A stretch of 63,496 bases of DNA, the filler included, from Licmophora abbreviata (taxonomy: Eukaryota), in assembly GCA_900291995.1 (NCBI GenBank). It is 12 parts of 12 records of this genome, joined end to end, with 100 filler letters (N's around TTAATTAATTAA, not from the genome) between each part and the next. Parts side by side here need not be neighbours in the genome. Positions count along the whole stretch, not along the records: positions 19,381 to 28,977 come from OLMU01000152.1; 11 more parts are not named here. The stretch is one strand, 5' to 3'. Below are positions 1-63,496 of this stretch, in pieces. The notes below the pieces were generated by a model, which saw only the letters and a list, made by a program, of their open reading frames with translations, had not been told where the DNA came from and ran no database searches. The position numbers and the translations under genes were made by a program. Positions within the stretch are counted from its first letter, which is position 1. Each line of letters begins with the position of its first letter.

Positions 1-60
1 GCGCCACTCTCATACCGAACCAAATATTGGCGTGCCATTGAGGGCCCTCATTTTCTTTGT

Positions 61-1034
61 TTGGGCTTAGCTGAAATGGAACTGTGGAGACTCTGGGATG
101 AGCTAGGTGTATCTTTTCCTCCACTTTCAACGGACCACCTCAAAACTCTGCTGAAGGAAGACGGTGTATTTTCACAGGCGGAAGCGATCGGTCTTGCGAA
201 TCGATGCTATGTAAAATGCATTGTGGTAAGCTGTCGCGTGGTCAGCCTCCGTTGCGCTCGTCCACTGCTTTCAACAAAATATGCTTAACTTCTCTTAACT
301 GCTCACTTTTGCTGCTTGCTACACAGGTTCGCAAAATGATGAGCTCTTCCGGCGAGGACGGCAGCCCGAAAGCGAATCCGTTGTTCGCGGGCGAGAGCGG
401 TGGCGTCATAAAAAACGCTGCGGAACGCGAACTCGTAGAGCGCGTTCACTTCTATGTAAGACTGAGCGGGAAAGATGATCCTGACGCGATCGGGGATGTG
501 TACAAAATGTTTGGTATCGCTTCCAATGAGAAGGCAAAGAAGACTCGCCTTGCCGGGTGCATTTGTAAGTTGTCGTCTTGAGTCGCTATCGACTTGTTTT
601 GAGGACCTCACCACTCATGCCAAGCGCTTTTCCCCCCTGCAGGGCTTGGAGAGAACCTCAACGCCAAGAGGTCCGCCGCTGTCACAATGCTGCTGTTCCC
701 TGAGCTCAAGTACTCGGCCGACATAAACTCCGCACCCGCTTCAAGAAAAGCAATCAAGAAATTTCAAGCGAGGAGTAGTATGTTGTCGCCTTTGGATGCA
801 TCGATGCATGTTGAGGCGAAGCTTGATAAGAAAGTAAAAGCGGACATGAAGGACCTTGCGATGGCTTTTGTGAAGGGAGTGAATGTGGCGCCTAAGACAG
901 GCGTCCATAGGAGGGAGATAGCGGAGATCTTCGAGCGTCAGAAGAACGCCGCTATAGCAGCTCGACAAACTGACTGGCCAACCTGCCGACGCGACATCAT
1001 TTTTCATTTCCTGCACCCAGGTCTGAACGAGTAA
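61..1034 (+). CDS. Hypothetical multi-exon protein (5' end uncertain, may start before the window)
   Basis: GT-AG introns at about 226-326 and 565-642 join ORFs 61..288, 204..581 and 687..1034 in frame (…RLAGCI/WLGENLNAK…MLLFPE). No recognisable family. Confidence 0.5.
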
Positions 1035-1165
1035 GCTAGAGAGTATCACTCAAGTCTACTAAGGTATACAAGTAGTAGCACTTTCGTTTTCTTCTTTAAC
1101 CTTGGCTTGGAGCTCTAACACTGTTCACGCCATCGAATAGCAGTCGGGAACGAAAGCCAATGCTC

Positions 1166-2208
1166 TCAAACATCCACATTCCAGTCGATCGGCTCCATCC
1201 CGAGTTCTCTTAGTGCTTCGTTGGCGCGACTAAAACATCTGCTACCCAGAAAGGGGGCATTTGTTTTTCGGGCACCAAGGGGGGACGGATGAGAGGTACA
1301 GATAATCTTGTGTTTGGTAGCTCCGCTCCTTGGTAGAATGGCCTGCGTCTTGGCTTGAGCCGGCCTTCCCCACAAGAGAAAAACAATCCCCCTCCCGTTC
1401 GAACGGCATTCTCGATCGAGTGCACGAATAACTTCATTGGTAAAATCCTCCCAGCCCCGCTTCTCGTGACTTTTGGGAGTTCCTCGACGCACAGTCAAAA
1501 CAGCGTTGAGCATCAGCACACCCTGCTTGGCCCATCGTTCCAGATAGCCGTGAGCTGGATTCGCACCATCGTTGGCCGGAAAATCAACATTCGGGTCTTC
1601 CTTCAACTCCTTGTATATGTTCTTCAAAGACATGGGGACCGGTACACCCTTGCGCACCGAAAAGGAAAGCCCGTGCGCTTGATTCGGTCCGTGATAAGGG
1701 TCCTGTCCAACAATGACAACCCTGACGCTTTCAAGCGGAGTCAAGTTTAATGCCGAGAATGTATCGCATGCCGGCGGATATATCGTCTGAGATTTTCTGA
1801 AAGAGCAAACGTAGTCATGAGGATATCAGTCGCCTAAGGCAGCGACCCAAGTCAGAGCACCCTAGGGAAGATCATCATTGTACCGAGAGTGTCGTACCTT
1901 TCAGTAGCCACGTACTTGGCAAGTCTATCAAATGAAGTCGACGACAAATGGCGAGAAAGAGCCTTTCGCCACGATTCTTTGGACGATTCGAAGCTGTCAA
2001 GATGCGAAAGGAGCTCCGACACTGCAGACGAGGACTTATGATGTGAACTTGGTACGATAGTCGGCGCCTGTGTAGACGTCGACATCCTGAGTTTCTTGTT
2101 GGAGCCAGTTTCTTCCTTGCTTTCGTCTTGCTGCTCCCTTTTTAACTTCGACTCTTCCTCGTCGTCCTCAGATGACTTGCTTTTGCGTGCAAAGAAAGAG
2201 GTGATCAT
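1166..2208 (-). CDS. UNG: Uracil-DNA glycosylase (family 1), 2 exons
   Basis: Motifs GQDPYH, HGLSFSV, GVLMLN and HPSPL. Intron 1797-1897 restores …ATER/KSQTIYPP…. N-terminal MITSFF resembles a PIP box. Confidence 0.95.
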
Positions 2209-2486
2209 CGTCGAGCGTCGTAAGGTCAACACAGGCGTCGCAATGTGAAGATGAGAGATGCGACGAGATTGCGATCTTTTCGATTTTTGGTCGGTCGATG
2301 CCCAGACTGCTCAGAATTGCCGCTGGTGAGAAGGGAGAAGCCAGAAGTAGCCTCTTGTAAATACCACCTGGTGCTTTCGACCCTACTCAGCCATGGTATC
2401 TTCAGACCAGCTCCTAGGCTAGAACTAGAGGATCTGACTCTTGGAAAATCTGAGTGTCTATACATGCTAACAAACCATCGTCTAGC

Positions 2487-3307
2487 CTACATCATGGGAG
2501 TGAAGAACATTGGCGTCTCCTGAATGACCGGAGAGTTGTAGAGAGCCTCTTGAACCACAAAACCTAGAATGGCCATCATTGCAAGACGTCCATGCTTGAG
2601 CTCTTTCGTCTGCATTTCCAATTGACCCTTCTTGTCCGCCGGAAAGAAGCCGAGAGGGTCGAAACCAACATCGCCCGGTGTGTAGTCTTTTCCTTTCTCT
2701 TCCTTCATCTTTTGATTCTCGAGTTCGATGAAACCAGCAAGGGCGACAATAGCAACCCAGTATTCAATATCAATCTTGTCCAGTCCCCCGTTCAATACAG
2801 ACGGAGAAGCACCCGTCTTGGTGAGTAGTGAAGGGAGATTGAGAAGGTCGGCGATCGGCTTGTCGAACAGCTCGGCGATTGGCCAACCGACAACCGCGAG
2901 CATCGCAAGACGGCAGTGCTTGATCTCGGCTTCACGCATGTTCATCAAACTGGGCATATCGCCGCCTCCAAAACCAAATGGACTGTTTCATGGAGTGGGC
3001 AAAGAGGATGTGAGCGTGTCGTCGTTATACACTGAAATGACATATGACCGAAAGAGCAAAGCAGGCAGCATGCATCGCTGTGATTCTGCACTTACTCGAA
3101 CCCAACGTCACCAGCGAGGCTTCCGTCCAAGATCTTGGGGCGCTCCGCGAAGGGGAGCGCCTTGGACATTTCCTTCTTTCCGTCGCTTGGCTCTCCGAAG
3201 AAGTCATCTGACATGGACAGAGTCGTCTTCTTGACTAAGTTCTTGGAGGGGGCAAAGGCAGAGGCGCCGATGACAAGAGAGCTGAGGACTGCGGCAGTGA
3301 ACTTCAT
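2487..3307 (-). CDS. Lhcz: Light-harvesting complex protein, Lhcz-like, plastid-targeted, 2 exons
   Basis: MKFTAAVLSSLVIGASAFAP bipartite signal. LHC motifs GDVGFDP, EAEIKHCRLAML and ELKHGRLAMMA. The PSVLNGGL loop is typical of Lhcz. Intron 2983-3095. Confidence 0.9.
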
Positions 3308-3587
3308 GTTAGACGACAGTGGTGTTATTGCAGAGGGTATTGGCGTTATGAGAGTCATATGGCAGCGAGCATCGTAGACGTTGGCGCTGACGAGTCTCGT
3401 GGTGCTACTGCGGTGTCGTGGTGATGATGGCACGTCCAATTTGTGGCGCGCTGAGTCAGTCAAATGACGCGAGTCACGAGTGAGGTCATCGATCGAATCG
3501 CGACTTGGTTTGCCAGGAATCGATTGTACGAGTACTATATGCCTCCGTTCATCTATGGGGACGCAGTGCGCTTTAGGCAGGAGCATC

Positions 3588-3687
3588 NNNNNNNNNNNNN
3601 NNNNNNNNNNNNNNNNNNNNNNNNNNNNNNNTTAATTAATTAANNNNNNNNNNNNNNNNNNNNNNNNNNNNNNNNNNNNNNNNNNNN
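3588..3687. other. Artificial scaffold linker (44 N + TTAATTAATTAA + 44 N). Same linker at 5964-6063, 10543-10642, 19281-19380, 28978-29077, 34942-35041, 41556-41655, 45664-45763, 51311-51410, 55068-55167 and 62146-62245
   Basis: Identical 100-nt spacer with a six-frame stop core, seen 11 times. Confidence 0.99.
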
Positions 3688-4017
3688 CAAGCCATTGAAA
3701 GAATTCGGTCCGCCTGTGACGAAGCGGGGGTCTCCATGGTGGAGGCGACGTATCGTTGGCTGTTGCGACATTCAGCCTTGCGTGAAAAGGACGGTGTCCT
3801 GCTGGGTGCCAGCTCGATTGCGCAACTGCAACAGAATCTCGCGGGCTGTGCTGCTGCTTCAGGCAGTCCACTGCCAGAGTCAGTATTGACTGCATTCGAA
3901 GATGCATGGAAAGTAACAGTGGATGGCGCCTTTCCGTACTGGCGATCGTACTCGTCCGACATGCCAAACAAGGATGTTTTGGATCAGGGGGCATCCTACG
4001 AAGCTAAGAAGAAGTAG
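3688..4017 (+). CDS. Aldo/keto reductase (AKR7/aflatoxin aldehyde reductase-like), C-terminal fragment; 5' part lost in gap
   Basis: EATYRWLLRHSAL…DGVLLGASSIAQLQQNL…PLPESVLTAFEDAW matches the AKR7 C-terminus. Confidence 0.75.
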   Translation, partial: QAIERIRSACDEAGVSMVEATYRWLLRHSALREKDGVLLGASSIAQLQQNLAGCAAASGSPLPESVLTAFEDAWKVTVDGAFPYWRSYSSDMPNKDVLDQGASYEAKKK

Positions 4018-4064
4018 TATGACAGTTCGGTAAAGTGTGTATCCCTAGTTATTTAAAAGTGCAC

Positions 4065-6741
4065 CTAATCGGAAACTGTAGCCGACAGCTTTGGGGAGAT
4101 CCAACCAGCTCTTACCATGAACTCGACGACATCACCCTTCTTTTTCGAGTCAATCTTAACCATCGCTCGTCGGTTCGAACCGGCGCCTTCATTGTCAAGC
4201 AACCCTTGCTTCAGCGATTCGTGAATGATCGCAGCCTTGACGTCCAGATACTGATTCGGGAGCAGGTGGAGCTTGCGACACAACACAGCTTCCTTGTTCG
4301 ACAACAGCTGGAAGCCAGGAGCGCCCGTGATATCGAAGCCGTCCTCGTCACCGCCAATCGCAGTTTGCGACGTCGCCACTCCGGCTCCAACTGGTGAAAC
4401 CTTGACGCTTTCAGCTACACGAGCGCTGTCGATATGCTCGACGGACGCTATCTTGCTCTCATTGTTGGCCGTGACTTCGCCACCCGAGAGATCGGCACTG
4501 ATTTTCATTGGCGAACCGTCACCACTCACGGCAGCATCGTGCATGTCGACGTCTAATCGACCACCGCTTCGACGAGCCGACCTGTCGTTCGACTTGTACT
4601 GTTTCCAAAGCGCAGAAGATTCCGTCTCCGTTGCTTCTACCGCATCTTGGTCGGCCCTTTCGATACTCCCCTGGTCCTTCTGAAGTTGAGCCAGCTTGAG
4701 ACGTTCTCGACGATTCTTGTCAAGCTCAAATCTTTCGGCTTCGTCGAGGGAGGTGATGCCCATTCGACGATACATCTGAAGCTTTGCTATTTCCTTTCGT
4801 AGTTTCTTTGCCTTCAAAATATCAGAAACAAACTGTTCGTGCTCTTCCGGCGTATGAAGACGCTCGAACAGCCTCAAGCGACGCACCAAGTCTCGCTCAT
4901 CCCGTGGCATCTTCAGATCTGCCTGTTGGTTCTCGCGATAATTCAAGAGATTGCGATTCAACAAGAAATTCTTGCGACGCTCGCGTTCGTCAAGCTTGGT
5001 ATTGTAGATCTCGATAATCTGAATCTTCAGCAGCCGATCTTGGGGGAGATCGCTGCTGGCGAACTCCATGTCCGCAAGAATTTCTTCCGCCGCGTTTTCC
5101 CACTCCAGATCCATATCGCCGCGTCGAGGCATGTACCCCGCAAGTTCTGAGCCAGCTAGGGCGGGAAGATCTTCCGGGCGAGGTGGAAGAACGGTTGGTC
5201 CGCCCGGTTTGTTTAGCCGCGTTTCTTTCCATTCCTGGTGTATCTGTTTGACCTCTTCCGCTGTGGACGCTTGGGTGATTGCCTTTACGAACGCCTGTTC
5301 CGCTCGTGCGCTTTGTTCGCGTCCTACGTCTTGACCCGCCTGGATGCCGGGGACAGGCGGCAGGTATGGCTCTGACCAGGCATTCGCATACCCAGGAAGC
5401 GACGTGGTGGGCACGACCTTTGCCTTCTTCCGATTGCGTCCACCACTCGAACTCAATGAGACTGAACTAGTACCGCGCAGCAAATTCCTCTCGGAGACAG
5501 GGCGCTTGTTGGCTAGAGACGCTTCCTCGGCTCCTTCGACAGTTGCATCTGCGGCCTCCATCGTCTCTTCGTCGTCTTCAGCAATTGTGTACGCAGGGAT
5601 AATATGTCCGTATCGCCCTAGAAAGTCGTCAATATAACGGTCCATACACCGCTTGGCAGTCTTTCCTACACTTCCAGGTCCACTGACTGACTCAGCAATC
5701 TCAGTCCAGTTGCCGAGACCGTGGGTCTTGATGGCCTCAAGCAAACGCAGATCTTCCTCTGCCGTCCAAACAGACTTCGGGTCGTTCTGAATGACTAGCA
5801 CACTTTCTGTATCGGTTTCAATATTGTCTTCATCGGTCGCAGCTTTGACTTCGGTCTTTTCTTCGTTCTGGCTGTCGACGTCCTTCGGGACAACGGTATC
5901 CGACTCTTGGCTCTTGCTCTCGCCCGGAGTTACGTCGTTCGAATTGTCGGCGGCGGAATACTTNNNNNNNNNNNNNNNNNNNNNNNNNNNNNNNNNNNNN
6001 NNNNNNNTTAATTAATTAANNNNNNNNNNNNNNNNNNNNNNNNNNNNNNNNNNNNNNNNNNNNAACGGTATCCGACTCTTGGCTCTTGCTCTCGCCCGGA
6101 GTTATGTCGTTCGAATTGTCGGCGGCGGAATACTTAGTATCTACCTTTCCCATCTCGGTATCCTCAGGCCCCGACCTGGAATCGACACTGCTCGGCGGCC
6201 TCGAGGGTACAACTCCTCGCGACGACGGGAACAAAGGATATCTGGTGCTGTCGGCCACGCGATAGCCGTGAGTGTCGTCGTGATTGGCGGCAGCGGCGGA
6301 AATTCCAGAGCCATGAATGGATCCATCTTGTCCAACGATAGCATCATGAGCCACTGCGGCAGCCTTGAGACGAGCAATGGCGGCGGAATGATCCGTGGAG
6401 GCGAAGCAATCCAGGCACAAGTCAAAGTCGGGACAGACGGCGCAGCGAATACGTGGTTCCATGGAAATGTTCGCATGACAGTAATCGCAGTGATACACGT
6501 CGCGCCTCTTATCACTCGTCAGAACCATTCGCGGCCCTTCTCCTTGGGGACTCTCCAAGAGAGCAGGAGCCGTGGACTGTTCCGGCTTGTCCGTGCTGCT
6601 CGTATTCGTAGCATCGGCGGCAGCGGCCGGCTCTTCCAAGCTTGTAGATGCAGCTGACGTTTGTGGACCTACTTCCGGCTGTGACGGCAATGGGGCATTG
6701 CCTCTAGCGCTACTCTTTCCTTTTCGGCGTTTCGTTGGCAT
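4065..6741 (-). CDS. ADA2: Transcriptional adaptor ADA2 (ZZ zinc finger, SANT, ADA2 box, SWIRM), split by gap 5964-6063
   Basis: CDYC…RIRCAVCPDFDLCLDCF (ZZ), WTAEEDLRLLEAIKTHGLGNW (SANT), GYMPRRGDMDLEWEN and a C-terminal SWIRM. Collapsing the 72-bp overlap around the gap gives one ORF. Confidence 0.93.
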
Positions 6742-7041
6742 GGTTCAATTTCAATCAAAGCTCAGCACAGCGTCGAAAATGACGGCAGGGCAGCAAAATC
6801 ATAAATCATGCCATCTTTAGCATCATCGCGTCTTGGAGGACTTCATGGCCGCGAAGAGTCAGTCGAGTGAGTCGCAGACACAAAAGTTATCCCAGCGCTG
6901 AATCTTGAGGAGTAATGGTTACCAAAGTGTAGTCAACAACCGAGGCACCACTTACGACGCAGTCTAGTTTCATACGCCTACATGTTAACCATCTCGACTG
7001 TTGCTCATGACTACCGTATACTTCCGTGCAGCAAAACTCGT

Positions 7042-10000
7042 CTATCCCTCGTTCGCGTCCTCGCTGTCATACGACGGCAAATCAAACAACATGGCAACAT
7101 CGAGATCCTTTGGGGGACTTGGTGGCTTCCGGCGGCGACGTGCTTTCGGTTCGCGGCGAGCTGTCGGTTTCAAAGATAGCGGCTCAGCACTACTGTCGGC
7201 ATTCGGATCGGTAAAGGGTGTACAAGCAGCATCCCTACCGTCTACGTTCGCGCTGCCACCGTTCGACTTATCACAACTCGACCGTGACGCGCTGGCGTCA
7301 GCAGCAGGCCTATTAGTTGTCTCTTTCGGGAAGTCCGAGGTATGACTCTTATATCTCACCCCTTCATATGGCGCTGGCTTGACTCGATCTCGGTTCGCAA
7401 AAGCAGGAGCTGACGCAACGAGTATCACTGGCTCGTCGACTGGCACTTCCTTACCAGTGGCTCGAGCGTTGTTGAGGCCTCCACCACTATCAGCGGCAGA
7501 ATCATCGACAAAGGCTGGCTTTGCATTTCCTTCTTCGTCAATTGAGGCTTCCTTGAGGACTTGATGGGCAATCTGACTTTCTCCGCCCATTTCTTCCTCG
7601 AATCCGTCGTCCCCAGGCTTCAATGCTGCATCACCACGGTCTACGTTGAAGAAGGCTTGATGATCCAACACATTTCCGTTGCCAAATTCGTCTTCTTCCT
7701 TAGCTTCTTCGTCGTTCTCTTGGGCGATGCTTACAGCTTTGTCAAAGTCTGCTTGGTGGACCTGGTCTTCCAGATTCGCAAGTGAATTGGACATCTGCGC
7801 CAGCACGCCCTGCATGTCGACTGCGTGTTGTTCATTGACGCCTCCTTGCCCTTTCTTCGCCACTCCGTCGTCAGCCGCTTTCCACATATCGTCCATAAAG
7901 CTCCCGTCTTTGTATTTAAGCAAGTTGACTGTTCCGAAAAGTTCTCCACGTCTCTTGGGGTCTCCTGCCACGCCGTTGAATATCCGCGCAGACTGCCCTC
8001 CTTCCGTCGCCTTTAGCGTCTCTTGCTTCAACTGAACCTTGTATATCTGTCGGATATAGGTCAGCTCTTCGATGGTACCCTGCGAAACGAGGCGATAGAC
8101 ACGCACGTCCTTCTTTTGCCCAATTCGAAATGCGCGATCTTCGGCTTGCTCGTCATTGGAAGGGTTGTAGCTCGTGTCGAAGACTATGACGACATTGGCA
8201 GCCTTCCGGTGCGTATGGGGAAACAAAGCGAGAAAGGCAACATAAGACACAACCGAAGTAAACCGACCTCCTTTCGACCTCAGAGTCAGCGCGTACCGTT
8301 AGATTGAGTCCGAGACCGCCAGCTTTCGTTGAAATAAGAAAGAGAAAAATTCCATCGTCTCCTTGGAAGCGATTTATGAGTGCTTGGCGGTCCTTCGTAG
8401 GTACTTTGCCGTCTAAACGGAGATACGTATATCCCCTTGAACGAATAAAATTCTCAATGAGAGTAAGAGTCGCAGTCGAAGTACTGAAAACGAGTGCCCT
8501 GTCGCCAGCCGCATCAAACCGACGAAGCAGCTTCTCGAGTACCCTCATCTTGCCAGATAAAGACGAGTGATCGTTCATGATACTATCTTCTCGAACATAC
8601 GAGCCACCCGGGAGTCGCGGCAGAATATCATCTGGAATGGCTACTCTTGCAAAATCGAATTCTTTCGCTACATTTTTCCAGTCGGTCGAACCCTCCTCGC
8701 ACGACGTCGGCTCAGCGTGTGCTTGAATAAGAGCAGCATGTGAGCACACCTTCCAAAGCTTCGATAACGAAGGAAAAAGAAGGCAATCTGGGCACTTGGA
8801 GCACGCCTCATCCCCCTCGTGCTGAGCCCGCCAGATGACAGCACGAGAATCGATCCCCTGGCCGTCATCGTTTATTGGGGTCTGGTAGCAGCACTGCTTC
8901 CTCTTTACGATTTCGTCTTCGTGTCTGTGAAGAAACTCTATTCGTTCTCGGTTGTTTCGAAGCTTTTTATACGCAGCAAAGATCGCTCGGTTCACTCCAC
9001 AATCACATGGAGCATACATAAAACGGAGAAGGGCATATTCAGGAAGATTGATAATGTGTTGGTACAGGCGTTTTTGTATTGGCTCAAGAGGACAGAACAC
9101 CACTCTCTGTTCTTTCAAGGGAAGTTCGTCGCTGAGTACATCTTTCTTTTGACGTGCAAGGTACATCGAGCCCATTCTGTGGTCCAAGATGTGGGCAACG
9201 ATGTTGCTCTTCTCAATCACCTCATCCCCAGCAGTCTTCGTCCTGATGTGCATCGTCCACGAAAGCGTGAGTATGACGTTAAACGTGCGACCAAGTAAGC
9301 CACTGACCAACACCAGAACTCACCGGCCATACTTGATCGGTGCGGCGACCTCGTTGTTAAAAACGCTCCACGGCCCCAACAAATCCGGCTCGACAAGGTC
9401 GACTAGATTCCAGAGCTCCTGGTGGTTGTTCTGCATTAATGTTCCCGTCAGCCCAAGCATGGGACAGCCACTCTGTGATTTGATATGCTTCAAATTCTTG
9501 TAGAAGATGCTCTTCTCATTCTAGTAGTGAGTGGGCGAGAACGGAGGATCGTCAGCACGTCATCCAGATCTCAAAACGGGGACAAACGAGAACAGCGTAC
9601 CTTGCACTGATGATATTCATCGACAACAATGAGCTTCCAAGGTACGGAACTAATCTCCTGAAATCCTTCTTCTTGACAGAAAAGAGGATTTCCACACAAA
9701 AGGATCTCACTGGAACCCGAGCGCACGCTTTCAAGGGCAAGGGAACGACCATGAGACTGGTAGGCGCTAACCGCAAAGTATCCCCATCGTTCGAACTGCG
9801 ACTGCCACGTCGGCAAAACGCTCGCTGGAGTTATAATGAGCAACGGCGCCCATACAGTCAGCTTCAGTCCATCGGTGGCGGCCCTCGACATGGGTACGAT
9901 CGGTCTGCCTTCGAGGAGAGCTTCGCTATTGACACGATCCACTTCTTTCTTCCGCTGTGGATCAACGATCACGGCTAGTAAGGCACGGTCGACTGAGGCA

Positions 10001-11678
10001 AAAATGCAGGTTACTGCCGTTCTTACCTGGACGATGAGCCTACTCCGTCGCTTCAATTCTTTTTCATCTTCCCTCGTTCCTGTTTTCTTTAAGAGAGCTG
10101 AGAGAAGCCCTAGCACTTGTACTTACGAGGTTATGGCAAAAAGGAAAATGAGAAAATGCAGTCCTGCTCGAGCAAGCCACGCAACAGTTGACAAGAACTC
10201 ACTCGTTTTTCCAAGTCCCATGTCGTCACCCAATATCGCTCCTCTATGCTCGGTTATGCATTTATGAAGAAATCGTATTCCGTCTTGTTGGTAGTCTTTC
10301 AGGAATCTATTCATGGGTGCCGGGACTTCGTTTGTCCGCAAGTCTTCTTCGTCTTCGCCGTACTCTAGAACAAGGGGCTCCAGCGGTCGCAGCTCCTCCA
10401 GACTGTCGCCTCCCCTTTGGGGTTTCAAGCCATACTCGGGATCGTTTCCGCCATCACGGTCATCGTCTGATGATTCCACTTCGGCTACGTCCCCAAAAGA
10501 TGACTTTTGCTTATTCTTGCGATGCCGTGGCTTGATCGAATTNNNNNNNNNNNNNNNNNNNNNNNNNNNNNNNNNNNNNNNNNNNNTTAATTAATTAANN
10601 NNNNNNNNNNNNNNNNNNNNNNNNNNNNNNNNNNNNNNNNNNAATTGTCATTGCGTGCTGTCTTTGTCTTGTCGAGTGACAAGCGGGGAGTCCGCTTCCT
10701 TCGTTTCGACGACGGCAGAGCGCGCTTCCGCAGGTTGAGTTCTTCCTCGTCCGTATCAAACAAGCTATCATCATCGCCATCTTCGTCTCGTCTCGGGATT
10801 CGAGCAACGTGCTCAATACGGCCCAAATGGAGAGCTGGTGGGCTTCTCGAGACATAGTGTTCCTGGCGCTTCTGACTTGTCGCTGATCGCATACCATCGG
10901 ACCCATGCCCGTCGTTTTCTCCGGTCGCCGAGGTGGGAGAATCTTCCAGCGCTCGCTGAAGCGTCTCATTAACTCGTCGATGCTTCTCTTTCTTTCGAAC
11001 CAATCGCCTAGTGCACTTGACAAAATCGTCGTCGTCGTCGTCATGCTCGTCAGCGTCCAGTTGGTGTATCTCCTTCTTGGCGACACCAAACGATCGAGTC
11101 AACGGCGGAAGCTCATGCGCGACACCATCTTCTTGTAAATTGTCCATCATGCTAGTTTCCAAGGCAGCTTTCTTCTGTCGCTTCTGCTCGAGTCGCATCG
11201 CAATTGCTACAAAGTCGTCGTCGTCGTCGTTGTTCGCACACGCTTGGGCATGCGGTTTACGGGGCGACATGGACAAAGACACTGAAGATACAGAGGAAGC
11301 GGCGGGAGAGGGCTTCATAGAGACTCCCGCTCTGGGGGGCTTGAAAGTGCCAGGCGATTCTGGGATGCGCGGTCCCATGCTGTGCTGCTGTTGATGGATT
11401 GTATCTCTATTGCCCGGGCTACTAGGCGGCGGTCTCCGATTCTTTCTGCGTCGCTTGATCCATCTGCCTTCTTCATCGTCCCACACATTTTCTTCCACTT
11501 CCAATTTCCGCTGTGTAGGAGCTAATCCGGATAGTTCCTCGTCGTTGTTGCTACCATTCTGTCCTTGTCGCTGATTTCGCAGTTCCAGACTTCGCTTGTG
11601 TCGTTCTTCTTCTCTTCTTCGCCGTTGTTCTTCCTTGCGGCGTCGACGCAGAATTTCTAGATCACCAATCTCATCCAT
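7042..11678 (-). CDS. ERCC6L2: SNF2-family helicase, ERCC6L2/RAD26L (plant Switch2)-like, multi-exon, spans gap 10543-10642
   Basis: [52 protein letters not shown] and [11 protein letters not shown]…RQIYKVQL. Subfamily call rests on the C-terminal motif pattern. Confidence 0.85.
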
Positions 11679-12048
11679 GTCAATGGCGTGTGAGTCTATC
11701 CGTGGACTTCATGGGTCCACGCCAACAAAAACAAAGCGACCGGCGCTGTCGGTTCCTGCCTCGTCTATGCCATGGTCAAAGACGCGGTCAAGAATTTGGT
11801 TCCATCAGGGTCAAATCTCTTCGACTCCTTCGACTTCTTTTTGCACGCAGACACAGCATGACGCAGTTTGCGAACTCCATCCGGGCGCGTCACAAAGAGA
11901 AGCGAAGCCTGCAAGCCAACAATGGCAGAAGATCCAAGTCATCAATCACCCCATCACCGCGGCGAAAAGTTTGACACCCGGCGTCGAACTAGTCCTGCTG
12001 GACCCTTGTTCTTGTTATTACATCCAAATAATCCATCGGCGTCACAAC

Positions 12049-12898
12049 ATGAAAGTGCTGGTAGGAGTCAAGCGCGTGGTGGATTATGCCGTCAAAGTGC
12101 GAGTTCAAAACAACGCTGTCGATCTTTCGAATGTCAAGGTGAGAGTCGTCGTGTCGTCGTGGTGACTTGACCTGCTTACAATTTAGTGTATACTGGTATC
12201 TGACACATTGCTTTTAAAAATAGATGAGCATGAACCCGTTCTGTGAAATTGCCGTGGAAGAGGCCGTTCGCATGAAGGAAGCCAAGACGGCGGAAGAAGT
12301 CGTTGCAGTCAGTATCGGCCCAAAGCAGTGTACCGAGACGCTTCGTACAGCACTCGCCATGGGCTGCGATCGCGCCATTCACGTACAGACGGATCTTCGA
12401 ACGGATTATATGCAGCTTCAGCCATTGGCGACGGCCAAGATCTTTCAAAAGCTGGTCGAACAGGAAGCCAGTGACTTGGTCTTGTTGGGGAAACAAGGCA
12501 TTGATGGCGACTGCGGACAGACTGGTCCCATGTTGGCAGGATTGTTGGGACTTCCTCAAGTTACCTTTGCTGCCAAAATCGACAAGGATGGTGATGGACT
12601 CTTGGTGGAACGCGAGACGGACGCTGGTACGGAGACAATCAAGATCAAGTCGCTTCCGGCAGTCGTCACCTGCGATTTGCGATTGAACGAACCGCGGTAC
12701 GCGAGCCTGCCAAATATCATGAAGGCTAAAAAGAAGAAGGTCGATACGATTGTGGCAGATGACATGGGAATCGATCTGGATCCTCGCCACGATATCATTG
12801 AAGTATTTGATCCGCCTCCACGAAAGGAAGGCGTAATGGTCGAGAGTGTCGACGAACTTTTGGACAAGCTTCGCAACGAAGCGGGAGTTCTTTCCTAG
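12049..12898 (+). CDS. ETFB: Electron transfer flavoprotein beta subunit, 2 exons
   Basis: [19 protein letters not shown] / [22 protein letters not shown] and [21 protein letters not shown]. Intron 12139-12223. Confidence 0.96.
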
Positions 12899-13221
12899 AG
12901 GATTATTTATGTGGGTATACAACTCTATGTTCGATTATTAGACAAACATGAAGCATCTGAGATCATACAGTTAGCCTACGTTAGCTGCTGGGTTGAGGCG
13001 TCGTATGATACAGTTTTTCTAGGGCCGTCGCTTGCGTCATGGTCGACGAGAGTGAGTCAATGCGAATGACATTTCTCATGAATAGGTAGGTTTGTCGCCG
13101 TTCAGTCTGGCCTTCTTTGCGCCGCGCCAAGAACCTTCTCGATGGCCAAAGACGCGGCGCGGCATCGCCGTCGCTACACAATGCCACAACAGCACAGCAT
13201 CACTGTCGCAACCACTCCACC

Positions 13222-13892
13222 ATGGCTGCCATGTTTCCAAACGCCGGCGGAATGCCAGGAGGGATGCCGGAGACACCCGCTGGACCGCCCGACGACGGCA
13301 AAATGATGGATTTGTCTAGCAAAATCTCAAAGTCAGAGTGCTACGCGAGGAACGAAGACTCTCGCTTTCCAATGTCGAACCTGTTTATCGGCGATACGCG
13401 GCTGGCTTGTAAGAGTGATGCCGATGAGCAACTGATCCTTCATGTTGCTTTTCAAGAGTTTGTAAAGGTGAGCTTCAGATTTGAGACTGGGTGCGAGGGA
13501 AACAAAAGCAACAATGCTCTCTCACCCACAAGCTGCACACATTGCATCTCATGATACTGTAGGTACATTCGATCAAGTTTACGGAATTCAACTTGGGTAC
13601 TGATCCTGAACTGAACCCGAGCAAAATTCATTTATTTGTCAATCGCGAGAATCTGGGATTTGAGGATTGCGAAGATGTCGATCCAACGCAGACCCTTCAC
13701 TTGTCGGCCGCCGATCTAACTGAGAGCGCCGACCCGACCCCGCTCAAGTTTGTCAAGTTTCAACGCGTGCGCAGCATAACCATCTTTATCGAAGATAATG
13801 CCGGTGGAGATGTGACGGCGTTAGGAATGCTGAAGATCATTGGAAGACCGGTTGCGACTGTCAACATGAACGACTTCAAGAAGCAAGGATGA
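13222..13892 (+). CDS. PITH-domain protein, 2 exons
   Basis: KSDADEQLILHVAF…VKVHSIKF…LKFVKFQRVRSITIFIEDN. Intron 13468-13562. Confidence 0.88.
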
Positions 13893-14531
13893 GGACACTA
13901 GGTCGATTGGGTACACTGTACACGTTGCACGTATCCTCGATCGGATTCATCAGGATGATTGATCAGCGGTAGGCAGGCTACAGACTTCTCGCCTTCAAGA
14001 TTTAGCTGCCTTGTGCATGACGGAGGATGGGATCGCATGTAGTCTAGATGCGGATATTCTTCCCGACAACAAAGCAATAGAACTAAAAATAATCAGTATA
14101 TCCTCTGCAGACACATCAGTGTTGTGAGTTCCTGCTTGAACAGATAAAAGGAAGAAAAGGTGCTCTGTAGCTTTGACTACGGTTTAGACTATGGCGTGTC
14201 TAAGGCGGGCAACTGTGTCAATGCGTTTCTGCCAACGCGTAAAGTCCATCAGAATGAAGATACTAATCATGTGATCATCGAAGGCCAGAGCTACCATCAT
14301 CAACTACAAACCAACACATATTTTCCAAACACTGACCATGAGCGATTAAGTATATGGTTTAAACTAAACGTGCGTAGCAAACCCAAAGGACCCATCCAAC
14401 TCAGTCGGAGCAAGCTGTGATGCGAAGCCACGCCATCTTTCGAACAAAGATAATGCTTCTCAGGAGACATCAGCACAGCATTGTCAGACCCTCACTGCCA
14501 CCGCTTCCTTTTCGTCTTGGTGCATCAAACG

Positions 14532-15140
14532 CTACATGGCTCCGACGCCCTGCAGCATTTGCTCAAGCTCCCCCGTGTCATCAAGTTTGACGACACCGCC
14601 CTGTGGACCATCATTGCAGCCTCCAATAAATTCACCTCCAATCCAAATCGCGGGCACGGAAGTGCGTCCTATCATGTCGGCCATCTCAGCGCGAATCGCA
14701 TTTCCGTCCGTCTCGACGTCCAACTCCACAGTCTCGTACGTGACGCCTTTCTGGTCGAGCACCGACTTGGCCTTGAGGCAAAAGGGACACGTGGTAAAGC
14801 TCAACATCAGAACTGGTTTCTCCTCGATCAACCCATCCAGCTTTGCCCGAACGCCCTCTTTGTCATAGTCTCCGGCGATTGCTCGCACCAGCGCTTTCTT
14901 TCCCTCATTCAGCGGCGAGTTCGTGAACACGTTCTGGATTCTGTCGGCAAATTTGGCCACCATGCTTTCGGTGGGATCGTCGTTGTCGCCAGAGTTCACT
15001 GCTAAGGAAGTATCTCGTTGAAAGCAGCGACCACCGAGACTGCCTCGACTGGCGAACGCTTGAGCGGGGGTCAGCACTGGCGAACACAGAATGATCACTG
15101 CAATGCTTATTATTGCTCGTCGGCGCACCATCATCGTCAT
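14532..15140 (-). CDS. Glutaredoxin (CPFC dithiol), probably plastid-targeted
   Basis: TTCPFCLKAK, TSVPAIWIGGEFIGGC. Hydrophobic signal ending AQA-FAS. Confidence 0.88.
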   Translation of the reverse strand: MTMMVRRRAIISIAVIILCSPVLTPAQAFASRGSLGGRCFQRDTSLAVNSGDNDDPTESMVAKFADRIQNVFTNSPLNEGKKALVRAIAGDYDKEGVRAKLDGLIEEKPVLMLSFTTCPFCLKAKSVLDQKGVTYETVELDVETDGNAIRAEMADMIGRTSVPAIWIGGEFIGGCNDGPQGGVVKLDDTGELEQMLQGVGAM

Positions 15141-15889
15141 CAACGATGGCTTGCCAAAATTACATTCTCTCATTGGGTTAACTTGCGATGTCGAGTGCGT
15201 TGTACTGCGGCTGGAACAGATTGAATCGGTCAAGTAGGACCGCATTCTCATCAGAATGGTCCAGCGAATAGTGTAATGAGAGTGGTTAGATATTGACGAC
15301 AGACGAGTGCCTCATCTTCTCTCGTCGCCGATCGCGGCGTCATCTTCGAAAGCACGCCGTGTGGTGGCGTGTGGCGTCCTGGGTCTTCGCAACAGCAGAA
15401 CAGGAGACACACTTGACGTAAATTCTATGTACAGGAAAACGAATACCGAAGGGTTATATTACAATATGCAGTTACGCATGGACTTGGACGTACTAAAATA
15501 TCATGAGCTGTTTATTTCCCTTTGGAGCTCGAACCAACCTAGACGATCGAGCTTGGTCGCTCGATCCAGAGCGTCTTGACATCATGCAACAGTGGCGTAG
15601 TCGTGGAGATTCAAGTAATCTACTCTATGTAGGACTCTGCCTAACTAGCAGCTTTCCATAAATTCATAAGCCTACCGGCAGCAAATAGATACAGCAAAAC
15701 AGACTCGCCCCGCCAGATACCGACACAGCTCAACTCTCCGATTTGGAAACCTTTCAAGCGAAACCTGAGGACAGATGTTCGAACTCTACTATTCAAACAA
15801 CTGATGTAAGCAACACCCAACATGAAAAAGAAAAGGGGGTCGTCAATCTGTCCATTGTATCCTCCAGCAGAAGAACTGAAGCAGCCATC

Positions 15890-17442
15890 TTACCGGGACA
15901 ACCGGGGAGAAAAAGTTGCTGCGATTGGTAGGTGATCGGACGGCTCAGCATCGTTAGGACATGCCGTTTCACAGACAGTATCTAGAACCACCACTGGCTG
16001 AAGTGCGGCACTGCAGTACATTCGATCATAGCGCGCGGTGAACGTGCCCTTGTCAGGAAGCGGTTCGCCCATTATAGCTAGATCGTGTGCGATGCCCCAA
16101 AACTTTCCGCCAGTTAGCTCTTTCTTGTACACCTGCAGGAAACCTTCTAATGTCAATATCCCTTCTGTAGGCAGGGTTGCCAATACTTTTGGCTGATCTG
16201 TCGCCGCATGAGACACAGGATCCTTCCAACCCATCTGGCGAGCTGCCTCGCCGAACTCGCTTCCCCTTCCGACCCGTTGGTTGATATCCATAAGCCACTT
16301 TTCGACGTCATGCACGTTCATTCCCTTCGCTGATGTCTTCGGGTCTACAATACTGGCGTACGTTTCGAAACTTTTTGAAAGGCGAATGATTGCGTCACTT
16401 GAAAGTCTGGGGTCGTCAATCGTTCCCTCTTCCACCAACAAAGAGATCAACTCTTGTACAACCAACGTGGGCGGAGGGTTGCGACCAGGAACTGCTGCCA
16501 TCACGTCTTTCATGGGACTCAAGAGCGGCAATTGCTTCTTACTAGACGTCGTGCTTTCTCCGTCTTCTTTAAAAGTGGAATCCACCAAACCGTCCTCAAG
16601 ATATCGTACAGCAGCACACTCGCAACCCCCGTTAAAGTCGCCACAGATAATCAGTCGAAGAGAAGCTTCCGGCGTGTCCTCTACGTTCGATGAATAGGCG
16701 AGGCTCACTAAGCGTACAGCTACTGCAGAGCACATGAGCTTGACAGTCAAGAAATATCACGTACCTTGAAGCTTTCGCGCTAGCGTCATGACAGCTCGAA
16801 CACCCTCGTTGATTTGTCGCAATCGGCGCGGTGCCTGCTTTCCGGCTTGAAGATGGCAGTTCAATACATACCAGCTCCTATCACTTTGACTTGGAGTACT
16901 AGACACCTCAGAATCTGACGAAATCATCCGAAAGCACGTCAAAAGTGTTCGGTCTTTGTGCACAGGCTTGCTGGCAAGCTCAACTTTCGATGTCTTCCAA
17001 AACGTAGCGGGTCGAAAGCGCCCCTTGCGGAAGATCTCGACGCCGTCGTATCCCAGATCAAGCATAAATGCAAAGTCATCCTCAAACGAAGCAGGCGCTA
17101 CTTCCTGCAAGCACACAACGTCAGAGTCTATGTAAAAAAGAAAGTTGACATCTAAAGTGAGGCCAGGTCCGCGATTCAGACGATACGGAGGCGGACTCAG
17201 TACATGACAGTCGACAAACCAATCAAACCGATTCGGCTCTGGAGGAGATCTCTCCTATACTCCCACGAAGAAACATGTTGCTGAGCGTCAGTCAGGGGAG
17301 GCGAATACATTTTGAAGTTCCACCAGCCGTCAACGCTGTTGGGAAGGAGAACATTGTATGAAAGCACTGACAGAAGGTTTGGCGCGCCTCCGGGGGACAA
17401 AGGCAGAGCCGCAGGACCGACAAGATGTGTCACGGCAACCAT
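15890..17442 (-). CDS. Endonuclease/exonuclease/phosphatase (CCR4/nocturnin-like) protein, 3 exons
   Basis: VLSYNVL, VCLQEV, NCHLQAG, CGDFN, RYDRMY and PSDHLP. Introns about 17128-17219 and 16681-16764. Confidence 0.85.
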
Positions 17443-17930
17443 GCTCCATCAAAGTGCCAGGTACTTTAGGTACTGTCGTATTGTCAAGTGAGCGTTATGA
17501 GGGGAGCTATAGTGATGACATCTGATGCTCTTTTCCGATCGAAAGGAATACCAGCAATACACAGTCAATCGCCACGCGCGGTTTGTGCGTCTGATGCGAT
17601 TGTGCGCCGCCGCGGCGATGGTGCGAATTTCAAATTCGCGAATTCCAAACTTTCAAACTTTCCTGCGCGTCCATCCGCCGCCGGAAGACTAAACGTGGGC
17701 TCATCGTGGCCGTTCATTTCCGGTAAATGGCCAGACGCGAGATGAAAACCAGAAGTGCGCCGCCCAAAAGATCACTGATCACCACGACACACACAGCATC
17801 AAGGGTTCATGGACACAGCATCACACCAAACACCGCATCATCAACAAACAACGCTGGTGTACATGATACAGATACCTTGAGAGAGAATCCAGAAGAACAT
17901 CGTCCCCTTACGCTACTGTTACATTCGAAG

Positions 17931-19067
17931 ATGTCATCAACGGACTCCAAGCATGCTGGAATCGAAGCACAGGTGAGCTATGCCTTGACTCGACAAACAG
18001 AACTATTTCACCGCCTCACTCGATCGCGTCGACCTCCCGTTCACAATTCTGTTCATCAGCGCGCCAAGGTTGCCTATAACTTTACCGAAGATCTAAATCC
18101 TGGAACTAGAATCATGATTGACCTGAAACGTATCCTGTACAGTGGTGAGTCGGACTTTCAGAGGATCGATGTCATAGAGACTTACTATGGCAAAACGCTG
18201 GTGACTGATGGCAAAACGCAGAGTGCCAAGTTTGATGAGTTTGTGTACCATGAAAGTCTTGTGCACCCGGCCTTGTTTCAGTCCGCCTTACTAAGTGCTA
18301 ATTCAGAAGCGTTGCCCAAGACTGTGTTCATCGGTGGTGGAGGAGAACTCGCGACGGCTCGTGAAGTACTCCGCCACAAGTCAGTAGAAAGAGTTGTCAT
18401 GGTCGACTTGGACGAGACGGTGATTGAAGTTTGTAAGAAGTACCTGCCAGAGTGGGGAGGAGAGAAGGTGGCATCAGATCCACGTCTAGATCTCATCGTG
18501 GGCGATGCGTACAAATACCTGATGGCGACAGAAGAGACTTTTGACGTGATCGTCATGGACATTTCGGATCCCATTGAGGCAGGACCGGGGATCATGTTGT
18601 ACGTTCAGGAGTTTTATCAACATGCCATAACTCGATTGAATATGCCACATGGAGTGTTTGTCACACAGGCAGGTGTGGCCGATTCTGTGCCTCCTCCGCA
18701 CTTTGACGCTGGTTGTGAAGATACGTCATGCTATGGACCTATTCGGAATACCCTTAGCCTGGTCTTTGACTGTGCCATTCCGTATTCTTCCAATATTCCG
18801 AGCTTTGGTGGTGATTGGGGGTTTGTCATGGCGTTTCAAGCACCAGAAGGGAAGGATAAAGAAACAGCACGGAAGGAAACGCTCGCCCCACCGAATGGCC
18901 AGGTCGAAAATCTGATCGCCGCACGGATCACGGGAGGGGAATCGTCACTCGGTCACTATGATGACATTGCTCACACGTCCATGTTTGCGCTATCGAAATC
19001 ACTGCGCAGAAGCTTGGCCAGCGACAAACGAGTCATGACGAAAGAGAATCCAATCTTCATGTATTAG
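17931..19067 (+). CDS. Polyamine aminopropyltransferase, thermospermine synthase (ACL5)-like
   Basis: SDFQRIDV, DGKTQSA…YHESLVHP, FIGGGGE, VVMVDLD and VIVMDISDPIEAGP. Probable in-frame 87-nt intron 17973-18059. Confidence 0.88.
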   Translation: MSSTDSKHAGIEAQVSYALTRQTELFHRLTRSRRPPVHNSVHQRAKVAYNFTEDLNPGTRIMIDLKRILYSGESDFQRIDVIETYYGKTLVTDGKTQSAKFDEFVYHESLVHPALFQSALLSANSEALPKTVFIGGGGELATAREVLRHKSVERVVMVDLDETVIEVCKKYLPEWGGEKVASDPRLDLIVGDAYKYLMATEETFDVIVMDISDPIEAGPGIMLYVQEFYQHAITRLNMPHGVFVTQAGVADSVPPPHFDAGCEDTSCYGPIRNTLSLVFDCAIPYSSNIPSFGGDWGFVMAFQAPEGKDKETARKETLAPPNGQVENLIAARITGGESSLGHYDDIAHTSMFALSKSLRRSLASDKRVMTKENPIFMY

Positions 19068-19912
19068 CTGCGACCGAGATTGTGTCGAGAGAGAGATAGC
19101 GAAATACCGGACGCATCCTTGGGGAAGCCATTCATCTACTTTGTATCAAGTGTTCTCAACAATTGACCCAGCCACTGCTGTTACTAGAGTAATATTATCA
19201 GCATAAGTACCTTCAAAGTGTTTGAATGTCATGCGACCTACTCGAGTACGAAGTTTTCAATGATAAACATGCAGCTTCACNNNNNNNNNNNNNNNNNNNN
19301 NNNNNNNNNNNNNNNNNNNNNNNNTTAATTAATTAANNNNNNNNNNNNNNNNNNNNNNNNNNNNNNNNNNNNNNNNNNNNGAAAGCTTGAGTTGTCCACC
19401 CGTGCAAGGCTTACTAGATACGTCTAAAGTAGCGCTGCCTGGCCAGGAGAATGCGAGACACGTTGAGACCGAGTCGCCATGCTACGACCAAGACCGAGTT
19501 CGACACACCTATTGAAGTCGTATAGTATCTCTTCGAGGCTCTTTAGAGAGTCCTTGGCGTGAACTGCGAACAGATTAAATGTCTCCAGGAGAGATGGCTA
19601 CACCGAAACAAGCTTTCACCATTCCATTGTGATCCAAAGAGCTTAGGCAAACAAGAAATTTTGCTAGTAGAACGGGCGCGCCGTGCGTCTAACACCGCGG
19701 CACGAGAGAGACTGGCAGCAACTGTTCTTCTACGTGACCCTCCGTAGAATTCAGTACCACACTTTGCGCGCCAAACTTTAAAAGTGATGCAATCGCAAGA
19801 GGCGACACGGGCGCATGTGAACACTCTCGATCAACGTCGACCCTGCGAGCACGGCATAGATTCGACTGATCACCCTTGCCCATTCCTTTCTCGACACTTC
19901 TTTATTTAGCCA

Positions 19913-20488
19913 GTGATGAGCTACGAGTCCAGTGGTCCAGAGGAGTGGCCCGTGCAGGTCTTTCGCTACACATCGTCGGGCGGATGGGAGACGGTCGGCA
20001 ATGCCGACGACGTGTACAGCGATACAGCACTGATGGCAACCCCCAACGTCGGCCACATCGCTATTCCTCGCTTGAAAGCTCGTATCCTTGTAGCTCAAAA
20101 GGATAACGAGCCGAACCGCGGCGGACTTCTAGTTGGTGGTAGTCATGGATGTGTCATTCGTCGCCTGGATACTCTGTATGTGCCACTGCACACTGGTGGC
20201 GCGATCGTTCTCAAGTTTCGTAGCAAGGAGGAGTCCGTAGAGTTCTCAGATCGATTCACTACTCTGAATCCTAGGCAAGCCGACATGAGCGATGGAGAAA
20301 CTTCAGGAGCCGTCCAGAGTCGTCATGTTGACGCAGTGTCGTACGTCGTCCGCCTCCTTCACGACAAGGACTTCATGAGATTCGTGGACGGCCTCGAAGA
20401 GACGCTGAAGGATTCGGAAGATGGAGCCAGCATTGTGGCTGCCCTGCAGCACCGGGGAGGTAGTACGACCGGAACACAGAACGAATAG
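19913..20488 (+). CDS. Hypothetical protein, candidate REC114/PHS1 homologue
   Basis: Single-exon 191-aa ORF. Motifs WPVQVFRY, VIRRLDTL, IVLKF and C-terminal LLHDKDFMRFVDGLEETL resemble REC114 signatures as I recall them. Confidence 0.55.
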   Translation: MMSYESSGPEEWPVQVFRYTSSGGWETVGNADDVYSDTALMATPNVGHIAIPRLKARILVAQKDNEPNRGGLLVGGSHGCVIRRLDTLYVPLHTGGAIVLKFRSKEESVEFSDRFTTLNPRQADMSDGETSGAVQSRHVDAVSYVVRLLHDKDFMRFVDGLEETLKDSEDGASIVAALQHRGGSTTGTQNE

Positions 20489-20552
20489 GTAGGCAGTGGA
20501 AGGTACATATATAAACAAAGAGCACCCCTCTGTCTGCGACGAGGACGCATAA

Positions 20553-22190
20553 TCATCTATCTTTAGAAGATCGTTTGTTCAGGCCACGATGGTATTCGAT
20601 GTAGTATTGCAGTGCATGGTCCGTAGGCACACAGTCGATTCTTCCCTGGATGAAAATCCTGTAGGCGTCGTACGCGTAGTCTCCGCAGTGGTACAGGCTA
20701 ACAATGTCCTTCCTCGTCAGATGGAACGCCACCGTGTCACATGCCCCGCTCTCCACTTGCCGTTCATCCAACAGAGCAATCCACTCTTTGCAGAACCGGA
20801 CGAGTCCGCGCGATCTCTTGTGTCGCATGCCCGTTGGCGTCAGCACTGTCGACAAGTCAGATATGTCGGCATTCGCAAGTACTTCGGCTGTCGGCCACTT
20901 ATGCAACACGCGGTGGAGAACCACATCTACCTGATCTCGTGTTGTACGATTGAGTAGAATCGTAGACAATAACATACGCCAAGGATCATCACAGAAGAGC
21001 TCTTCGATCAACCCGAATGGCGATTTCCGACACGCCAAATTTGTCGTGATGTTTTCCAAATGGCTAGCATCTCTGGATAGAATTGGCCTCACTATTGGAT
21101 CCAGTGTCCAGGGTGTAACGTGACGCCTTCGCAAACCATCTGGGGATACGAGTTTCAATCGCTTCAAGACGCCATGCGCCCCATTGTAGCGCTGGACGAT
21201 ATACCTCATCGATGAGATTTCGACATGCATAGGTGGTGCCCACAAAAGGGTAAGGTAGGCAGCGACATGCAACTTACGGTTCCAATGGCATCGACAAAAA
21301 CAGTTTGGACAAGAGAGGGGGTGAAAGCCTGCTTTCGCTTTCGCTTACGGATCTCATGGCGCGCCATGGACTCACCGTCGTCTCCAGCCCATACGAGACA
21401 GCACCTCCAGTCTTTGAGGAACGCGTCTAAGAAAGACAGAGCGGATAGTCCATCAGATACATTACTTCAGCAGAAAGGTAACGAGTTCAGACACCTTTCT
21501 GGCCTTCCTACCTGGTGACCCTCCAGATAGCTCAGCAAGGACTCTCCGCAAGCCGTGCCACTGTCGTGTGGGCGCATAAGCGCGCAGGAAACAAGCATGG
21601 GAGCATAGATGCCTTACCGAATCAGTTATAACTTGAGTCGCCAAGTCACAGCAGGTATTAATTGTGTGAATCGGTGGACTTGCTTCATTAATCTCAGCTG
21701 CTCGTCTCCTGGTCGACTCGAAAGTGGTCTTGAAATCCTCGCAGTGCGCAAACTGATTTGCCACCTGATCCAGCAAAGGACCGCACTTTGAACAAAAAAG
21801 GTGTCGATCATACGAGCACTTGATGTCTCCTTCTAACCGTTCTGGAACCAATGACCCCAAGAAGGAAGGCATAGCTCGAATAGACCCCAGCGCAGACGAC
21901 GGCGAGTCAACAAAGTGTTGGCTCGTAGTCGCACTCGCGATTGCCTTGCTCGTCGTTGGCGACTTCTTTTGCTCGAAGAACGGGCTGCAGTCCTGTCTAG
22001 AGGCGGAGCTCATGCGACGGCTAATTTCACAATGCTGGTGAAGATCAGGCATCAGGAAGGCGGCAACATGCCTTAGCCTTTCACAGACGAGCGCAACATG
22101 GTTTGTCCGCAGCGCCGGATCAGAGTTGCCAACACTATCCGCGCGCCCGAAAATGTCATGATAGTTTGACTCGCTCGACCCACTTTTCAT
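20553..22190 (-). CDS. MBD4: MBD4-like G:T/G:U mismatch DNA glycosylase; intron 21192-21277; apparent frameshift near 21466
   Basis: SPFGLIEELFCDDPWRMLLSTILLNRT, GDYAYDAYRIF and DHAL match the MBD4 glycosylase domain. The N-terminal structure is uncertain. Confidence 0.8.
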
Positions 22191-22283
22191 GCTCCACGCG
22201 GCGGCTTTATGACGTCAGAGCCCCCGATTGCGTTGGTGCAATTTTGTTCATTTCACAGTTGATGACACAGAGAGACGACGACG

Positions 22284-23834
22284 ATGAGCAACAAGGGGAT
22301 AGAAGAGGGCCAGGACGAATGTTTGCCAGTCCCTATGATAATCCAGAATAAAAGAAGTCGAGATGAGAGAGTGAAAGAGCGGAGGAAGCGAATGAGAAGC
22401 GTAATGGTACTTTCAAGATTGATGATGGCATGCTTTGCGTTGTTTCAAATTCTATGCTGGCACACCAACGTCGGTCGTGCCTTTGCTCCCCAGTCACGAC
22501 TTTGGAGGGCTTCACAACAGGGATTTTTCCAGGTCCCCAGGTCCTCTCGCTCCATTCGAACGTATTCTCGACTTTACATGGTCAACTTCGATTCCAATGA
22601 TGCCTTTGAGATCCTGAATCTCACCCCCTCCCCCAATCTGGACAAGAAGGAAATTAAGAGAGCCTACAAGAGAATGGCGCTGAAATTCCACCCCGATGTC
22701 GTTATAAACCAGCAGAGTTCTGTTGACGAAAAGAGGAAAGCCAATGATCGATTCGCCAAAATCAATTGGGCCTACGAGACGCTCATGGGAAAGCGACAGG
22801 ACGACTCGAGGACGAAATCAGGTGCGGCCTCATCTTCATCGTCGGCGGGAGGATACACTCCGCCTCATAGACGAACGGGGAGTGCATACACTTCCAGTGG
22901 AAAAACTGACTTTTCAACCGATTGGAGAGACTACATGCCCAAGTACGACGATCAGGAGTACGATGCCGGCGGTGACTCGTGGAGTTCAATATTTGGTGAT
23001 CTGCTTACGGGTGTGGCAGGCGCAGCGGCCGATGGTGGGGGTGGGGTGTTTCGCGACTTCGTTGAGTTCTTGGAAAGTAATGTGGATGGTTATTCGACGG
23101 GCGATGACGATAATGAGCTCCGAATATTGCTGCAGACAGGAACGCTGTCTGAGGTTGCCGAGGAAATGGACGATACCGATCTGGTGGTGCAACAGCTCAT
23201 CACGAAGATATCTGGTGTTGACGAAGCGGTAGAGATTGCAAAAGCGGATTTAAAGGTCGCAACGCGTTACAGTGAAAAGATGCAACTCGACGAAAAGGTT
23301 TCTGAATTGCAGGCACGCAAGAAGATCGTTGACGGATATCTGAAGAGGGCGCGCAAACGTCTTCTGAGCCTACAGTCTCGATACAAGGAGCTCATCGTTG
23401 CAGGCGCCAATGATACACGGGGCAGGGGCAGCCCCCACTCATCTTCTACAGAGTCAGAGCCACCAAGTGCTTCCTCCTCGCCGTATCAGTCAAGTTCGAC
23501 GAGCGATTCCACCGATGCAAACGGTGATTGGAAGCACCAAGGGTTTGGATCGAGTGGACGACGAGCCAGGGGCAGTTCGCGCCGCGCAAGGCGACCGTCA
23601 TCCTCATCTTACTCAAACCAGCGCGCATCGCCGTCGACGCCAAACTCTTGGCCTTCCTCGTCTGCCTCGACCAGATCGTCATCGTCGCCGGCAAGCAGCA
23701 GCCCAGTAGCGGCGGTACCCCCTCACCGACGTTCCCCTGCAGACGTTCGCAAAGAACAAGACGACAGGCGGAGACTTAGGGAGCTCAAGGTGGACGAGGA
23801 ATTCGACCAGCTCAAGGAGGATCTTGGCCTTTAG
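22284..23834 (+). CDS. Plastid J-domain protein, CDJ2/DJC73-like (paralogue 1)
   Basis: Signal peptide followed by GRA-FAP, J-domain (AYKRMALKFHPD…FAKINWAYETL), FVEFLE motif, coiled coil and C-terminal FDQLKEDLGL. Confidence 0.82.
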   Translation: MSNKGIEEGQDECLPVPMIIQNKRSRDERVKERRKRMRSVMVLSRLMMACFALFQILCWHTNVGRAFAPQSRLWRASQQGFFQVPRSSRSIRTYSRLYMVNFDSNDAFEILNLTPSPNLDKKEIKRAYKRMALKFHPDVVINQQSSVDEKRKANDRFAKINWAYETLMGKRQDDSRTKSGAASSSSSAGGYTPPHRRTGSAYTSSGKTDFSTDWRDYMPKYDDQEYDAGGDSWSSIFGDLLTGVAGAAADGGGGVFRDFVEFLESNVDGYSTGDDDNELRILLQTGTLSEVAEEMDDTDLVVQQLITKISGVDEAVEIAKADLKVATRYSEKMQLDEKVSELQARKKIVDGYLKRARKRLLSLQSRYKELIVAGANDTRGRGSPHSSSTESEPPSASSSPYQSSSTSDSTDANGDWKHQGFGSSGRRARGSSRRARRPSSSSYSNQRASPSTPNSWPSSSASTRSSSSPASSSPVAAVPPHRRSPADVRKEQDDRRRLRELKVDEEFDQLKEDLGL

Positions 23835-25289
23835 ACGTTATCAGACTATCCCATTTCCTCAATGACAGCTTGTATTTCGGTCCTAAGATGACAACAACGA
23901 GACTACTACCGCGACGAAGGCGCCGGCTCGTCTTAAGTCTTTCGACAGGCGTCACACATGGAACGCGAAACTGAGCGCGACGATCTTTCTCAAAGGCTCG
24001 ATAAGAGGTTGCTACAACCTCGCGAGACCTTTTTAAGGCGTATCGTATGCTGTGCACGCGTCGAATCGATTGCATTTGCCGATTCGGGTCCTACACGAGG
24101 CCTCGGCCATTTTGTGTCAGTACGCCACAAAGCGTGATGGAGTATCAGTACGGGGCGTGTCGAGACGTATTTCATCTACTAAGCGAGTTTTTGACGCCTG
24201 GTCTAAACAGATGCCCTGGTCGCGCCCAATCTCTCAACCGAGCAGTCTTGTGGAGTTACAAGACAGATCATTGCCAGCTACTACAGGTCGAATATTCACC
24301 CTCGACGACTTGCTCAGCTGATTATACTGCGAGATGCGGCGTCACCTAGCATGGCATCGGCGATGAAAGGAAATTTGACGCGGGTTCTACACTTCCGGAG
24401 ACTCCTCTTGCAGCAGTGCTGCTCAGTAGCTTAACCGTTGCCGCTCCACTCCTGAGCGACAGGTAAGAGTATAGCTCTGTACTAGCTGGAGTGCTGTTAG
24501 AATACTTCAAAGCTGTCATTTCGGCAGAGGAACAGTACAGTGATACCCCATGGGTAGGATATTATCGAGAGTACCAGTAATGCCACTCTCTCCCATACTG
24601 GTACACAAGCTAACGGTACCAGGTACCAGTTTGCGTTAACACGTTAGAAATGAAAAAGCTGTTAGTTAGGCATAGGCAGACTGCTACACAGTATGCTAGA
24701 TAACTGAATCCACGACGTGGCCACTGATGCGTTGAAACTAATCGTGAGCAATGTAGATTGGTGGACGAAACATCATGATCTAATGATGTTCCGACCAGTC
24801 TCCTGCCCATGTTCGTAATGTACTGCACAGCTGGTCCCGAGTCGCTCGCCATGGGGGGATTTGCGAGTGACTACTACACACTACTCCGGAGTACTCCGAG
24901 TAGATAACAAATGTACAATGACGCCCGTGTTTGTCTTTCGACCGGGCAGGCGGGTAGTCTCTGCATTGGTTTGTCCTAACATTCATGTTCCCCAGGAGAA
25001 TCGTAGCCAGCATTCTCTTGATGTGACACATTTGTCTGCGTCTGACGTACGAAGTAGCCATCTGCATATCATCTGTTCAAACCATATATTCGTTTCTTAG
25101 AGGACGTCCGAAATGGTTCAAACCACTTAATCGCATACGTCAGAACCCGTTGAACATCGATAAGTTTAGCATAGATCTTCGCAGTAGTGACGTAGAGGCT
25201 TCCTACCATGACATACGGACTCGGCAGCCGCCGATCGATCGAGCACGAGATCTTCCGCCATCCATCAACGCAAAAGCGCTTCTCATTGA

Positions 25290-27686
25290 ATGAAGATTGC
25301 CCAGAACAACATTGATCCACGACAACGACTTAGACTCCAAAAGACAATGTTACTGAACTCAGCGGCCAACCCCCCAGACGCCAGACCCAGGCGACTCGAG
25401 TCGGTGAAGAGACGGCCGAAATACTGCATGACTCGGCTCCAGGTGTGCCTGGCGATAGCTCAAGTTCTGATCTGTTGGAATACCGAATTTGCCCGTGCAT
25501 TTGCTCCTCAGTCCCGTCTTAGGAATGCAGCCTGTATCTCCAAGGCTTCCAGAATTGAATCTCACAGGCGATCCCAGACTCGACTGTGCTATCTCGTCAA
25601 CTTCGATTCCAACGACGCTTTCGAGATTCTCAACCTCAGTCCTTCACCGGGTCTCGACAAGAATGCGATCAAGAGAGCCTACAAGAAAATCGCTCTGAAT
25701 TATCACCCCGATATTGTTGTTACACAAAAAAGTAGCCAAGATGAAAAGAAATGCGCCAACGATCGATTTGCCAAGATCAACTGGGCGTACGAGACGCTCA
25801 TGGGGAAGCGAAAAGACTTGGCTCCGTCGGCGCCATCGGCTGCCACGGCTCCGTCGAAAGCACGGAGCGAGCACACACAGCCCCATGGACGTGCGACACG
25901 TACTGATGCATCCAATGGTAGAAAATCGGATGATGTGATGGATCGAAACCTCCGGACACTGTTGGAGACTGGAACACTTGAAGAAGTCGGAACAGAAATG
26001 CGCGATACCAACCTGGTTTCACAGCAGCTGTCGAGAAAGCTCTCCGACATTGAAGACGAGCTGACCATGATTCAGATGGACTTGCGGGTTGCTCTACGGT
26101 ATTTTGAGATTAAGGTTATGCAGGAGAAGGCTGCCGAACTACAGGCCCGTCGGGGCGCGGTTGAGGTATCCCTGACGAGGTCTCGCAATCGCCTCCAACT
26201 CCTCCAATCGAGATATACGGAGCTGATCTCGGCACGGGCTGGGGAGCACGGAGACGCGTCACAGAAGTCGACTCCGGCGAGCGGGACAGAGTCAGCGGCA
26301 ACTAATAAAGACTGGGTTGATACGGATGGCGATTGGAAGCATCAAGGGTTTGGATCTAGCGGAAGAGGTGGCCGAGGCAATCCCGGTCGGTCAGCTCGCC
26401 CGTCCACTTCGGAACATTCAAATGCGGCACCGTCCTCAGGTGGACGATCTTCACCCTTCTACTACACTGCGGGGTCGAATGCTGACGCGTCAACTTTCGA
26501 CAACTCGAACGGTCGCGCTCAGTCCCAGTCTGAGACTAACAGCGGTGGCGCGACACGAACGGCGTCAGGTGGGCAATCAACCAATAGCGGGTCAACGCCT
26601 CCTAGCTCGGTGTACTCCAGTCAGCAAAAATCTGCACAGTCGTCGCCGAGCAGCCAAAGCGCGACCGCGTCTTCAGGTCAACGAATTTCCACGGATCCGA
26701 AAACGTTTTGGTCCAACCATCCGGGGACGACCACGGCAGCTTCGGCAAACCCGCAAGGAACAAAGGCTGAACCATCGAATTTTTCATACGTCTATGCACA
26801 GAAGTCGAATGGCAGACAGTCGCCGCCGCGATCAGCCCGTGACCCTTTGGATCCTTCGCAACGACCCGAGGCGAAGTCTTGGTCCCCCTACTCGACGGCA
26901 AAGAGGCCAACCCCTCGCACATCCGGCACCAAGATGCCCCCACCTGGAGCGTCCACTGCTACTGAAAAGTCTACGTTTTGGTCCAAGTATACAGCGGCAT
27001 CGGCGACACCACCCTCGCACATGTCGAGCGAGGGTTCGACAGTGTCCAGGGATCAGGCGTCTTCTTTTTGGTCGGGCTACACTACAGCATCGGAGACACC
27101 ACGCCACCCGTCTTCGCAAACGCCGAGTCCTATATCTGGAGACCCCCCTAGGAAAGCTTCCGCAGCAGCTGAGCGTTCAACGTTTTGGTCCGGCTACTCG
27201 CCAGCCTCCGAGAAAAGACCTTCATCACACGCGCCAAATCCGATCTCGGCAGACCCTCCGCGAAGAAGCTCTACTGATCCATCACCTCTTTGGGCAGCCT
27301 ACATGAAAGCGCCACCTCCACCCTCACCACGCGCAAGCGGTTCTCCACCTACACCTTCAGGACCTAATACACAGCACGTTCAGCCATCTTCTTTCTGGTC
27401 CAACACGAACAGGCCGAACTCAGTAGAAACCCGATCCCCTCCGTCGCCAGCCCCTTCTGTAGCCGCGCGACGAGGCTCGACTCGGCCTTCCACGCTTTGG
27501 TCTGCCTACGCGAACAGCCCAGGCTCGTCGGCACGTGACCAATTTTGGTACGCAACTGACGCCACAGGTACACACCAAGCGCTTGAGGACGGATATCAAA
27601 GATTTCGGGAATTGAAGGTAGACGCGTCAAGGTTTAGGAGCCAATGGACTGGCCAATGGAAAACCTTGGGTCTGCAATACGATTAG
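25290..27686 (+). CDS. Plastid J-domain protein, paralogue 2, with long S/P/T-rich tail of FWSxY-like repeats (likely signal-peptide start at 25428)
   Basis: ARA-FAPQSRL, VNFDSNDAFEILNL, YHPD, DWKHQGFGSSGR and RELKVD are shared with paralogue 1. Confidence 0.8.
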   Translation: MKIAQNNIDPRQRLRLQKTMLLNSAANPPDARPRRLESVKRRPKYCMTRLQVCLAIAQVLICWNTEFARAFAPQSRLRNAACISKASRIESHRRSQTRLCYLVNFDSNDAFEILNLSPSPGLDKNAIKRAYKKIALNYHPDIVVTQKSSQDEKKCANDRFAKINWAYETLMGKRKDLAPSAPSAATAPSKARSEHTQPHGRATRTDASNGRKSDDVMDRNLRTLLETGTLEEVGTEMRDTNLVSQQLSRKLSDIEDELTMIQMDLRVALRYFEIKVMQEKAAELQARRGAVEVSLTRSRNRLQLLQSRYTELISARAGEHGDASQKSTPASGTESAATNKDWVDTDGDWKHQGFGSSGRGGRGNPGRSARPSTSEHSNAAPSSGGRSSPFYYTAGSNADASTFDNSNGRAQSQSETNSGGATRTASGGQSTNSGSTPPSSVYSSQQKSAQSSPSSQSATASSGQRISTDPKTFWSNHPGTTTAASANPQGTKAEPSNFSYVYAQKSNGRQSPPRSARDPLDPSQRPEAKSWSPYSTAKRPTPRTSGTKMPPPGASTATEKSTFWSKYTAASATPPSHMSSEGSTVSRDQASSFWSGYTTASETPRHPSSQTPSPISGDPPRKASAAAERSTFWSGYSPASEKRPSSHAPNPISADPPRRSSTDPSPLWAAYMKAPPPPSPRASGSPPTPSGPNTQHVQPSSFWSNTNRPNSVETRSPPSPAPSVAARRGSTRPSTLWSAYANSPGSSARDQFWYATDATGTHQALEDGYQRFRELKVDASRFRSQWTGQWKTLGLQYD

Positions 27687-27889
27687 TCTTACGGGAATCG
27701 TTCTCACAATATAACACACCAGCTAGCATAAGTTAGGTACACATTGAGTTGTTTTCGGATACAATTGCTCTCCTCTCTGGCATGTAAGAAACCATCATTC
27801 TTCTTCTCTCTCTCTCTAGATTGACACATCGCCTTTCTTGAATTTTGTTCGAGTCAGATTCACAGCCCCTTCCTAGCAGCAGTATATAT

Positions 27890-28095
27890 ATACGACGAGG
27901 CTGGGCCGTGGTCCGCCTTGACTACGCGAACAGCCCAGGCTCGCAGTTTGCGGCCAATACTGGTACGCAATTGACGCGACAGGCACACACGGAAAACTTT
28001 GGGTCTGCACTGAAGCCTATATCGTCGCGGCCATCGTTCATCATCTCGAATGACTTAGTATAGGTACACATTGAGTGAAATCCGAATATAATTGG
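27890..28095 (+). pseudogene. Degenerate duplicate of the 3' end and 3' flank of J-protein paralogue 2
   Basis: ctacgcgaacagcccaggctcg (27922 vs 27506), tggtacgcaa, aaaac[c/t]ttgggtctgca and taggtacacattgagt recur in the same order, with an internal deletion. Confidence 0.75.
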
Positions 28096-28124
28096 TGTAC
28101 TCTCTAGTCTTATACAGCTCCTAC

Positions 28125-28478
28125 CTATGCACCAGCTTCGACATTGCCTTTCTTGATTCTTGTTCGTCGAGTGAGCTTCAGATACCTCATTTGATCAGCG
28201 TCGCTCGATTCTTCCAAAGGCAATCGGCGCAACATGGCGAGCGTCTTGCGTGGCTTTGCAAGGTCACTAACCCAATCCGGATATTCGCCCCGCTCAATGG
28301 CGACAGGGGGGTCTTTTCCCTTGATGAAATTCAATCCTAGAATGGGAGTTCCAGGTTTCATTGCCAAGGCAGTTGATACCGTAGGGTGCACACAGGACGA
28401 TACCAAGCGGCGCCGCGCCTCAAGCGGACCAAGTTTTCTGGCGGAAGCAGCTTTCAATACGCGATTCATGCCTCTCAT
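28125..28478 (-). CDS. MRPL54: Mitochondrial ribosomal protein mL54
   Basis: GLNFIKGKDPPVAIERGEYPDWVSDL…RYLKLTRRTRIKKGN, with an Arg-rich presequence. Start codon uncertain. Confidence 0.8.
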   Translation of the reverse strand: MRGMNRVLKAASARKLGPLEARRRLVSSCVHPTVSTALAMKPGTPILGLNFIKGKDPPVAIERGEYPDWVSDLAKPRKTLAMLRRLPLEESSDADQMRYLKLTRRTRIKKGNVEAGA

Positions 28479-29077
28479 GCTCTCTAAAGCCAATTTGTTG
28501 AACCCACACTGTGCTGATAAAAGGAATCCGACGTAGTCTAGTGAGGAGAGGATTCGCTATAGGATCTGCGTTGCCGCGGCGTCGCTCGGCATCGGCTTTA
28601 TTGTGCGTGTTTGCGGCGTCTTTCGTCTGTTCGTCGCATGCGAACACTCCTCCCGATGAGATGTCATGGCGACGACCACACTCCATTCGATGCCATGCCG
28701 CTCGTCGCGCTGTGCGTTTCAGCACCATGCAAAGACCAACGGAATGTCATCGCTAATACTATACCGACCAGCAGTCGTTTGAGCAGAGTCTGGATGTGTA
28801 CAAGCCCGAAAAGCAGTATCAACAATCATCGGCAGAGGAAAACTTGCCACTTGTGCTAGTGGTCGGAAGTGCATGGCTTGGTCACCGCAGCATCATTTAT
28901 GCGGGGACCTCGTGGTGGAATTCGTCTGGCCCGAGGGCTTTCGCAGGACAAGGATGCGTCACTGTCTGTATTCGACGNNNNNNNNNNNNNNNNNNNNNNN
29001 NNNNNNNNNNNNNNNNNNNNNTTAATTAATTAANNNNNNNNNNNNNNNNNNNNNNNNNNNNNNNNNNNNNNNNNNNN

Positions 29078-29995
29078 ACGTTCCGACGCATGGGACCACA
29101 CCTTCCCTGGTCCATTTTTAACTGCTCCGCGTGTCGCCGTATAGTTCGCTGTACCTTTGCTCGAAGGCCACTGCGTACTCGAAACTTTGTGTCTTGAGAA
29201 AGTTGAAGCAGCTCGCCCGCTGTCCGATGTATGCGACCAGCTCGTTGACGGCCCATTGTTGACTGTGCGACTCGACGACTCCCTGGTAGCGCCGCCTTTT
29301 CTTGCGCTCCAGTGAGCTGACGCCGAGTGCCCAAAGCCGATATCCTGGGGGCAACGCACTGATGGTCCAGTATTCTTCCGCGCTCTCGGCCATTGTGAAG
29401 TTGGTCGGCAGTACGGCCAAGAGGACGATGGCTCGTTTGCTCCACCAGTTGACCACCATCCTTCTGATGTCTCTTCCTCGGATGGATCTGTAGTGAGAGT
29501 CTCGTAGGCCCAGTTGATTCTTGCAAACCGATCGTTTGCTAATCGTTTTTCCTCTTCGGAGCTGTGATTATCAAGCACGACATCAGGGTGAAACTTCATG
29601 GCCATTTTCTTGTAGGCGCTCTTGATGGCCTTCTTGTCGATTTGGCCGGGTGTTGGGCTAAGATTTAGGGTGTCGAGGGCATCGCTGACGTCGGGATTGA
29701 CGAGATAGTACAGTCGAGATGGCAATCGGATGGAGCGATATACACTGGGAAGTGAAGGAAGCTTTGTTCGGGGAGCATTCAATGGGCGTGGTTGGGGGCT
29801 AAAGGCGCGACCAACCTGACAGGAACAACAGAGAATGTGACAGAGCAGCACGAACGTCACTTGGAGCCGAATCATGGCATCGTTCGTGCGTTTTATACTT
29901 GATTCGAGTCTTTCCTCTCTTCGACAAACAAGGTTCCTAGCCATTTTGGGCGAATCATGCCCTGGTTGCCCCTGTCTCGGCGCGTTCTTCCTCAT
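29078..29995 (-). CDS. Plastid J-domain protein, paralogue 3 (3' end lost in gap; likely signal-peptide start at 29875)
   Basis: MIRLQVTFVLLCHILCC…VGRA-FSP and AYKKMAMKFHPD…NDRFARINWAYETL. Confidence 0.78.
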
Positions 29996-30471
29996 GGTCG
30001 GCACCGCATTGGAGGATTTGTAACGAATTGATCGATTGCCGATGGCAGTCAAGATCTCTCCGCTCGAGATCAGAATCACATACGTCATACTGCCAAATTG
30101 AATACAAAATAAATAATTGATATAAAGTTTCGAGCGTTTTGCCCTAAACAATCGTTTGAAATGATAGAACGACTCTTTATAAGCATCCTTAATCATGTAT
30201 AAGCTAATTATCGGCCGCGAGCGCGGCGTTCGTCAACAGCCCGATAGACGATCCCCCAATGAACATTACTCGTCGTTCAGGTAGCAAGACTATAAGATGA
30301 TACAGATACGATACGATTACTCATGCAAGAGGATACTTTTCAACCTAACCACGAGAAAGAGGAAAGCTTACTATCGATCGGCTTAAGATCATCCATCGCA
30401 CTCGTGTGCTACTCGTCGATGGAAGAAAGTAGGCAAACCATTGCACGCACAAAGATGTGTTGCTCTCAATC

Positions 30472-31557
30472 TCATTCTCCTTTAGAAGAATTGGATCGCC
30501 ACTCATCGATTTTCTGGCACATCTTGTCGGTTGAAGGTAGCTTGAATGCGATGGTTCGCTTTGAATAGAACAGATCATCAAGTTCGAGATTTTGAACAAT
30601 GTCGGAGAGGAGATGTCCGCGCTCGACCTGACAACCAATCTGGTTTTCGAGTCGCGTGAAGTGGACGTGAAAGTGGTAGAACTGGGGGTGATAATGAACA
30701 AAAACATGTAGCTGGTCACGGGCAACACCGTAGATGTCTTCGATGGCGACGGTTGCATCCTTCATCATGGAACGCAACATGGGCAAGTGCTTGCGCCGGA
30801 GGTCCCGCAAGGAATGAATCTCGCTGTCTTTAGCGATGGCGAGACAGTAGAGATCAACGATGGCGTTGTGATCAAACCACTCTTCTCGAGGAATTACGTT
30901 GGCATCTGGATGAGACCTCCACTTCGTGTCCACATTCAAGACGTATTCCTCCTTGTTCAACAGGAGCCGCTCCGTTTCCTTCGTACCATCAACAATGTTC
31001 TGGACCCAGGACAAGCTTCCAGTGTCCACAATAGATTGAATGAAAGGTCTTGCAACTGCGTCATACATCGTGGGAGTTTCTTCAATGAGAGTAAGTCCCG
31101 GTGCAGGAGTTGCACGCTGAATCTGTCGGTCAGATGCGGGGGAGATAAGCTCAACCTTGAAAGCGGGCGAACGCTTGGGACCAGCAGACGCGAACGACCC
31201 AAACATGAAAGACTGGACCGTTGTCACAAATCCACCAAAAATATCTCTCTTGGGCTCTGCGTCATAGTAGCTATACTCAGCGCCACTTTCACTTGTCAGC
31301 TGGAACACATGGCCTTGCAGAAAAGACACGATGGTCTTCGATACCTCTTCCGGGTTGTCACAGTTACGGTTCGGAGACAGAACCTCGCGGTGAGAAGGCA
31401 CGATCGTCAACTTCAACAATGACTTTTCCTCCCTTCGTTCATCGTTGTCTGTCGGAACAGAAAGCAAAATGGCTGCGTGCTGATCCGACAAACTCAACAC
31501 TTTCGCAGAACACCCCCGAGCCTGGAAAATGGAGGATGGAGACTGGACGTCGGACAT
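30472..31557 (-). CDS. DCPS: m7GpppX diphosphatase (scavenger decapping enzyme)
   Basis: LISPAS, ETPTMY, WVQNIVDGTKETER, SLRDLRRKHLPML and the HIT motif HYHPQFYHFHVHF. Confidence 0.92.
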   Translation of the reverse strand: MSDVQSPSSIFQARGCSAKVLSLSDQHAAILLSVPTDNDERREEKSLLKLTIVPSHREVLSPNRNCDNPEEVSKTIVSFLQGHVFQLTSESGAEYSYYDAEPKRDIFGGFVTTVQSFMFGSFASAGPKRSPAFKVELISPASDRQIQRATPAPGLTLIEETPTMYDAVARPFIQSIVDTGSLSWVQNIVDGTKETERLLLNKEEYVLNVDTKWRSHPDANVIPREEWFDHNAIVDLYCLAIAKDSEIHSLRDLRRKHLPMLRSMMKDATVAIEDIYGVARDQLHVFVHYHPQFYHFHVHFTRLENQIGCQVERGHLLSDIVQNLELDDLFYSKRTIAFKLPSTDKMCQKIDEWRSNSSKGE

Positions 31558-32193
31558 TCTAAACTTAATCAATATGGCGGGTTTATCTACGCAGTAATCT
31601 CTTGACAATTCAGCCAGTCTACGACAGCGGAATGCATCTAGAAGTGAGACCTGAACGATTTCGGCGTTCAAACCGCGCCGTAGATGAAGAAGACAACACC
31701 GGCCGCTATGACGATGAAGAGCTGCGATTCCAATCACCAGACACAAGTAGAGCGGGAAGTCAAGGTCCACACCGGTCCCACAATAGGAACGGTTGAAACG
31801 ATGAATGCTGTGTCAGGGCTATGTTCAAGCGAATTTTTGCTTTGAAAGGGCATCTATCATCTATCGAAATTTGGAAATTTCGACTTACACGTTTCAAGCT
31901 TTGCGAGCCCTCGTTCATCATGCGAGCTCTCTGACGCTCCCATATCACATTCACATATCATGCCGGCACGAACGTACTCCTACCTCTTTGTATTCGCACA
32001 GACCTTGGGCTATGGGCCTATTGCTCCCTTTCGGAAGAATTGTGCGGCTGTCATGCGAGATCTGAGATCTGCTTTTCAAAACCAGCACACCCCGCACAAA
32101 CGAAAGCCACACATTCACAGATCACAGACACGGGTTACCGGCATGACCCGACTGTTTCACTTGTTTCTTTCTGCTGAGCGTCCCTCCTACCTC

Positions 32194-33082
32194 ATGTTTG
32201 CTCGCTCGGTTCGCTCACAGCTTCGGGGTGGCCATACCCGTACCCACTTTTCAGGTAAACTGGCTCCGGCCTCAGTCCAGGCGCTGTCGAATTTGACAAC
32301 AGCTTCGAATGCGGCCAAAGATCCAACGGCTGTCGCCGCACAACGCGGCCAGTTCAGGAATCTTTCAAGTTTCCCGCCTTCCAGGGGCACCAGATATTTC
32401 CCTCAGTATAACGTGCCCGGCGAAACATGTATGCTTCAGATGAAAATCATCCCCCCTGCGTTTCGAGTGAACCGAGACAATTTGAGTGTCGACCCTGCGA
32501 AACGCGGCAGGATCCTGCTGGAGTTCACCCCGCGTCTTCCCGATGGGACGTTCGTGTGGTCCGATAACGTTCGATTCGCCTTGAGCGCGGAAGAGGTAGG
32601 CTTGATCTGCAACCAGCTTCCACATTATCCAGTGGAACTTACCCGCGAAATGCAGACGCAGGCGGATGAGCAGGCTGCCAACACCGACAACCCCGATAAG
32701 GTGTTCAAAGTATCTCCTGGGGAAGGCGGAACTGTCAGTTTCAAAGTCGACTTCGTCAAGGATGGCATCGGCGGTCAGCCGCCTGCACCGGGGCAGGAGG
32801 GAAAGGTAAGTTCTTTTTGAAGCGGTCTGCGGCTCGGGTGCAGTAAAGACGTTTCCAAGAACATCGCCTGACTGAGCAATTCACTGTTTGCACTTCCGGT
32901 TTCAGGGCGGGCCTCTTGAAATAGAAATTCAGCTTGGAGAGTTTGAGGTGATCTCATCCTTAATGAAGGAATCCATCCCTTCGCTCATCGGATGGTCACA
33001 GCTCGTGGAAAAAGCCATGGAGAACTCTGTGCAAGAAGCGATTGATGGTACCGGAGGCGGACGTCGTCCACCCCCATTCTAA
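32194..33082 (+). CDS. Whirly-domain ssDNA-binding protein, probably mitochondrial, 2 exons
   Basis: GRILLEFTP…FVWSDNVRFALSAEEVGLI…KVFKVSP…GEFEVISSLMKESIPSLIGW follows the Whirly pattern. Arg/Ser-rich presequence. Intron 32806-32905. Confidence 0.75.
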
Positions 33083-33467
33083 GAGCGAGCTGAAACTAAG
33101 TCACCAGCGCCCTGATGGAGAACGCCCGCCTTTTGCTTACAGCTACTAGGTCTAGATAAGTGTAACTGCACTCGACACGCGGCGAGTCAAACTCTGCTCA
33201 ATTAGGTCGTTTATGAGCACTGACACGGGCATGCTCTTGTCTTTGCGTGTATGTATGAAGAGATTTCGGCCGACGTAGACGTTCGAAAAAACGTGCGTTG
33301 CTAATGTGCTCTTCACGAACTCCAGCCAATCTATTGATTCTTGGCAATCGGTTATTACTAGATACTTCAAGCGTCGAGAAGCGAAGCACTCAATCCCCAT
33401 AGTTTAGATCTCCACACAGAAACTATACAGAAAACCCCACACTACAGTGAAGTGTAGACCAGGTTTA

Positions 33468-34522
33468 CTACTTTCCAGGAGGACTAAGGTCGACGTCTTC
33501 GGCTTCTTCGTAAAAATATTCGCGCGGAAGAGGAATGACGTAACGACTCGGTACTCGACGATGGGGAGTCCGGGCTTGCTCGTCTTCGTCGTCCTCAAAC
33601 TTCACAATGATTTCATGCACTAGCGGCGTGCTGGTATTGACCAGCTTCCACACGGGACTCTTGCTGACCTTGGCCCGATAAAAGGAGGTTGTCTCCGGGA
33701 AAATGGCCATGCACTCTTTGTTCTTGGGGAAGGAGCCTTCGGCACCTGTGGAGAGACGCATAACATGAGTCCACGGCAGACGAATCAATTTGGACGTATC
33801 GTCTTCGTCTTGTACGTCATACGTCTCTGTGTCGGGATAGAATCGTTGGACACTTGCAAGGATCCAGGAACCGTTCTCGTCAGTGCGTGTGACCTTGGCA
33901 GCCACTTGTTCACCAGGGCGTGCCGCAAACTTGGATCGACGACGCTTAATCTGAAGAGGTGTTGGGGCGCGTCCATCAAAGTATGACGTAGTTCGGGAGT
34001 AGTTTGTGGAGCCTCGTCCCGCATGATCAAGTCGTTCCAAAAAGCCCCCAATGGCAGCTTCCTCGTCAACTTCGAGGGACTCAAAGTGACGGGCGACGGC
34101 GACTGCCAATTCCGACGGTGGTGCCTCTGGACGAACCGAAACTCCTATAAGAAAAAGAGGAAAGGTTGTGAGGCAAACATTTGCCATGTCAAACAAGGGT
34201 GGAGAGCTGCACTTCGAGAGACTCTCGGGGGTCCAACGCTGCAGTTGGCAAACGACGACGGGGTGAACACAATCCGGAATGAATTACAGAAACGAAAAGC
34301 CAAGAAAGGGCCCCGATTACAGAAATAACACAATAGCAGGATATCCGTACCCCCAAACGCACCATGATGATCGATGTATCCCAGCAAGGTCAGTCCGGCA
34401 AGTTTGCGAAAGTCGAGACCAACGCCGCGTGGGTAAGATCGACTGTGCGTTCCCTTCTGCGTCTGGCGTCGCTGCTGCTTGCCGCTCACAGTTGGAGCAT
34501 TTCCGACAGGGACAGGAAACAT
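33468..34522 (-). CDS. SGF29: SGF29-type tandem Tudor protein with N-terminal SAP30 Sin3-binding-like domain, 2 exons
   Basis: GEQVAAKV…WILASV…YDVQDED…AIFPETTSFYRAKV…VKFEDDE (SGF29 Tudor). N-terminal LDFRKL…LAVAVARHFESLEVDEEAAIGGFL. Intron 34145-34362. Confidence 0.82.
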
Positions 34523-34918
34523 TAGAATGCAAGGATAGGAGCCACACGTTGGGGCAGGGGCGCAACGAGCGACAGTCAACAGCGGTGGGCCGCTCTTGTC
34601 GCTTGTCGGCATCAACGAGAGAGGAGTCAGTCGAGTCTCGCGTGAGTGATACCATGTACCTGGTACGTTGATTACACGTAGATTGCAGTACTAAAACCTT
34701 CTGATTTTTTGGGTACCAGCCTTTTTTAATAGAGAGCGTACCTCGCACCTGTCTCGCGCGACTATGGCTGAAAAGCGCGCATGGACGCCTCCCCAACACA
34801 GCCGCACTCTCAGCACGCACAACATCGAAAAGTCATTACCATCAGGTAATTTGGTTCTGTTTCGGTGGGTTGCATTTGCTTCGCAGTTGGCCGCGTGTCT
34901 GCAACAACAGATTGAAGC

Positions 34919-37900
34919 ATGGGAGTGCCCAAGGTATGTAANNNNNNNNNNNNNNNNNNNNNNNNNNNNNNNNNNNNNNNNNNNNTTAATTAATTAANNN
35001 NNNNNNNNNNNNNNNNNNNNNNNNNNNNNNNNNNNNNNNNNAGTGAACGCTATCCCAAGATTAATCAGGTGGTGACAGACTCGGCCCTATTGCCAGAGTT
35101 TGATCACCTCTACTTGGATATGAACGGCATCATTCATGGCTGCACTCATCCCAACCACATGGACATTTCAGATGTTTTGAGCGAGCGAGACATGATGCTC
35201 GGAATCATGCATTGTGAGTAGAGCAAGTTGCTTTCAATCGGAGTACGCGCTATTGACCTCACCTTCAAAATTTCTTTCTCTCTGCTATTAGATCTGGATC
35301 GCATCATTACGCAGATTGTGAAACCGAAAGTCTCCGTGTACATGGCCATTGACGGCGTCGCTCCACGCGCAAAGCTTAATCAACAGCGATCCCGTCGTTT
35401 CCGTAGTGCAAAGGATATGGCGGAAGCTACAAAAGACATGCCAAAATCTAACGCTGAGACTGGAGAGGAGTCTAAAGGTGATCTCTTCGATTCCAACTGT
35501 ATTACGCCTGGCACAGAGTTCTTGAAGCGGGTGTCAGACACTATCGAGTATTTCATTCGCAAGAAGATCAAGGAGGACCCGCTTTGGAGGGGTTTGAAAG
35601 TCATCTTTTCCGGTCACGATATTCCAGGCGAGGGAGAGCACAAAATTATGCAGCACATTCGTGAGATGAAGAATCAACCTGGATACCAGCCCAATACGCG
35701 CCATTGCATGTACGGCCAGGACGCAGACTTGATTATGCTCGGATTGGTTTCTCACGAACCACATTTTACGCTTCTGCGTGAGATTGTGGAATTTGGATTT
35801 GGAGGTAGCTCTGGGCAGAATGTACTCAAGACGGTAAAGAAATTTACGAAGGAGTCAGACTTTCAGTTGTTGCACTTGTCTGTATTAAGGGAGTATCTGC
35901 AGATCGAATTTTGCAAGGATGTCCTGGGTATTGATTTGGAACGAACTATCGACGACTTTGTGTTCATGACTTTTCTCGTCGGCAACGATTTCTTGCCGCA
36001 CATGCCGTCGTTAGACATTGGAGACGGCGCCTTCGACTTGCTTTTCAACACTTACAAGGAGCAACGATCGGGATGGGGAGAACGAAATTACCTCACAGAA
36101 CATGGCGAAATTAGCGACGCTAGTCGATTGGAAGCTTTCATTGCTGTTATTGGAGCTGCCGAGACGGAAATATTTGAAAAGAAAGAAGGGGACGAGGCGG
36201 CGTACGTGAAAAAGAAACGAAAGTGGGACAAACGAGACGGAAGAGCGGAGGGCCCCTCGGATCTCGACCTTGCTCAGATGGAAGCGGCAAAGCAAGGCGA
36301 TTACCTCTCCATGATTGAGGACATGATGGCAAAGCACACTTTAGATGACGGAAATTTTGTCGACGGTTGGACACCAGTCAGGACGCCCGGCCAAAAGGAT
36401 TTCAAAGGTCGATACTACTTCGAGAAGCTGAAATTAGCTCCCATAGACGTGGACGAGCACCTGCAATTGAGAAAGTCGTACATTGAAGGTCTGATGTGGT
36501 GTCTAGCTTACTACTACAAGGGGTGCATTTCCTGGGGATGGTTCTACCCATATCATTATGGTACGTCTAATGGCGCGGTGTGTCGTGCCTTGATTTTTCG
36601 TCTTTTTTAAAGTTAGCTAACGAGATGAGGTTGTGTCTATTGAACAAACAGGTCCGATGTTAAGTGACCTGACAAACCTGGAAAGTGTCTTTAGCGCTAT
36701 CGAATTCGACTTGGGCGAGCCGCTGCTGCCGTTTGAACAGCTTATGGGATGTCTTCCTCCGGCGTCGTCGGTGCTGGTACCACGTCCACACAGGAAGCTC
36801 ATGACCGACCCAGACTCTCCCATAATTCAGTTCTATCCGACCGACTTCGATGTCGACATGAATGGCAAAAGGTACGCCTTCGGAAATATTCACAGCGCGT
36901 CCTTTTGGTTACTCGCGACTCAATCTATGCTGTGCCTCTCTTAGAAATCCTTGGGAGGGAGTGAATCTCTTGCCGTTTATTGATGTTAAGCTCCTCAAGA
37001 AAACGATCGCAGACCTAATTCCTGATACAGTTCTGTCACAGGACGAGCAAAGTCGAAACAAGTTTGGTTCTGTACACTGTTACACATTTGACTTGACGGC
37101 AACCGAGACGGTTCCATCGGTCAACAGGAAAATCGGTTTGCCGGATATCACCAAGTGCAACTCTAGAGTGACCGTCGTCGACGCCCGAGATCGACATGAC
37201 ATCTGTTTCAAGTCTGAGCTTGTTCCGGGAACACAGATTCCTTACCCTGGATTTCCGTCTCTCAATGTTCTGCCGATCGCTTCGACCGAACTCGTCGGGC
37301 TCGGCCTCAACTGCTTTGGAAGCCCGTCCAAGTACCCGAATACGCTTCTGACGTTGCACCCGATGCCCCAGCTCCCGCCCGCTGCACAGATTGCCGACAA
37401 TATTTTGGGGAAGTCCCTCTACATCAACTGGCCAATGATGCACGAAGGCAGCGTAGTAGCTATCTCGGACTCCACGTGTGAGATTCGTCTCGTCAAGAAC
37501 AAGAAGAAGACGAAGAAATGGAACAAAGTCGAGGTGGACCGTTGGCAAGGCGAGTCACAGGCAATGATCCAGCAGTATCTAAGCGGCGCCGGATATCCAG
37601 GCTCCGGAGGAGTACAGATCGGTGATATTCAGATCCGACTGAAACTTGTACCTCTACAAGGTATGAAAACGAATCCCAATAATGGATCAACGAAGAAGGT
37701 GTTTGGTCAGGAGGAAGCCGATGTTCCGCTCCAAGTTTGTCTGTGGCAGGCTCCAGCACCAGATCCAAGGTTCGAGGAGAGGGGACCCATGACAGTGCAG
37801 GAAAGATTCCCATCTGACTGCAACGTTGTCCTGACAAAGGGCAAGTATCGAGGGTGTCGTGGGCGTGCCGTCGGCGCGGTCGACGAGAACAAGGTTGGAG

Positions 37901-39855
37901 TCAAAGTTGAAATACTTGATCCCGAACCACCATTTGGCCTCGCGATTGCGCGTTCCGTCCAAGAGTCATACATATCATCCACCGACGCGGCAAAACTGCT
38001 AAAGATATCCCCTCAGGTGTTTGGAAAGGTGACGGGGAGCTTGTTTGTAGAACCGGGGCGCTATGATCTCGGCCTAAATCTGAAGTACGGGGAAGGTTTG
38101 TGCGTTGTGGGCTACACTCGACGAAAGATGGATACGAACAAGGGCCTTTCGAACGGTCCGAAGGCCGCCCAGAAAGCCTGGGCAGCAGGAGATTCCCTTC
38201 TGGTCGTAGGAAGTGGGAGAGTCGGCTCGGACGACAACAATGGTGAAAGAGAAAAGATTCAATGGGAGTTCACGCCGAAAACAATTAAACTTGTTTCTCT
38301 CTATCGCCAAAAGTTTCCCCAGCTATTTGCGGCACTGTCGAAACAGCCAAATGAGCGCAAGTACAATGCAAAGCAGTTGTTTGGTTCGAAAGGCGAGCAA
38401 TGGCTACCGAAAGTTCGTGATTGGTTGAATAACGTTGAGACTGCGAAGCTCCCTCGCAGCCCTGCGTCGACTGATGCAATGACTGCTCAAGCCATTGCAG
38501 CTCTCGAACGAGCGGCTGACGTCAGAAATGCCGCTCGCGCAAAAGATGGTAGCACTAAAGAGTCACTGGTGAAGATTCCTGCGTCGGCTCTCTATCGTGA
38601 AGGATCGACAGGAGCTACTGATGTGCTACTTGCTTCTGACTTGAACGATAGCGATGCTCCTGAGCTCGGCGATCGGATCGTCAACTTGTGTGCGAATGGT
38701 ATCCCCTTCGGGCTTCGAGGTACAGTTGTTTCGATCCACGAGGCGACATCTGGCTGCGTCGAAGTCGTGATGGACGAAGAGTTCATTGGAGGGTCGTCCT
38801 TACAAGGATCTTGTTCAAACTTCCGAGGAAAGCTGTGCGTTTGGGCCCATCTTCTCAAGATCTCTCCATCGAACAGTGGTAGTCTCGTCGACCAGATCGT
38901 TCCAAAAGGATCCGGAAAGGCCTCTGTATCCAAAATCATTTCTGATATTGAAAAAGAAGAGCAAGCAGCAACAACAACCATTGCTGCTCCTGAACCAAAG
39001 GCCTCTACAATTCCAAACCCACCAAGATCATCTACACCGGGCCGAGCTTCAACCGGGCATGTCCCGGCCGGAAAGGGCGGGAGACAGGGAGCATGGAGAG
39101 AAGCGAAAGGCCCTGACGAAAAGGGAATTGGCTTCCGGAACTCACATAGAGGTGGAAAGAGCGGCTTGGCTGGTTGGAAGCAGATAACGTCGCCAAGCTC
39201 ACGCATGCAAACGAAGTCTTCCGACAAGACCGCAACGCCGAAGTCTCAAGATGCTGATGCGCCCCCTCCCAACGCAACTGCGGGTCTCAAAGCAATATTA
39301 GGGATTCAGGGACAGTCTGTCGCCTCCACTGCGCCAGTCGTTGCGCCAAATCAGCCGCCACCGCCGCCTCAACCTGCGTCAGCGGCAGACAAACTCTTTC
39401 AGATGATGGCGTCCAAGCATCAGAATGGCGGCGCTGCAATGCCAATGCCATTGCCGCACCCTCAGCCTTCTAGGTTCAGTTTTACGTACGTGGAAGAAGG
39501 ACAAACCGCCCCTCCTGTTGCATCGTTCCAGCAAGGTCCACCTCCGATGGGCATGGGTATGCCAATGTTTCCTCAGGGGATGGTTGCCCCTCATCCCGGT
39601 TTCGCCATGCCACATGGATCGTCGCTTCCACCTGTCGCAGTCGCCATGCCGATGATGTCAGGTGCTGTTCATCGAAACTCGCGACAAAGGGCGACTGCTC
39701 CCCCGACGGGGCCTTCCCCTGAAGAGTTTCCTCCTCTGGGCGGAGAGGCAACTGTGACAAAGCCAGAGGAGCCCGTTGCTCCCCCATCTGTGAAGGAGTC
39801 GAGACCGGCTGCACCCATCATTCCTTCTGTGGTAGTGTCCAAGGCGAGAAAGTAA
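34919..39855 (+). CDS. XRN1: 5'-3' exoribonuclease 1, multi-exon, gap after the first exon
   Basis: MGVPR…SERYP…FDHLYLDMNGIIH, AIDGVAPRAKLNQQRSRRF, GEGEHKI, LVGNDFLPH, YYKGCISWGWFYPYHY and XRN1-type C-terminal domains. Confidence 0.96.
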
Positions 39856-39937
39856 AGAGTGATATGACGCGTAGATCCGTCACCATAACGACGTTTAGGG
39901 ACGACTTAAGCCCAACTAGCGATAATAGCACTAAACT

Positions 39938-41086
39938 TTATGCAGAGTCTACCTGTGGACCGGTTCGTGGTGAACTTACGGGTGCGGTTGTCGCATCATC
40001 CATTCCCTCGAGTTGCACATCCAGCATCTCGATAACCTTTAGGAGGGGTGGGTTTCCTCCATAACCCTCGATCTGTAGCATTATTTCTTGTTTGAGACGT
40101 CTGCATTTGTCGTGTGTATATGTGAGACTCCCGGCTTCCTTCATGAGCCCCTGCGCGTATCGCTTGACATCGACATCGTCCGTCCGCTGCTTGAGAATGG
40201 ACACTAGCCGCTTATCACTGGGGTCCTGTCGTACACAATGAATAATGGGAAAGCTGAACTTTCCTTCGGTCAAGTCCTCACAAAAGCTTTTCGATTTCAT
40301 GTACTCTTCGTCTGCAAGATTGATGAAATCATCCCGAATCTGGAAATAGAGCGCTAAATTATCCACGAGTGGAGCAAAGTGGGTATCTTGGTTGGTAGTG
40401 GCAAACGCCTGGAGGAGGCCGACGGCGAGACGAAAAAGGCCACCCGTCTTGTCCTTGACCATATCGCAATACTCCCCTTCAGTCGGACAACGCATGCTAT
40501 CTCTCCACTGTACACCATGGACAAAGATGGCTATCGCTGTGAGTACAGTCTTCATATTTCGACATGCGTAGCAGGCACGACACACGACTTACTTCAATGT
40601 CGTGTCCTTGCCCTCGATGAAGATTGAGAAGCTCCCCTACAAAGACCTATACGTGAGAAAGGACAAAAATGAATTGTCAGACACAGGTCGCCCCTCATTG
40701 ATGGCGCCCTAGATACCAGGAATATCGGCCGTTCGTACCTGCAAGGCCGTGGCGTTCCCCAAGGCATGGCATTTTTCCAAAGCTAAAAAGTAGACATAGT
40801 TTGCCGTGTTGATGACTGCTGGAACTCCAAAAATGCTGTGGGCCACAGGGACGCCTCTCCTCAGTTTGCTACTATCCTCAATATCATCTACCAGCAAGCT
40901 GGCATTGTGCAAATCTCCAACGATGTCCTTGATTTCGTCTAGAATTTGAGCATCTTCGACTTGGAACCATAGCTGAAAGCAATCAATAAGCTTGCCGCGT
41001 ACGTCCTTTCCTGGAACAGAATTAATGTATCGGAACGCCTCTAGAAGAGCCGGGTCGCTCGTGTGTGGCAACAGTGGCTCTGACAT
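39938..41086 (-). CDS. GGPS1: Geranylgeranyl diphosphate synthase (animal/fungal type III-like), 3 exons
   Basis: PGKDVR, LHNASLLVDDIEDSSKLRRG, LHRGQG, KTGGLF, FQIRDD and EDLTEGKFS. Confidence 0.92.
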
Positions 41087-41655
41087 GGTCGTACGCACTA
41101 CAATAGATCCGATCGTCATACCGGTATGTATCAACATTGAACATCAATCGAGACGGCTGTTGACGAAGCGAGAGGACGGCATATCGACTCACTCGACTCA
41201 TTCACGTCGCCTTGCGCGCTCGCGCGGCGGTGTGAGGTGTGTGTGTGAAAATGTCAGACGATTGCTGCGACCGGCAGCGGCGGCGATGATGCGGTGCCGA
41301 CACACTCTATACTAATAGGTCACGGGGGAAAAAAGAAAACGACAGGGACAGTAGACCCCCCGATCGTGTAGACAACGAATGCCGGGCTAGGCCTTGCCCT
41401 CCGAAACTGTCGAAGGGGTTTATTGGAGGAGCTGAGTTGTATCAAATCGAGCAAGTCAGGAAAAGGGCCATGAAAATTGAAACGCGGCGCCGCCGACGCT
41501 ATCGGCGCGGAAACACTAAGAAGATGGTGCTGTTCGCGCAAGCACTTGTCTTTCTNNNNNNNNNNNNNNNNNNNNNNNNNNNNNNNNNNNNNNNNNNNNT
41601 TAATTAATTAANNNNNNNNNNNNNNNNNNNNNNNNNNNNNNNNNNNNNNNNNNNN

Positions 41656-42702
41656 CGTGAATCTATTTTTGCTGCAGGTGTGCTGAGCCTTTCCTTGTTG
41701 GTGTTCCTGTTCCCAAACTTGCATCTTGTCTTTCGAGTCGGTCTCTCACTCAGTGCTGTTCTTCCTGTCTGTCTCTAGCTTCATCGAAACAGATGCTCGA
41801 CCAGACACAGGCGTCGCCCCCTCGTAGTCTTTGGAGCGGCGCGCACTGGTTCTAATCTGCTGTTTGATGCGTTCCGACTCTTAGGCGACGAATTCAACAC
41901 TACTGCTAGCTTCTCCCCTAACTTCAGAGAGCTATTCTCAGCGGACCACACCAATGGAATGAAAGAATTGTTCGAGGAAGTTCATCAAGGATGTGCTCGG
42001 TGGTCGGAACATGAAATGGCCAAGTTAATCAGTGACAGTCACCAAGCTCGTTTCACGAGACCCATGGAATTGATACGACACATTCTGGAAATTCCTTCGA
42101 AGGTACCTTTGGCATATTTTGCATTCAAGATCTTCCCGGAGCACATGGACGGTCTCCTTCATATGCGTCCAGTCGAATTCATACAGCGCTTTATACATAC
42201 TGCAGACGAAAATCGAGAGGGCAAATATATCATTCTGTGGAGACGCCGCGTCATTTCCTCGTGGGTGTCCTTTGCAATCGCCGTCCAGAAACGTGAGTGG
42301 TTTTCGGCAACTACGACAAGGGCAGACGCAGTGCCAGTATATCGACGGCAGCTGGCGAACGAAATTGCAAGACGCAGACGCTACTATCTAGAAGTACAGC
42401 AGACGCTTGATGATATGGGAGTCGAGTACGAAGTGATTGAGTATGACCGTGACCTTTCGGATACTGACAAACAAGTTGAAACGCTTCATCGACTTGCAGG
42501 CTTTCTCAATGTCTCGTCTTGGCAGAGCTCAGACATAAAGGCAGCGTTGGCCCATCAGCTATTTGTTAAAAAACAAGCGACTGTTTCGTTAGAAGATCAA
42601 GTCACGAATTGGGAGGAGGTCGTGCGATGGGGCTACGGCGGCGAGACAGAGGAATGGGAAGATCTGTTTCCTGTTCGTGGAACGCCAAATACGACGACGT
42701 AA
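41656..42702 (+). CDS. Sulfotransferase-family (Stf0-like) membrane-anchored protein; 5' end in gap
   Basis: The frame is open from the gap: hydrophobic anchor, then the PAPS loop VVFGAARTGSNLL, FAFKIF and IILWRR…SSWVS. Confidence 0.6.
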
Positions 42703-42995
42703 CATGAGCTACTAGAAACACCTACGGTATCATGGGGACGCACTTTTCGAGGTAGAGCATTACCTCTCTTCGCCTTTCGTCGTCACCTATTGCTGAACTT
42801 TATGGTACGAGTCGGTAGACTACTAAACCAATACAAAGGTGACTCATTCGACTCAATCTCGCTACGTAATCATCGCGTGGCGTCACATTCTTGAACTTGC
42901 TCGCTACTCGCTGACCATGGGGATCCTACGAATGCCATCGCTAGAGGCATTTTCTTCCTTCGGGGTTTCTAAGTCTCGCTAGTTTCCATCCAGTT

Positions 42996-45079
42996 ATGGA
43001 GGAATCTATCAGTACGCCACCATTTCACCCACAGGCAATCGAGAGTAGCTCACAAGACCTTTTCTTCACTCCCGACGAAGCTAGCGGCCACGACGAGGAC
43101 TCCTGTCCATCGGATACCAATTCATCAGGCGAGGAGTCCTTCTTTCTCACTCAGAATTCACCTCAGGACAGTGATCCCATCTCGCCGTCAGCAAGATCTC
43201 TGTGTTCTCAGTCGTCCGGGAGTGAATCGTGTGCTTCGGAGCTGGATCATACCACGATAGAGGAGGTCAATCCTGCTCTTCAGGCGCGATTGCTGCGACA
43301 CAATTTCGCCGAGTTCCCGCTTCAAGGTCGACTCTGGACTTGTTTTCGTCAAGAGGGATGGATACACAACAGCAATGGTACCTATAGCGCCCCTTTGATT
43401 CCTGGTCAATCTGAACGGCTACTCTTCGGGACGGAGCTTGATACCAGGCGAAAATTGGATTTCTTCGTCGTGCCCTATGTAAACAACACGCTGCAGCTGC
43501 CGCCGTCGTCAATGACGAATGAAGCGAAAGTGCCGTTGAGTGACGAGGAAAACAAGTATACTCTATTTTACGAGAAAATCTCATCAAGCGGATCTTTTGT
43601 ATGCGAGATGAAGGCAAGCACAAAGGCGGTGGTACAACGGACCCAGTGGCGCCTGATGGTACCGGTATTAGTGGCGCTCAAAGTAAAGCGGCACACCCAG
43701 ATCCCAGAGCATCATTGAGGAGGTCAACGAGGACGAAGGCGATCCCAGGAAAGGAGAATCGCTCTCAGGAGGCCACTGTCACTACGTTTGAGAAAGGGGC
43801 CGATCTCTTCATTAGGAGAACACGAGGAAACAAGAAACGACCGCGAACGACTCGTAGCAAGGATGCGCCACCACTTTCGGCGCGACATGATGATGAGCAA
43901 TCGCTGTCGGAAGAGATTTCCAAGTTGCCTTTCCCCACTAGGAGTGAGTGTGTCTTGCTATGCAATGACAGTCCGATCGAAAGCACGCTGCGGAGAGAAG
44001 AGGAGTATTCTCGTAGCTTCCCCAAATGGAAGTTCTTGTTGTCAACGAAACATTCGCTGTTGCTTTACGGCGTCGGATCTAAGAGAGAAATACTGGAATC
44101 TTTTTCGACACACGAGTTGGAGGGGGAAGGATGCGTCTTGATGATTGATGGGTACGATCATGATGCCGATATTGATATCTTGCTCGACGTTGTCGAGGAT
44201 TGTTTCTCAGGAGACGAGGAAGCCTCAGACGGTCGACCGCCCCATGATAGTGATGATGGACGTATGATTGGGACAGCAGCGCCGTCGAGGCTTGGCTCTG
44301 ACTCGATGGTGCACCGAGCGGCCCGGATCTCACGTAGGCTAGCAAATAGGTCGAGGAAAGACGGCCAACCTCTGTACCTTGTCATCAACAACATCGACGG
44401 CCCAGCATTTCGAAATCGGCACGCGCAGGAAGCCATAGCCGCATTGGTTATTAACAGCGGCTTGGGACACGGAGTTTGTGGCGTCCGGCTAGTCGCAACA
44501 GTTGATCACGTGAATAGTGTATCAGTTCTGTGGGATGTGGAGACGAATGCTAACTTCTCTTGGGTACGTGAGCTCTTCGCGTTGCATGGTCGATTTGTGT
44601 TTTCGCGCTGGTCCATGTAGCCAACTCTCACCTTTTTCTGTTGTTTTGTGCACGGTTCTTCTAAGATTTACAAAGAGGTTCACACTTATCGCCCATATAT
44701 CGACGAGTTGACAAAGGCCGTCGTTGCCGACGAACGTCGGACGTCATCCAAGTTTCGTCAGTCTAAGTCGGGCAAGGGAGACACGAATGTCCTTGTTGTG
44801 CTGTCGTCGTTGGCGCCGCGTCATGCCCAAGTGCTGCAGGAGCTGGCAAAGGCTCAGCTGGAATCTCCGACGTCGGGACCTGTGAATCTCAACGAACTTC
44901 GCGGTAGATGCGGCAGTGCCATGGTGACCACATCAGATAGTCAGCTCCGTCAGTTTCTAACGGAACTTGTGGATCATGAACTTGTTGAGGTTGAACGAAC
45001 CAACGGCCGAGAGTGGGTCCGAATCCCTCACTCGGTCGATATCCTGAACAATATCTTGGAGTATGGGATAAAGCGATGA
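42996..45079 (+). CDS. ORC2: Origin recognition complex subunit 2; intron 44564-44665; frame change near 43480-43590
   Basis: SLLLYGVGSK, LYLVINNIDG, LVATVDHVN, TYRPY and LRQFLTELVDHEL. Confidence 0.88.
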
Positions 45080-45129
45080 TGGTGACGCGACTTTGCGTAT
45101 ATAACCGCTAGCTAGCTTATTCGAATACA

Positions 45130-46157
45130 CTATGTGACTTCTTGATACGTAGCGGCAGACGATACAGGAACGTACTTGTCCTGTCCTCGTTGTATTCTCC
45201 AGCATTCGGATATCCACTCCACAATGGCCAGTGCTAGCATCAACAGCGGCTTCAACACGAGTACGATCAAGGTCTGATGAGCACTGTCGACTCTTGATCG
45301 AAGCCATATTAGCAAAAAGACGATGAAGCGAACCGTTGGGAAGAGTGTTAGCTCCAGAAGTCGCCTTGACCTGTCGGCGAGGGCGTCTTTGGATGCACAC
45401 ATCGCCAACCAAATATAGATGATGAGAGGCCGCATGATTCGATGCGTGAGAGTTTGATACTTGCGCCGAAAGCGCTGTCCTTCCCAAGCGAGCGCTGATC
45501 GATACGTTGGCCCGAGAAGGCTATGGTCCTGAATAGGATCACCTACCCGAGGAGTCAGAAAGCAAAACTCACTGTCTCCGACAAATCCTGACTTGAGCGC
45601 CTGCGTAGCGCTCGGCACAACAAAGAGCAGTGGATCGTTCACGGCGTAGTAATTCACACACCGNNNNNNNNNNNNNNNNNNNNNNNNNNNNNNNNNNNNN
45701 NNNNNNNTTAATTAATTAANNNNNNNNNNNNNNNNNNNNNNNNNNNNNNNNNNNNNNNNNNNNCGAGAGACGTGACCAAGGCGCCCTGAGAATGTGCAAT
45801 ATGAATGACTCTTCCGCGTTTTCCCACGGCCGCTACTGCCTCCTTCAGATGCTTAACCAGTGAATCGACCTCTGCCGTAATGCGTCCGAGCTTCTGTGTC
45901 CCTGCTTGAGTGAGGTCGCCGAGATAACCCATGAGATCTTCGTCGTGAGACATTGACGTAGGATTATGACAGTACAAGACTGGCTTTCCTCCAAACAGGA
46001 CCGATATCTTGCCTCGGCCCTCTTCCATGTGCTCCACGCTATGTGCTATCCCATTGACCCAGGTCAGTCGGGTGTTTCGAACAGCGTCGACTGACAAGGA
46101 ACTTGTACATATCAGTCCCACGACCAGCAATCGGCTCCAGATCACTGACGCCCCCAT
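45130..46157 (-). CDS. Secreted or membrane alpha/beta-hydrolase-like protein (AHSQG), split by gap
   Basis: Signal peptide, WVNGI, CHNPT, IAHSQGAL, NYYAVNDPL and C-terminal hydrophobic segments. Confidence 0.6.
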
Positions 46158-46756
46158 CGAACTTTGTGCAGAGAACAGCGAGACTACACATCCATAGTAC
46201 GGTCACGATCTGAAGCGCTTCGGCCGTCGAGACTCAAACCTCATGGCAACTGTGATGCTGTGACGCTCTCTACCTGCTGATGTACATAAAGGACAGATGC
46301 CATGGTGAGATCGCGACTTGACTCACGCGACGACAGCAGGGCTGTGTGAGAATGCTGAGAACAGGCAAAAGTCAGTCTGCCAAAATTCTGGATTCCTCTT
46401 TCTACGTCGGAAGCATCACTCTAACTCTTCCGCCCTATAGACTAGTCGACCGCAACTTGATACTTACGTCTAAAGTAGCATGGTAAAGGACACCCGCAAC
46501 GCGACACCCTATAAGAGAAACGGCCTTCTCTGCTTATTCTCTGATGCTATAGAAGTACGAGCCATCATTGCATCGACGGACACCAACGCATCGGACTCCT
46601 TCGATGCAGTGTCTGGCCAGATCCAACGTAGTGACATCTCACCTGTAAGGGCTACAACGATACGAAGGCACATACACACTCGTAGACATGTTTCTTGTTC
46701 GAACGCAACCCCCAGCTGCTTGTTCGAATAATTCCCCACGACACCGATCGGTTGCT

Positions 46757-47567
46757 TCACACCCGATCCGAGTCTACGCAAGCATCCTCCCATCGAAGCA
46801 TTTCGGTGGTGGCTTCCTGAAGCTTCTCTTTTGCACTTTGGATTTCTCGTCGAAGTGCATTTCTCTGTGTCACAAAGCACAGGAGGGCGAGCAATGCGAT
46901 TTGTGAGAGTTGATCCGGTCCAAGACCGAGCGCATACATCAACAGACATATGACATACCTCAGTAATCGTCTCTCGAACCTGACCTGCCAGATGGGCGAC
47001 CTCTTCATCTTCTGCCTCAGTACCCTTCTCCCGTCCTTCCATGTCAACTCGCATTTTCTTGTTCTCGGATCCCAAGACTCCATTTCGTCGACGCAACGCT
47101 GCGTCTCATCTATCAACCGGCGTAGCTGACCATCTCGCTTCTTCGTGCACGCCTCACTAGTGCGAATCCGTCCTTCCAAGACGCGTACAAAGATATCTCT
47201 TTGCACTTGATGGCTTGCATAGACGCGATGAACCGACTCTTCCCATGCCTCTTGCATCATATGGATCTGTCCCTGCGTGTCCTCCATCTCCTGACAATTC
47301 TTTTCCACCTGAGCTAAACGCTCTTCGCGTTGCTCCTGAGCTTTCACCAACTCAAGCTCGACTCCATGACGCTCACGAACAGCTGTGAGCATGGCGCTGC
47401 GGACCGCACGATTCTTCTTGGACTCCACGTCGTAGAGGGACTCGAGATCTTGAAGGTCAGCTTGCGCCCGTGCCAGCGTCGAGCGTTCCGCTCCGAGCTG
47501 CAACGCTTGGTCCTGAATACGAGCCGCTACGGCAGCAATGCTTTTTGAGGGATCTGCGTCGTTCATG
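46757..47567 (-). CDS. Coiled-coil hypothetical protein; intron 46865-46958; apparent frameshift near 47075
   Basis: Heptad-rich ORF with GTATGT donor and CACAG acceptor. Confidence 0.55.
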
Positions 47568-47870
47568 GCGATGCAGATGAGGGAGATGACGACTTGAAAC
47601 TGCTGGTGGTTTTGCTCTTCTGTCACCTGTTATACACGTTCATCATGATCAATTGTCGTCATTGCCGCATCGCTTGCGCGCGAGACGACAGATGCCCGAC
47701 AACAAATCTTTGGCGCGCCCGCCTGTCCATCGTACGGAAGAATCCTAGCAATCGTCCACCGGAGATGAATCATCATGCTATAAATCGATCTACGGTACTG
47801 CGAGATACCCTGTGAGTTTCTTTTCCGCACATGACCTCATGAAACATGTATTGGCAGAAACACTTCATAC

Positions 47871-48538
47871 CTACACTGTCTGCACCATCGGACCCAAGCC
47901 GAATGGACTAACCGCCATCAACAAGGCATACCCGACACCGACACTGCCGGCGAATTGTGCAACCAGGAAGGGTGGAAAGCGAGACTTTATGTCTTTCTTG
48001 TACCCCAGACTATAGAGAAATCGAGTTGCAGCCACTACGAGCAACATCAGTCCCGCCACATTCGGGCGATTGGCCAAGACGGCTGTTATGAATGCCGACG
48101 CGACCTTTCATGGGAACATAGGGAAGCAAGAGAAAGCAACATGCTATGAGCTGTAAGCCCTTCCAGGGTCCATGCAAATCACATAATGCGCCTTACAAAG
48201 ATCGGAAGATTTTCAACAAAGTTCTGGTGTCCACGTTGGATACAGTTGAACTGAACGGCGTGTTTGTTCTGTTTGCAAGCGTATAGATTTGGCAGCTTTA
48301 CATCGAACTCACGTCGAGCACACACAACACATCCGGTCAAATAAGAAATTGTGTTGGCAAGAGCGAAGAATGAGAGTCCCAACAGAGCAAAGGGGTGCGT
48401 AGCTTGCGGTAGAAGCGATGCTATCTTTCGTTCCAAGCTTATCCACTCAAAAATCAATGCGAAGAGAGCGCCCCAGAAGTTTGGAAGAAAGAAGACGAAA
48501 AATGGCGCTGGCTCCGGCAAGATCTCCTTAATTGCCAT
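47871..48538 (-). CDS. MAPEG-family microsomal glutathione S-transferase 3-like, 2 exons
   Basis: ARREFDVKLPNLYA, FNCIQRGHQNFVEN and RFLYSLGY. Intron 48105-48196. Confidence 0.88.
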
Positions 48539-48828
48539 TGTTAGTGCTGAAAGGTAAAAGGCGATAGCGGAGAGTGCTGGTCAAGTCGATGCATGAACAG
48601 CTTGCTCTGTCGATGATGATGATTAGACGAACCCTAACAAAACAATGAAATCGAAAATGGATCTTTTCGCGCAGGCGCGCTCGCTCATCACAGCGCGCGT
48701 TTTGACGTTTCACGAGGTCCAATGAGGGTGAGCTCGATTCGAACATTCAGCGAAGCTCTCGTCTGTCGCCGGCGTCCCGCCGCCAGAAAAGCGACAAAAG
48801 AAAAGTTCGCGGCATCACGGCGACGACA

Positions 48829-50145
48829 ATGATGCGTATCTCGTTCCTTGTCCTTGCGCTCCCTTCGGCGGCCCTGGGTCTTATTCCTTTGGTCCAGAAC
48901 AAGAATACGAGGCATCTATCGAATCTTCCGGCGAAGAAGGCAAAAAATGATGAGGATATCCGACCAGACATGGATCCTGCCAAGAAAGCGGCGTTGGACG
49001 GCGTCTTGCAGCAGATTGAGCGTAGCTACGGGCGGGGGTCCATTATGAAGCTAGGAGATGCCGGAAATATGGTCGTTGACTGTATCAGCTCAGGTGCCTT
49101 GACGCTAGGTAAGCCTAAGGACTTTGATTCCTATCGACATGTCTCAGTTTCGCGACGCTAGAGGGTCAAAAGACCGATGACTAGGTGACTAACAATGAAT
49201 CTCTCTTTTGTTGCGACAGACGCCGCGCTAGGCGGAGGTTATCCCAAAGGACGTGTTGTCGAAATTTACGGACCTGAAAGTAGTGGGAAAACGACGCTGG
49301 CACTTCATGCAATTGCGGAAGCTCAGAAACGAGGTGGCATGGCCGCCTTCGTTGACGCAGAACATGCACTCGACCCCGCATACGCTGGCAACCTCGGTGT
49401 AGACGTTGATGCACTGCTCGTATCTCAACCTGATTCCGGAGAAATGGCACTAGATATTGTCGATAAGCTGGTTCGTAGCTCTGCCGTCGACGTAATCGTC
49501 GTCGATTCGGTTGCAGCCTTGGTTCCTCGCGCGGAACTCGAAGGTGACATGTCGGATTCGCAGATTGGACTACAGGCTCGATTGATGTCCAAGGCAATGC
49601 GAAAGATCACCGGCTCATTATCTCTTAGTCAATGCACTATCATCTTTCTGAACCAGCTGCGATCTAAGGTCGGAGTCATTTACGGATCGCCAGAAGTGAC
49701 CTCTGGCGGTAATGCACTCAAGTTCTACTCCTCCGTCCGTCTCGACACTCGTCGCAAGGAAATCCTTCCTGAAAATAGCGGAATTCGCGTCAAGGTCAAG
49801 GTTGTGAAGAACAAGGTCTCTGCTCCGTTTAAAGCTGTCAACTTGGACGTGCTGTTCGGTTCTGGCATCGATGGGATGGGGTGCACTCTGGACGCTGCAA
49901 ACGATCTCGGCATCGTCGAACGCAAGGGCAGCTGGTATGCCTATAAAGGCAACAACATTGCTCAGGGTAGGCATAATGCGATTGATCTCCTCAAGAAGAC
50001 TCCTGAACTTGCATCACAGCTGGAGACTGAGGTGCGCTTAGCCTTGTCTAACTTTGGCGAGCCATCGGAGGCATCCCCCGACGCTGCACCGACCGAAGTC
50101 AGCGAGAAAGAGTTTGACGAGGCAGAGGAGTCCTTACTTGAGTAG
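48829..50145 (+). CDS. recA: RecA recombinase, plastid-targeted, 2 exons
   Basis: [32 protein letters not shown] and [14 protein letters not shown], with an N-terminal signal peptide. Intron 49109-49219. Confidence 0.96.
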
Positions 50146-50608
50146 TTGTAGATGGTAGTAGAGGATAAGGGGATATCATCACAAGCGGTTATTATGCTGC
50201 ATCTGCATAGCATAGTAGCAATCTGAAGTCTTCCCCTGTGCGTCCTTAGTCCTAACGTCGCTAGAGAACGACGACCTACAAGGCGGATACGAATCGAGCA
50301 CAATCTTTGCTCTCGAAGACAATAAGAGCAGTCATTGAATCTATTGGCTATGGCTTTTGCTTTGATCTCTGCCTTTAGCGGCTGTTGGACTCCGACGACC
50401 CCTAACGCTGACGCCCTCTCCACAACACGAGTTCTCTTCTCTAGAAGCTCCAGAGCTCGCCGTTTTGAGTTTGGCGCGCCATTTTTTGGTGTTCGTTTCG
50501 ATCTCGGAGCGCAAAAACGGAAGGCATCGTCATCTCACATTATCGCACAGCAGTGACGGCGCAGATCACATTGTCACGACGATCATCGGTCAGTGTTCGT
50601 ATCCTCCA

Positions 50609-52595
50609 ATGAAGGACAAAGTGGACGTCGATGCGATCTTGATGCCCCCTCCGTCCAAGAGACTACGCGGTGGAACAGTCGTATCGCCAGAAGAAGTCCA
50701 TTCCAAGGACGTTGTCTGTTCTTTGCCTTCTACTACAGGCGAGGGTGCCGCGCCGACGTGGTCTGTGTCCACTAGTGGCAGTGGAGAAGGATTATTCAAC
50801 AACTTTGGCATGACTGGAAAGATCTCGCGAGAGACATCGACCAAGATGGCCCCAGAAGCCGTCGCTTCGCGCGACATCATTGCTACACGAAAGATCGTCG
50901 ATCATACACCTTCCATGGGCCCAGATCGGAAGACAGAAGACCATCAGAACGGCGAGGGCGAGAGCGTTGGGACTGGAAGTCTGACTGTCGTTGAAAGTGT
51001 GGACGATGATGGGCAGTCAATCTGGCAGTCTCCCATCAAGACTCGTTTTAGCGACATCATTGGCCATGCGGCAGCCAAGCTCCGCATAGACGAGATGCTC
51101 CTACCTCTGGCGTTGCCACCGTCTCTCGCCAAATCCGTTCTCACAGGTAAGTTCATGTGTGCTTCAAGCATGTGTATAGGCCTTTTTCAAGCGTCCTCGC
51201 TTAAGGGGTTGTGCGTCCCGTCGTTGCTTATTGCTCTATGACGATGTGCCGATGTACAGGTGTGAGGTCGCTGCCTGCGGCGTTGCTCCTCTCTATGGGC
51301 AGTCGGTGATNNNNNNNNNNNNNNNNNNNNNNNNNNNNNNNNNNNNNNNNNNNNTTAATTAATTAANNNNNNNNNNNNNNNNNNNNNNNNNNNNNNNNNN
51401 NNNNNNNNNNATGTGCCGATGTACAGGTGTGAGGTCGCTGCCTGCGGCGTTGCTCCTCTATGGACCACCAGGATGCGGAAAGGTACGTGAATTTCGCAGT
51501 CTCTTGAGATCGCTTCATCGTTCCTTTTTTGAATATTCCATTGCTGACTCCTATCCTACAGACGCAGCTCGCTCGAGCTATCGCTGGTGAAGCACAGGCG
51601 ACTTTCATTTCTGTCGGACCGAGTGACATCCTGAGCAAGTTTGTCGGCGAATCAGAGGAGTCTGTACGATCTCTGTTCCAACATGGTAAGCGCATGCGTG
51701 TTGCTATTTGAATAATACATCCCTGGCTGTGCTCACTTTCTAGACCCGTCATGTAGCGTATAAGGAGGCAAAGACTGTTGCGAGTCAATGTTCTGTTCTG
51801 TTCTTTGACGAGATTGACGCATTGGGTCACGCACGGGGCGTTGGAGACGCCTCGAGCAGTGTGAATCAAGACAGCGACAACTGCTCTCGTCGTGTGCTCG
51901 CGGAGCTCCTGATTCAGCTCACGCAGCTCTCGAATCGAGCCTGTCCAGTAGCAGAGCCCTATGCCACGTCTCAACTGACAAGTTCTGACGAATCGGCAAC
52001 ATCCAGAGCGACATTGTATGAGCAGCGTGAACGACGATCATTGATACCACGAGTCATTGTCGTAGCTGCAACCAACCGCCCGGAGGATTGCGACCCAGCG
52101 CTTCTTCGCCGTTTCCCTATTCGCGTGCAGATTGGCTTGCCTTCCAAACGCGACCGACGAAAGATACTGTCCAAATTTCTTGGCCAGTTCGAGCACAGCA
52201 TCGCTGCACCTCACTTGGAACAACTTGCGCTCGTCACCGAAGGGTGGTCCGGGTCGGATTTGGAATCTTTGACCCGAGAAGCAGCCATGACACCCATTCG
52301 AGAGTGCCTTCGCTCTGCAGCGACGATGAAACGGCGAACACGCAAACGGGAGCAGCAAGGCGGGGATGAATCAAGTCAACACGTGAAGCGCAAGTCGTTC
52401 GATGCCGACGAAGAGGCCCGAGAGATGCTGTTGAGTACCTTCAGTTCTCTTCGTCCAGTCACGTTGCAAGACTTCGAAGACGCTGTTGAATTCTGGCTAG
52501 GAAACCAGCAGACGACGGTCGTTGGCGAAGTCCAACAGAAAATCCGCCACGTTCACTATGACAGCTCAAGCAGCTCCGAGGGGGAAGACGATTGA
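50609..52595 (+). CDS. AAA+ ATPase, meiotic clade (VPS4/spastin/katanin/fidgetin-like), multi-exon, spans gap
   Basis: RFSDIIG, LLYGPPGCGKT, LSKFVGESE, FFDEIDAL, AATNRPEDCDPALLRRF and GWSGSDL. Confidence 0.88.
51288..51310 (+). other. Ion Torrent trP1 adapter sequence (contamination at contig end)
   Basis: CCTCTCTATGGGCAGTCGGTGAT lies immediately before the gap. The true sequence after the gap reads ctcctctatggaccacc. Confidence 0.92.
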
Positions 52596-52739
52596 GAGAA
52601 ATTGAAGCTTTGCATAGTCTTGGGAACAGAGAGAGCTTCGAGTAACAATTGTAGACTTTCATCAAATATTCTAGATTCCGGTTTGATGCTACGATCGACT
52701 AGAGCAACTGTAATGGCTATATTGGTGTGCGCATGGGAA

Positions 52740-54700
52740 TTACATCATCCCTGGCATGCCGCCCATGCCACCCATCCCTCCAGGCATGGGAGGACCAGCG
52801 CCGGGCTCGTCTGGCTTGTCCACAATCATCGCCTCAGACGTAGTTAGTAGACTAGCCACAGACGCCGCATCCACAATGCCTGTACGAGTCACCTTGGTTG
52901 GATCAATGATACCGGCCTCAAACATGTTGCAGTACGTTCCCTTCTGTGCGTCGAAGCCCCACTCTACGTTCACGTCAGGCTTGATGAGTTCACCGCAAAC
53001 GACAGCACCTTCTTCACCGGCGTTCGCTGCAATTGTCGACAAGGGAGCGCGAAGAGCGCGTTGGATAATTTCGACACCAATTCGCTGGTCCATGTTCTTC
53101 GCTTCTTTCGCAGCAACGTCATCGAGCAGGGTTGAGCAGTACAGCAACGCCTTTCCTCCTCCAGGCACAATTCCTTCCTCTACAGCAGCACGTGTGGCGT
53201 TGAGTGCATCGACAACGCGGTCCTTCTTTTCATTCACCTCGACCTCAGACGCGCCCCCAACCTTGATGACTGCCACTCCCCCCGACAATTTGGCAAGTCT
53301 CTCTTGGAGCTTTTCCCGTTCGTAGTCGGACTTGGTGCTCTCGATCGAGCTTCGGATTAGCTCGCATCGTTCGTCGATTGCCGCCTTATCACCGGAGCCA
53401 TCGAGTACAACGGTATCGTTTTTCGTCACGGTAAGACGCTTGCAACTTCCAAGGTGGTGCTCCTCAGTCTCTTCGAGCTTCATTCCCATCTCCTCCGAGA
53501 TGACAGTTCCACCCGTAAGGATCGCAAGGTCCTGCATGGTGGCCTTACGGTTGTCACCGAATCCGGGAGCCTTCACGGCACATACCTTGATCCCTGCGCG
53601 CAGCTTGTTTACAACAAGCGCAGCAAGAGCCTCGCTTTCCACATCCTCGGCAACAATCATAAGAGAGCGCTGGTTTTTAACGATGCCTTCGAGTAATTTC
53701 ATAATCTGCTGAAGGTTGGAGACCTTCTTCTCGACCAAGAGGATGAGAGGATTCTCCATCTCAACCGTCTGTGTCTTGGCATCGGTAATGAAATAGGGGC
53801 TAATGAAACCTCTGTCAAACTTCATGCCTTCGACTACCTCAAGTTCGTTGTCCAACGTCTTGCCATCTTGAACCGTAATGACACCCTCCTTTCCGACACG
53901 CTCCATGGCATCGGAGATAAGATTACCGATTTCCTCGTCCGCATTTGCTGAAATAGTTCCGACTTGAGAGACTTCCTCCTTGGAGGTGATTGGTCGGCTA
54001 ATCTTCTCCAGCGTGTTGACTACAGAGTGGACAGCGAGCTCGACACCTCGGCGCAGATCCAAAGGGTTCAGTCCAGCCGCAACGGCCTTGCACCCCTCTG
54101 TGTAAATAGCACGAGCTAGGACAGTAGCAGTGGTAGTTCCATCTCCCGCGACGTCGTTCGTCTTGGAGGCAACGCTCTTGATAAGCTGTGCGCCCATGTC
54201 TTCAAACTTGTCCTCGAAGTCAATCGCTTTCGCGACCGTCACGCCGTCTTTCGTGATTTTGGGAGCACCATAGGGCTGCTGAATGATGGCATTGCGTCCC
54301 TTGGGTCCTAGTGTCACCTGAAATGAGTGTATCCAAGACGGGAAGCAATTGATAAGCGTCAAGTCCATACTGGTGGCCCATCACTGCTGACGGATCCAAA
54401 AGATCTTCTTGGAGGAAGGAAGAAGAAAATTTCCCGCCAAAATCCGGATGCCGTAGGTGCCGTATGGCATATACTACGGGCAACGTAGCAGAGGGAATCC
54501 GACAGCAGTACATGATATGAAAGAGCCCAAAACTCAGGCCAAGTACAACTCACCTGGACCGCATCGGCGAGAAGATCGACGCCCTTGAGCATGGCAGCTC
54601 GTCCGTCGACACCAAATTTGATTTCCTTGCCACTCATAGCTCGAGTGGCACCGTTTCGGGAGGCCAACGCCCCCGTTCTTTGCACAGAAACCCGCAACAT
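52740..54700 (-). CDS. HSP60: Mitochondrial chaperonin HSP60 (Cpn60), 2 exons
   Basis: Presequence [41 protein letters not shown] and GGM tail. Intron 54318-54553. Confidence 0.97.
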
Positions 54701-55325
54701 GATCTTGTGTTTTCGTGGAACCTTTTGTGAGAGAGCAAAGGAAACAAGAAAGCAATCCGCGATGAAAAGAAAAATGTGCGGCTCTCGGCGCGCGTGACGT
54801 GGCAGGGACGAGTTGAATGTTCGCAGGACAGCATGACCGACCAGAGAAGCCCATCCCACTCGGAATTGAACGAGAGCGGCTCGAAGAATAAGGAAGAGTG
54901 CAGTTGCCAGCTTCCTTTCAAGTCACTTCATGCGAGGAAAACATCCGAAAGGAAGGGAGTACACGAACCCCAATACCCGAAAGGAAGGAGTATTCGAACC
55001 CCAATAGACGTAACTCTCTCTCTCTAGAGCTTATTCTGATTCAAAAGTCATGTATACGACGAGCGATNNNNNNNNNNNNNNNNNNNNNNNNNNNNNNNNN
55101 NNNNNNNNNNNTTAATTAATTAANNNNNNNNNNNNNNNNNNNNNNNNNNNNNNNNNNNNNNNNNNNNCAACGCAGCGCGCGCCCGAGATAAGCTCCGCGC
55201 GGCGATGCGATGTGTGTGCGTCGCCATGATGTTGTTGTGTCGCATGATGCATTGTATCATACTAGTACTGAATACCGTCGTATTCTATTGCTCTGGACGC
55301 CTGAGAGATCAGCTGACATTCATTC

Positions 55326-56591
55326 ATGCTGTCCTGGGAAGCTTCTTTGGTCTGTTGGTCACTGATCGTGGTCGCGGGATGCTGTAAAGCCTTTGTCCTG
55401 GACTATATCTACGTGCAAGTAGCAGTACCAGTACCATCATCACGGATGTCATGCCCAGTTTCGTCAGCACCGCCATCCTTGAGGAACGACGAGCCTCTCT
55501 GCTCGCTGCGCTTGTCGCCTCCAGCTCGCAGCACCAGTAAACGCAGTGCCAATCTTAATGTTCTCCGTGAGTCGACAATGTCTGGTTGCTTAGAGTCGGA
55601 GGACGCCGACGAGTTTGCGTATTTGGTCGAGTCGCACCCACTGGATGACACCGAACCTCGAAAGTCCGCGTCGTCGTCGTCGTCGGACAGTGGGACACGC
55701 AGCAGACCCACCAAGCCGAGTCCACTTAACTCGAATCCGAATCCGAATCCGAATCCGTATAGTATTCCCAAAGATTCCCACGAGGAATGGGATTGGTTCT
55801 ACGATAGACTCAAGGCTCGGTACGAAGCACAGCAGACATCCTCGGGTCGGTCGACGTCGAACGCCGTATCCGACATCGTTGAAGAGTCTCTGATGAGACA
55901 TTGGATGGCTAGTCAGCGTAAGAGTTTCATGAAGACACTTGGGGTCTTGGACATTGCGGACCAGCACAACTGGGGGACGCCATTTTTGAAGCGGGACCGA
56001 AAGGAGCGTCTTGACCACGTGGGCTTCGACTGGGGTCATCTGCAGCCATCGACGCTCACCAATGACTTTGTCTACAGCGAACAATTTCAACGCCAAGTCA
56101 GACTCAAGTACAAACACTGGATTTGGATGCCTCAATACAAGCGCTTAAAACAGTATCGTCGTGAGCATGGACACACCCGCGTGCCTGTGGCAAGCGACGA
56201 TCATCTTGGAGCGTGGGCAGCGGACCAACGTCGCCTGCGGGACCAACTGCCTGAGCGACGGCGACAGCTCCTCGATCAGATTCACTTTGATTGGGAGTGC
56301 ACCGACGAAAATCAGCAGCATGCTTATAAAACAGAGGATATCATAAATCACACGGAGGATACGTCAAACAAATCGGTGCCATTTTCAAAGAGGCTTGTTC
56401 AGCTGAAGGCTTACCGAAGCGCTCACGACGACTGCCAAGTCCCCGCGGACTACGAAGAGGTACCAGGTCTGGGTCAGTGGGTAGAAGAGACCAAGAGACG
56501 GAGACTGACTCCTCGCAGTATCCAACAGCTGGAGAAAGTAGGCTTCGTCTTTTCGGATGACGCAGATGACACGCTCGAAACAGATTCATGA
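55326..56591 (+). CDS. Helicase-associated (HA) repeat protein with signal peptide (CKA-FV), possibly plastid-targeted
   Basis: Three W…Y.RL…HG…VP…LG.W…QR…L..IGF.W repeats. Confidence 0.75.
   Translation: MLSWEASLVCWSLIVVAGCCKAFVLDYIYVQVAVPVPSSRMSCPVSSAPPSLRNDEPLCSLRLSPPARSTSKRSANLNVLRESTMSGCLESEDADEFAYLVESHPLDDTEPRKSASSSSSDSGTRSRPTKPSPLNSNPNPNPNPYSIPKDSHEEWDWFYDRLKARYEAQQTSSGRSTSNAVSDIVEESLMRHWMASQRKSFMKTLGVLDIADQHNWGTPFLKRDRKERLDHVGFDWGHLQPSTLTNDFVYSEQFQRQVRLKYKHWIWMPQYKRLKQYRREHGHTRVPVASDDHLGAWAADQRRLRDQLPERRRQLLDQIHFDWECTDENQQHAYKTEDIINHTEDTSNKSVPFSKRLVQLKAYRSAHDDCQVPADYEEVPGLGQWVEETKRRRLTPRSIQQLEKVGFVFSDDADDTLETDS
55732..55757 (+). repeat. (CGAATC)4 coding microsatellite (NPNPNPNP)
   Basis: Read directly from the sequence. 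Confidence 0.9.
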
Positions 56592-56685
56592 GGCCGTGAA
56601 CCCATATTCTAATTCAAATAGCTTCTCTAATAGCTCTAGAAAAGGCAAATGCATCAAGTGACTACATCGATCAACAATGGCCAGT

Positions 56686-57768
56686 TCACTCTTCGCTCGC
56701 GTCAGACTCCTCACCGCCATCGCTGTCGTCGTTTCTGTTCGCTGTGGCATCGTCGTCCGATTCGTGTGTGTAATAGCTCTTGTCGAGCTTCTCCAACAGG
56801 TGCGGAGTGATGTGTTTATTCATGTTGAACATTGTCACTTTTGCATTTCCTCCCATGACGGCTTTTAAATTCTGGTCGCAAAGAATCTCTCTCTTGTCGT
56901 CCGGATTCTACAATACAAAGAGCAGAAAACGCAGTAGTACGTATGATGGATGCGGTAAGTATAGGCTCGCTGCCAGTCGCATTGGAGCATATACTCAAGA
57001 CGAGGCCAAGTCCCATCAACATCGCCCCCGGCTTACCTGCAGATTGTGTTTCCTAATATACACCCAAAGTGCTTTTGTCACCTGCGGTCTCGGCAAGATC
57101 TGCTTTCCCGTGACACGAGCCAGCTCTGGCGAAAGCTGATAGGGTGTCTGGTGACCTGACTTTCGCGGCTTCTTCTTGCCCTGTTTCTTGGGAGATCCCT
57201 TCTTTCGCTTCGTCGCAGTAGAGTTCGTTGTGAGATCGACTGGTGTGAAGGGATCCATGTGAGCACTGACATACTTGTTGAGGGTGAACATTGTAAACTT
57301 GTCGACACCAAAGACATGTTGCATTCGATCGTCCAGCAAGATCTCTCGTCGATTCTCGGGATTCTGCAAATCGTTGTCACGGATGTAATTCCACATCTCC
57401 TTGACTACCTCAGTCCGTGCCATCTGCTTGCCTTTGCCAAGCAAAGCCGCGAGCTCGTCACTAATGTCCTTGACCTTCTTCAGCCCGCCCCCACTGCCCG
57501 CTTTGCGTGCCTTCTTGACGGGGGCTTCTTCTTCTTCTTCTTCTTCCTCGGACGACTCATCTTGTTCCTCCTCCGAGTGATCCTCGATGGAGTTGAGAAT
57601 GTCTGTGAGACAATCCTTGATGAACTTGGACCTGTGGCCGAGGGGAATACCCCCAAACTCTTTGGAGAGCAGTTTTGTGAACTTCTTGACCGTGATGGTG
57701 TCGTGGTCCACTTCCTTGACCATTTTCTCCATGAGAGCCTTCATCTCCTCGTTTGTTGGTTCGGCCAT
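56686..57768 (-). CDS. DEK-C plus two SWIB/MDM2 domains (Spp27/UAF30-like), 2 exons
   Basis: RTEVVKEMWNYIRDNDLQNPENRREI and RPQVTKALWVYIRKHNLQ/NPDDKREILCD. Intron 56908-57036. Confidence 0.88.
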
Positions 57769-58176
57769 GCTCCGCGGTCTTATGAGCTTGAATTTAGGCT
57801 CTCGAAACAAGCCGGTGCCAACAACGGTCTCGACAACGTGCTTCTTCTTTGTGGTCACAGTCACGCTCCCTTCGCCGATTTTGTTGAAGTCTCCACACGG
57901 CGCGATTGATGAGCGATTGAATTTCAGATTCGAATCATTCGATTCATGATCTAAATAGTGAATCTACATACGCGTTCACGTAAGTGGACCCAGTACTGGT
58001 ATCATTCACTCTATTGATGAGAAGCTCGGACCTCGAGAACCCAAAAAAGAGACGACGCCACTACGATGCGCCACAAAAGCGACATCAACGCGCCACAACC
58101 ACAACACTGTCGCAGTCGAGAACGAAGGGCTCTTCTGACACCTTACGATAAGCTACCCTCCCATTTTTCGATTGAC

Positions 58177-60444
58177 ATGTCTTCCAAAACTCTGTACGAA
58201 ATCCAAGGCGACGCTTCAGCTGCGTTGGAACTCTGTAACTCGAAGAATGATTTTTCGTCGCCGACGCAGCAGTACAATCGAATGATACTCTCCTTCTTGG
58301 TCGAGCCTTCTCGCACCTCTAATTCTTCAGATCTATTGACACAAATGGAACGGTGGACAGAGGAATCGAACCGTGAGACCGAAACAGATATATCTGGCGC
58401 AAGGAAGGAAAGAAAGAAGATTATCGTGGAATACAATCGCAGTCTCGTGCTCTGCACATCGGGTCGGGCCAAAGATGCCCTCGGACCGTTGCTCGAACGC
58501 CTGCGTCCCATCGTCGTCGCTCGCCAACTTATCGCGAACGATCTGGTAGAACCTTATGCTCGATTGGGTCTCCTACTACTGGAGTGTATTCTCGTCGTGT
58601 CGGAAGGAAACCAAGATGGCCTCCGGGAAATTGATGACGACCTCACAACTTTCCGAATTATTCGGTGGGTGGAATCGCTCGATTTCGAACTGCATCAGCA
58701 GCTCAAGTTTCTACTTTGCATTTACAAATCGCGTTTAGACTTTGCTTCCCGCGATGCAACGGGAAAATTGATTGACTTGAAAGTTCGAAGTGTCAAGAAG
58801 GAACTGCGCTCCGCGATGGAAATATTGAACCGCAAGCTCCGCCCTGCCGCCGTCGAAAATGCAATAGCAGGCGGAGAAACGGCTTCGGTTGGGAGTAGTT
58901 CGGATGTGTATCCGGAGGAGAATCCTGTGACGACCCTTACCTCAGGCTCATCCTCGGTTCCTCATACGCCTGGTGCGGGGAATAGACAGGAGGGACTCGT
59001 GCAGCGGCACAATCAATCGGCCCTCAACCTCAAGGCGCACTTTGAACAAATCAAAGGAAACGCGAAGAAATCACTCGTTCTATGTTCCGAAGCGTATCAT
59101 TCTTATCAAGATTCCTCCTACGATGCCGTTCACCTTAATAATCTGTCAGTAGCATACGAGACGTGTGGCAAGCGCCAGCTCGCTCTGCACGCAGCTTCGA
59201 AGGCTATCTCAGCGATGAACGACCCATGTTTGTTTGCGCCCAATGGCATGGCATCGTCGGTGCCCGGATGGGCAATACTACACAACGCCGCGATTTGTGC
59301 ATTGACGGCCCGCAATTACAAGTCGGCTTATGAATGCATGGCACTTTGTGTGCGAATATCATCCGAGCAGTTCCAGAAACCTAGATGTTGGCTGCGCATG
59401 GCGGAAGCATGTATCGGTACGGTGATGATGGGTTGATTATTTATGTGTGCGATATGACTTTTTTCTTCAGAAATGGGGTTGGCTGCTCACATCAATGTGA
59501 TGGACCTGTCTGCATTCCAGGAATCCATCTCGAAAATCAGAAGAGAGAAAGAGGCGACGCTCCGAAGAAATTCCGTTCGGTGGTCGGCGGACAGTGAGTC
59601 GCTCGCAATGAATAGCGTTTGACAATCTCAACTTTTCCAATGCCGCCTCTTGACTAACTACGTTATACTTTGCGATTGAATATCCTTCAGAGAAAACGAA
59701 GAACGAATTCTACTAGAGTCGACGACTAGTACTATTCCGTCTCCTCCGTCGCAGGACGAGGCTTCTTTCCCTTTGGGTTGCGATCGTGACCTCAAATTCG
59801 TCAACAGGAGTCCTCTTTGGAGGGCTTTGTCTTGCCTTACGCGCGCTGTGAAGACATCTGAGGAGTGCGACAAGGAGTGCTATTCTTCTGCGATGTGCTC
59901 GCTTGCGTACGTGAATCTCGAACTACAAGACTACCAAGGCGCTCTTGATTGTGCGTCGTCGATTTTGTATGAGGACCCGCCACAAGCTCCTGATTCTGGG
60001 GTGCAAGGACGGGCCCACGCGAAACGGCTTGCCACAATGCGCATATACGCATGCGAGGCGTGCTATGCCTTAGGAAGGCTGGACGAAGCTGTTCAGATGC
60101 TATCGGCGGGCGACATGGATGACCCCGGTGATCTGAATCGTCTCGCAGGTGAGCTTTCTGGAACTTCTCTTGAATCTCAGAAAACGGCGCAGGCGAATTC
60201 TTGCCTGGCAAGAGCGCGGTGTTTGGTTCAGACAAATGCCAGCGTTTTGCGGGCTGTAACCGGTAATCTAGGGAGTGGAAAAGAGCTGGCGTGGTCGGCG
60301 TTACAAAGCGCCGAACATGCTAGTAATGGTACTGCAGACAACGCTCTTGTTGAGAACACATATTCGGCGAGACAGGCGTTGCTGTACTGCATGATGCGAG
60401 AGGGCAACAGTGTGGGCACTCTCGCAGAACTTCGTTCGGTGTAG
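58177..60444 (+). CDS. CNOT10: CCR4-NOT complex subunit 10-like TPR protein, 3 exons
   Basis: LKAHFEQIKGNAKKSL, LNNL, HNAAICAL…AYEC…PRCWLRMAEACI and LAYVNLEL…YACEA. Confidence 0.8.
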
Positions 60445-60747
60445 CTAGCTATTGCTTCCATGATACCATCTGAGGAACCTGCACCGCTGGAAACTCAGCT
60501 GTAGATGGCTAGAACTACGATAGTAGTGGCTTGCGCCTTAACGCTTTGCCATAAGCCTAAATCTTAACCTTGAAAATCTCTCATACCCGTGAAGTGCATG
60601 CAGCTCGTAAGAATAACTATAGAGACTGGGTCGTCACGACACATCGTTTATTGTGTCGCGTTTCATACTGGTACGGAGGAATGACACATAAAGTAGACAA
60701 ACTAAATCGCGTGTTATTTCTCGGTAGTCTTTATAAGACAGCTTTAG

Positions 60748-62734
60748 CTACAGTACTTCTGGCGCCGTCTTCTGACGCTTGTCAGCACCCTTATTGTTCG
60801 GGTCCGAAGAGCAGGCGAGAGGCAGGTCAGAGTCATTCTCGGCCTCGGTATCGGAGTTTTCATCAGATTCCCGTTTCCGACGACGTGCGGAGGTGCCCGA
60901 TTCCCAGGAAAAGCCGACAGCATCAAGCATTTCGATCCGATGACCTGATAGGTTTGTAGGATTGCCTTCCTTAGAAAGCTTGTACTGTCTTCTTTGATGC
61001 TGACACCAGGTTCCAAGTCGTGGCCATCCGGATGGTACATCGCAATGCCCGTGTATAGCTTTAAAACCCTCCAGTTCGGCAAGCTTTGTCTCGAACGCGG
61101 CCTCGTGAGAGTCCCAGCAGAAGCCGACGGCATCAAGAGTCTTTGCGCGCTCTTCCGTCATATGAGATGAGATACCTTGATTCATAAGCGAGAAGTGGCG
61201 ACGCTGTTCTTTCACCCATAGAGCCAGCCTCTTGTATCTGCTCACGGCGTGGGGTGGTTGCATGACGCAGAAGGGGAAGTGAGCCGTGTTTGAAACATGC
61301 GCACGTGTGGGCAGCTACTCCTGACGAAACTCTACCTTTCTTCTTTCATGTTAACCTCCGTGTGACCATACTCTTCAATATGCTCCTTGAGGGAGTTGAG
61401 CTGCCGATCCCACGCCGTAGTCTGTGCATTCCAAGCGAAGTCGAGTCGGTTCAACAATTCGATTCTTTCTTCTGTGATACTACTTGGTTTCCCATCTTGG
61501 AGCAGTTTGTATTGCTTCCGCTGCTCAGCAACCCAGGAAGCGAGCCGAGGTGATTCCAGATACCCTCTAGGCACCAGACAATCGCCGATCTTTCTGCTGT
61601 ATTCAACCAGCTGATCATACAGAAGACGCCACCGTGCTCGCTTGAGACTATCGCCTTTGCTGGGGGATCTGGGCTGTCGTGGCTTACGAAGGCTTTTGCC
61701 CGTTGATTTTGTGCTCGTTGCCATCAAGGAGACATTGTCGACTGATGATAATATTGTTGCTACAGGGTTTCTCTCTTGTTCAGGGACCCCCTCATGTTCA
61801 CAACGATGTGCGTCGCGACGTTGACGAACAGCACCGGCAATATGATCCGATGCGCTGGAAGGATCTCTGGCCAGAACAGTCGTTGACGACAACAATCTTG
61901 CCAACTGCAGCGATCGTAACGCGTCGAATTCTTGCGGAGGTGTCGCTAGTGTACTGGCCGCGGCAAGTAATGCCAGAGAAGTCACCGACGGCAACGGGTG
62001 CACTCTTTGGAGGAGAGCAGTCGATAGTAGGTTTCCATTACGCGCCTGGTTGGCGAGTAACAGTGCGCACGCCTGATTTTCTATGAAGAGCGATTCGCCA
62101 GGAGATGCAGCATTATGGACGACCCGGTGGGTGACGATGTCGGCCNNNNNNNNNNNNNNNNNNNNNNNNNNNNNNNNNNNNNNNNNNNNTTAATTAATTA
62201 ANNNNNNNNNNNNNNNNNNNNNNNNNNNNNNNNNNNNNNNNNNNNATGGACGACCCGGTGGGTGACGATGTCGGCCGTATCATGTTGGCTGGGATGTTGA
62301 GCCGCAGCAGAATAGTGTTGGCATCGTCGTTTGACACTCGACGATTTGTTGTCTCCCCACCCAGGCGTACCGGTTGCTAGGTGCTCTTGGTAGGATTGCG
62401 AAAGAGTCGCTTCGAAGTTTGTAATGGGGAGTGGTTCGGTAGCCCTCGCCGCTCTGGCGTATTGTTCGAGCCTCGTGGCTTGGTGGTAGCGCTGCAGCTC
62501 CGCCAAACCAGCCGCAGAAGAGATGTATGAGTTTGCCGCAAGATTTGGAAGACCGAGTGGACCATAGAATGAGGGCGGATGTCCTTGGTGCTGTATTGTC
62601 GGTCGAAGGGATCCCCAAGGGAGACCGCAAAAAGTGTTTGTAGATAGAGACGATGAAGCCGAAGAAGCATTCGTGTCTCCTAAGAGCCGGTCTCTTCGAC
62701 GTTGCGATGCGTCGGAACTGAGGTCCCTGTCCAT
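60748..62734 (-). CDS. Helicase-associated (HA) repeat protein; spans gap 62146-62245; intron 61238-61335
   Basis: Three HA repeats. Removing the 31-bp overlap around the gap gives one continuous frame. Confidence 0.82.
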
Positions 62735-63496
62735 TGACTTAGAATGAAATAGTAGATATCGTTGACCTCCCAGGAAATGCGATGGACTGTAGTTTATTGT
62801 TGCTCTCGTATCATAGCACCCCCTTTCACTGATGGTGTTTTGTGTGGCCTACGTGAACGTTAACGCGCGCCTTTGCCTGCTTTCTTTTACATCTTGTGCT
62901 CGAATCAAGCAAAAATTCAGGCATTCTGTCGTATGCGACAATATATCTAAATACCCTTTGATATTGTCAATTTATGAAAGATCCACACTCTAATATGTTC
63001 ATTACATTCTTCTTGGTACAGCATTATTGTAGAGTCTACGCCTGCTCCGCCAAGGAAAGAATCTTTCCCCTGAGTAGAACTGAATTCTGGATTCTGTGCC
63101 GGTCCGACGCATGCGGTCATTTCAAGAAGTATCATGATGCCCAATTAAAAGCATTACTTAAGCCTAATATGACCAAACACTTTTTGGGACAATAATTAAG
63201 GGAATGATATTATTCAAAGGGGAATATAAGTTAAATGTATGGTCATAGTCTCATGCCATTCTGGTCATTCATCAGGGTCATGAAACGCCCAAATGGGCCC
63301 TATCATCGCCACAAAACCACTCTCACCCGCGATCCATAGGTAACAAGAGTAGCGATCCCTTGAAAAGGAGCTTTACATCTATTGTCCCTGCCATGAAGAT
63401 GACGGAAGACTACTGGAGTGGTACGAGTGTTGCACCTTTCGATCCAGAGGAAGAGGTATGCGATGAACAGTACACCTCGCAATGGGAGAAACAGCT

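What the first reader, a model, noticed from the sequence alone, without database searches (positions are those of the whole stretch)
19913..20488. Orphan ORF with REC114/PHS1 signature motifs: candidate meiotic DSB accessory factor in a diatom
Seen: a 191-aa ORF reading EEWPVQVFRY…GWE…VIRRLDTLYV…IVLKF…, then a linker, then SYVVRLLHDKDFMRFVDGLEETL. Known (recalled): REC114 has an N-terminal PH fold with W.L.RY, IVRRMDCLLF and FRVQF motifs, and a C-terminal MEI4-binding helix like LCLMDQNFPAFVEEVEKEL. Motif order and spacing agree. REC114/MEI4/IHO1 proteins diverge so fast that they are often missed in protist meiotic-gene inventories. Inference: this is a stramenopile REC114, implying an RMM-type SPO11 control module. 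An E2F-like site sits upstream (19768-19775).
Basis: partly seen in the sequence, partly recalled or inferred. Interest (0 to 1): 0.8.

Follow-up and report, generated by a model that had tools for sequence, protein, structure and literature searches.

The report
Likely diatom REC114 meiotic break factor
A small, previously unnamed diatom gene encodes a protein whose predicted fold and tail motif best match REC114, a helper of the enzyme that cuts DNA to start meiotic recombination, a factor usually reported missing from surveys of protists in this broad group.

Summary
The ORF is real: 19916-20488 (+), 190 aa, with every quoted peptide present. It is not an orphan. 146 relatives at 50% clustering share its layout, including unnamed proteins of Phaeodactylum, Nitzschia and Leptocylindrus.

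Two independently modelled members have an 8-strand PH-like domain plus helix. Their top three Foldseek PDB hits are the three mouse REC114 PH-domain entries both times. For the second model these are the only hits with E<=1e-3. Purely geometric Z-scores tie REC114 with EVH1, CARM1-N and Dcp1.

A variable linker (19-126 aa) leads to a C-terminal helix-turn-helix. It reproduces the published REC114 SSM7 register: a near-invariant Phe after the turn and a near-invariant Glu at +8, with hydrophobic positions in phase. Protein-language-model neighbours are REC114/PHS1 clusters.

Against this, HMMER gives no REC114 Pfam or PDB hit (0 of 149 members). No MEI4 partner and no meiotic expression could be tested. 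The E2F-like site exists but is not above chance.

Verdict: a probable (about 0.65) highly diverged REC114 orthologue, a new member of a known kind. I also found that the window is 12 contigs joined by spacers.

The parts
19916..20488 (+). Complete single-exon ORF, 190 aa plus stop: the candidate diatom REC114
   Evidence: It aligns end to end with relatives of 170-260 aa.
19940..20269 (+). N-terminal PH-like domain (residues 9-118): eight strands followed by helix 104-117. Family-invariant residues are R17, R83 and F101; near-invariant are W11, W24, C107 (Ser in this protein), F110 and N118.
   Evidence: AF2 model, pLDDT 82.9. Foldseek top 3 are mouse REC114 PH. VIA Z is 8.7 to REC114 against 9.7-10.2 for EVH1/CARM1/Dcp1.
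20153..20179 (+). Strands beta6-beta7, VIRRLDTLY (residues 80-88). I81, R83 and Y88 (family consensus L88) sit at the spacing of mouse V97, R99 and L104, which contact TOPOVIBL.
   Evidence: Mouse residue numbers come from Nore 2022 passages. Family counts: R83 140/140; position 81 V66/I38; position 88 L116/140. The register is inferred, not taken from a residue-level structural alignment.
20270..20302 (+). Low-confidence linker (residues 119-129; pLDDT 56-69 for residues 121-140)
   Evidence: Measured from N118 to Y143, the linker is 19-126 aa (median 51) in the 116 of 151 sequences that have both domains.
20303..20455 (+). C-terminal three-helix region (helices 130-149, 151-166, 168-180)
   Evidence: The same arrangement appears in the second model.
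20342..20407 (+). SSM7-like helix-turn-helix core (residues 143-164, YVVRLLHDKDFMRFVDGLEETL): F153 after the turn and E161 at +8
   Evidence: F153 144/147, E161 135/147, L147 140/147, V157 121/147. Published yeast and mouse positions. Pattern scan.
19768..19775 (-). E2F-like octamer TTTGGCGC, 141 nt upstream of the ATG
   Evidence: It is present but not enriched (15 found, 10 expected).
19281..19380 (.). Artificial spacer (44 N + TTAATTAATTAA + 44 N) that marks the start of the contig carrying the ORF (piece 19381-28977)

Best explanation
The ORF encodes a compact, highly diverged diatom orthologue of REC114 (yeast Rec114, S. pombe Rec7, plant PHS1).

Shown here: a conserved protein family with an N-terminal PH-like domain whose closest solved relatives, by Foldseek, are mouse REC114; a length-variable, low-confidence linker; and a C-terminal helix-turn-helix that reproduces the SSM7 register of REC114.

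Inferred mechanism, by analogy with mouse and yeast: two copies pair through the C-terminal helices to form a ring. The ring clasps the N-terminal helix of a MEI4-like HEAT-repeat protein, with F153 pointing into the ring and E161 pairing with a basic MEI4 residue. The PH-domain sheet (beta1, beta2, beta6-beta8, carrying invariant R17 and R83) binds a short helix of a SPO11 partner (TopoVIB-like) and/or of a Mer2/IHO1-like protein. In this way the assembly recruits and licenses SPO11-2 to make meiotic double-strand breaks in gametangia.
For: (1) The family is real and constrained. There are 148 hits at E<=1e-3, and 149 of 151 sequences fit one profile spanning both domains. R17 is invariant in 118/118, R83 in 140/140 and F101 in 146/146.

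(2) Fold. The AF2 models have pLDDT 82.9 (P0001) and 88.0 (P0016, 32% identical to P0001). Both have eight strands plus a helix. Foldseek against 350,542 PDB chains ranks the three mouse REC114 PH entries 1-3 for both models. For P0001: 7qwv_A 2.0e-3, 6nxf_A 3.4e-3, 6hfg 4.6e-3, with 16-22% identity against 7-16% for the non-REC114 rows listed below them. For P0016: 2.3e-4, 2.9e-4 and 8.7e-4, the only three hits at E<=1e-3, at 19-21% identity. VIA-align puts 6nxf_A first of 993 chains for P0016 (Z 10.7, rmsd 3.2, 101 aligned). CARM1-N (2OQB), which Kumar 2018 name as the closest structural homologue of REC114 PH (passages), is also among the top hits.

(3) SSM7. Liu 2023 (preprint passages) give yeast I402, L406, a turn, near-invariant F411, I412, V415, V418, near-invariant E419, L422 and M425. 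Daccache 2023 equates F411 with mouse F240. Laroussi 2023 give mouse L231, L235, F240, V244, V247 and I254. P0001 has V144, L148, a turn at D150, F153, M154, V157, L160, E161 and L164 at the same offsets, so 9 of 10 positions match; only +14 is Ser. F153 and E161 are among the three most conserved residues of the tail, with L147. A pattern built from the published offsets (F, E at +8, at least 5 of 6 hydrophobic positions) hits 100 of 151 family sequences. It hits once in 57,313 residues of six-frame window translation, and that one hit is this ORF. It hits 0 times in 67,749 residues of HSP60 homologues, and in 63 of 20,000 shuffles of P0001.

(4) Architecture. [quoted passage not shown] This matches.

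(5) ESM Atlas. The four nearest clusters carry REC114-like, PH_PHS1 or Meiotic_rec114 Pfam families, with scores 0.87-0.81. These are a lead only.

(6) Partner surface. Mouse R24, V97, R99 and L104 contact TOPOVIBL. Diatom R17, I/V81, R83 and L88 (consensus) are conserved at compatible spacing.
Against: No sequence-profile link was found. P0001 has 0 Pfam hits at E<=10. 0 of 149 members hit PF15165, PF03525 or PF25349 at E<=0.05. phmmer and a 54-sequence profile against PDB sequences find no REC114 chain at E<=10.

Geometry alone does not single out REC114. For P0001, VIA-align gives REC114 Z 8.7 against 9.7-10.2 for Homer/Ena EVH1, Dcp1 and CARM1-N: rank 46-47 of 992 and rank 10 of 48,161. 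For P0016, REC114 leads, but within 1 Z of EVH1 domains.

The Foldseek E-values are modest. ESM scores are below 0.9, and the tail alone gave no usable ESM hit.

The SSM7 pattern was written after I had seen the sequence, and amphipathic helices share periodicity. The mouse R117 equivalent is not conserved (V98).

No MEI4, Mer2 or TopoVIB-like partner was examined, and no expression data were obtained. Many family members sit on 1-2 kb contigs, and one named member is a culture-transcriptome (MMETSP) record. If those contigs are transcripts of non-sexual material, expression may not be strictly meiotic.
Confidence: 0.65

Rival explanations
1. A diatom-lineage PH/EVH1-type adaptor that is unrelated to REC114. 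The N-terminal domain would bind a short peptide of some non-meiotic partner, the helical tail would be an oligomerisation module, and the resemblance to REC114 would be convergence within a very common fold.
For: EVH1, CARM1-N and Dcp1 domains score as high as or higher than REC114 by VIA-align: Z 9.7-10.2 against 8.7 for P0001, and within 1 Z for P0016. No HMMER-level similarity to any REC114 model was found. Weak Pfam hits are to generic PH families: PH_35 in 5 of 149, and Rpn13 Pru, PH_FT_C and VID27_PH in one each. At least one member is a culture-transcriptome record and many lie on transcript-sized contigs.
Against: Foldseek (structure plus sequence) puts the three REC114 entries first in two separate models, with the highest identities in the lists. 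The ESM neighbours are specifically REC114/PHS1. The tail reproduces the SSM7 register, including the two residues that the literature calls nearly invariant. The whole three-part architecture matches.
Confidence: 0.27
2. A divergent Dcp1-type mRNA-decapping cofactor, with an EVH1 domain and a C-terminal helical oligomerisation domain.
For: S. pombe Dcp1 (5j3q_A) has Z 9.7, rank 2 of 48,161. Human Dcp1a (4b6h_B) is the first non-REC114 Foldseek hit for P0016 at 2.2e-3. That Dcp1 has an EVH1 domain plus a C-terminal trimerisation domain is recalled, not tested here.
Against: 0 of 149 members match any Dcp1 Pfam model at E<=0.05. From general knowledge, Dcp1 is usually well detected across eukaryotes. 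Identity to Dcp1 chains is 8-12%, against 15-22% to REC114. The tail motif matches SSM7.
Confidence: 0.03
3. A chance ORF or mis-called gene.
For: None beyond the lack of a Pfam family.
Against: 146 representative relatives have conserved columns in both domains. The AF2 models are confident. Named predicted proteins exist in Phaeodactylum, Nitzschia and Leptocylindrus.
Confidence: 0.01

Closest known systems
Mouse REC114 (PDB 6HFG, 6NXF, 7QWV; C-terminal residues 224-255 bind MEI4)
   Same: Both have an eight-strand PH-like domain plus a helix. REC114 gives the top Foldseek hits for two family members and VIA Z 8.7-10.7 with 98-102 residues aligned. Conserved Arg, aliphatic, Arg and Leu residues lie at the spacing of R24, V97, R99 and L104. 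The tail has Phe after a turn, as F240 does, with hydrophobic positions at -9, -5, +4, +7 and +11.
   Different: It is 190 aa against 259 aa. The linker is 24 aa against about 70. There is no HMMER-detectable similarity. The R117 equivalent is Val. Position +14 (I254, important for dimerisation in mouse) is Ser/Thr. There is an extra third helix (168-180).
S. cerevisiae Rec114 / S. pombe Rec7
   Same: The SSM7 register matches: near-invariant F411 and E419 correspond to near-invariant F153 and E161, and I402, L406, V415, V418 and L422 have hydrophobic equivalents. The layout of PH domain, disordered region and C-terminal helices is shared.
   Different: Yeast has a disordered region of about 250 aa. 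The Pfam model PF03525 does not match. DNA-binding residues were not compared.
Plant PHS1 (Pfam PH_PHS1, PF25349)
   Same: PHS1 clusters are among the nearest ESM Atlas neighbours, at 0.82-0.80.
   Different: PHS1 proteins in those clusters are about 325-353 aa. PF25349 gives no hit. Arabidopsis PHS1 is reported dispensable for DSBs (passages).
C. elegans DSB-1/DSB-2
   Same: AlphaFold predicts an extra helix after SSM7 in these REC114 paralogues (Liu 2023 passages). The diatom models also have a third helix after the SSM7-like pair.
EVH1/WH1 domains (Homer, Ena/VASP, SPRED), the CARM1 N-terminal domain, and the Dcp1 EVH1 domain
   Same: They share the PH-like superfold, with VIA Z 9.4-10.2.
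   Different: Identity is 8-15%. No member hit an EVH1/WH1-type or Dcp1 Pfam model (0 of 149). There is no methyltransferase domain, since the whole protein is 190 aa. Their tails were not found to resemble the SSM7-like motif here.

Membership tests
REC114 / Rec114 / Rec7 / PHS1 | N-terminal PH-like domain (two antiparallel sheets plus a C-terminal helix) | tested here: met
   AF2 models of two members, pLDDT 82.9 and 88.0, each with eight strands plus a helix. Hundreds of PH-superfold hits with Z>=8.
REC114 / Rec114 / Rec7 / PHS1 | PH domain closer to REC114 than to other PH-like domains | tested here: inconclusive
   Foldseek says yes, with REC114 at ranks 1-3 twice. VIA-align ranks it 1 of 993 for P0016, but tied within 1 Z. 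For P0001 it ranks 46-47 of 992 and 10 of 48,161, 1.0-1.5 Z below EVH1/CARM1/Dcp1.
REC114 / Rec114 / Rec7 / PHS1 | Length-variable disordered region between the PH domain and the C-terminal helices | tested here: met
   A low-pLDDT stretch around 119-140. Linker of 19-126 aa in 116 of 151 sequences. Feature as described by Daccache 2023.
REC114 / Rec114 / Rec7 / PHS1 | C-terminal SSM7 helix-turn-helix with near-invariant Phe after the turn, Glu at +8 and in-phase hydrophobic residues | tested here: met
   9 of 10 published yeast positions are matched. F153 is 144/147 and E161 is 135/147. The pattern is found in 63 of 20,000 shuffles and nowhere else in the window.
REC114 / Rec114 / Rec7 / PHS1 | Recognition by curated sequence models (Pfam PF15165, PF03525, PF25349) or by profile search against REC114 chains | tested here: not met
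   0 of 149 members at E<=0.05. P0001 has 0 hits at E<=10. No REC114 chain at E<=10 in PDB sequence searches. Known orthologues are covered by three separate Pfam models and are reported to share well below 10% identity. This is therefore an operational criterion, not a biological one.
REC114 / Rec114 / Rec7 / PHS1 | 2:1 complex with a MEI4 orthologue through the C-terminal helices | not testable with these tools
REC114 / Rec114 / Rec7 / PHS1 | Meiotic expression and requirement for SPO11-dependent DSBs | not testable with these tools
   This needs sexual-stage RNA-seq of a species with a known orthologue id, and genetics.
Dcp1 (mRNA decapping subunit) | Match to the Dcp1 EVH1 sequence family | tested here: not met
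   0 of 149 members at E<=0.05. There is structural similarity only, Z 9.4-9.8.
EVH1/WH1 proteins (Homer, Ena/VASP, SPRED) | Match to the WH1/EVH1 sequence family | tested here: not met
   0 of 149 members at E<=0.05. Structural Z is 9.4-10.2 at 8-14% identity.
CARM1-type N-terminal domain | PH-like domain fused to an arginine methyltransferase core | tested here: not met
   The whole protein is 190 aa with no further domain.

The most novel reading that the evidence does not exclude
This family is the REC114 of diatoms, a factor that inventories of related SAR protists report as not found. It is a minimal version of about 190 aa (PH domain, a linker as short as 19-24 aa, and SSM7 plus one extra helix). 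That would mean the REC114-MEI4 type of SPO11 control predates the split of stramenopiles from animals, fungi and plants. It would also mean the gene is kept intact even in Phaeodactylum tricornutum, a species in which, from my recollection, sex has not been observed.
Probability: 0.6. Interest if true: 0.6.

Novelty: new member of a known kind. Interest (0 to 1): 0.5.

Why it matters
Meiotic gene inventories of SAR protists list REC114 as not found, or do not look for it. The diatom toolkit paper never mentions REC114, MEI4 or MER2 (0 occurrences each). It was found in 0 of 18 chrysophyte transcriptomes, was not recovered in Symbiodiniaceae and was missing in a rhizarian. Brinkmeier 2022 report REC114 and MEI4 conservation for metazoans (passages).

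A credible diatom REC114 would do three things. It would show that SPO11-2 in stramenopiles is controlled by the same accessory scaffold as in yeast, mouse and plants. It would supply a profile of 149 sequences for finding the gene in other SAR lineages, and a bait for finding the MEI4- and Mer2-like partners. It would add a candidate meiosis marker for detecting diatom sex in metatranscriptomes, where few meiotic markers are currently used.

If the rival is true, this is just another uncharacterised PH-like protein family.

Tried and rejected
- Whole-genome search for MEI4, Mer2 or TopoVIB: no genome is held for this window.
- Word-indexed profile search meant to reach named REC114 proteins: only 4 hits, all family members.
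- HMM-HMM comparison with a REC114 alignment: not run. No REC114 sequence could be obtained from any tool, and sequence from memory is not accepted.
- ESM Atlas on the tail alone (residues 126-190): no usable hit.
- Complex prediction on two copies of residues 126-190: no verdict (score 0.02, mark 0.32; controls not run; the tool did not use my alignment).
- Expression: no RNA holder was listed. Laying runs X1-X3 gave one 209-nt contig on 19754-19943 and nothing on the ORF body. This says nothing about expression.
- Promoter conservation of the E2F-like site: the 54-sequence alignment had no searchable stretch. A six-sequence alignment found one 1,109-bp metagenome contig, too little for a comparison.
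- The bacterial-type promoter and terminator scan of 19068-20700 is irrelevant for a eukaryote.
- Earlier findings of this scan: nothing by place, by sequence or by words.
- Literature: no paper in the library holds the accessions of the Phaeodactylum or Leptocylindrus members. Kumar 2010 (PMC2885662), which defined the SSMs and surveyed taxa, is not held. I therefore cannot exclude that it lists a stramenopile orthologue.
- Supplements of Bilcke 2025 (PMC12618581) and of the diatom sex-transcriptome papers were not opened. I have no gene ids for those species. Those supplements may show whether orthologues are sex-induced.
- The Dcp1, EVH1 and CARM1 readings were considered and rejected (see rival explanations and membership tests).
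- Neighbour-gene context: abandoned once the window proved to be joined contigs.
Full report
OBSERVATION

The ORF runs from ATG 19916 to TAG 20486-20488 on the plus strand and encodes 190 aa. An in-frame TAG at 19907-19909 closes the frame.

The window is not one continuous sequence. Eleven 100-nt spacers (44 N, TTAATTAATTAA, 44 N) divide it into 12 pieces. The ORF lies in piece 19381-28977, so only 535 nt of true upstream sequence exist. The spermidine-synthase gene at 17727-19067 is on another contig and is not a neighbour.

An HSP60-type ORF of the window is 81-91% identical to its best relatives. The rows with legible organism names are diatoms.

IS IT A GENE?

phmmer against 1.84 billion representative proteins found 148 hits at E<=1e-3, of which 58 were at E<=1e-10. 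I aligned 54 full-length members, out of the 151 sequences held (A1). A profile built from A1 recovers 149 of the 151; P0128 and P0146 do not fit.

The matches span both ends of the protein and differ mainly in the middle. Across the hmmalign of all 151 sequences, conservation is:
- R17 118/118, R83 140/140, F101 146/146, F110 145/146
- W24 115/119, N118 140/147
- L147 140/147, F153 144/147, E161 135/147

Of 30 members looked up, three carry organism names and all three are annotated as uncharacterised: Leptocylindrus danicus, Phaeodactylum tricornutum XP_002177448 and Nitzschia sp. Nitz4. One search gave none. The family therefore spans centric and pennate diatoms. It is not an orphan, but it is unnamed.

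SEQUENCE-LEVEL SEARCHES FOR A KNOWN FAMILY FAIL

- P0001 has no Pfam hit at E<=10.
- None of 149 members hits any family above its cutoff. None hits the three REC114 models (PF15165, PF03525, PF25349), Dcp1 or WH1 at E<=0.05.
- The only recurrent weak hit is the generic PH_35 model, in 5 of 149 members (earlier partial scans were).
- phmmer and a profile search of PDB chain sequences give no REC114 chain at E<=10.

This is the main evidence against membership. Its weight is limited. Daccache 2023 state that distant RMM homologues share well below 10% identity (passages). Pfam also needs three separate models for the known orthologues.

FOLD

AlphaFold2 with A1 gives pLDDT 82.9. The model has strands at 11-19, 23-27, 39-44, 47-50, 55-58, 81-83, 86-90 and 96-101, then helix 104-117. 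A low-confidence stretch follows, then helices 130-149, 151-166 and 168-180.

Foldseek against 350,542 PDB chains ranks the three mouse REC114 PH entries first:

| Chain | E-value | Identity |
|---|---|---|
| 7qwv_A | 2.0e-3 | 16% |
| 6nxf_A | 3.4e-3 | 22% |
| 6hfg | 4.6e-3 | 18% |
| CARM1-N (2oqb_A), next hit | 5.5e-3 | 10% |

No hit reaches 1e-3.

To test robustness I modelled P0016, which is 32% identical to P0001, from a 64-sequence alignment (pLDDT 88.0). The same three entries are again ranks 1-3 and are the only hits at E<=1e-3: 2.3e-4, 2.9e-4 and 8.7e-4, at 19-21% identity. Dcp1a follows at 2.2e-3.

Geometry alone is less decisive.
- For P0001, VIA-align gives CARM1-N Z 10.2 and EVH1 domains about 10, with REC114 at 8.7 (rmsd 3.1-3.4, 98-102 aligned; ranks 46-47 of 992).
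- In the Foldseek-independent search for P0001, REC114 is rank 10 of 48,161, behind Homer3, Dcp1 and CARM1-N, all at 9.7.
- For P0016, REC114 6nxf_A is rank 1 of 993 (Z 10.7, rmsd 3.2, 101 aligned), but within 1 Z of SPRED1, EVL and CARM1-N.

Kumar 2018 report CARM1-N (2OQB) as the closest structural homologue of the REC114 PH domain (passages). The diatom models therefore sit in the same structural neighbourhood.

C-TERMINAL MOTIF

Liu 2023 (preprint passages) describe SSM7 as helix 2, a turn and helix 3. A nearly invariant Phe (yeast F411) follows the turn, E419 is nearly invariant, and I402, L406, I412, V415, V418, L422 and M425 are conserved hydrophobic residues. Daccache 2023 equate F411 with mouse F240. 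Laroussi 2023 list mouse L231, L235, F240, F243, V244, V247 and I254.

In P0001 the model places a turn at D150, and the same offsets relative to the Phe read as follows:

| Offset from Phe | -9 | -5 | 0 | +1 | +4 | +7 | +8 | +11 | +14 |
|---|---|---|---|---|---|---|---|---|---|
| Yeast Rec114 | I402 | L406 | F411 | I412 | V415 | V418 | E419 | L422 | M425 |
| P0001 | V144 | L148 | F153 | M154 | V157 | L160 | E161 | L164 | S167 |

Only +14 fails. F153 and E161 are, with L147, the most conserved residues of the tail.

I turned the published offsets into a pattern: F, E at +8, and at least 5 of 6 hydrophobic positions. Its hits were:
- 100 of 151 family sequences
- once in 57,313 residues of six-frame window pieces, and that hit is this ORF
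- 0 times in 67,749 residues of HSP60 homologues
- 63 of 20,000 shuffles of P0001

One caveat applies: I wrote the pattern after seeing the sequence.

The third helix after SSM7 recalls the extra helix that AlphaFold predicts in C. elegans DSB-1/2.

ARCHITECTURE AND PARTNER SURFACE

[quoted passage not shown] Here the linker between N118 and Y143 is 19-126 aa, median 51, in the 116 of 151 sequences that have both domains. P0001 has 24 aa.

Nore 2022 (passages) list mouse R24, V53, K95, V97, R99, M100, C102, L104, M115, R117 and Q119 on strands beta1, beta2 and beta6-beta8 as the TOPOVIBL-binding surface. V97 and L104 are essential, and R99 and R117 are well conserved.

The diatom invariants R17 (beta1) and R83 (beta6) fit this surface. 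Conserved I/V81 fits mouse V97 and the family-consensus L88 fits L104, at the same i, i+2, i+7 spacing. The R117 equivalent is Val. This register is inferred, because no residue-level structural alignment was available.

INDEPENDENT LEAD

The ESM Atlas neighbours of the whole protein are:
- a cluster with REC114-like Pfam in 15% of members (score 0.87)
- a REC114 cluster (0.82; PF15165 in 92% of members)
- two PHS1 / Meiotic_rec114 clusters (0.82, 0.81)

The tail alone gave nothing.

WHAT COULD NOT BE SHOWN

- No genome is held, so MEI4, Mer2/IHO1 and TopoVIB-like partners were not sought. The 'RMM module' remains an inference.
- No expression evidence was obtained.
- The E2F-like octamer is present but is not above chance.

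LITERATURE

- The diatom meiotic toolkit paper has no occurrence of REC114, MEI4 or MER2 (find).
- REC114 was found in 0 of 18 chrysophyte transcriptomes (passages).
- It was not recovered in Symbiodiniaceae and was missing in a rhizarian.
- Brinkmeier 2022 report REC114/MEI4 conservation for metazoans, in the passages seen.
- The Ectocarpus axis paper cites REC114 only in its references, and speculates about unknown IHO1/Mer2-like factors.
- Bilcke 2025 use SPO11-2, MER3, MND1, MSH4, MSH5 and RAD51-A as diatom meiotic genes (sections 6, 7 and 15 read).
- Searches for 'REC114' with 'diatom' (8 papers), with 'stramenopile' (6 papers) and with diatom genus names returned no paper that I read reporting a diatom REC114. 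I read passages of 5 of them.
- Kumar 2010 is not held. Supplements were not opened.

VERDICT

Four lines of evidence converge on one rare family: the fold, a ranking that combines structure and sequence in two separate models, a register-exact match to the family's hallmark C-terminal motif, and the language-model neighbours. The missing HMMER signal and the tie with EVH1-type domains keep confidence at about 0.65.

I class this as a new member of a known kind, with moderate interest.

Noticed in passing
window 3588-3687, 5964-6063, 10543-10642, 19281-19380, 28978-29077, 34942-35041, 41556-41655, 45664-45763, 51311-51410, 55068-55167, 62146-62245: Eleven identical 100-nt spacers (44 N + TTAATTAATTAA + 44 N) show that the window is 12 contigs of about 1.3-9.6 kb joined with six-frame stop linkers. 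Gene order across spacers is not real, and ORFs that touch spacers are cut genes (for example 6016-6741, 10587-11678 and 29030-30196, all minus strand).
   Followed up: yes
window 20553-21230 (-): A convergent 225-aa ORF ends 64 nt from the stop of the REC114-like ORF, so the 3' ends of the two genes must nearly touch or overlap. It has a weak HhH-GPD (DNA glycosylase superfamily) match of 24.3 bits, below the 26.2 cutoff.
   Followed up: partly
window 19787-19909 (+): A 40-codon upstream ORF lies in the same frame as the main ORF and stops 6 nt before its ATG. It could be a uORF or chance. The transcript start is unknown.
   Followed up: no
window 22284-23834 (+), 25290-27686 (+), 29030-30196 (-): Three ORFs each have a DnaJ domain (E 8e-12 to 8e-10). 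The first two are on the same contig as the REC114-like gene, so this may be a local paralogue pair.
   Followed up: no
window 35342-36610 and 36862-39855 (+): XRN1-type 5'-3' exoribonuclease domains are split over two adjacent ORFs on one contig: XRN_N and XRN_M in the first, D1, D2/D3 and SH3-like in the second. This is probably one gene with an intron or a frame change.
   Followed up: no
window 49195-50145 (+): A bacterial-type RecA (PF00154, E 1.4e-109) lies in a nuclear-looking contig. It is presumably an organelle-targeted recombinase.
   Followed up: no
window 4065-5645 (-), 6016-6741 (-), 33468-34187 (-): There are ADA2-like pieces (a TADA2A-like domain, and a ZZ finger on another contig) and an SGF29 tudor protein. 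These are SAGA-type chromatin components on separate contigs.
   Followed up: no
family members P0022/P0298: Phaeodactylum tricornutum keeps an intact 191-aa member, XP_002177448, annotated 'predicted protein'. From my recollection, sexual reproduction has not been observed in this species.
   Followed up: partly

What the first reader, a model, noticed from the sequence alone, without database searches (positions are those of the whole stretch)
26400..27560. Disordered tail with periodic aromatic FWSxY stickers on a plastid J-protein: possible condensate or pyrenoid module
Seen: about 390 aa of S/P/T/A-rich sequence punctuated by KTFWSNH, KSWSPYS, STFWSKY, SSFWSGY, STFWSGY, PLWAAY, SSFWSN, TLWSAY and QFWY, roughly every 25-55 aa. 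Paralogue 1 lacks this, so it arose by internal duplication. Known: the pyrenoid linkers EPYC1 and diatom PYCO1 are disordered proteins with repeated W-containing Rubisco-binding motifs (PYCO1 uses KWSP). Inference: a sticker-spacer tail on an HSP70-recruiting domain could bring a chaperone to a plastid condensate or an oligomeric client. I know of no description of this architecture.
Basis: partly seen in the sequence, partly recalled or inferred. Interest (0 to 1): 0.72.

Follow-up and report, generated by a model that had tools for sequence, protein, structure and literature searches.

The report
Aromatic repeat tail on diatom J-protein
An uncultured marine diatom carries a diverged extra copy of a conserved chloroplast-type HSP70 helper protein whose long floppy tail holds nine evenly spaced tryptophan motifs, a likely multi-site docking array whose partner (Rubisco or anything else) is still unknown.

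Summary
ORF 25290-27686 (+), 798 aa, has a Pfam J domain, a diatom-type presequence (ARA|FAP), a confident helical hairpin, and a tail with AF2 pLDDT <50 for nearly all of aa 321-763. That tail is basic (pI 10.2) and S/P/T/A-rich. It carries nine [ST][FLS]W[SA]x[Y] motifs, and six consecutive spacings are 30-39 aa. The motif pattern was reached in 0 of 20,000 shuffles.

The gene is a diverged tandem duplicate of a canonical diatom plastid J-protein at 22284-23834. It lost a ~75-aa module and gained the array. Repeat units are old (synonymous sites saturated), with pN below pS in 15 of 15 unit pairs, so the tail looks translated and constrained.

No homologue of the tail was found in four searches. 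None of the three PYCO1 motifs (KWSP, GTGYNP, EW[GA]SMN) is present.

The tail motif may derive from the family's conserved single PSTDWRDYMP motif, which another member carries amplified five times. This is a lead, not a result.

Best reading: a multivalent docking array that brings plastid HSP70 to a multi-site partner. The pyrenoid/Rubisco idea stays an untested analogy (about 0.12). No evidence on expression was obtained.

The parts
25290..27686 (+). Whole ORF, 798 codons plus stop: a diverged tandem paralogue of a diatom plastid J-protein (P0001)
   Evidence: ORF; 12 diatom-type J-protein hits, E 1e-45 to 5e-17; alignment A1, with family motifs in frame on both sides of the tail.
25428..25613 (+). 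Probable true start (M47) with the signal peptide (aa 47-70, ending ARA), then F71-A-P and an S/R-rich transit-peptide-like stretch up to the J domain
   Evidence: Read from the sequence. AF2 places a helix at aa 43-70. Paralogue 1 has GRA|FAP and the homologues have an aromatic residue at the equivalent place. That this is the ASAFAP-type diatom plastid signal is recalled knowledge and was not run through a predictor.
25614..25811 (+). J domain, aa 109-174, with HPD at aa 139-141
   Evidence: Pfam PF00226, E 3e-11, 43.7 bits against a cutoff of 27.8. H139, P140 and D141 are invariant in A1. pLDDT 81-94.
25923..26246 (+). Helical hairpin or coiled-coil domain, aa 212-319, conserved across the family
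   Evidence: AF2 helices 212-227, 230-267 and 271-319, pLDDT 88-95. Aligned to all homologues.
26328..26378 (+). Family motif GDWKHQGFGSSGRGGRG (W349), retained
   Evidence: W349, F354 and G355 are invariant in A1. W contexts.
26250..26684 (+). Repeat-free first part of the predicted disordered tail, aa 321-465
   Evidence: pLDDT <50 except isolated residues, no secondary structure. Composition.
26685..27569 (+). Array of nine aromatic motifs, aa 466-760. W codons at 26709, 26880, 26979, 27069, 27186, 27291, 27396, 27498 and 27546. Basic S/P/T/A-rich spacers (pI 10.2, net +14).
   Evidence: DNA repeat families D1 and D2 centre on the motif. Unit comparisons: pN below pS in 15 of 15 pairs.
27576..27686 (+). 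C-terminal helix with the family's RELKVD...LGL ending, diverged (an insertion and 3 extra residues)
   Evidence: A1 alignment. AF2 helices 763-773 and 779-792, pLDDT 52-70.
22284..23834 (+). Paralogue 1: the canonical family member, 516 aa, same contig, 1.45 kb upstream, same strand. It has one PSTDWRDYMP-type motif (FSTDWRDYMP) and no array.
   Evidence: tblastn, 36.7% identity, E 8e-64.. AF2 model.
29078..29875 (-). Paralogue 3, on a different contig and cut off by the contig end. J domain followed directly by an S/T/G-rich tail with 8 W in about 130 aa (for example STSWSH, STQWPS, GKVWSH, SAHWSA), the last four about 24 aa apart.
   Evidence: Contig borders.

Best explanation
This is an intact, lineage-specific tandem duplicate of a conserved diatom plastid-targeted J-domain co-chaperone. 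The duplicate kept the HSP70-activating J domain, the helical hairpin and the WKxxGFGSSGRG motif. It lost the ~75-aa module that holds the family's single PSTDWRDYMP motif and a G/F-like stretch. Its disordered tail grew from about 100 to about 440 aa by serial duplication of a ~35-aa unit. Each unit carries one short aromatic motif, consensus [PS]-S-[ST]-[FL]-W-S-x-Y.

Proposed mechanism (inferred, not shown): the nine motifs act as a multivalent array of weak docking sites for a partner that offers many equivalent sites, such as an oligomer, a lattice, a membrane-bound assembly or a condensate. The J domain then triggers ATP hydrolysis in stromal HSP70 next to that partner, loading HSP70 onto it for assembly or disassembly. 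This would parallel how auxilin's motif array brings Hsc70 to clathrin, or how CDJ2 brings HSP70B to VIPP1 oligomers. The partner is unknown. The motif may be an amplified, de-charged variant of the family's own W motif.
For: Shown here:
- J domain and HPD.
- Membership of the family, with conserved motifs in frame on both sides of the tail.
- The tail frame is open for 430 codons. Shuffles averaged 13.7 stops, and 0 of 5000 had none.
- Motif over-representation: 0 of 20,000 shuffles reach the observed counts.
- Regular spacing: 165 of 100,000 random placements.
- Motif residues are kept with synonymous codon variation: Ser as TCT/TCA/TCC/TCG, Phe as TTT/TTC, Tyr as TAC/TAT.
- Between repeat units pS is 0.53-0.94 (about saturated) and pN is 0.24-0.56, with pN below pS in 15 of 15 pairs. 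The best pair, 594/633, has 21 of 35 residues identical and pN/pS 0.32.
- AF2 pLDDT <50 for nearly all of aa 321-763.

Leads:
- All 13 canonical-type members examined plus paralogue 1 carry the conserved xS[TV]DW[RK]D[YF][MI]P motif: one copy in each except P0014, which carries five in tandem, one reading STFW.
- In the paralogue 1 model that motif is a short helix (214-217) with pLDDT at or above 50 between flanks below 50.
- Other members amplify the second W motif: three copies in P0007, two in P0004.
- Paralogue 3 has a related [ST]xW[SP] array.

Precedent: CDJ2 delivers VIPP1 oligomers to HSP70B (passages of PMC10602608). The auxilin comparison is recalled knowledge.
Against: - No binding partner, localisation or expression was shown. 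No run on record as RNA held the stretch. The one run guessed to be RNA also covers intergenic DNA, so it says nothing about transcription.
- The tail has no homologue anywhere searched, so conservation across species could not be tested.
- pN/pS was computed on protein-guided alignments of 19-35 codons, which biases pN downward.
- The link to the canonical motif rests on the S, T, W and Y positions only. The canonical motif's best-conserved acidic residues (D at -1, D216 at +2) and the basic +1 residue are not kept in the tail motif. Part of the S/T match is expected from composition.
- AF2 predicts no structure at the motifs.
- Plastid targeting is read from the sequence and was not predicted by a tool.
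Confidence: 0.55

Rival explanations
1. One reading: the tail is a Rubisco-binding sticker-spacer module. It would place the J-protein, and through it HSP70, in the pyrenoid matrix, or would itself help condense Rubisco.
For: - Plastid-type presequence.
- The tail meets the operational linker filters quoted in the literature: at least 3 repeats, largely disordered, pI above 8 (Ulva preprint passages), and spacing of 20-120 residues (PMC11570498 passages). Here there are 9 repeats, pLDDT <50, pI 10.2, and spacings of 30-57 aa for 7 of 8.
- PYCO1's Rubisco stickers are W-centred (KWSPRGGS, AAEWGSMNQ), and W-to-A abolishes binding (PMC10288592 passages).
- PYCO1 is likewise an orphan without homologues.
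- A chaperone carrying a Rubisco-binding motif has a precedent: an RbcX-like protein in Ulva.
- No linker is known for centric diatoms (preprint 10.1101/2023.10.26.564148 passages).
Against: - None of the PYCO1 motifs occurs (0 hits each). The Chlamydomonas-type W[RK]xx[LIVA] pattern also has 0 hits; that pattern was typed from recall.
- No helical element is predicted at the motifs, unlike EPYC1, CsLinker, SUPA1 and the PYCO1 stickers.
- The base rate is low. Only 1 of 13 Chlorella candidates and 1 of 8 Ulva candidates that passed these filters was the linker.
- The words DnaJ, J-domain, chaperone and HSP70 do not occur in the main text of three diatom pyrenoid papers. Their supplements were not read and may list such proteins.
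- A related W motif sits as a single copy in every family member, which points to a family-wide partner rather than to a lineage-specific linker.
Confidence: 0.12
2. The copy is a decaying or functionless duplicate. The tail would be a neutral low-complexity expansion, and the motif only a remnant of the duplicated unit.
For: - It lost a module conserved in all other members, and its C-terminus has diverged.
- The tail is an orphan.
- S/P/T-rich tails in this family vary freely in length and sequence.
Against: - There are no stops in 798 codons. The tail alone would be expected to hold about 13.7.
- HPD and the invariant J-domain residues are intact.
- Synonymous sites between units are saturated while the motif and part of the spacer (the PISxDPPR stretch) are kept. 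pN is below pS in 15 of 15 pairs.
- Regular spacing is maintained.
Confidence: 0.15
3. The protein is not stromal. It would be an ER-lumen, periplastidial or secreted J-protein, with the S/P/T-rich aromatic tail acting in the secretory pathway or at the cell surface.
For: It has a classical signal peptide. S/P/T-rich repeat proteins are common among secreted diatom proteins; this is recalled knowledge.
Against: - F directly follows the predicted cleavage site (ARA|FAP), followed by a basic, hydroxylated stretch with only one acidic residue. This is the diatom plastid-import signature (recalled knowledge), and it is shared by paralogues 1 and 3 and by the homologues.
- J domains need an HSP70 in the same compartment.
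Confidence: 0.08

Closest known systems
Unnamed conserved diatom plastid J-protein family (for example the Cylindrotheca closterium 'J domain-containing protein', P0007; window paralogue 22284-23834)
   Same: Presequence with an aromatic residue after the cleavage site; N-terminal J domain with YHPD[VI]V; P-H-x-R remnant of PPHRR; helical hairpin; DWKxxGFGSSGRG motif; S-rich tail; RELKVD...LGL ending. P0001 is 32-46% identical to the eight other sequences of alignment A1, 46% to window paralogue 1.
   Different: It lacks the STDWRDYMPKY...DAGGDSFGxIFSDLF...FRDFVEFLExNVDG module and the C-terminal VPPHRR. Its tail is about four times longer and carries nine FWSxY-type motifs that none of the 13 database homologues shows.
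PYCO1, the Phaeodactylum tricornutum pyrenoid Rubisco linker (PMC10288592)
   Same: Plastid-targeted, disordered and repeat-built, with W- and Y-containing short motifs as candidate stickers. It is an orphan in sequence searches.
   Different: None of KWSP[RQ]GGS, GTGYNP or EW[GA]SMN is present. PYCO1 has no J domain. PYCO1's stickers are helical when bound, whereas no helix is predicted here. Rubisco binding and localisation are untested.
Auxilin/GAK (J-domain protein with a disordered array of clathrin/AP2-binding short motifs) - recalled knowledge, not retrieved here
   Same: A J domain tethered to a long disordered region that carries many copies of short, partly aromatic docking motifs. 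These motifs bind a polymeric assembly and so position HSP70 on it. This is a resemblance in mode of action only.
   Different: Different compartment and lineage. The J domain is C-terminal in auxilin. The motifs are unrelated, and there is no homology beyond the J domain.
CDJ2 of Chlamydomonas (chloroplast J-protein that hands VIPP1 oligomers to HSP70B)
   Same: A specialised plastid J-protein that targets an oligomeric client (PMC10602608 passages).
   Different: No sequence comparison was possible. No repeat array is described in the passages read.

Membership tests
J-domain proteins (Pfam PF00226) | Profile match above the curated cutoff | tested here: met
   43.7 bits against 27.8, aa 109-174.
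J-domain proteins (Pfam PF00226) | HPD tripeptide between helices II and III | tested here: met
   H139, P140 and D141 are invariant in A1. AF2 helices at 124-137 and 150-171.
Diatom plastid J-protein family (unnamed) | Signal peptide followed by an aromatic residue and a transit-peptide-like stretch | tested here: inconclusive
   ARA|FAPQSRL... read from the sequence. No targeting predictor was available.
Diatom plastid J-protein family (unnamed) | Helical hairpin after the J domain, and the DWKxxGFGSSGRG motif | tested here: met
   A1 alignment with invariant columns L221...Y309, W349, F354 and G355. pLDDT 88-95.
Diatom plastid J-protein family (unnamed) | STDWRDYMP + DAGGDSFGxIFSDLF + FRDFVEFLExNVDG module between the J domain and the hairpin | tested here: not met
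   Gapped in P0001 across about 75 alignment columns. The protein is therefore a diverged member.
Diatom plastid J-protein family (unnamed) | C-terminal VPPHRR and RxRELKVDEEFxKLKKELGL | tested here: inconclusive
   RELKVD and LGL are kept. VPPHRR is absent or unrecognisable, and there is an insertion plus 3 extra residues.
PYCO1-type Rubisco linker | Repeated KWSP[RQ]GGS small-subunit sticker | tested here: not met
   0 matches to KWSP. The nearest string is a single KSWSPY. Motif taken from PMC10288592.
PYCO1-type Rubisco linker | GTGYNP self-association motif and EW[GA]SMN large-subunit motif | tested here: not met
   0 matches each, including the loosened forms.
PYCO1-type Rubisco linker | Pyrenoid localisation; phase separation with form ID Rubisco | not testable with these tools
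   Needs experiments.
Rubisco linker by operational (FLIPPer-type) criteria | At least 3 repeats, largely disordered, pI above 8, spacing 20-120 residues | tested here: met
   9 motifs; pLDDT <50 for nearly all of aa 321-763; pI 10.2; 7 of 8 spacings are 30-57 aa and one is 16. Criteria. The FLIPPer program itself was not run.
Rubisco linker by operational (FLIPPer-type) criteria | Repeating structured (helical) elements at the stickers | tested here: not met
   DSSP on the AF2 model shows no helix between aa 320 and 762. This is a single model from a shallow 9-sequence alignment.
Rubisco linker by operational (FLIPPer-type) criteria | Abundance comparable to Rubisco; co-purification with Rubisco | not testable with these tools
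   No expression data.

The most novel reading that the evidence does not exclude
The array is a true sticker-spacer module. It would partition a J-domain co-chaperone, and with it stromal HSP70, into a plastid condensate or lattice, most attractively the Rubisco matrix of the pyrenoid. There HSP70 would fluidise, dissolve or rebuild the assembly, for example at division. That would be the first chaperone-recruiting pyrenoid component in the red plastid lineage. It would also suggest that the single W motif in every member of this conserved diatom J-protein family is the general docking code.
Probability: 0.1. Interest if true: 0.8.

Novelty: new variant of a known kind. Interest (0 to 1): 0.5.

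Why it matters
How HSP70 is directed to particular assemblies inside secondary plastids is almost unknown. So is how diatom pyrenoids are assembled and dissolved, and no linker is known for centric diatoms.

A J-protein with a built-in multivalent aromatic array would be a compact answer to both questions. Even if this orphan copy cannot be studied in its uncultured host, the work points to a tractable target. The canonical family is conserved across diatoms. It carries one or two W motifs that different lineages have amplified independently: five copies of the STDWRDY type in P0014, three of the WKxxGFG type in P0007, and nine of the FWSxY type here. Tagging or mutating the orthologue in a model diatom could identify the partner.

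If the array proves neutral, the case still documents how fast the tails of this family evolve.

Tried and rejected
- Tail homologues: word-index search of aa 460-798, 0 hits among 8000 scored candidates. phmmer of the tail against 1.84 billion representatives, 0 hits at E up to 0.001. Back-translated peptide scan of JGI metagenome contigs, 60 pattern matches, 0 confirmed.
- Degenerate DNA pattern for three WSxY/FWSxY motifs at the observed spacing: 87 stretches. The in-frame arrays found in them looked like tandem DNA repeats, many open in several frames. I read three ORFs in full: one folded TPR protein (L054) and two short hydrophobic repeat ORFs. The highest S/P/T/A/G/Q fraction was 0.48, against 0.66 for the tail. 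None is a relative.
- Tandem Repeats Finder found no DNA-level array in the tail. The repeats are too diverged at the DNA level.
- Expression: no RNA holder was listed. Laying four runs gave only short contigs. The run guessed to be RNA also covers intergenic stretches, so it is uninformative.
- No whole genome is held for the window, so no proteome-wide motif census was possible. A six-frame scan of the window found the motif only in this ORF, plus STSWSH in paralogue 3.
- I suspected that the alternative frame 29118-29459 (-) of paralogue 3 encoded the family's coiled coil. BLASTP gave E of 5 or worse and Pfam gave nothing, so I rejected that idea.
- Paralogue 3 does not continue into the neighbouring contig's end.
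- ESM Atlas does not hold the window's proteins. The stored homologue P0007 gave only generic J-domain clusters at scores of 0.81 or lower.
- Earlier findings of this scan: nothing by place, by sequence or by words.
- The CDJ2 original paper is not held.
- No complex prediction was run.
Full report
**What the window is.** The 63,496-base window is not one stretch of chromosome. It is 12 contigs of 1.3-9.6 kb joined by N44-TTAATTAATTAA-N44 linkers. The finding lies on the contig at 19381-28977. Small pieces of the region, identical in sequence, turn up at low depth in several marine metagenome runs. The neighbouring genes are ordinary nuclear genes: an HhH-GPD glycosylase-like ORF and, on the next contig, a DcpS-type decapping enzyme. 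The protein's relatives are diatom proteins, including one named from Cylindrotheca closterium and one from a marine transcriptome project. The source is most likely an uncultured marine diatom. No whole genome is held for it.

25290-27686 (+) is one ORF of 798 codons.
- In aa 460-760, the pattern [FL]W[SA].[YHT] occurs 7 times against a shuffle mean of 0.014, and [FLS]W[SA] occurs 8 times against 0.66. Neither count was reached in 20,000 shuffles.
- The spacing is more regular than random placement: a CV as low as observed occurred in 165 of 100,000 trials.
- The array region has pI 10.2 and net charge +14. It holds 25 aromatic and only 14 aliphatic residues in 295 aa.
- An AlphaFold2 model built on a 9-sequence alignment gives a confident J domain (pLDDT 81-94) and a helical hairpin at aa 212-319 (pLDDT 88-95). 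pLDDT is below 50 for nearly all of aa 321-763, with no secondary structure, and there is a weak C-terminal helix. I use this as a proxy for disorder; no dedicated disorder predictor was available.

**What the gene is.** Pfam finds a J domain at aa 109-174, and the HPD tripeptide is intact. A database search gave 12 relatives, E 1e-45 to 5e-17, all carrying only PF00226. Reading them and aligning them defines an unnamed diatom family with this order of parts:
1. A signal peptide followed by an aromatic residue.
2. The J domain.
3. A W/Y-x-PPHRR motif.
4. A PSTDWRDYMP motif.
5. DAGGDSFGxIFSDLF and FRDFVEFLExNVDG stretches.
6. A long helical hairpin.
7. An S-rich tail with EDAWKxxGFGSSGRG.
8. 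VPPHRR, and a terminal RxRELKVDEEFxKLKKELGL.

The window holds three members:
- A canonical 516-aa copy at 22284-23834 (+), on the same contig, 1.45 kb upstream of the finding.
- The finding itself.
- A third copy at 29078-30196 (-), on a different contig and cut off by the contig end.

The finding's probable start is M47. The signal peptide ends ARA|FAP and is followed by a basic, S-rich stretch. I recognise this, from recalled knowledge, as the ASAFAP-type plastid import signal of diatoms. It was not run through a predictor.

**How the finding differs from the family.** Alignment A1 shows that it kept the J domain, a P-H-x-R remnant, the hairpin, DWKHQGFGSSGRG and RELKVD...LGL. It lacks about 75 residues that contain the STDWRDYMP motif and the G/F-like stretches. 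Its tail is about 440 aa against about 100 in the canonical copy. None of the 13 database homologues has an FWSxY-type array.

**Is the tail real coding sequence under constraint?**
- The conserved family motifs lie in the same frame on both sides of it.
- The 430 tail codons contain no stop. Nucleotide shuffles average 13.7 stops, and 0 of 5000 have none. The other five frames have 3-18 stops.
- DNA repeat families are centred on the motif and reach only 61-86% identity over 21-44 nt.
- Tandem Repeats Finder sees no array there, so the duplications are old.
- Motif residues are kept with synonymous codon changes.
- In pairwise comparisons of six units, pS is 0.53-0.94 and pN is 0.24-0.56, with pN below pS in 15 of 15 pairs. 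The best pair (units 594 and 633) shares 21 of 35 residues, including a PISxDPPR stretch in the spacer, with pN/pS 0.32.

There are caveats. The alignments are short and protein-guided, which lowers pN. No data on expression were obtained: no RNA holder was listed, and the laid contigs are uninformative on transcription.

**Is it conserved elsewhere?** No relative of the tail was found in any of four searches:
- A word-index search.
- phmmer against 1.84 billion representatives.
- A peptide-pattern scan of metagenome contigs.
- A degenerate DNA pattern for three motifs at the right spacing. It returned 87 stretches. The in-frame arrays in them looked like tandem DNA repeats, and the three ORFs I read were a TPR protein and two short hydrophobic repeat ORFs.

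Two in-family observations bear on it.
- Paralogue 3 has a J domain followed directly by an S/T/G-rich tail with eight W in about 130 aa. Its contexts include SAHWSA, STSWSH, STQWPS and GKVWSH, the last four about 24 aa apart. A second gene in this organism thus carries a similar [ST]xW[SP] array.
- Every canonical member has one conserved motif, xS[TV]DW[RK]D[YF][MI]P. Member P0014 has it five times in tandem (ESTHWREY, TSTFWKKD, ASTDWRHY, ESSYWRDY, VSFHWRDG).

The tail motif here (PSTLWSAY, RSTFWSGY, KSTFWSKY, PSPLWAAYM) shares the [P]-S-T-x-W-x-x-Y skeleton with that canonical motif, and five of the nine copies match [ST][STP].W..[YF]. The finding has lost the canonical copy from its usual place. 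In the model of paralogue 1, the canonical motif forms a short helix (214-217) with pLDDT at or above 50 between flanks below 50, which is typical of a docking motif.

I treat the derivation of the tail motif from the family motif as a lead, at about 40%. The canonical motif's most conserved acidic positions and its basic +1 residue are not kept in the tail motif. Part of the S/T match is also expected from composition alone. Other members independently amplify the second W motif (three copies in P0007, two in P0004). Changing the number of W motifs therefore seems to be a recurrent theme in this family.

**Mechanism.** What is shown:
- An intact J domain, which in all studied J-proteins stimulates the HSP70 ATPase (established knowledge).
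- A long tail predicted to be disordered.
- A regularly spaced, selectively retained aromatic motif.

What is inferred: the array is a multivalent docking device that holds the J domain on a partner with many equivalent sites, so that plastid HSP70 is loaded onto that partner. The nearest functional parallels are auxilin, with its disordered motif array for clathrin (recalled knowledge), and CDJ2, which hands VIPP1 oligomers to HSP70B. I give this general reading 0.55.

**The pyrenoid reading.** In its favour:
- The tail passes the published operational filters for Rubisco linkers.
- PYCO1's stickers are W-centred and W-dependent.
- PYCO1 is also an orphan.
- A chaperone bearing a Rubisco-binding motif exists in Ulva.

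Against it:
- None of PYCO1's three motifs occurs.
- No helical sticker is predicted.
- Only 1 of 13 candidates in Chlorella and 1 of 8 in Ulva that passed such filters was the linker.
- The main texts of three diatom pyrenoid studies do not mention DnaJ, chaperone or HSP70. I did not open their supplements, which may list such proteins.

I put this reading at about 0.12. It is not a member of the PYCO1 family. Whether it works like PYCO1 remains open.

**Other rivals.** A neutral, decaying duplicate (0.15) is disfavoured by the intact ORF, the intact HPD, and the pattern of saturated synonymous sites alongside a retained motif. A non-stromal location (0.08) is disfavoured by the F after the cleavage site and by the need for an HSP70 in the same compartment.

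**Novelty and interest.** Full-text searches found no paper describing a J-domain protein with such an array in a plastid or pyrenoid context: J-domain + pyrenoid + Rubisco + HSP70 gave 2 unrelated papers, and diatom + plastid + J-domain protein + HSP70 gave 6 unrelated papers. I rate the finding a new variant of a known kind, namely a diverged member of a conserved but unstudied diatom J-protein family with a new multivalent tail. Interest is 0.5. The pattern is real and unusual, and it gives a testable handle on the canonical family in model diatoms. Everything beyond the anatomy is inference, and the host is uncultured.

Noticed in passing
window 3588-3687, 5964-6063, 10543-10642, 19281-19380, 28978-29077, 34942-35041, 41556-41655, 45664-45763, 51311-51410, 55068-55167, 62146-62245: Eleven N44-TTAATTAATTAA-N44 linkers: the window is 12 concatenated contigs. 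Adjacency across the linkers (for example between the finding and the J-gene at 29078-30196) carries no genomic meaning.
   Followed up: yes
window 29078-30196 (-): A third J-protein paralogue, cut off by its contig end. It has a presequence with GRA|FSP and a J domain, then at once an S/T/G-rich tail with 8 W in about 130 aa and no helical hairpin in the part that is held. The rest of the gene is missing.
   Followed up: partly
window 29118-29459 (-): A second open frame of 113 codons overlaps the tail of paralogue 3 and reads like globular protein. It has no similarity to the family (BLASTP E of 5 or worse) and no Pfam hit, so it is probably chance.
   Followed up: yes
P0014 (database homologue, 404 aa), aa 119-210: The family's STDWRDY motif is amplified five times in tandem at its usual place between PHRR and GGDS. 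This is an independent case of W-motif amplification in the family.
   Followed up: partly
P0007 aa 368-460; P0004 aa 473-556; P0013: The second family motif (xxWKxxGFGSSGRG plus a basic S/R stretch) is repeated three times in P0007 and twice in P0004. P0013 (850 aa) has several degenerate copies. The tails of this family evolve by repeat amplification.
   Followed up: no
family alignment A2; window 22284-23834: The motif PPHRR occurs twice in canonical members: after the J domain, and again about 30 aa before the C-terminus. It is nearly invariant, and I know of no function for it.
   Followed up: no
window 26317-27306 (+), frame +1 of the tail: A 329-codon, arginine-rich alternative ORF overlaps the tail. 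This is expected from reading S/P/A codons out of frame and is not evidence of a second gene.
   Followed up: no
window 36862-39855 (+): A 997-aa ORF on another contig has a P/A/S/G-rich C-terminal third. It gave a weak compositional tblastn match to the tail (22.5% identity, E 4e-7 with filters off) and is not a relative.
   Followed up: no
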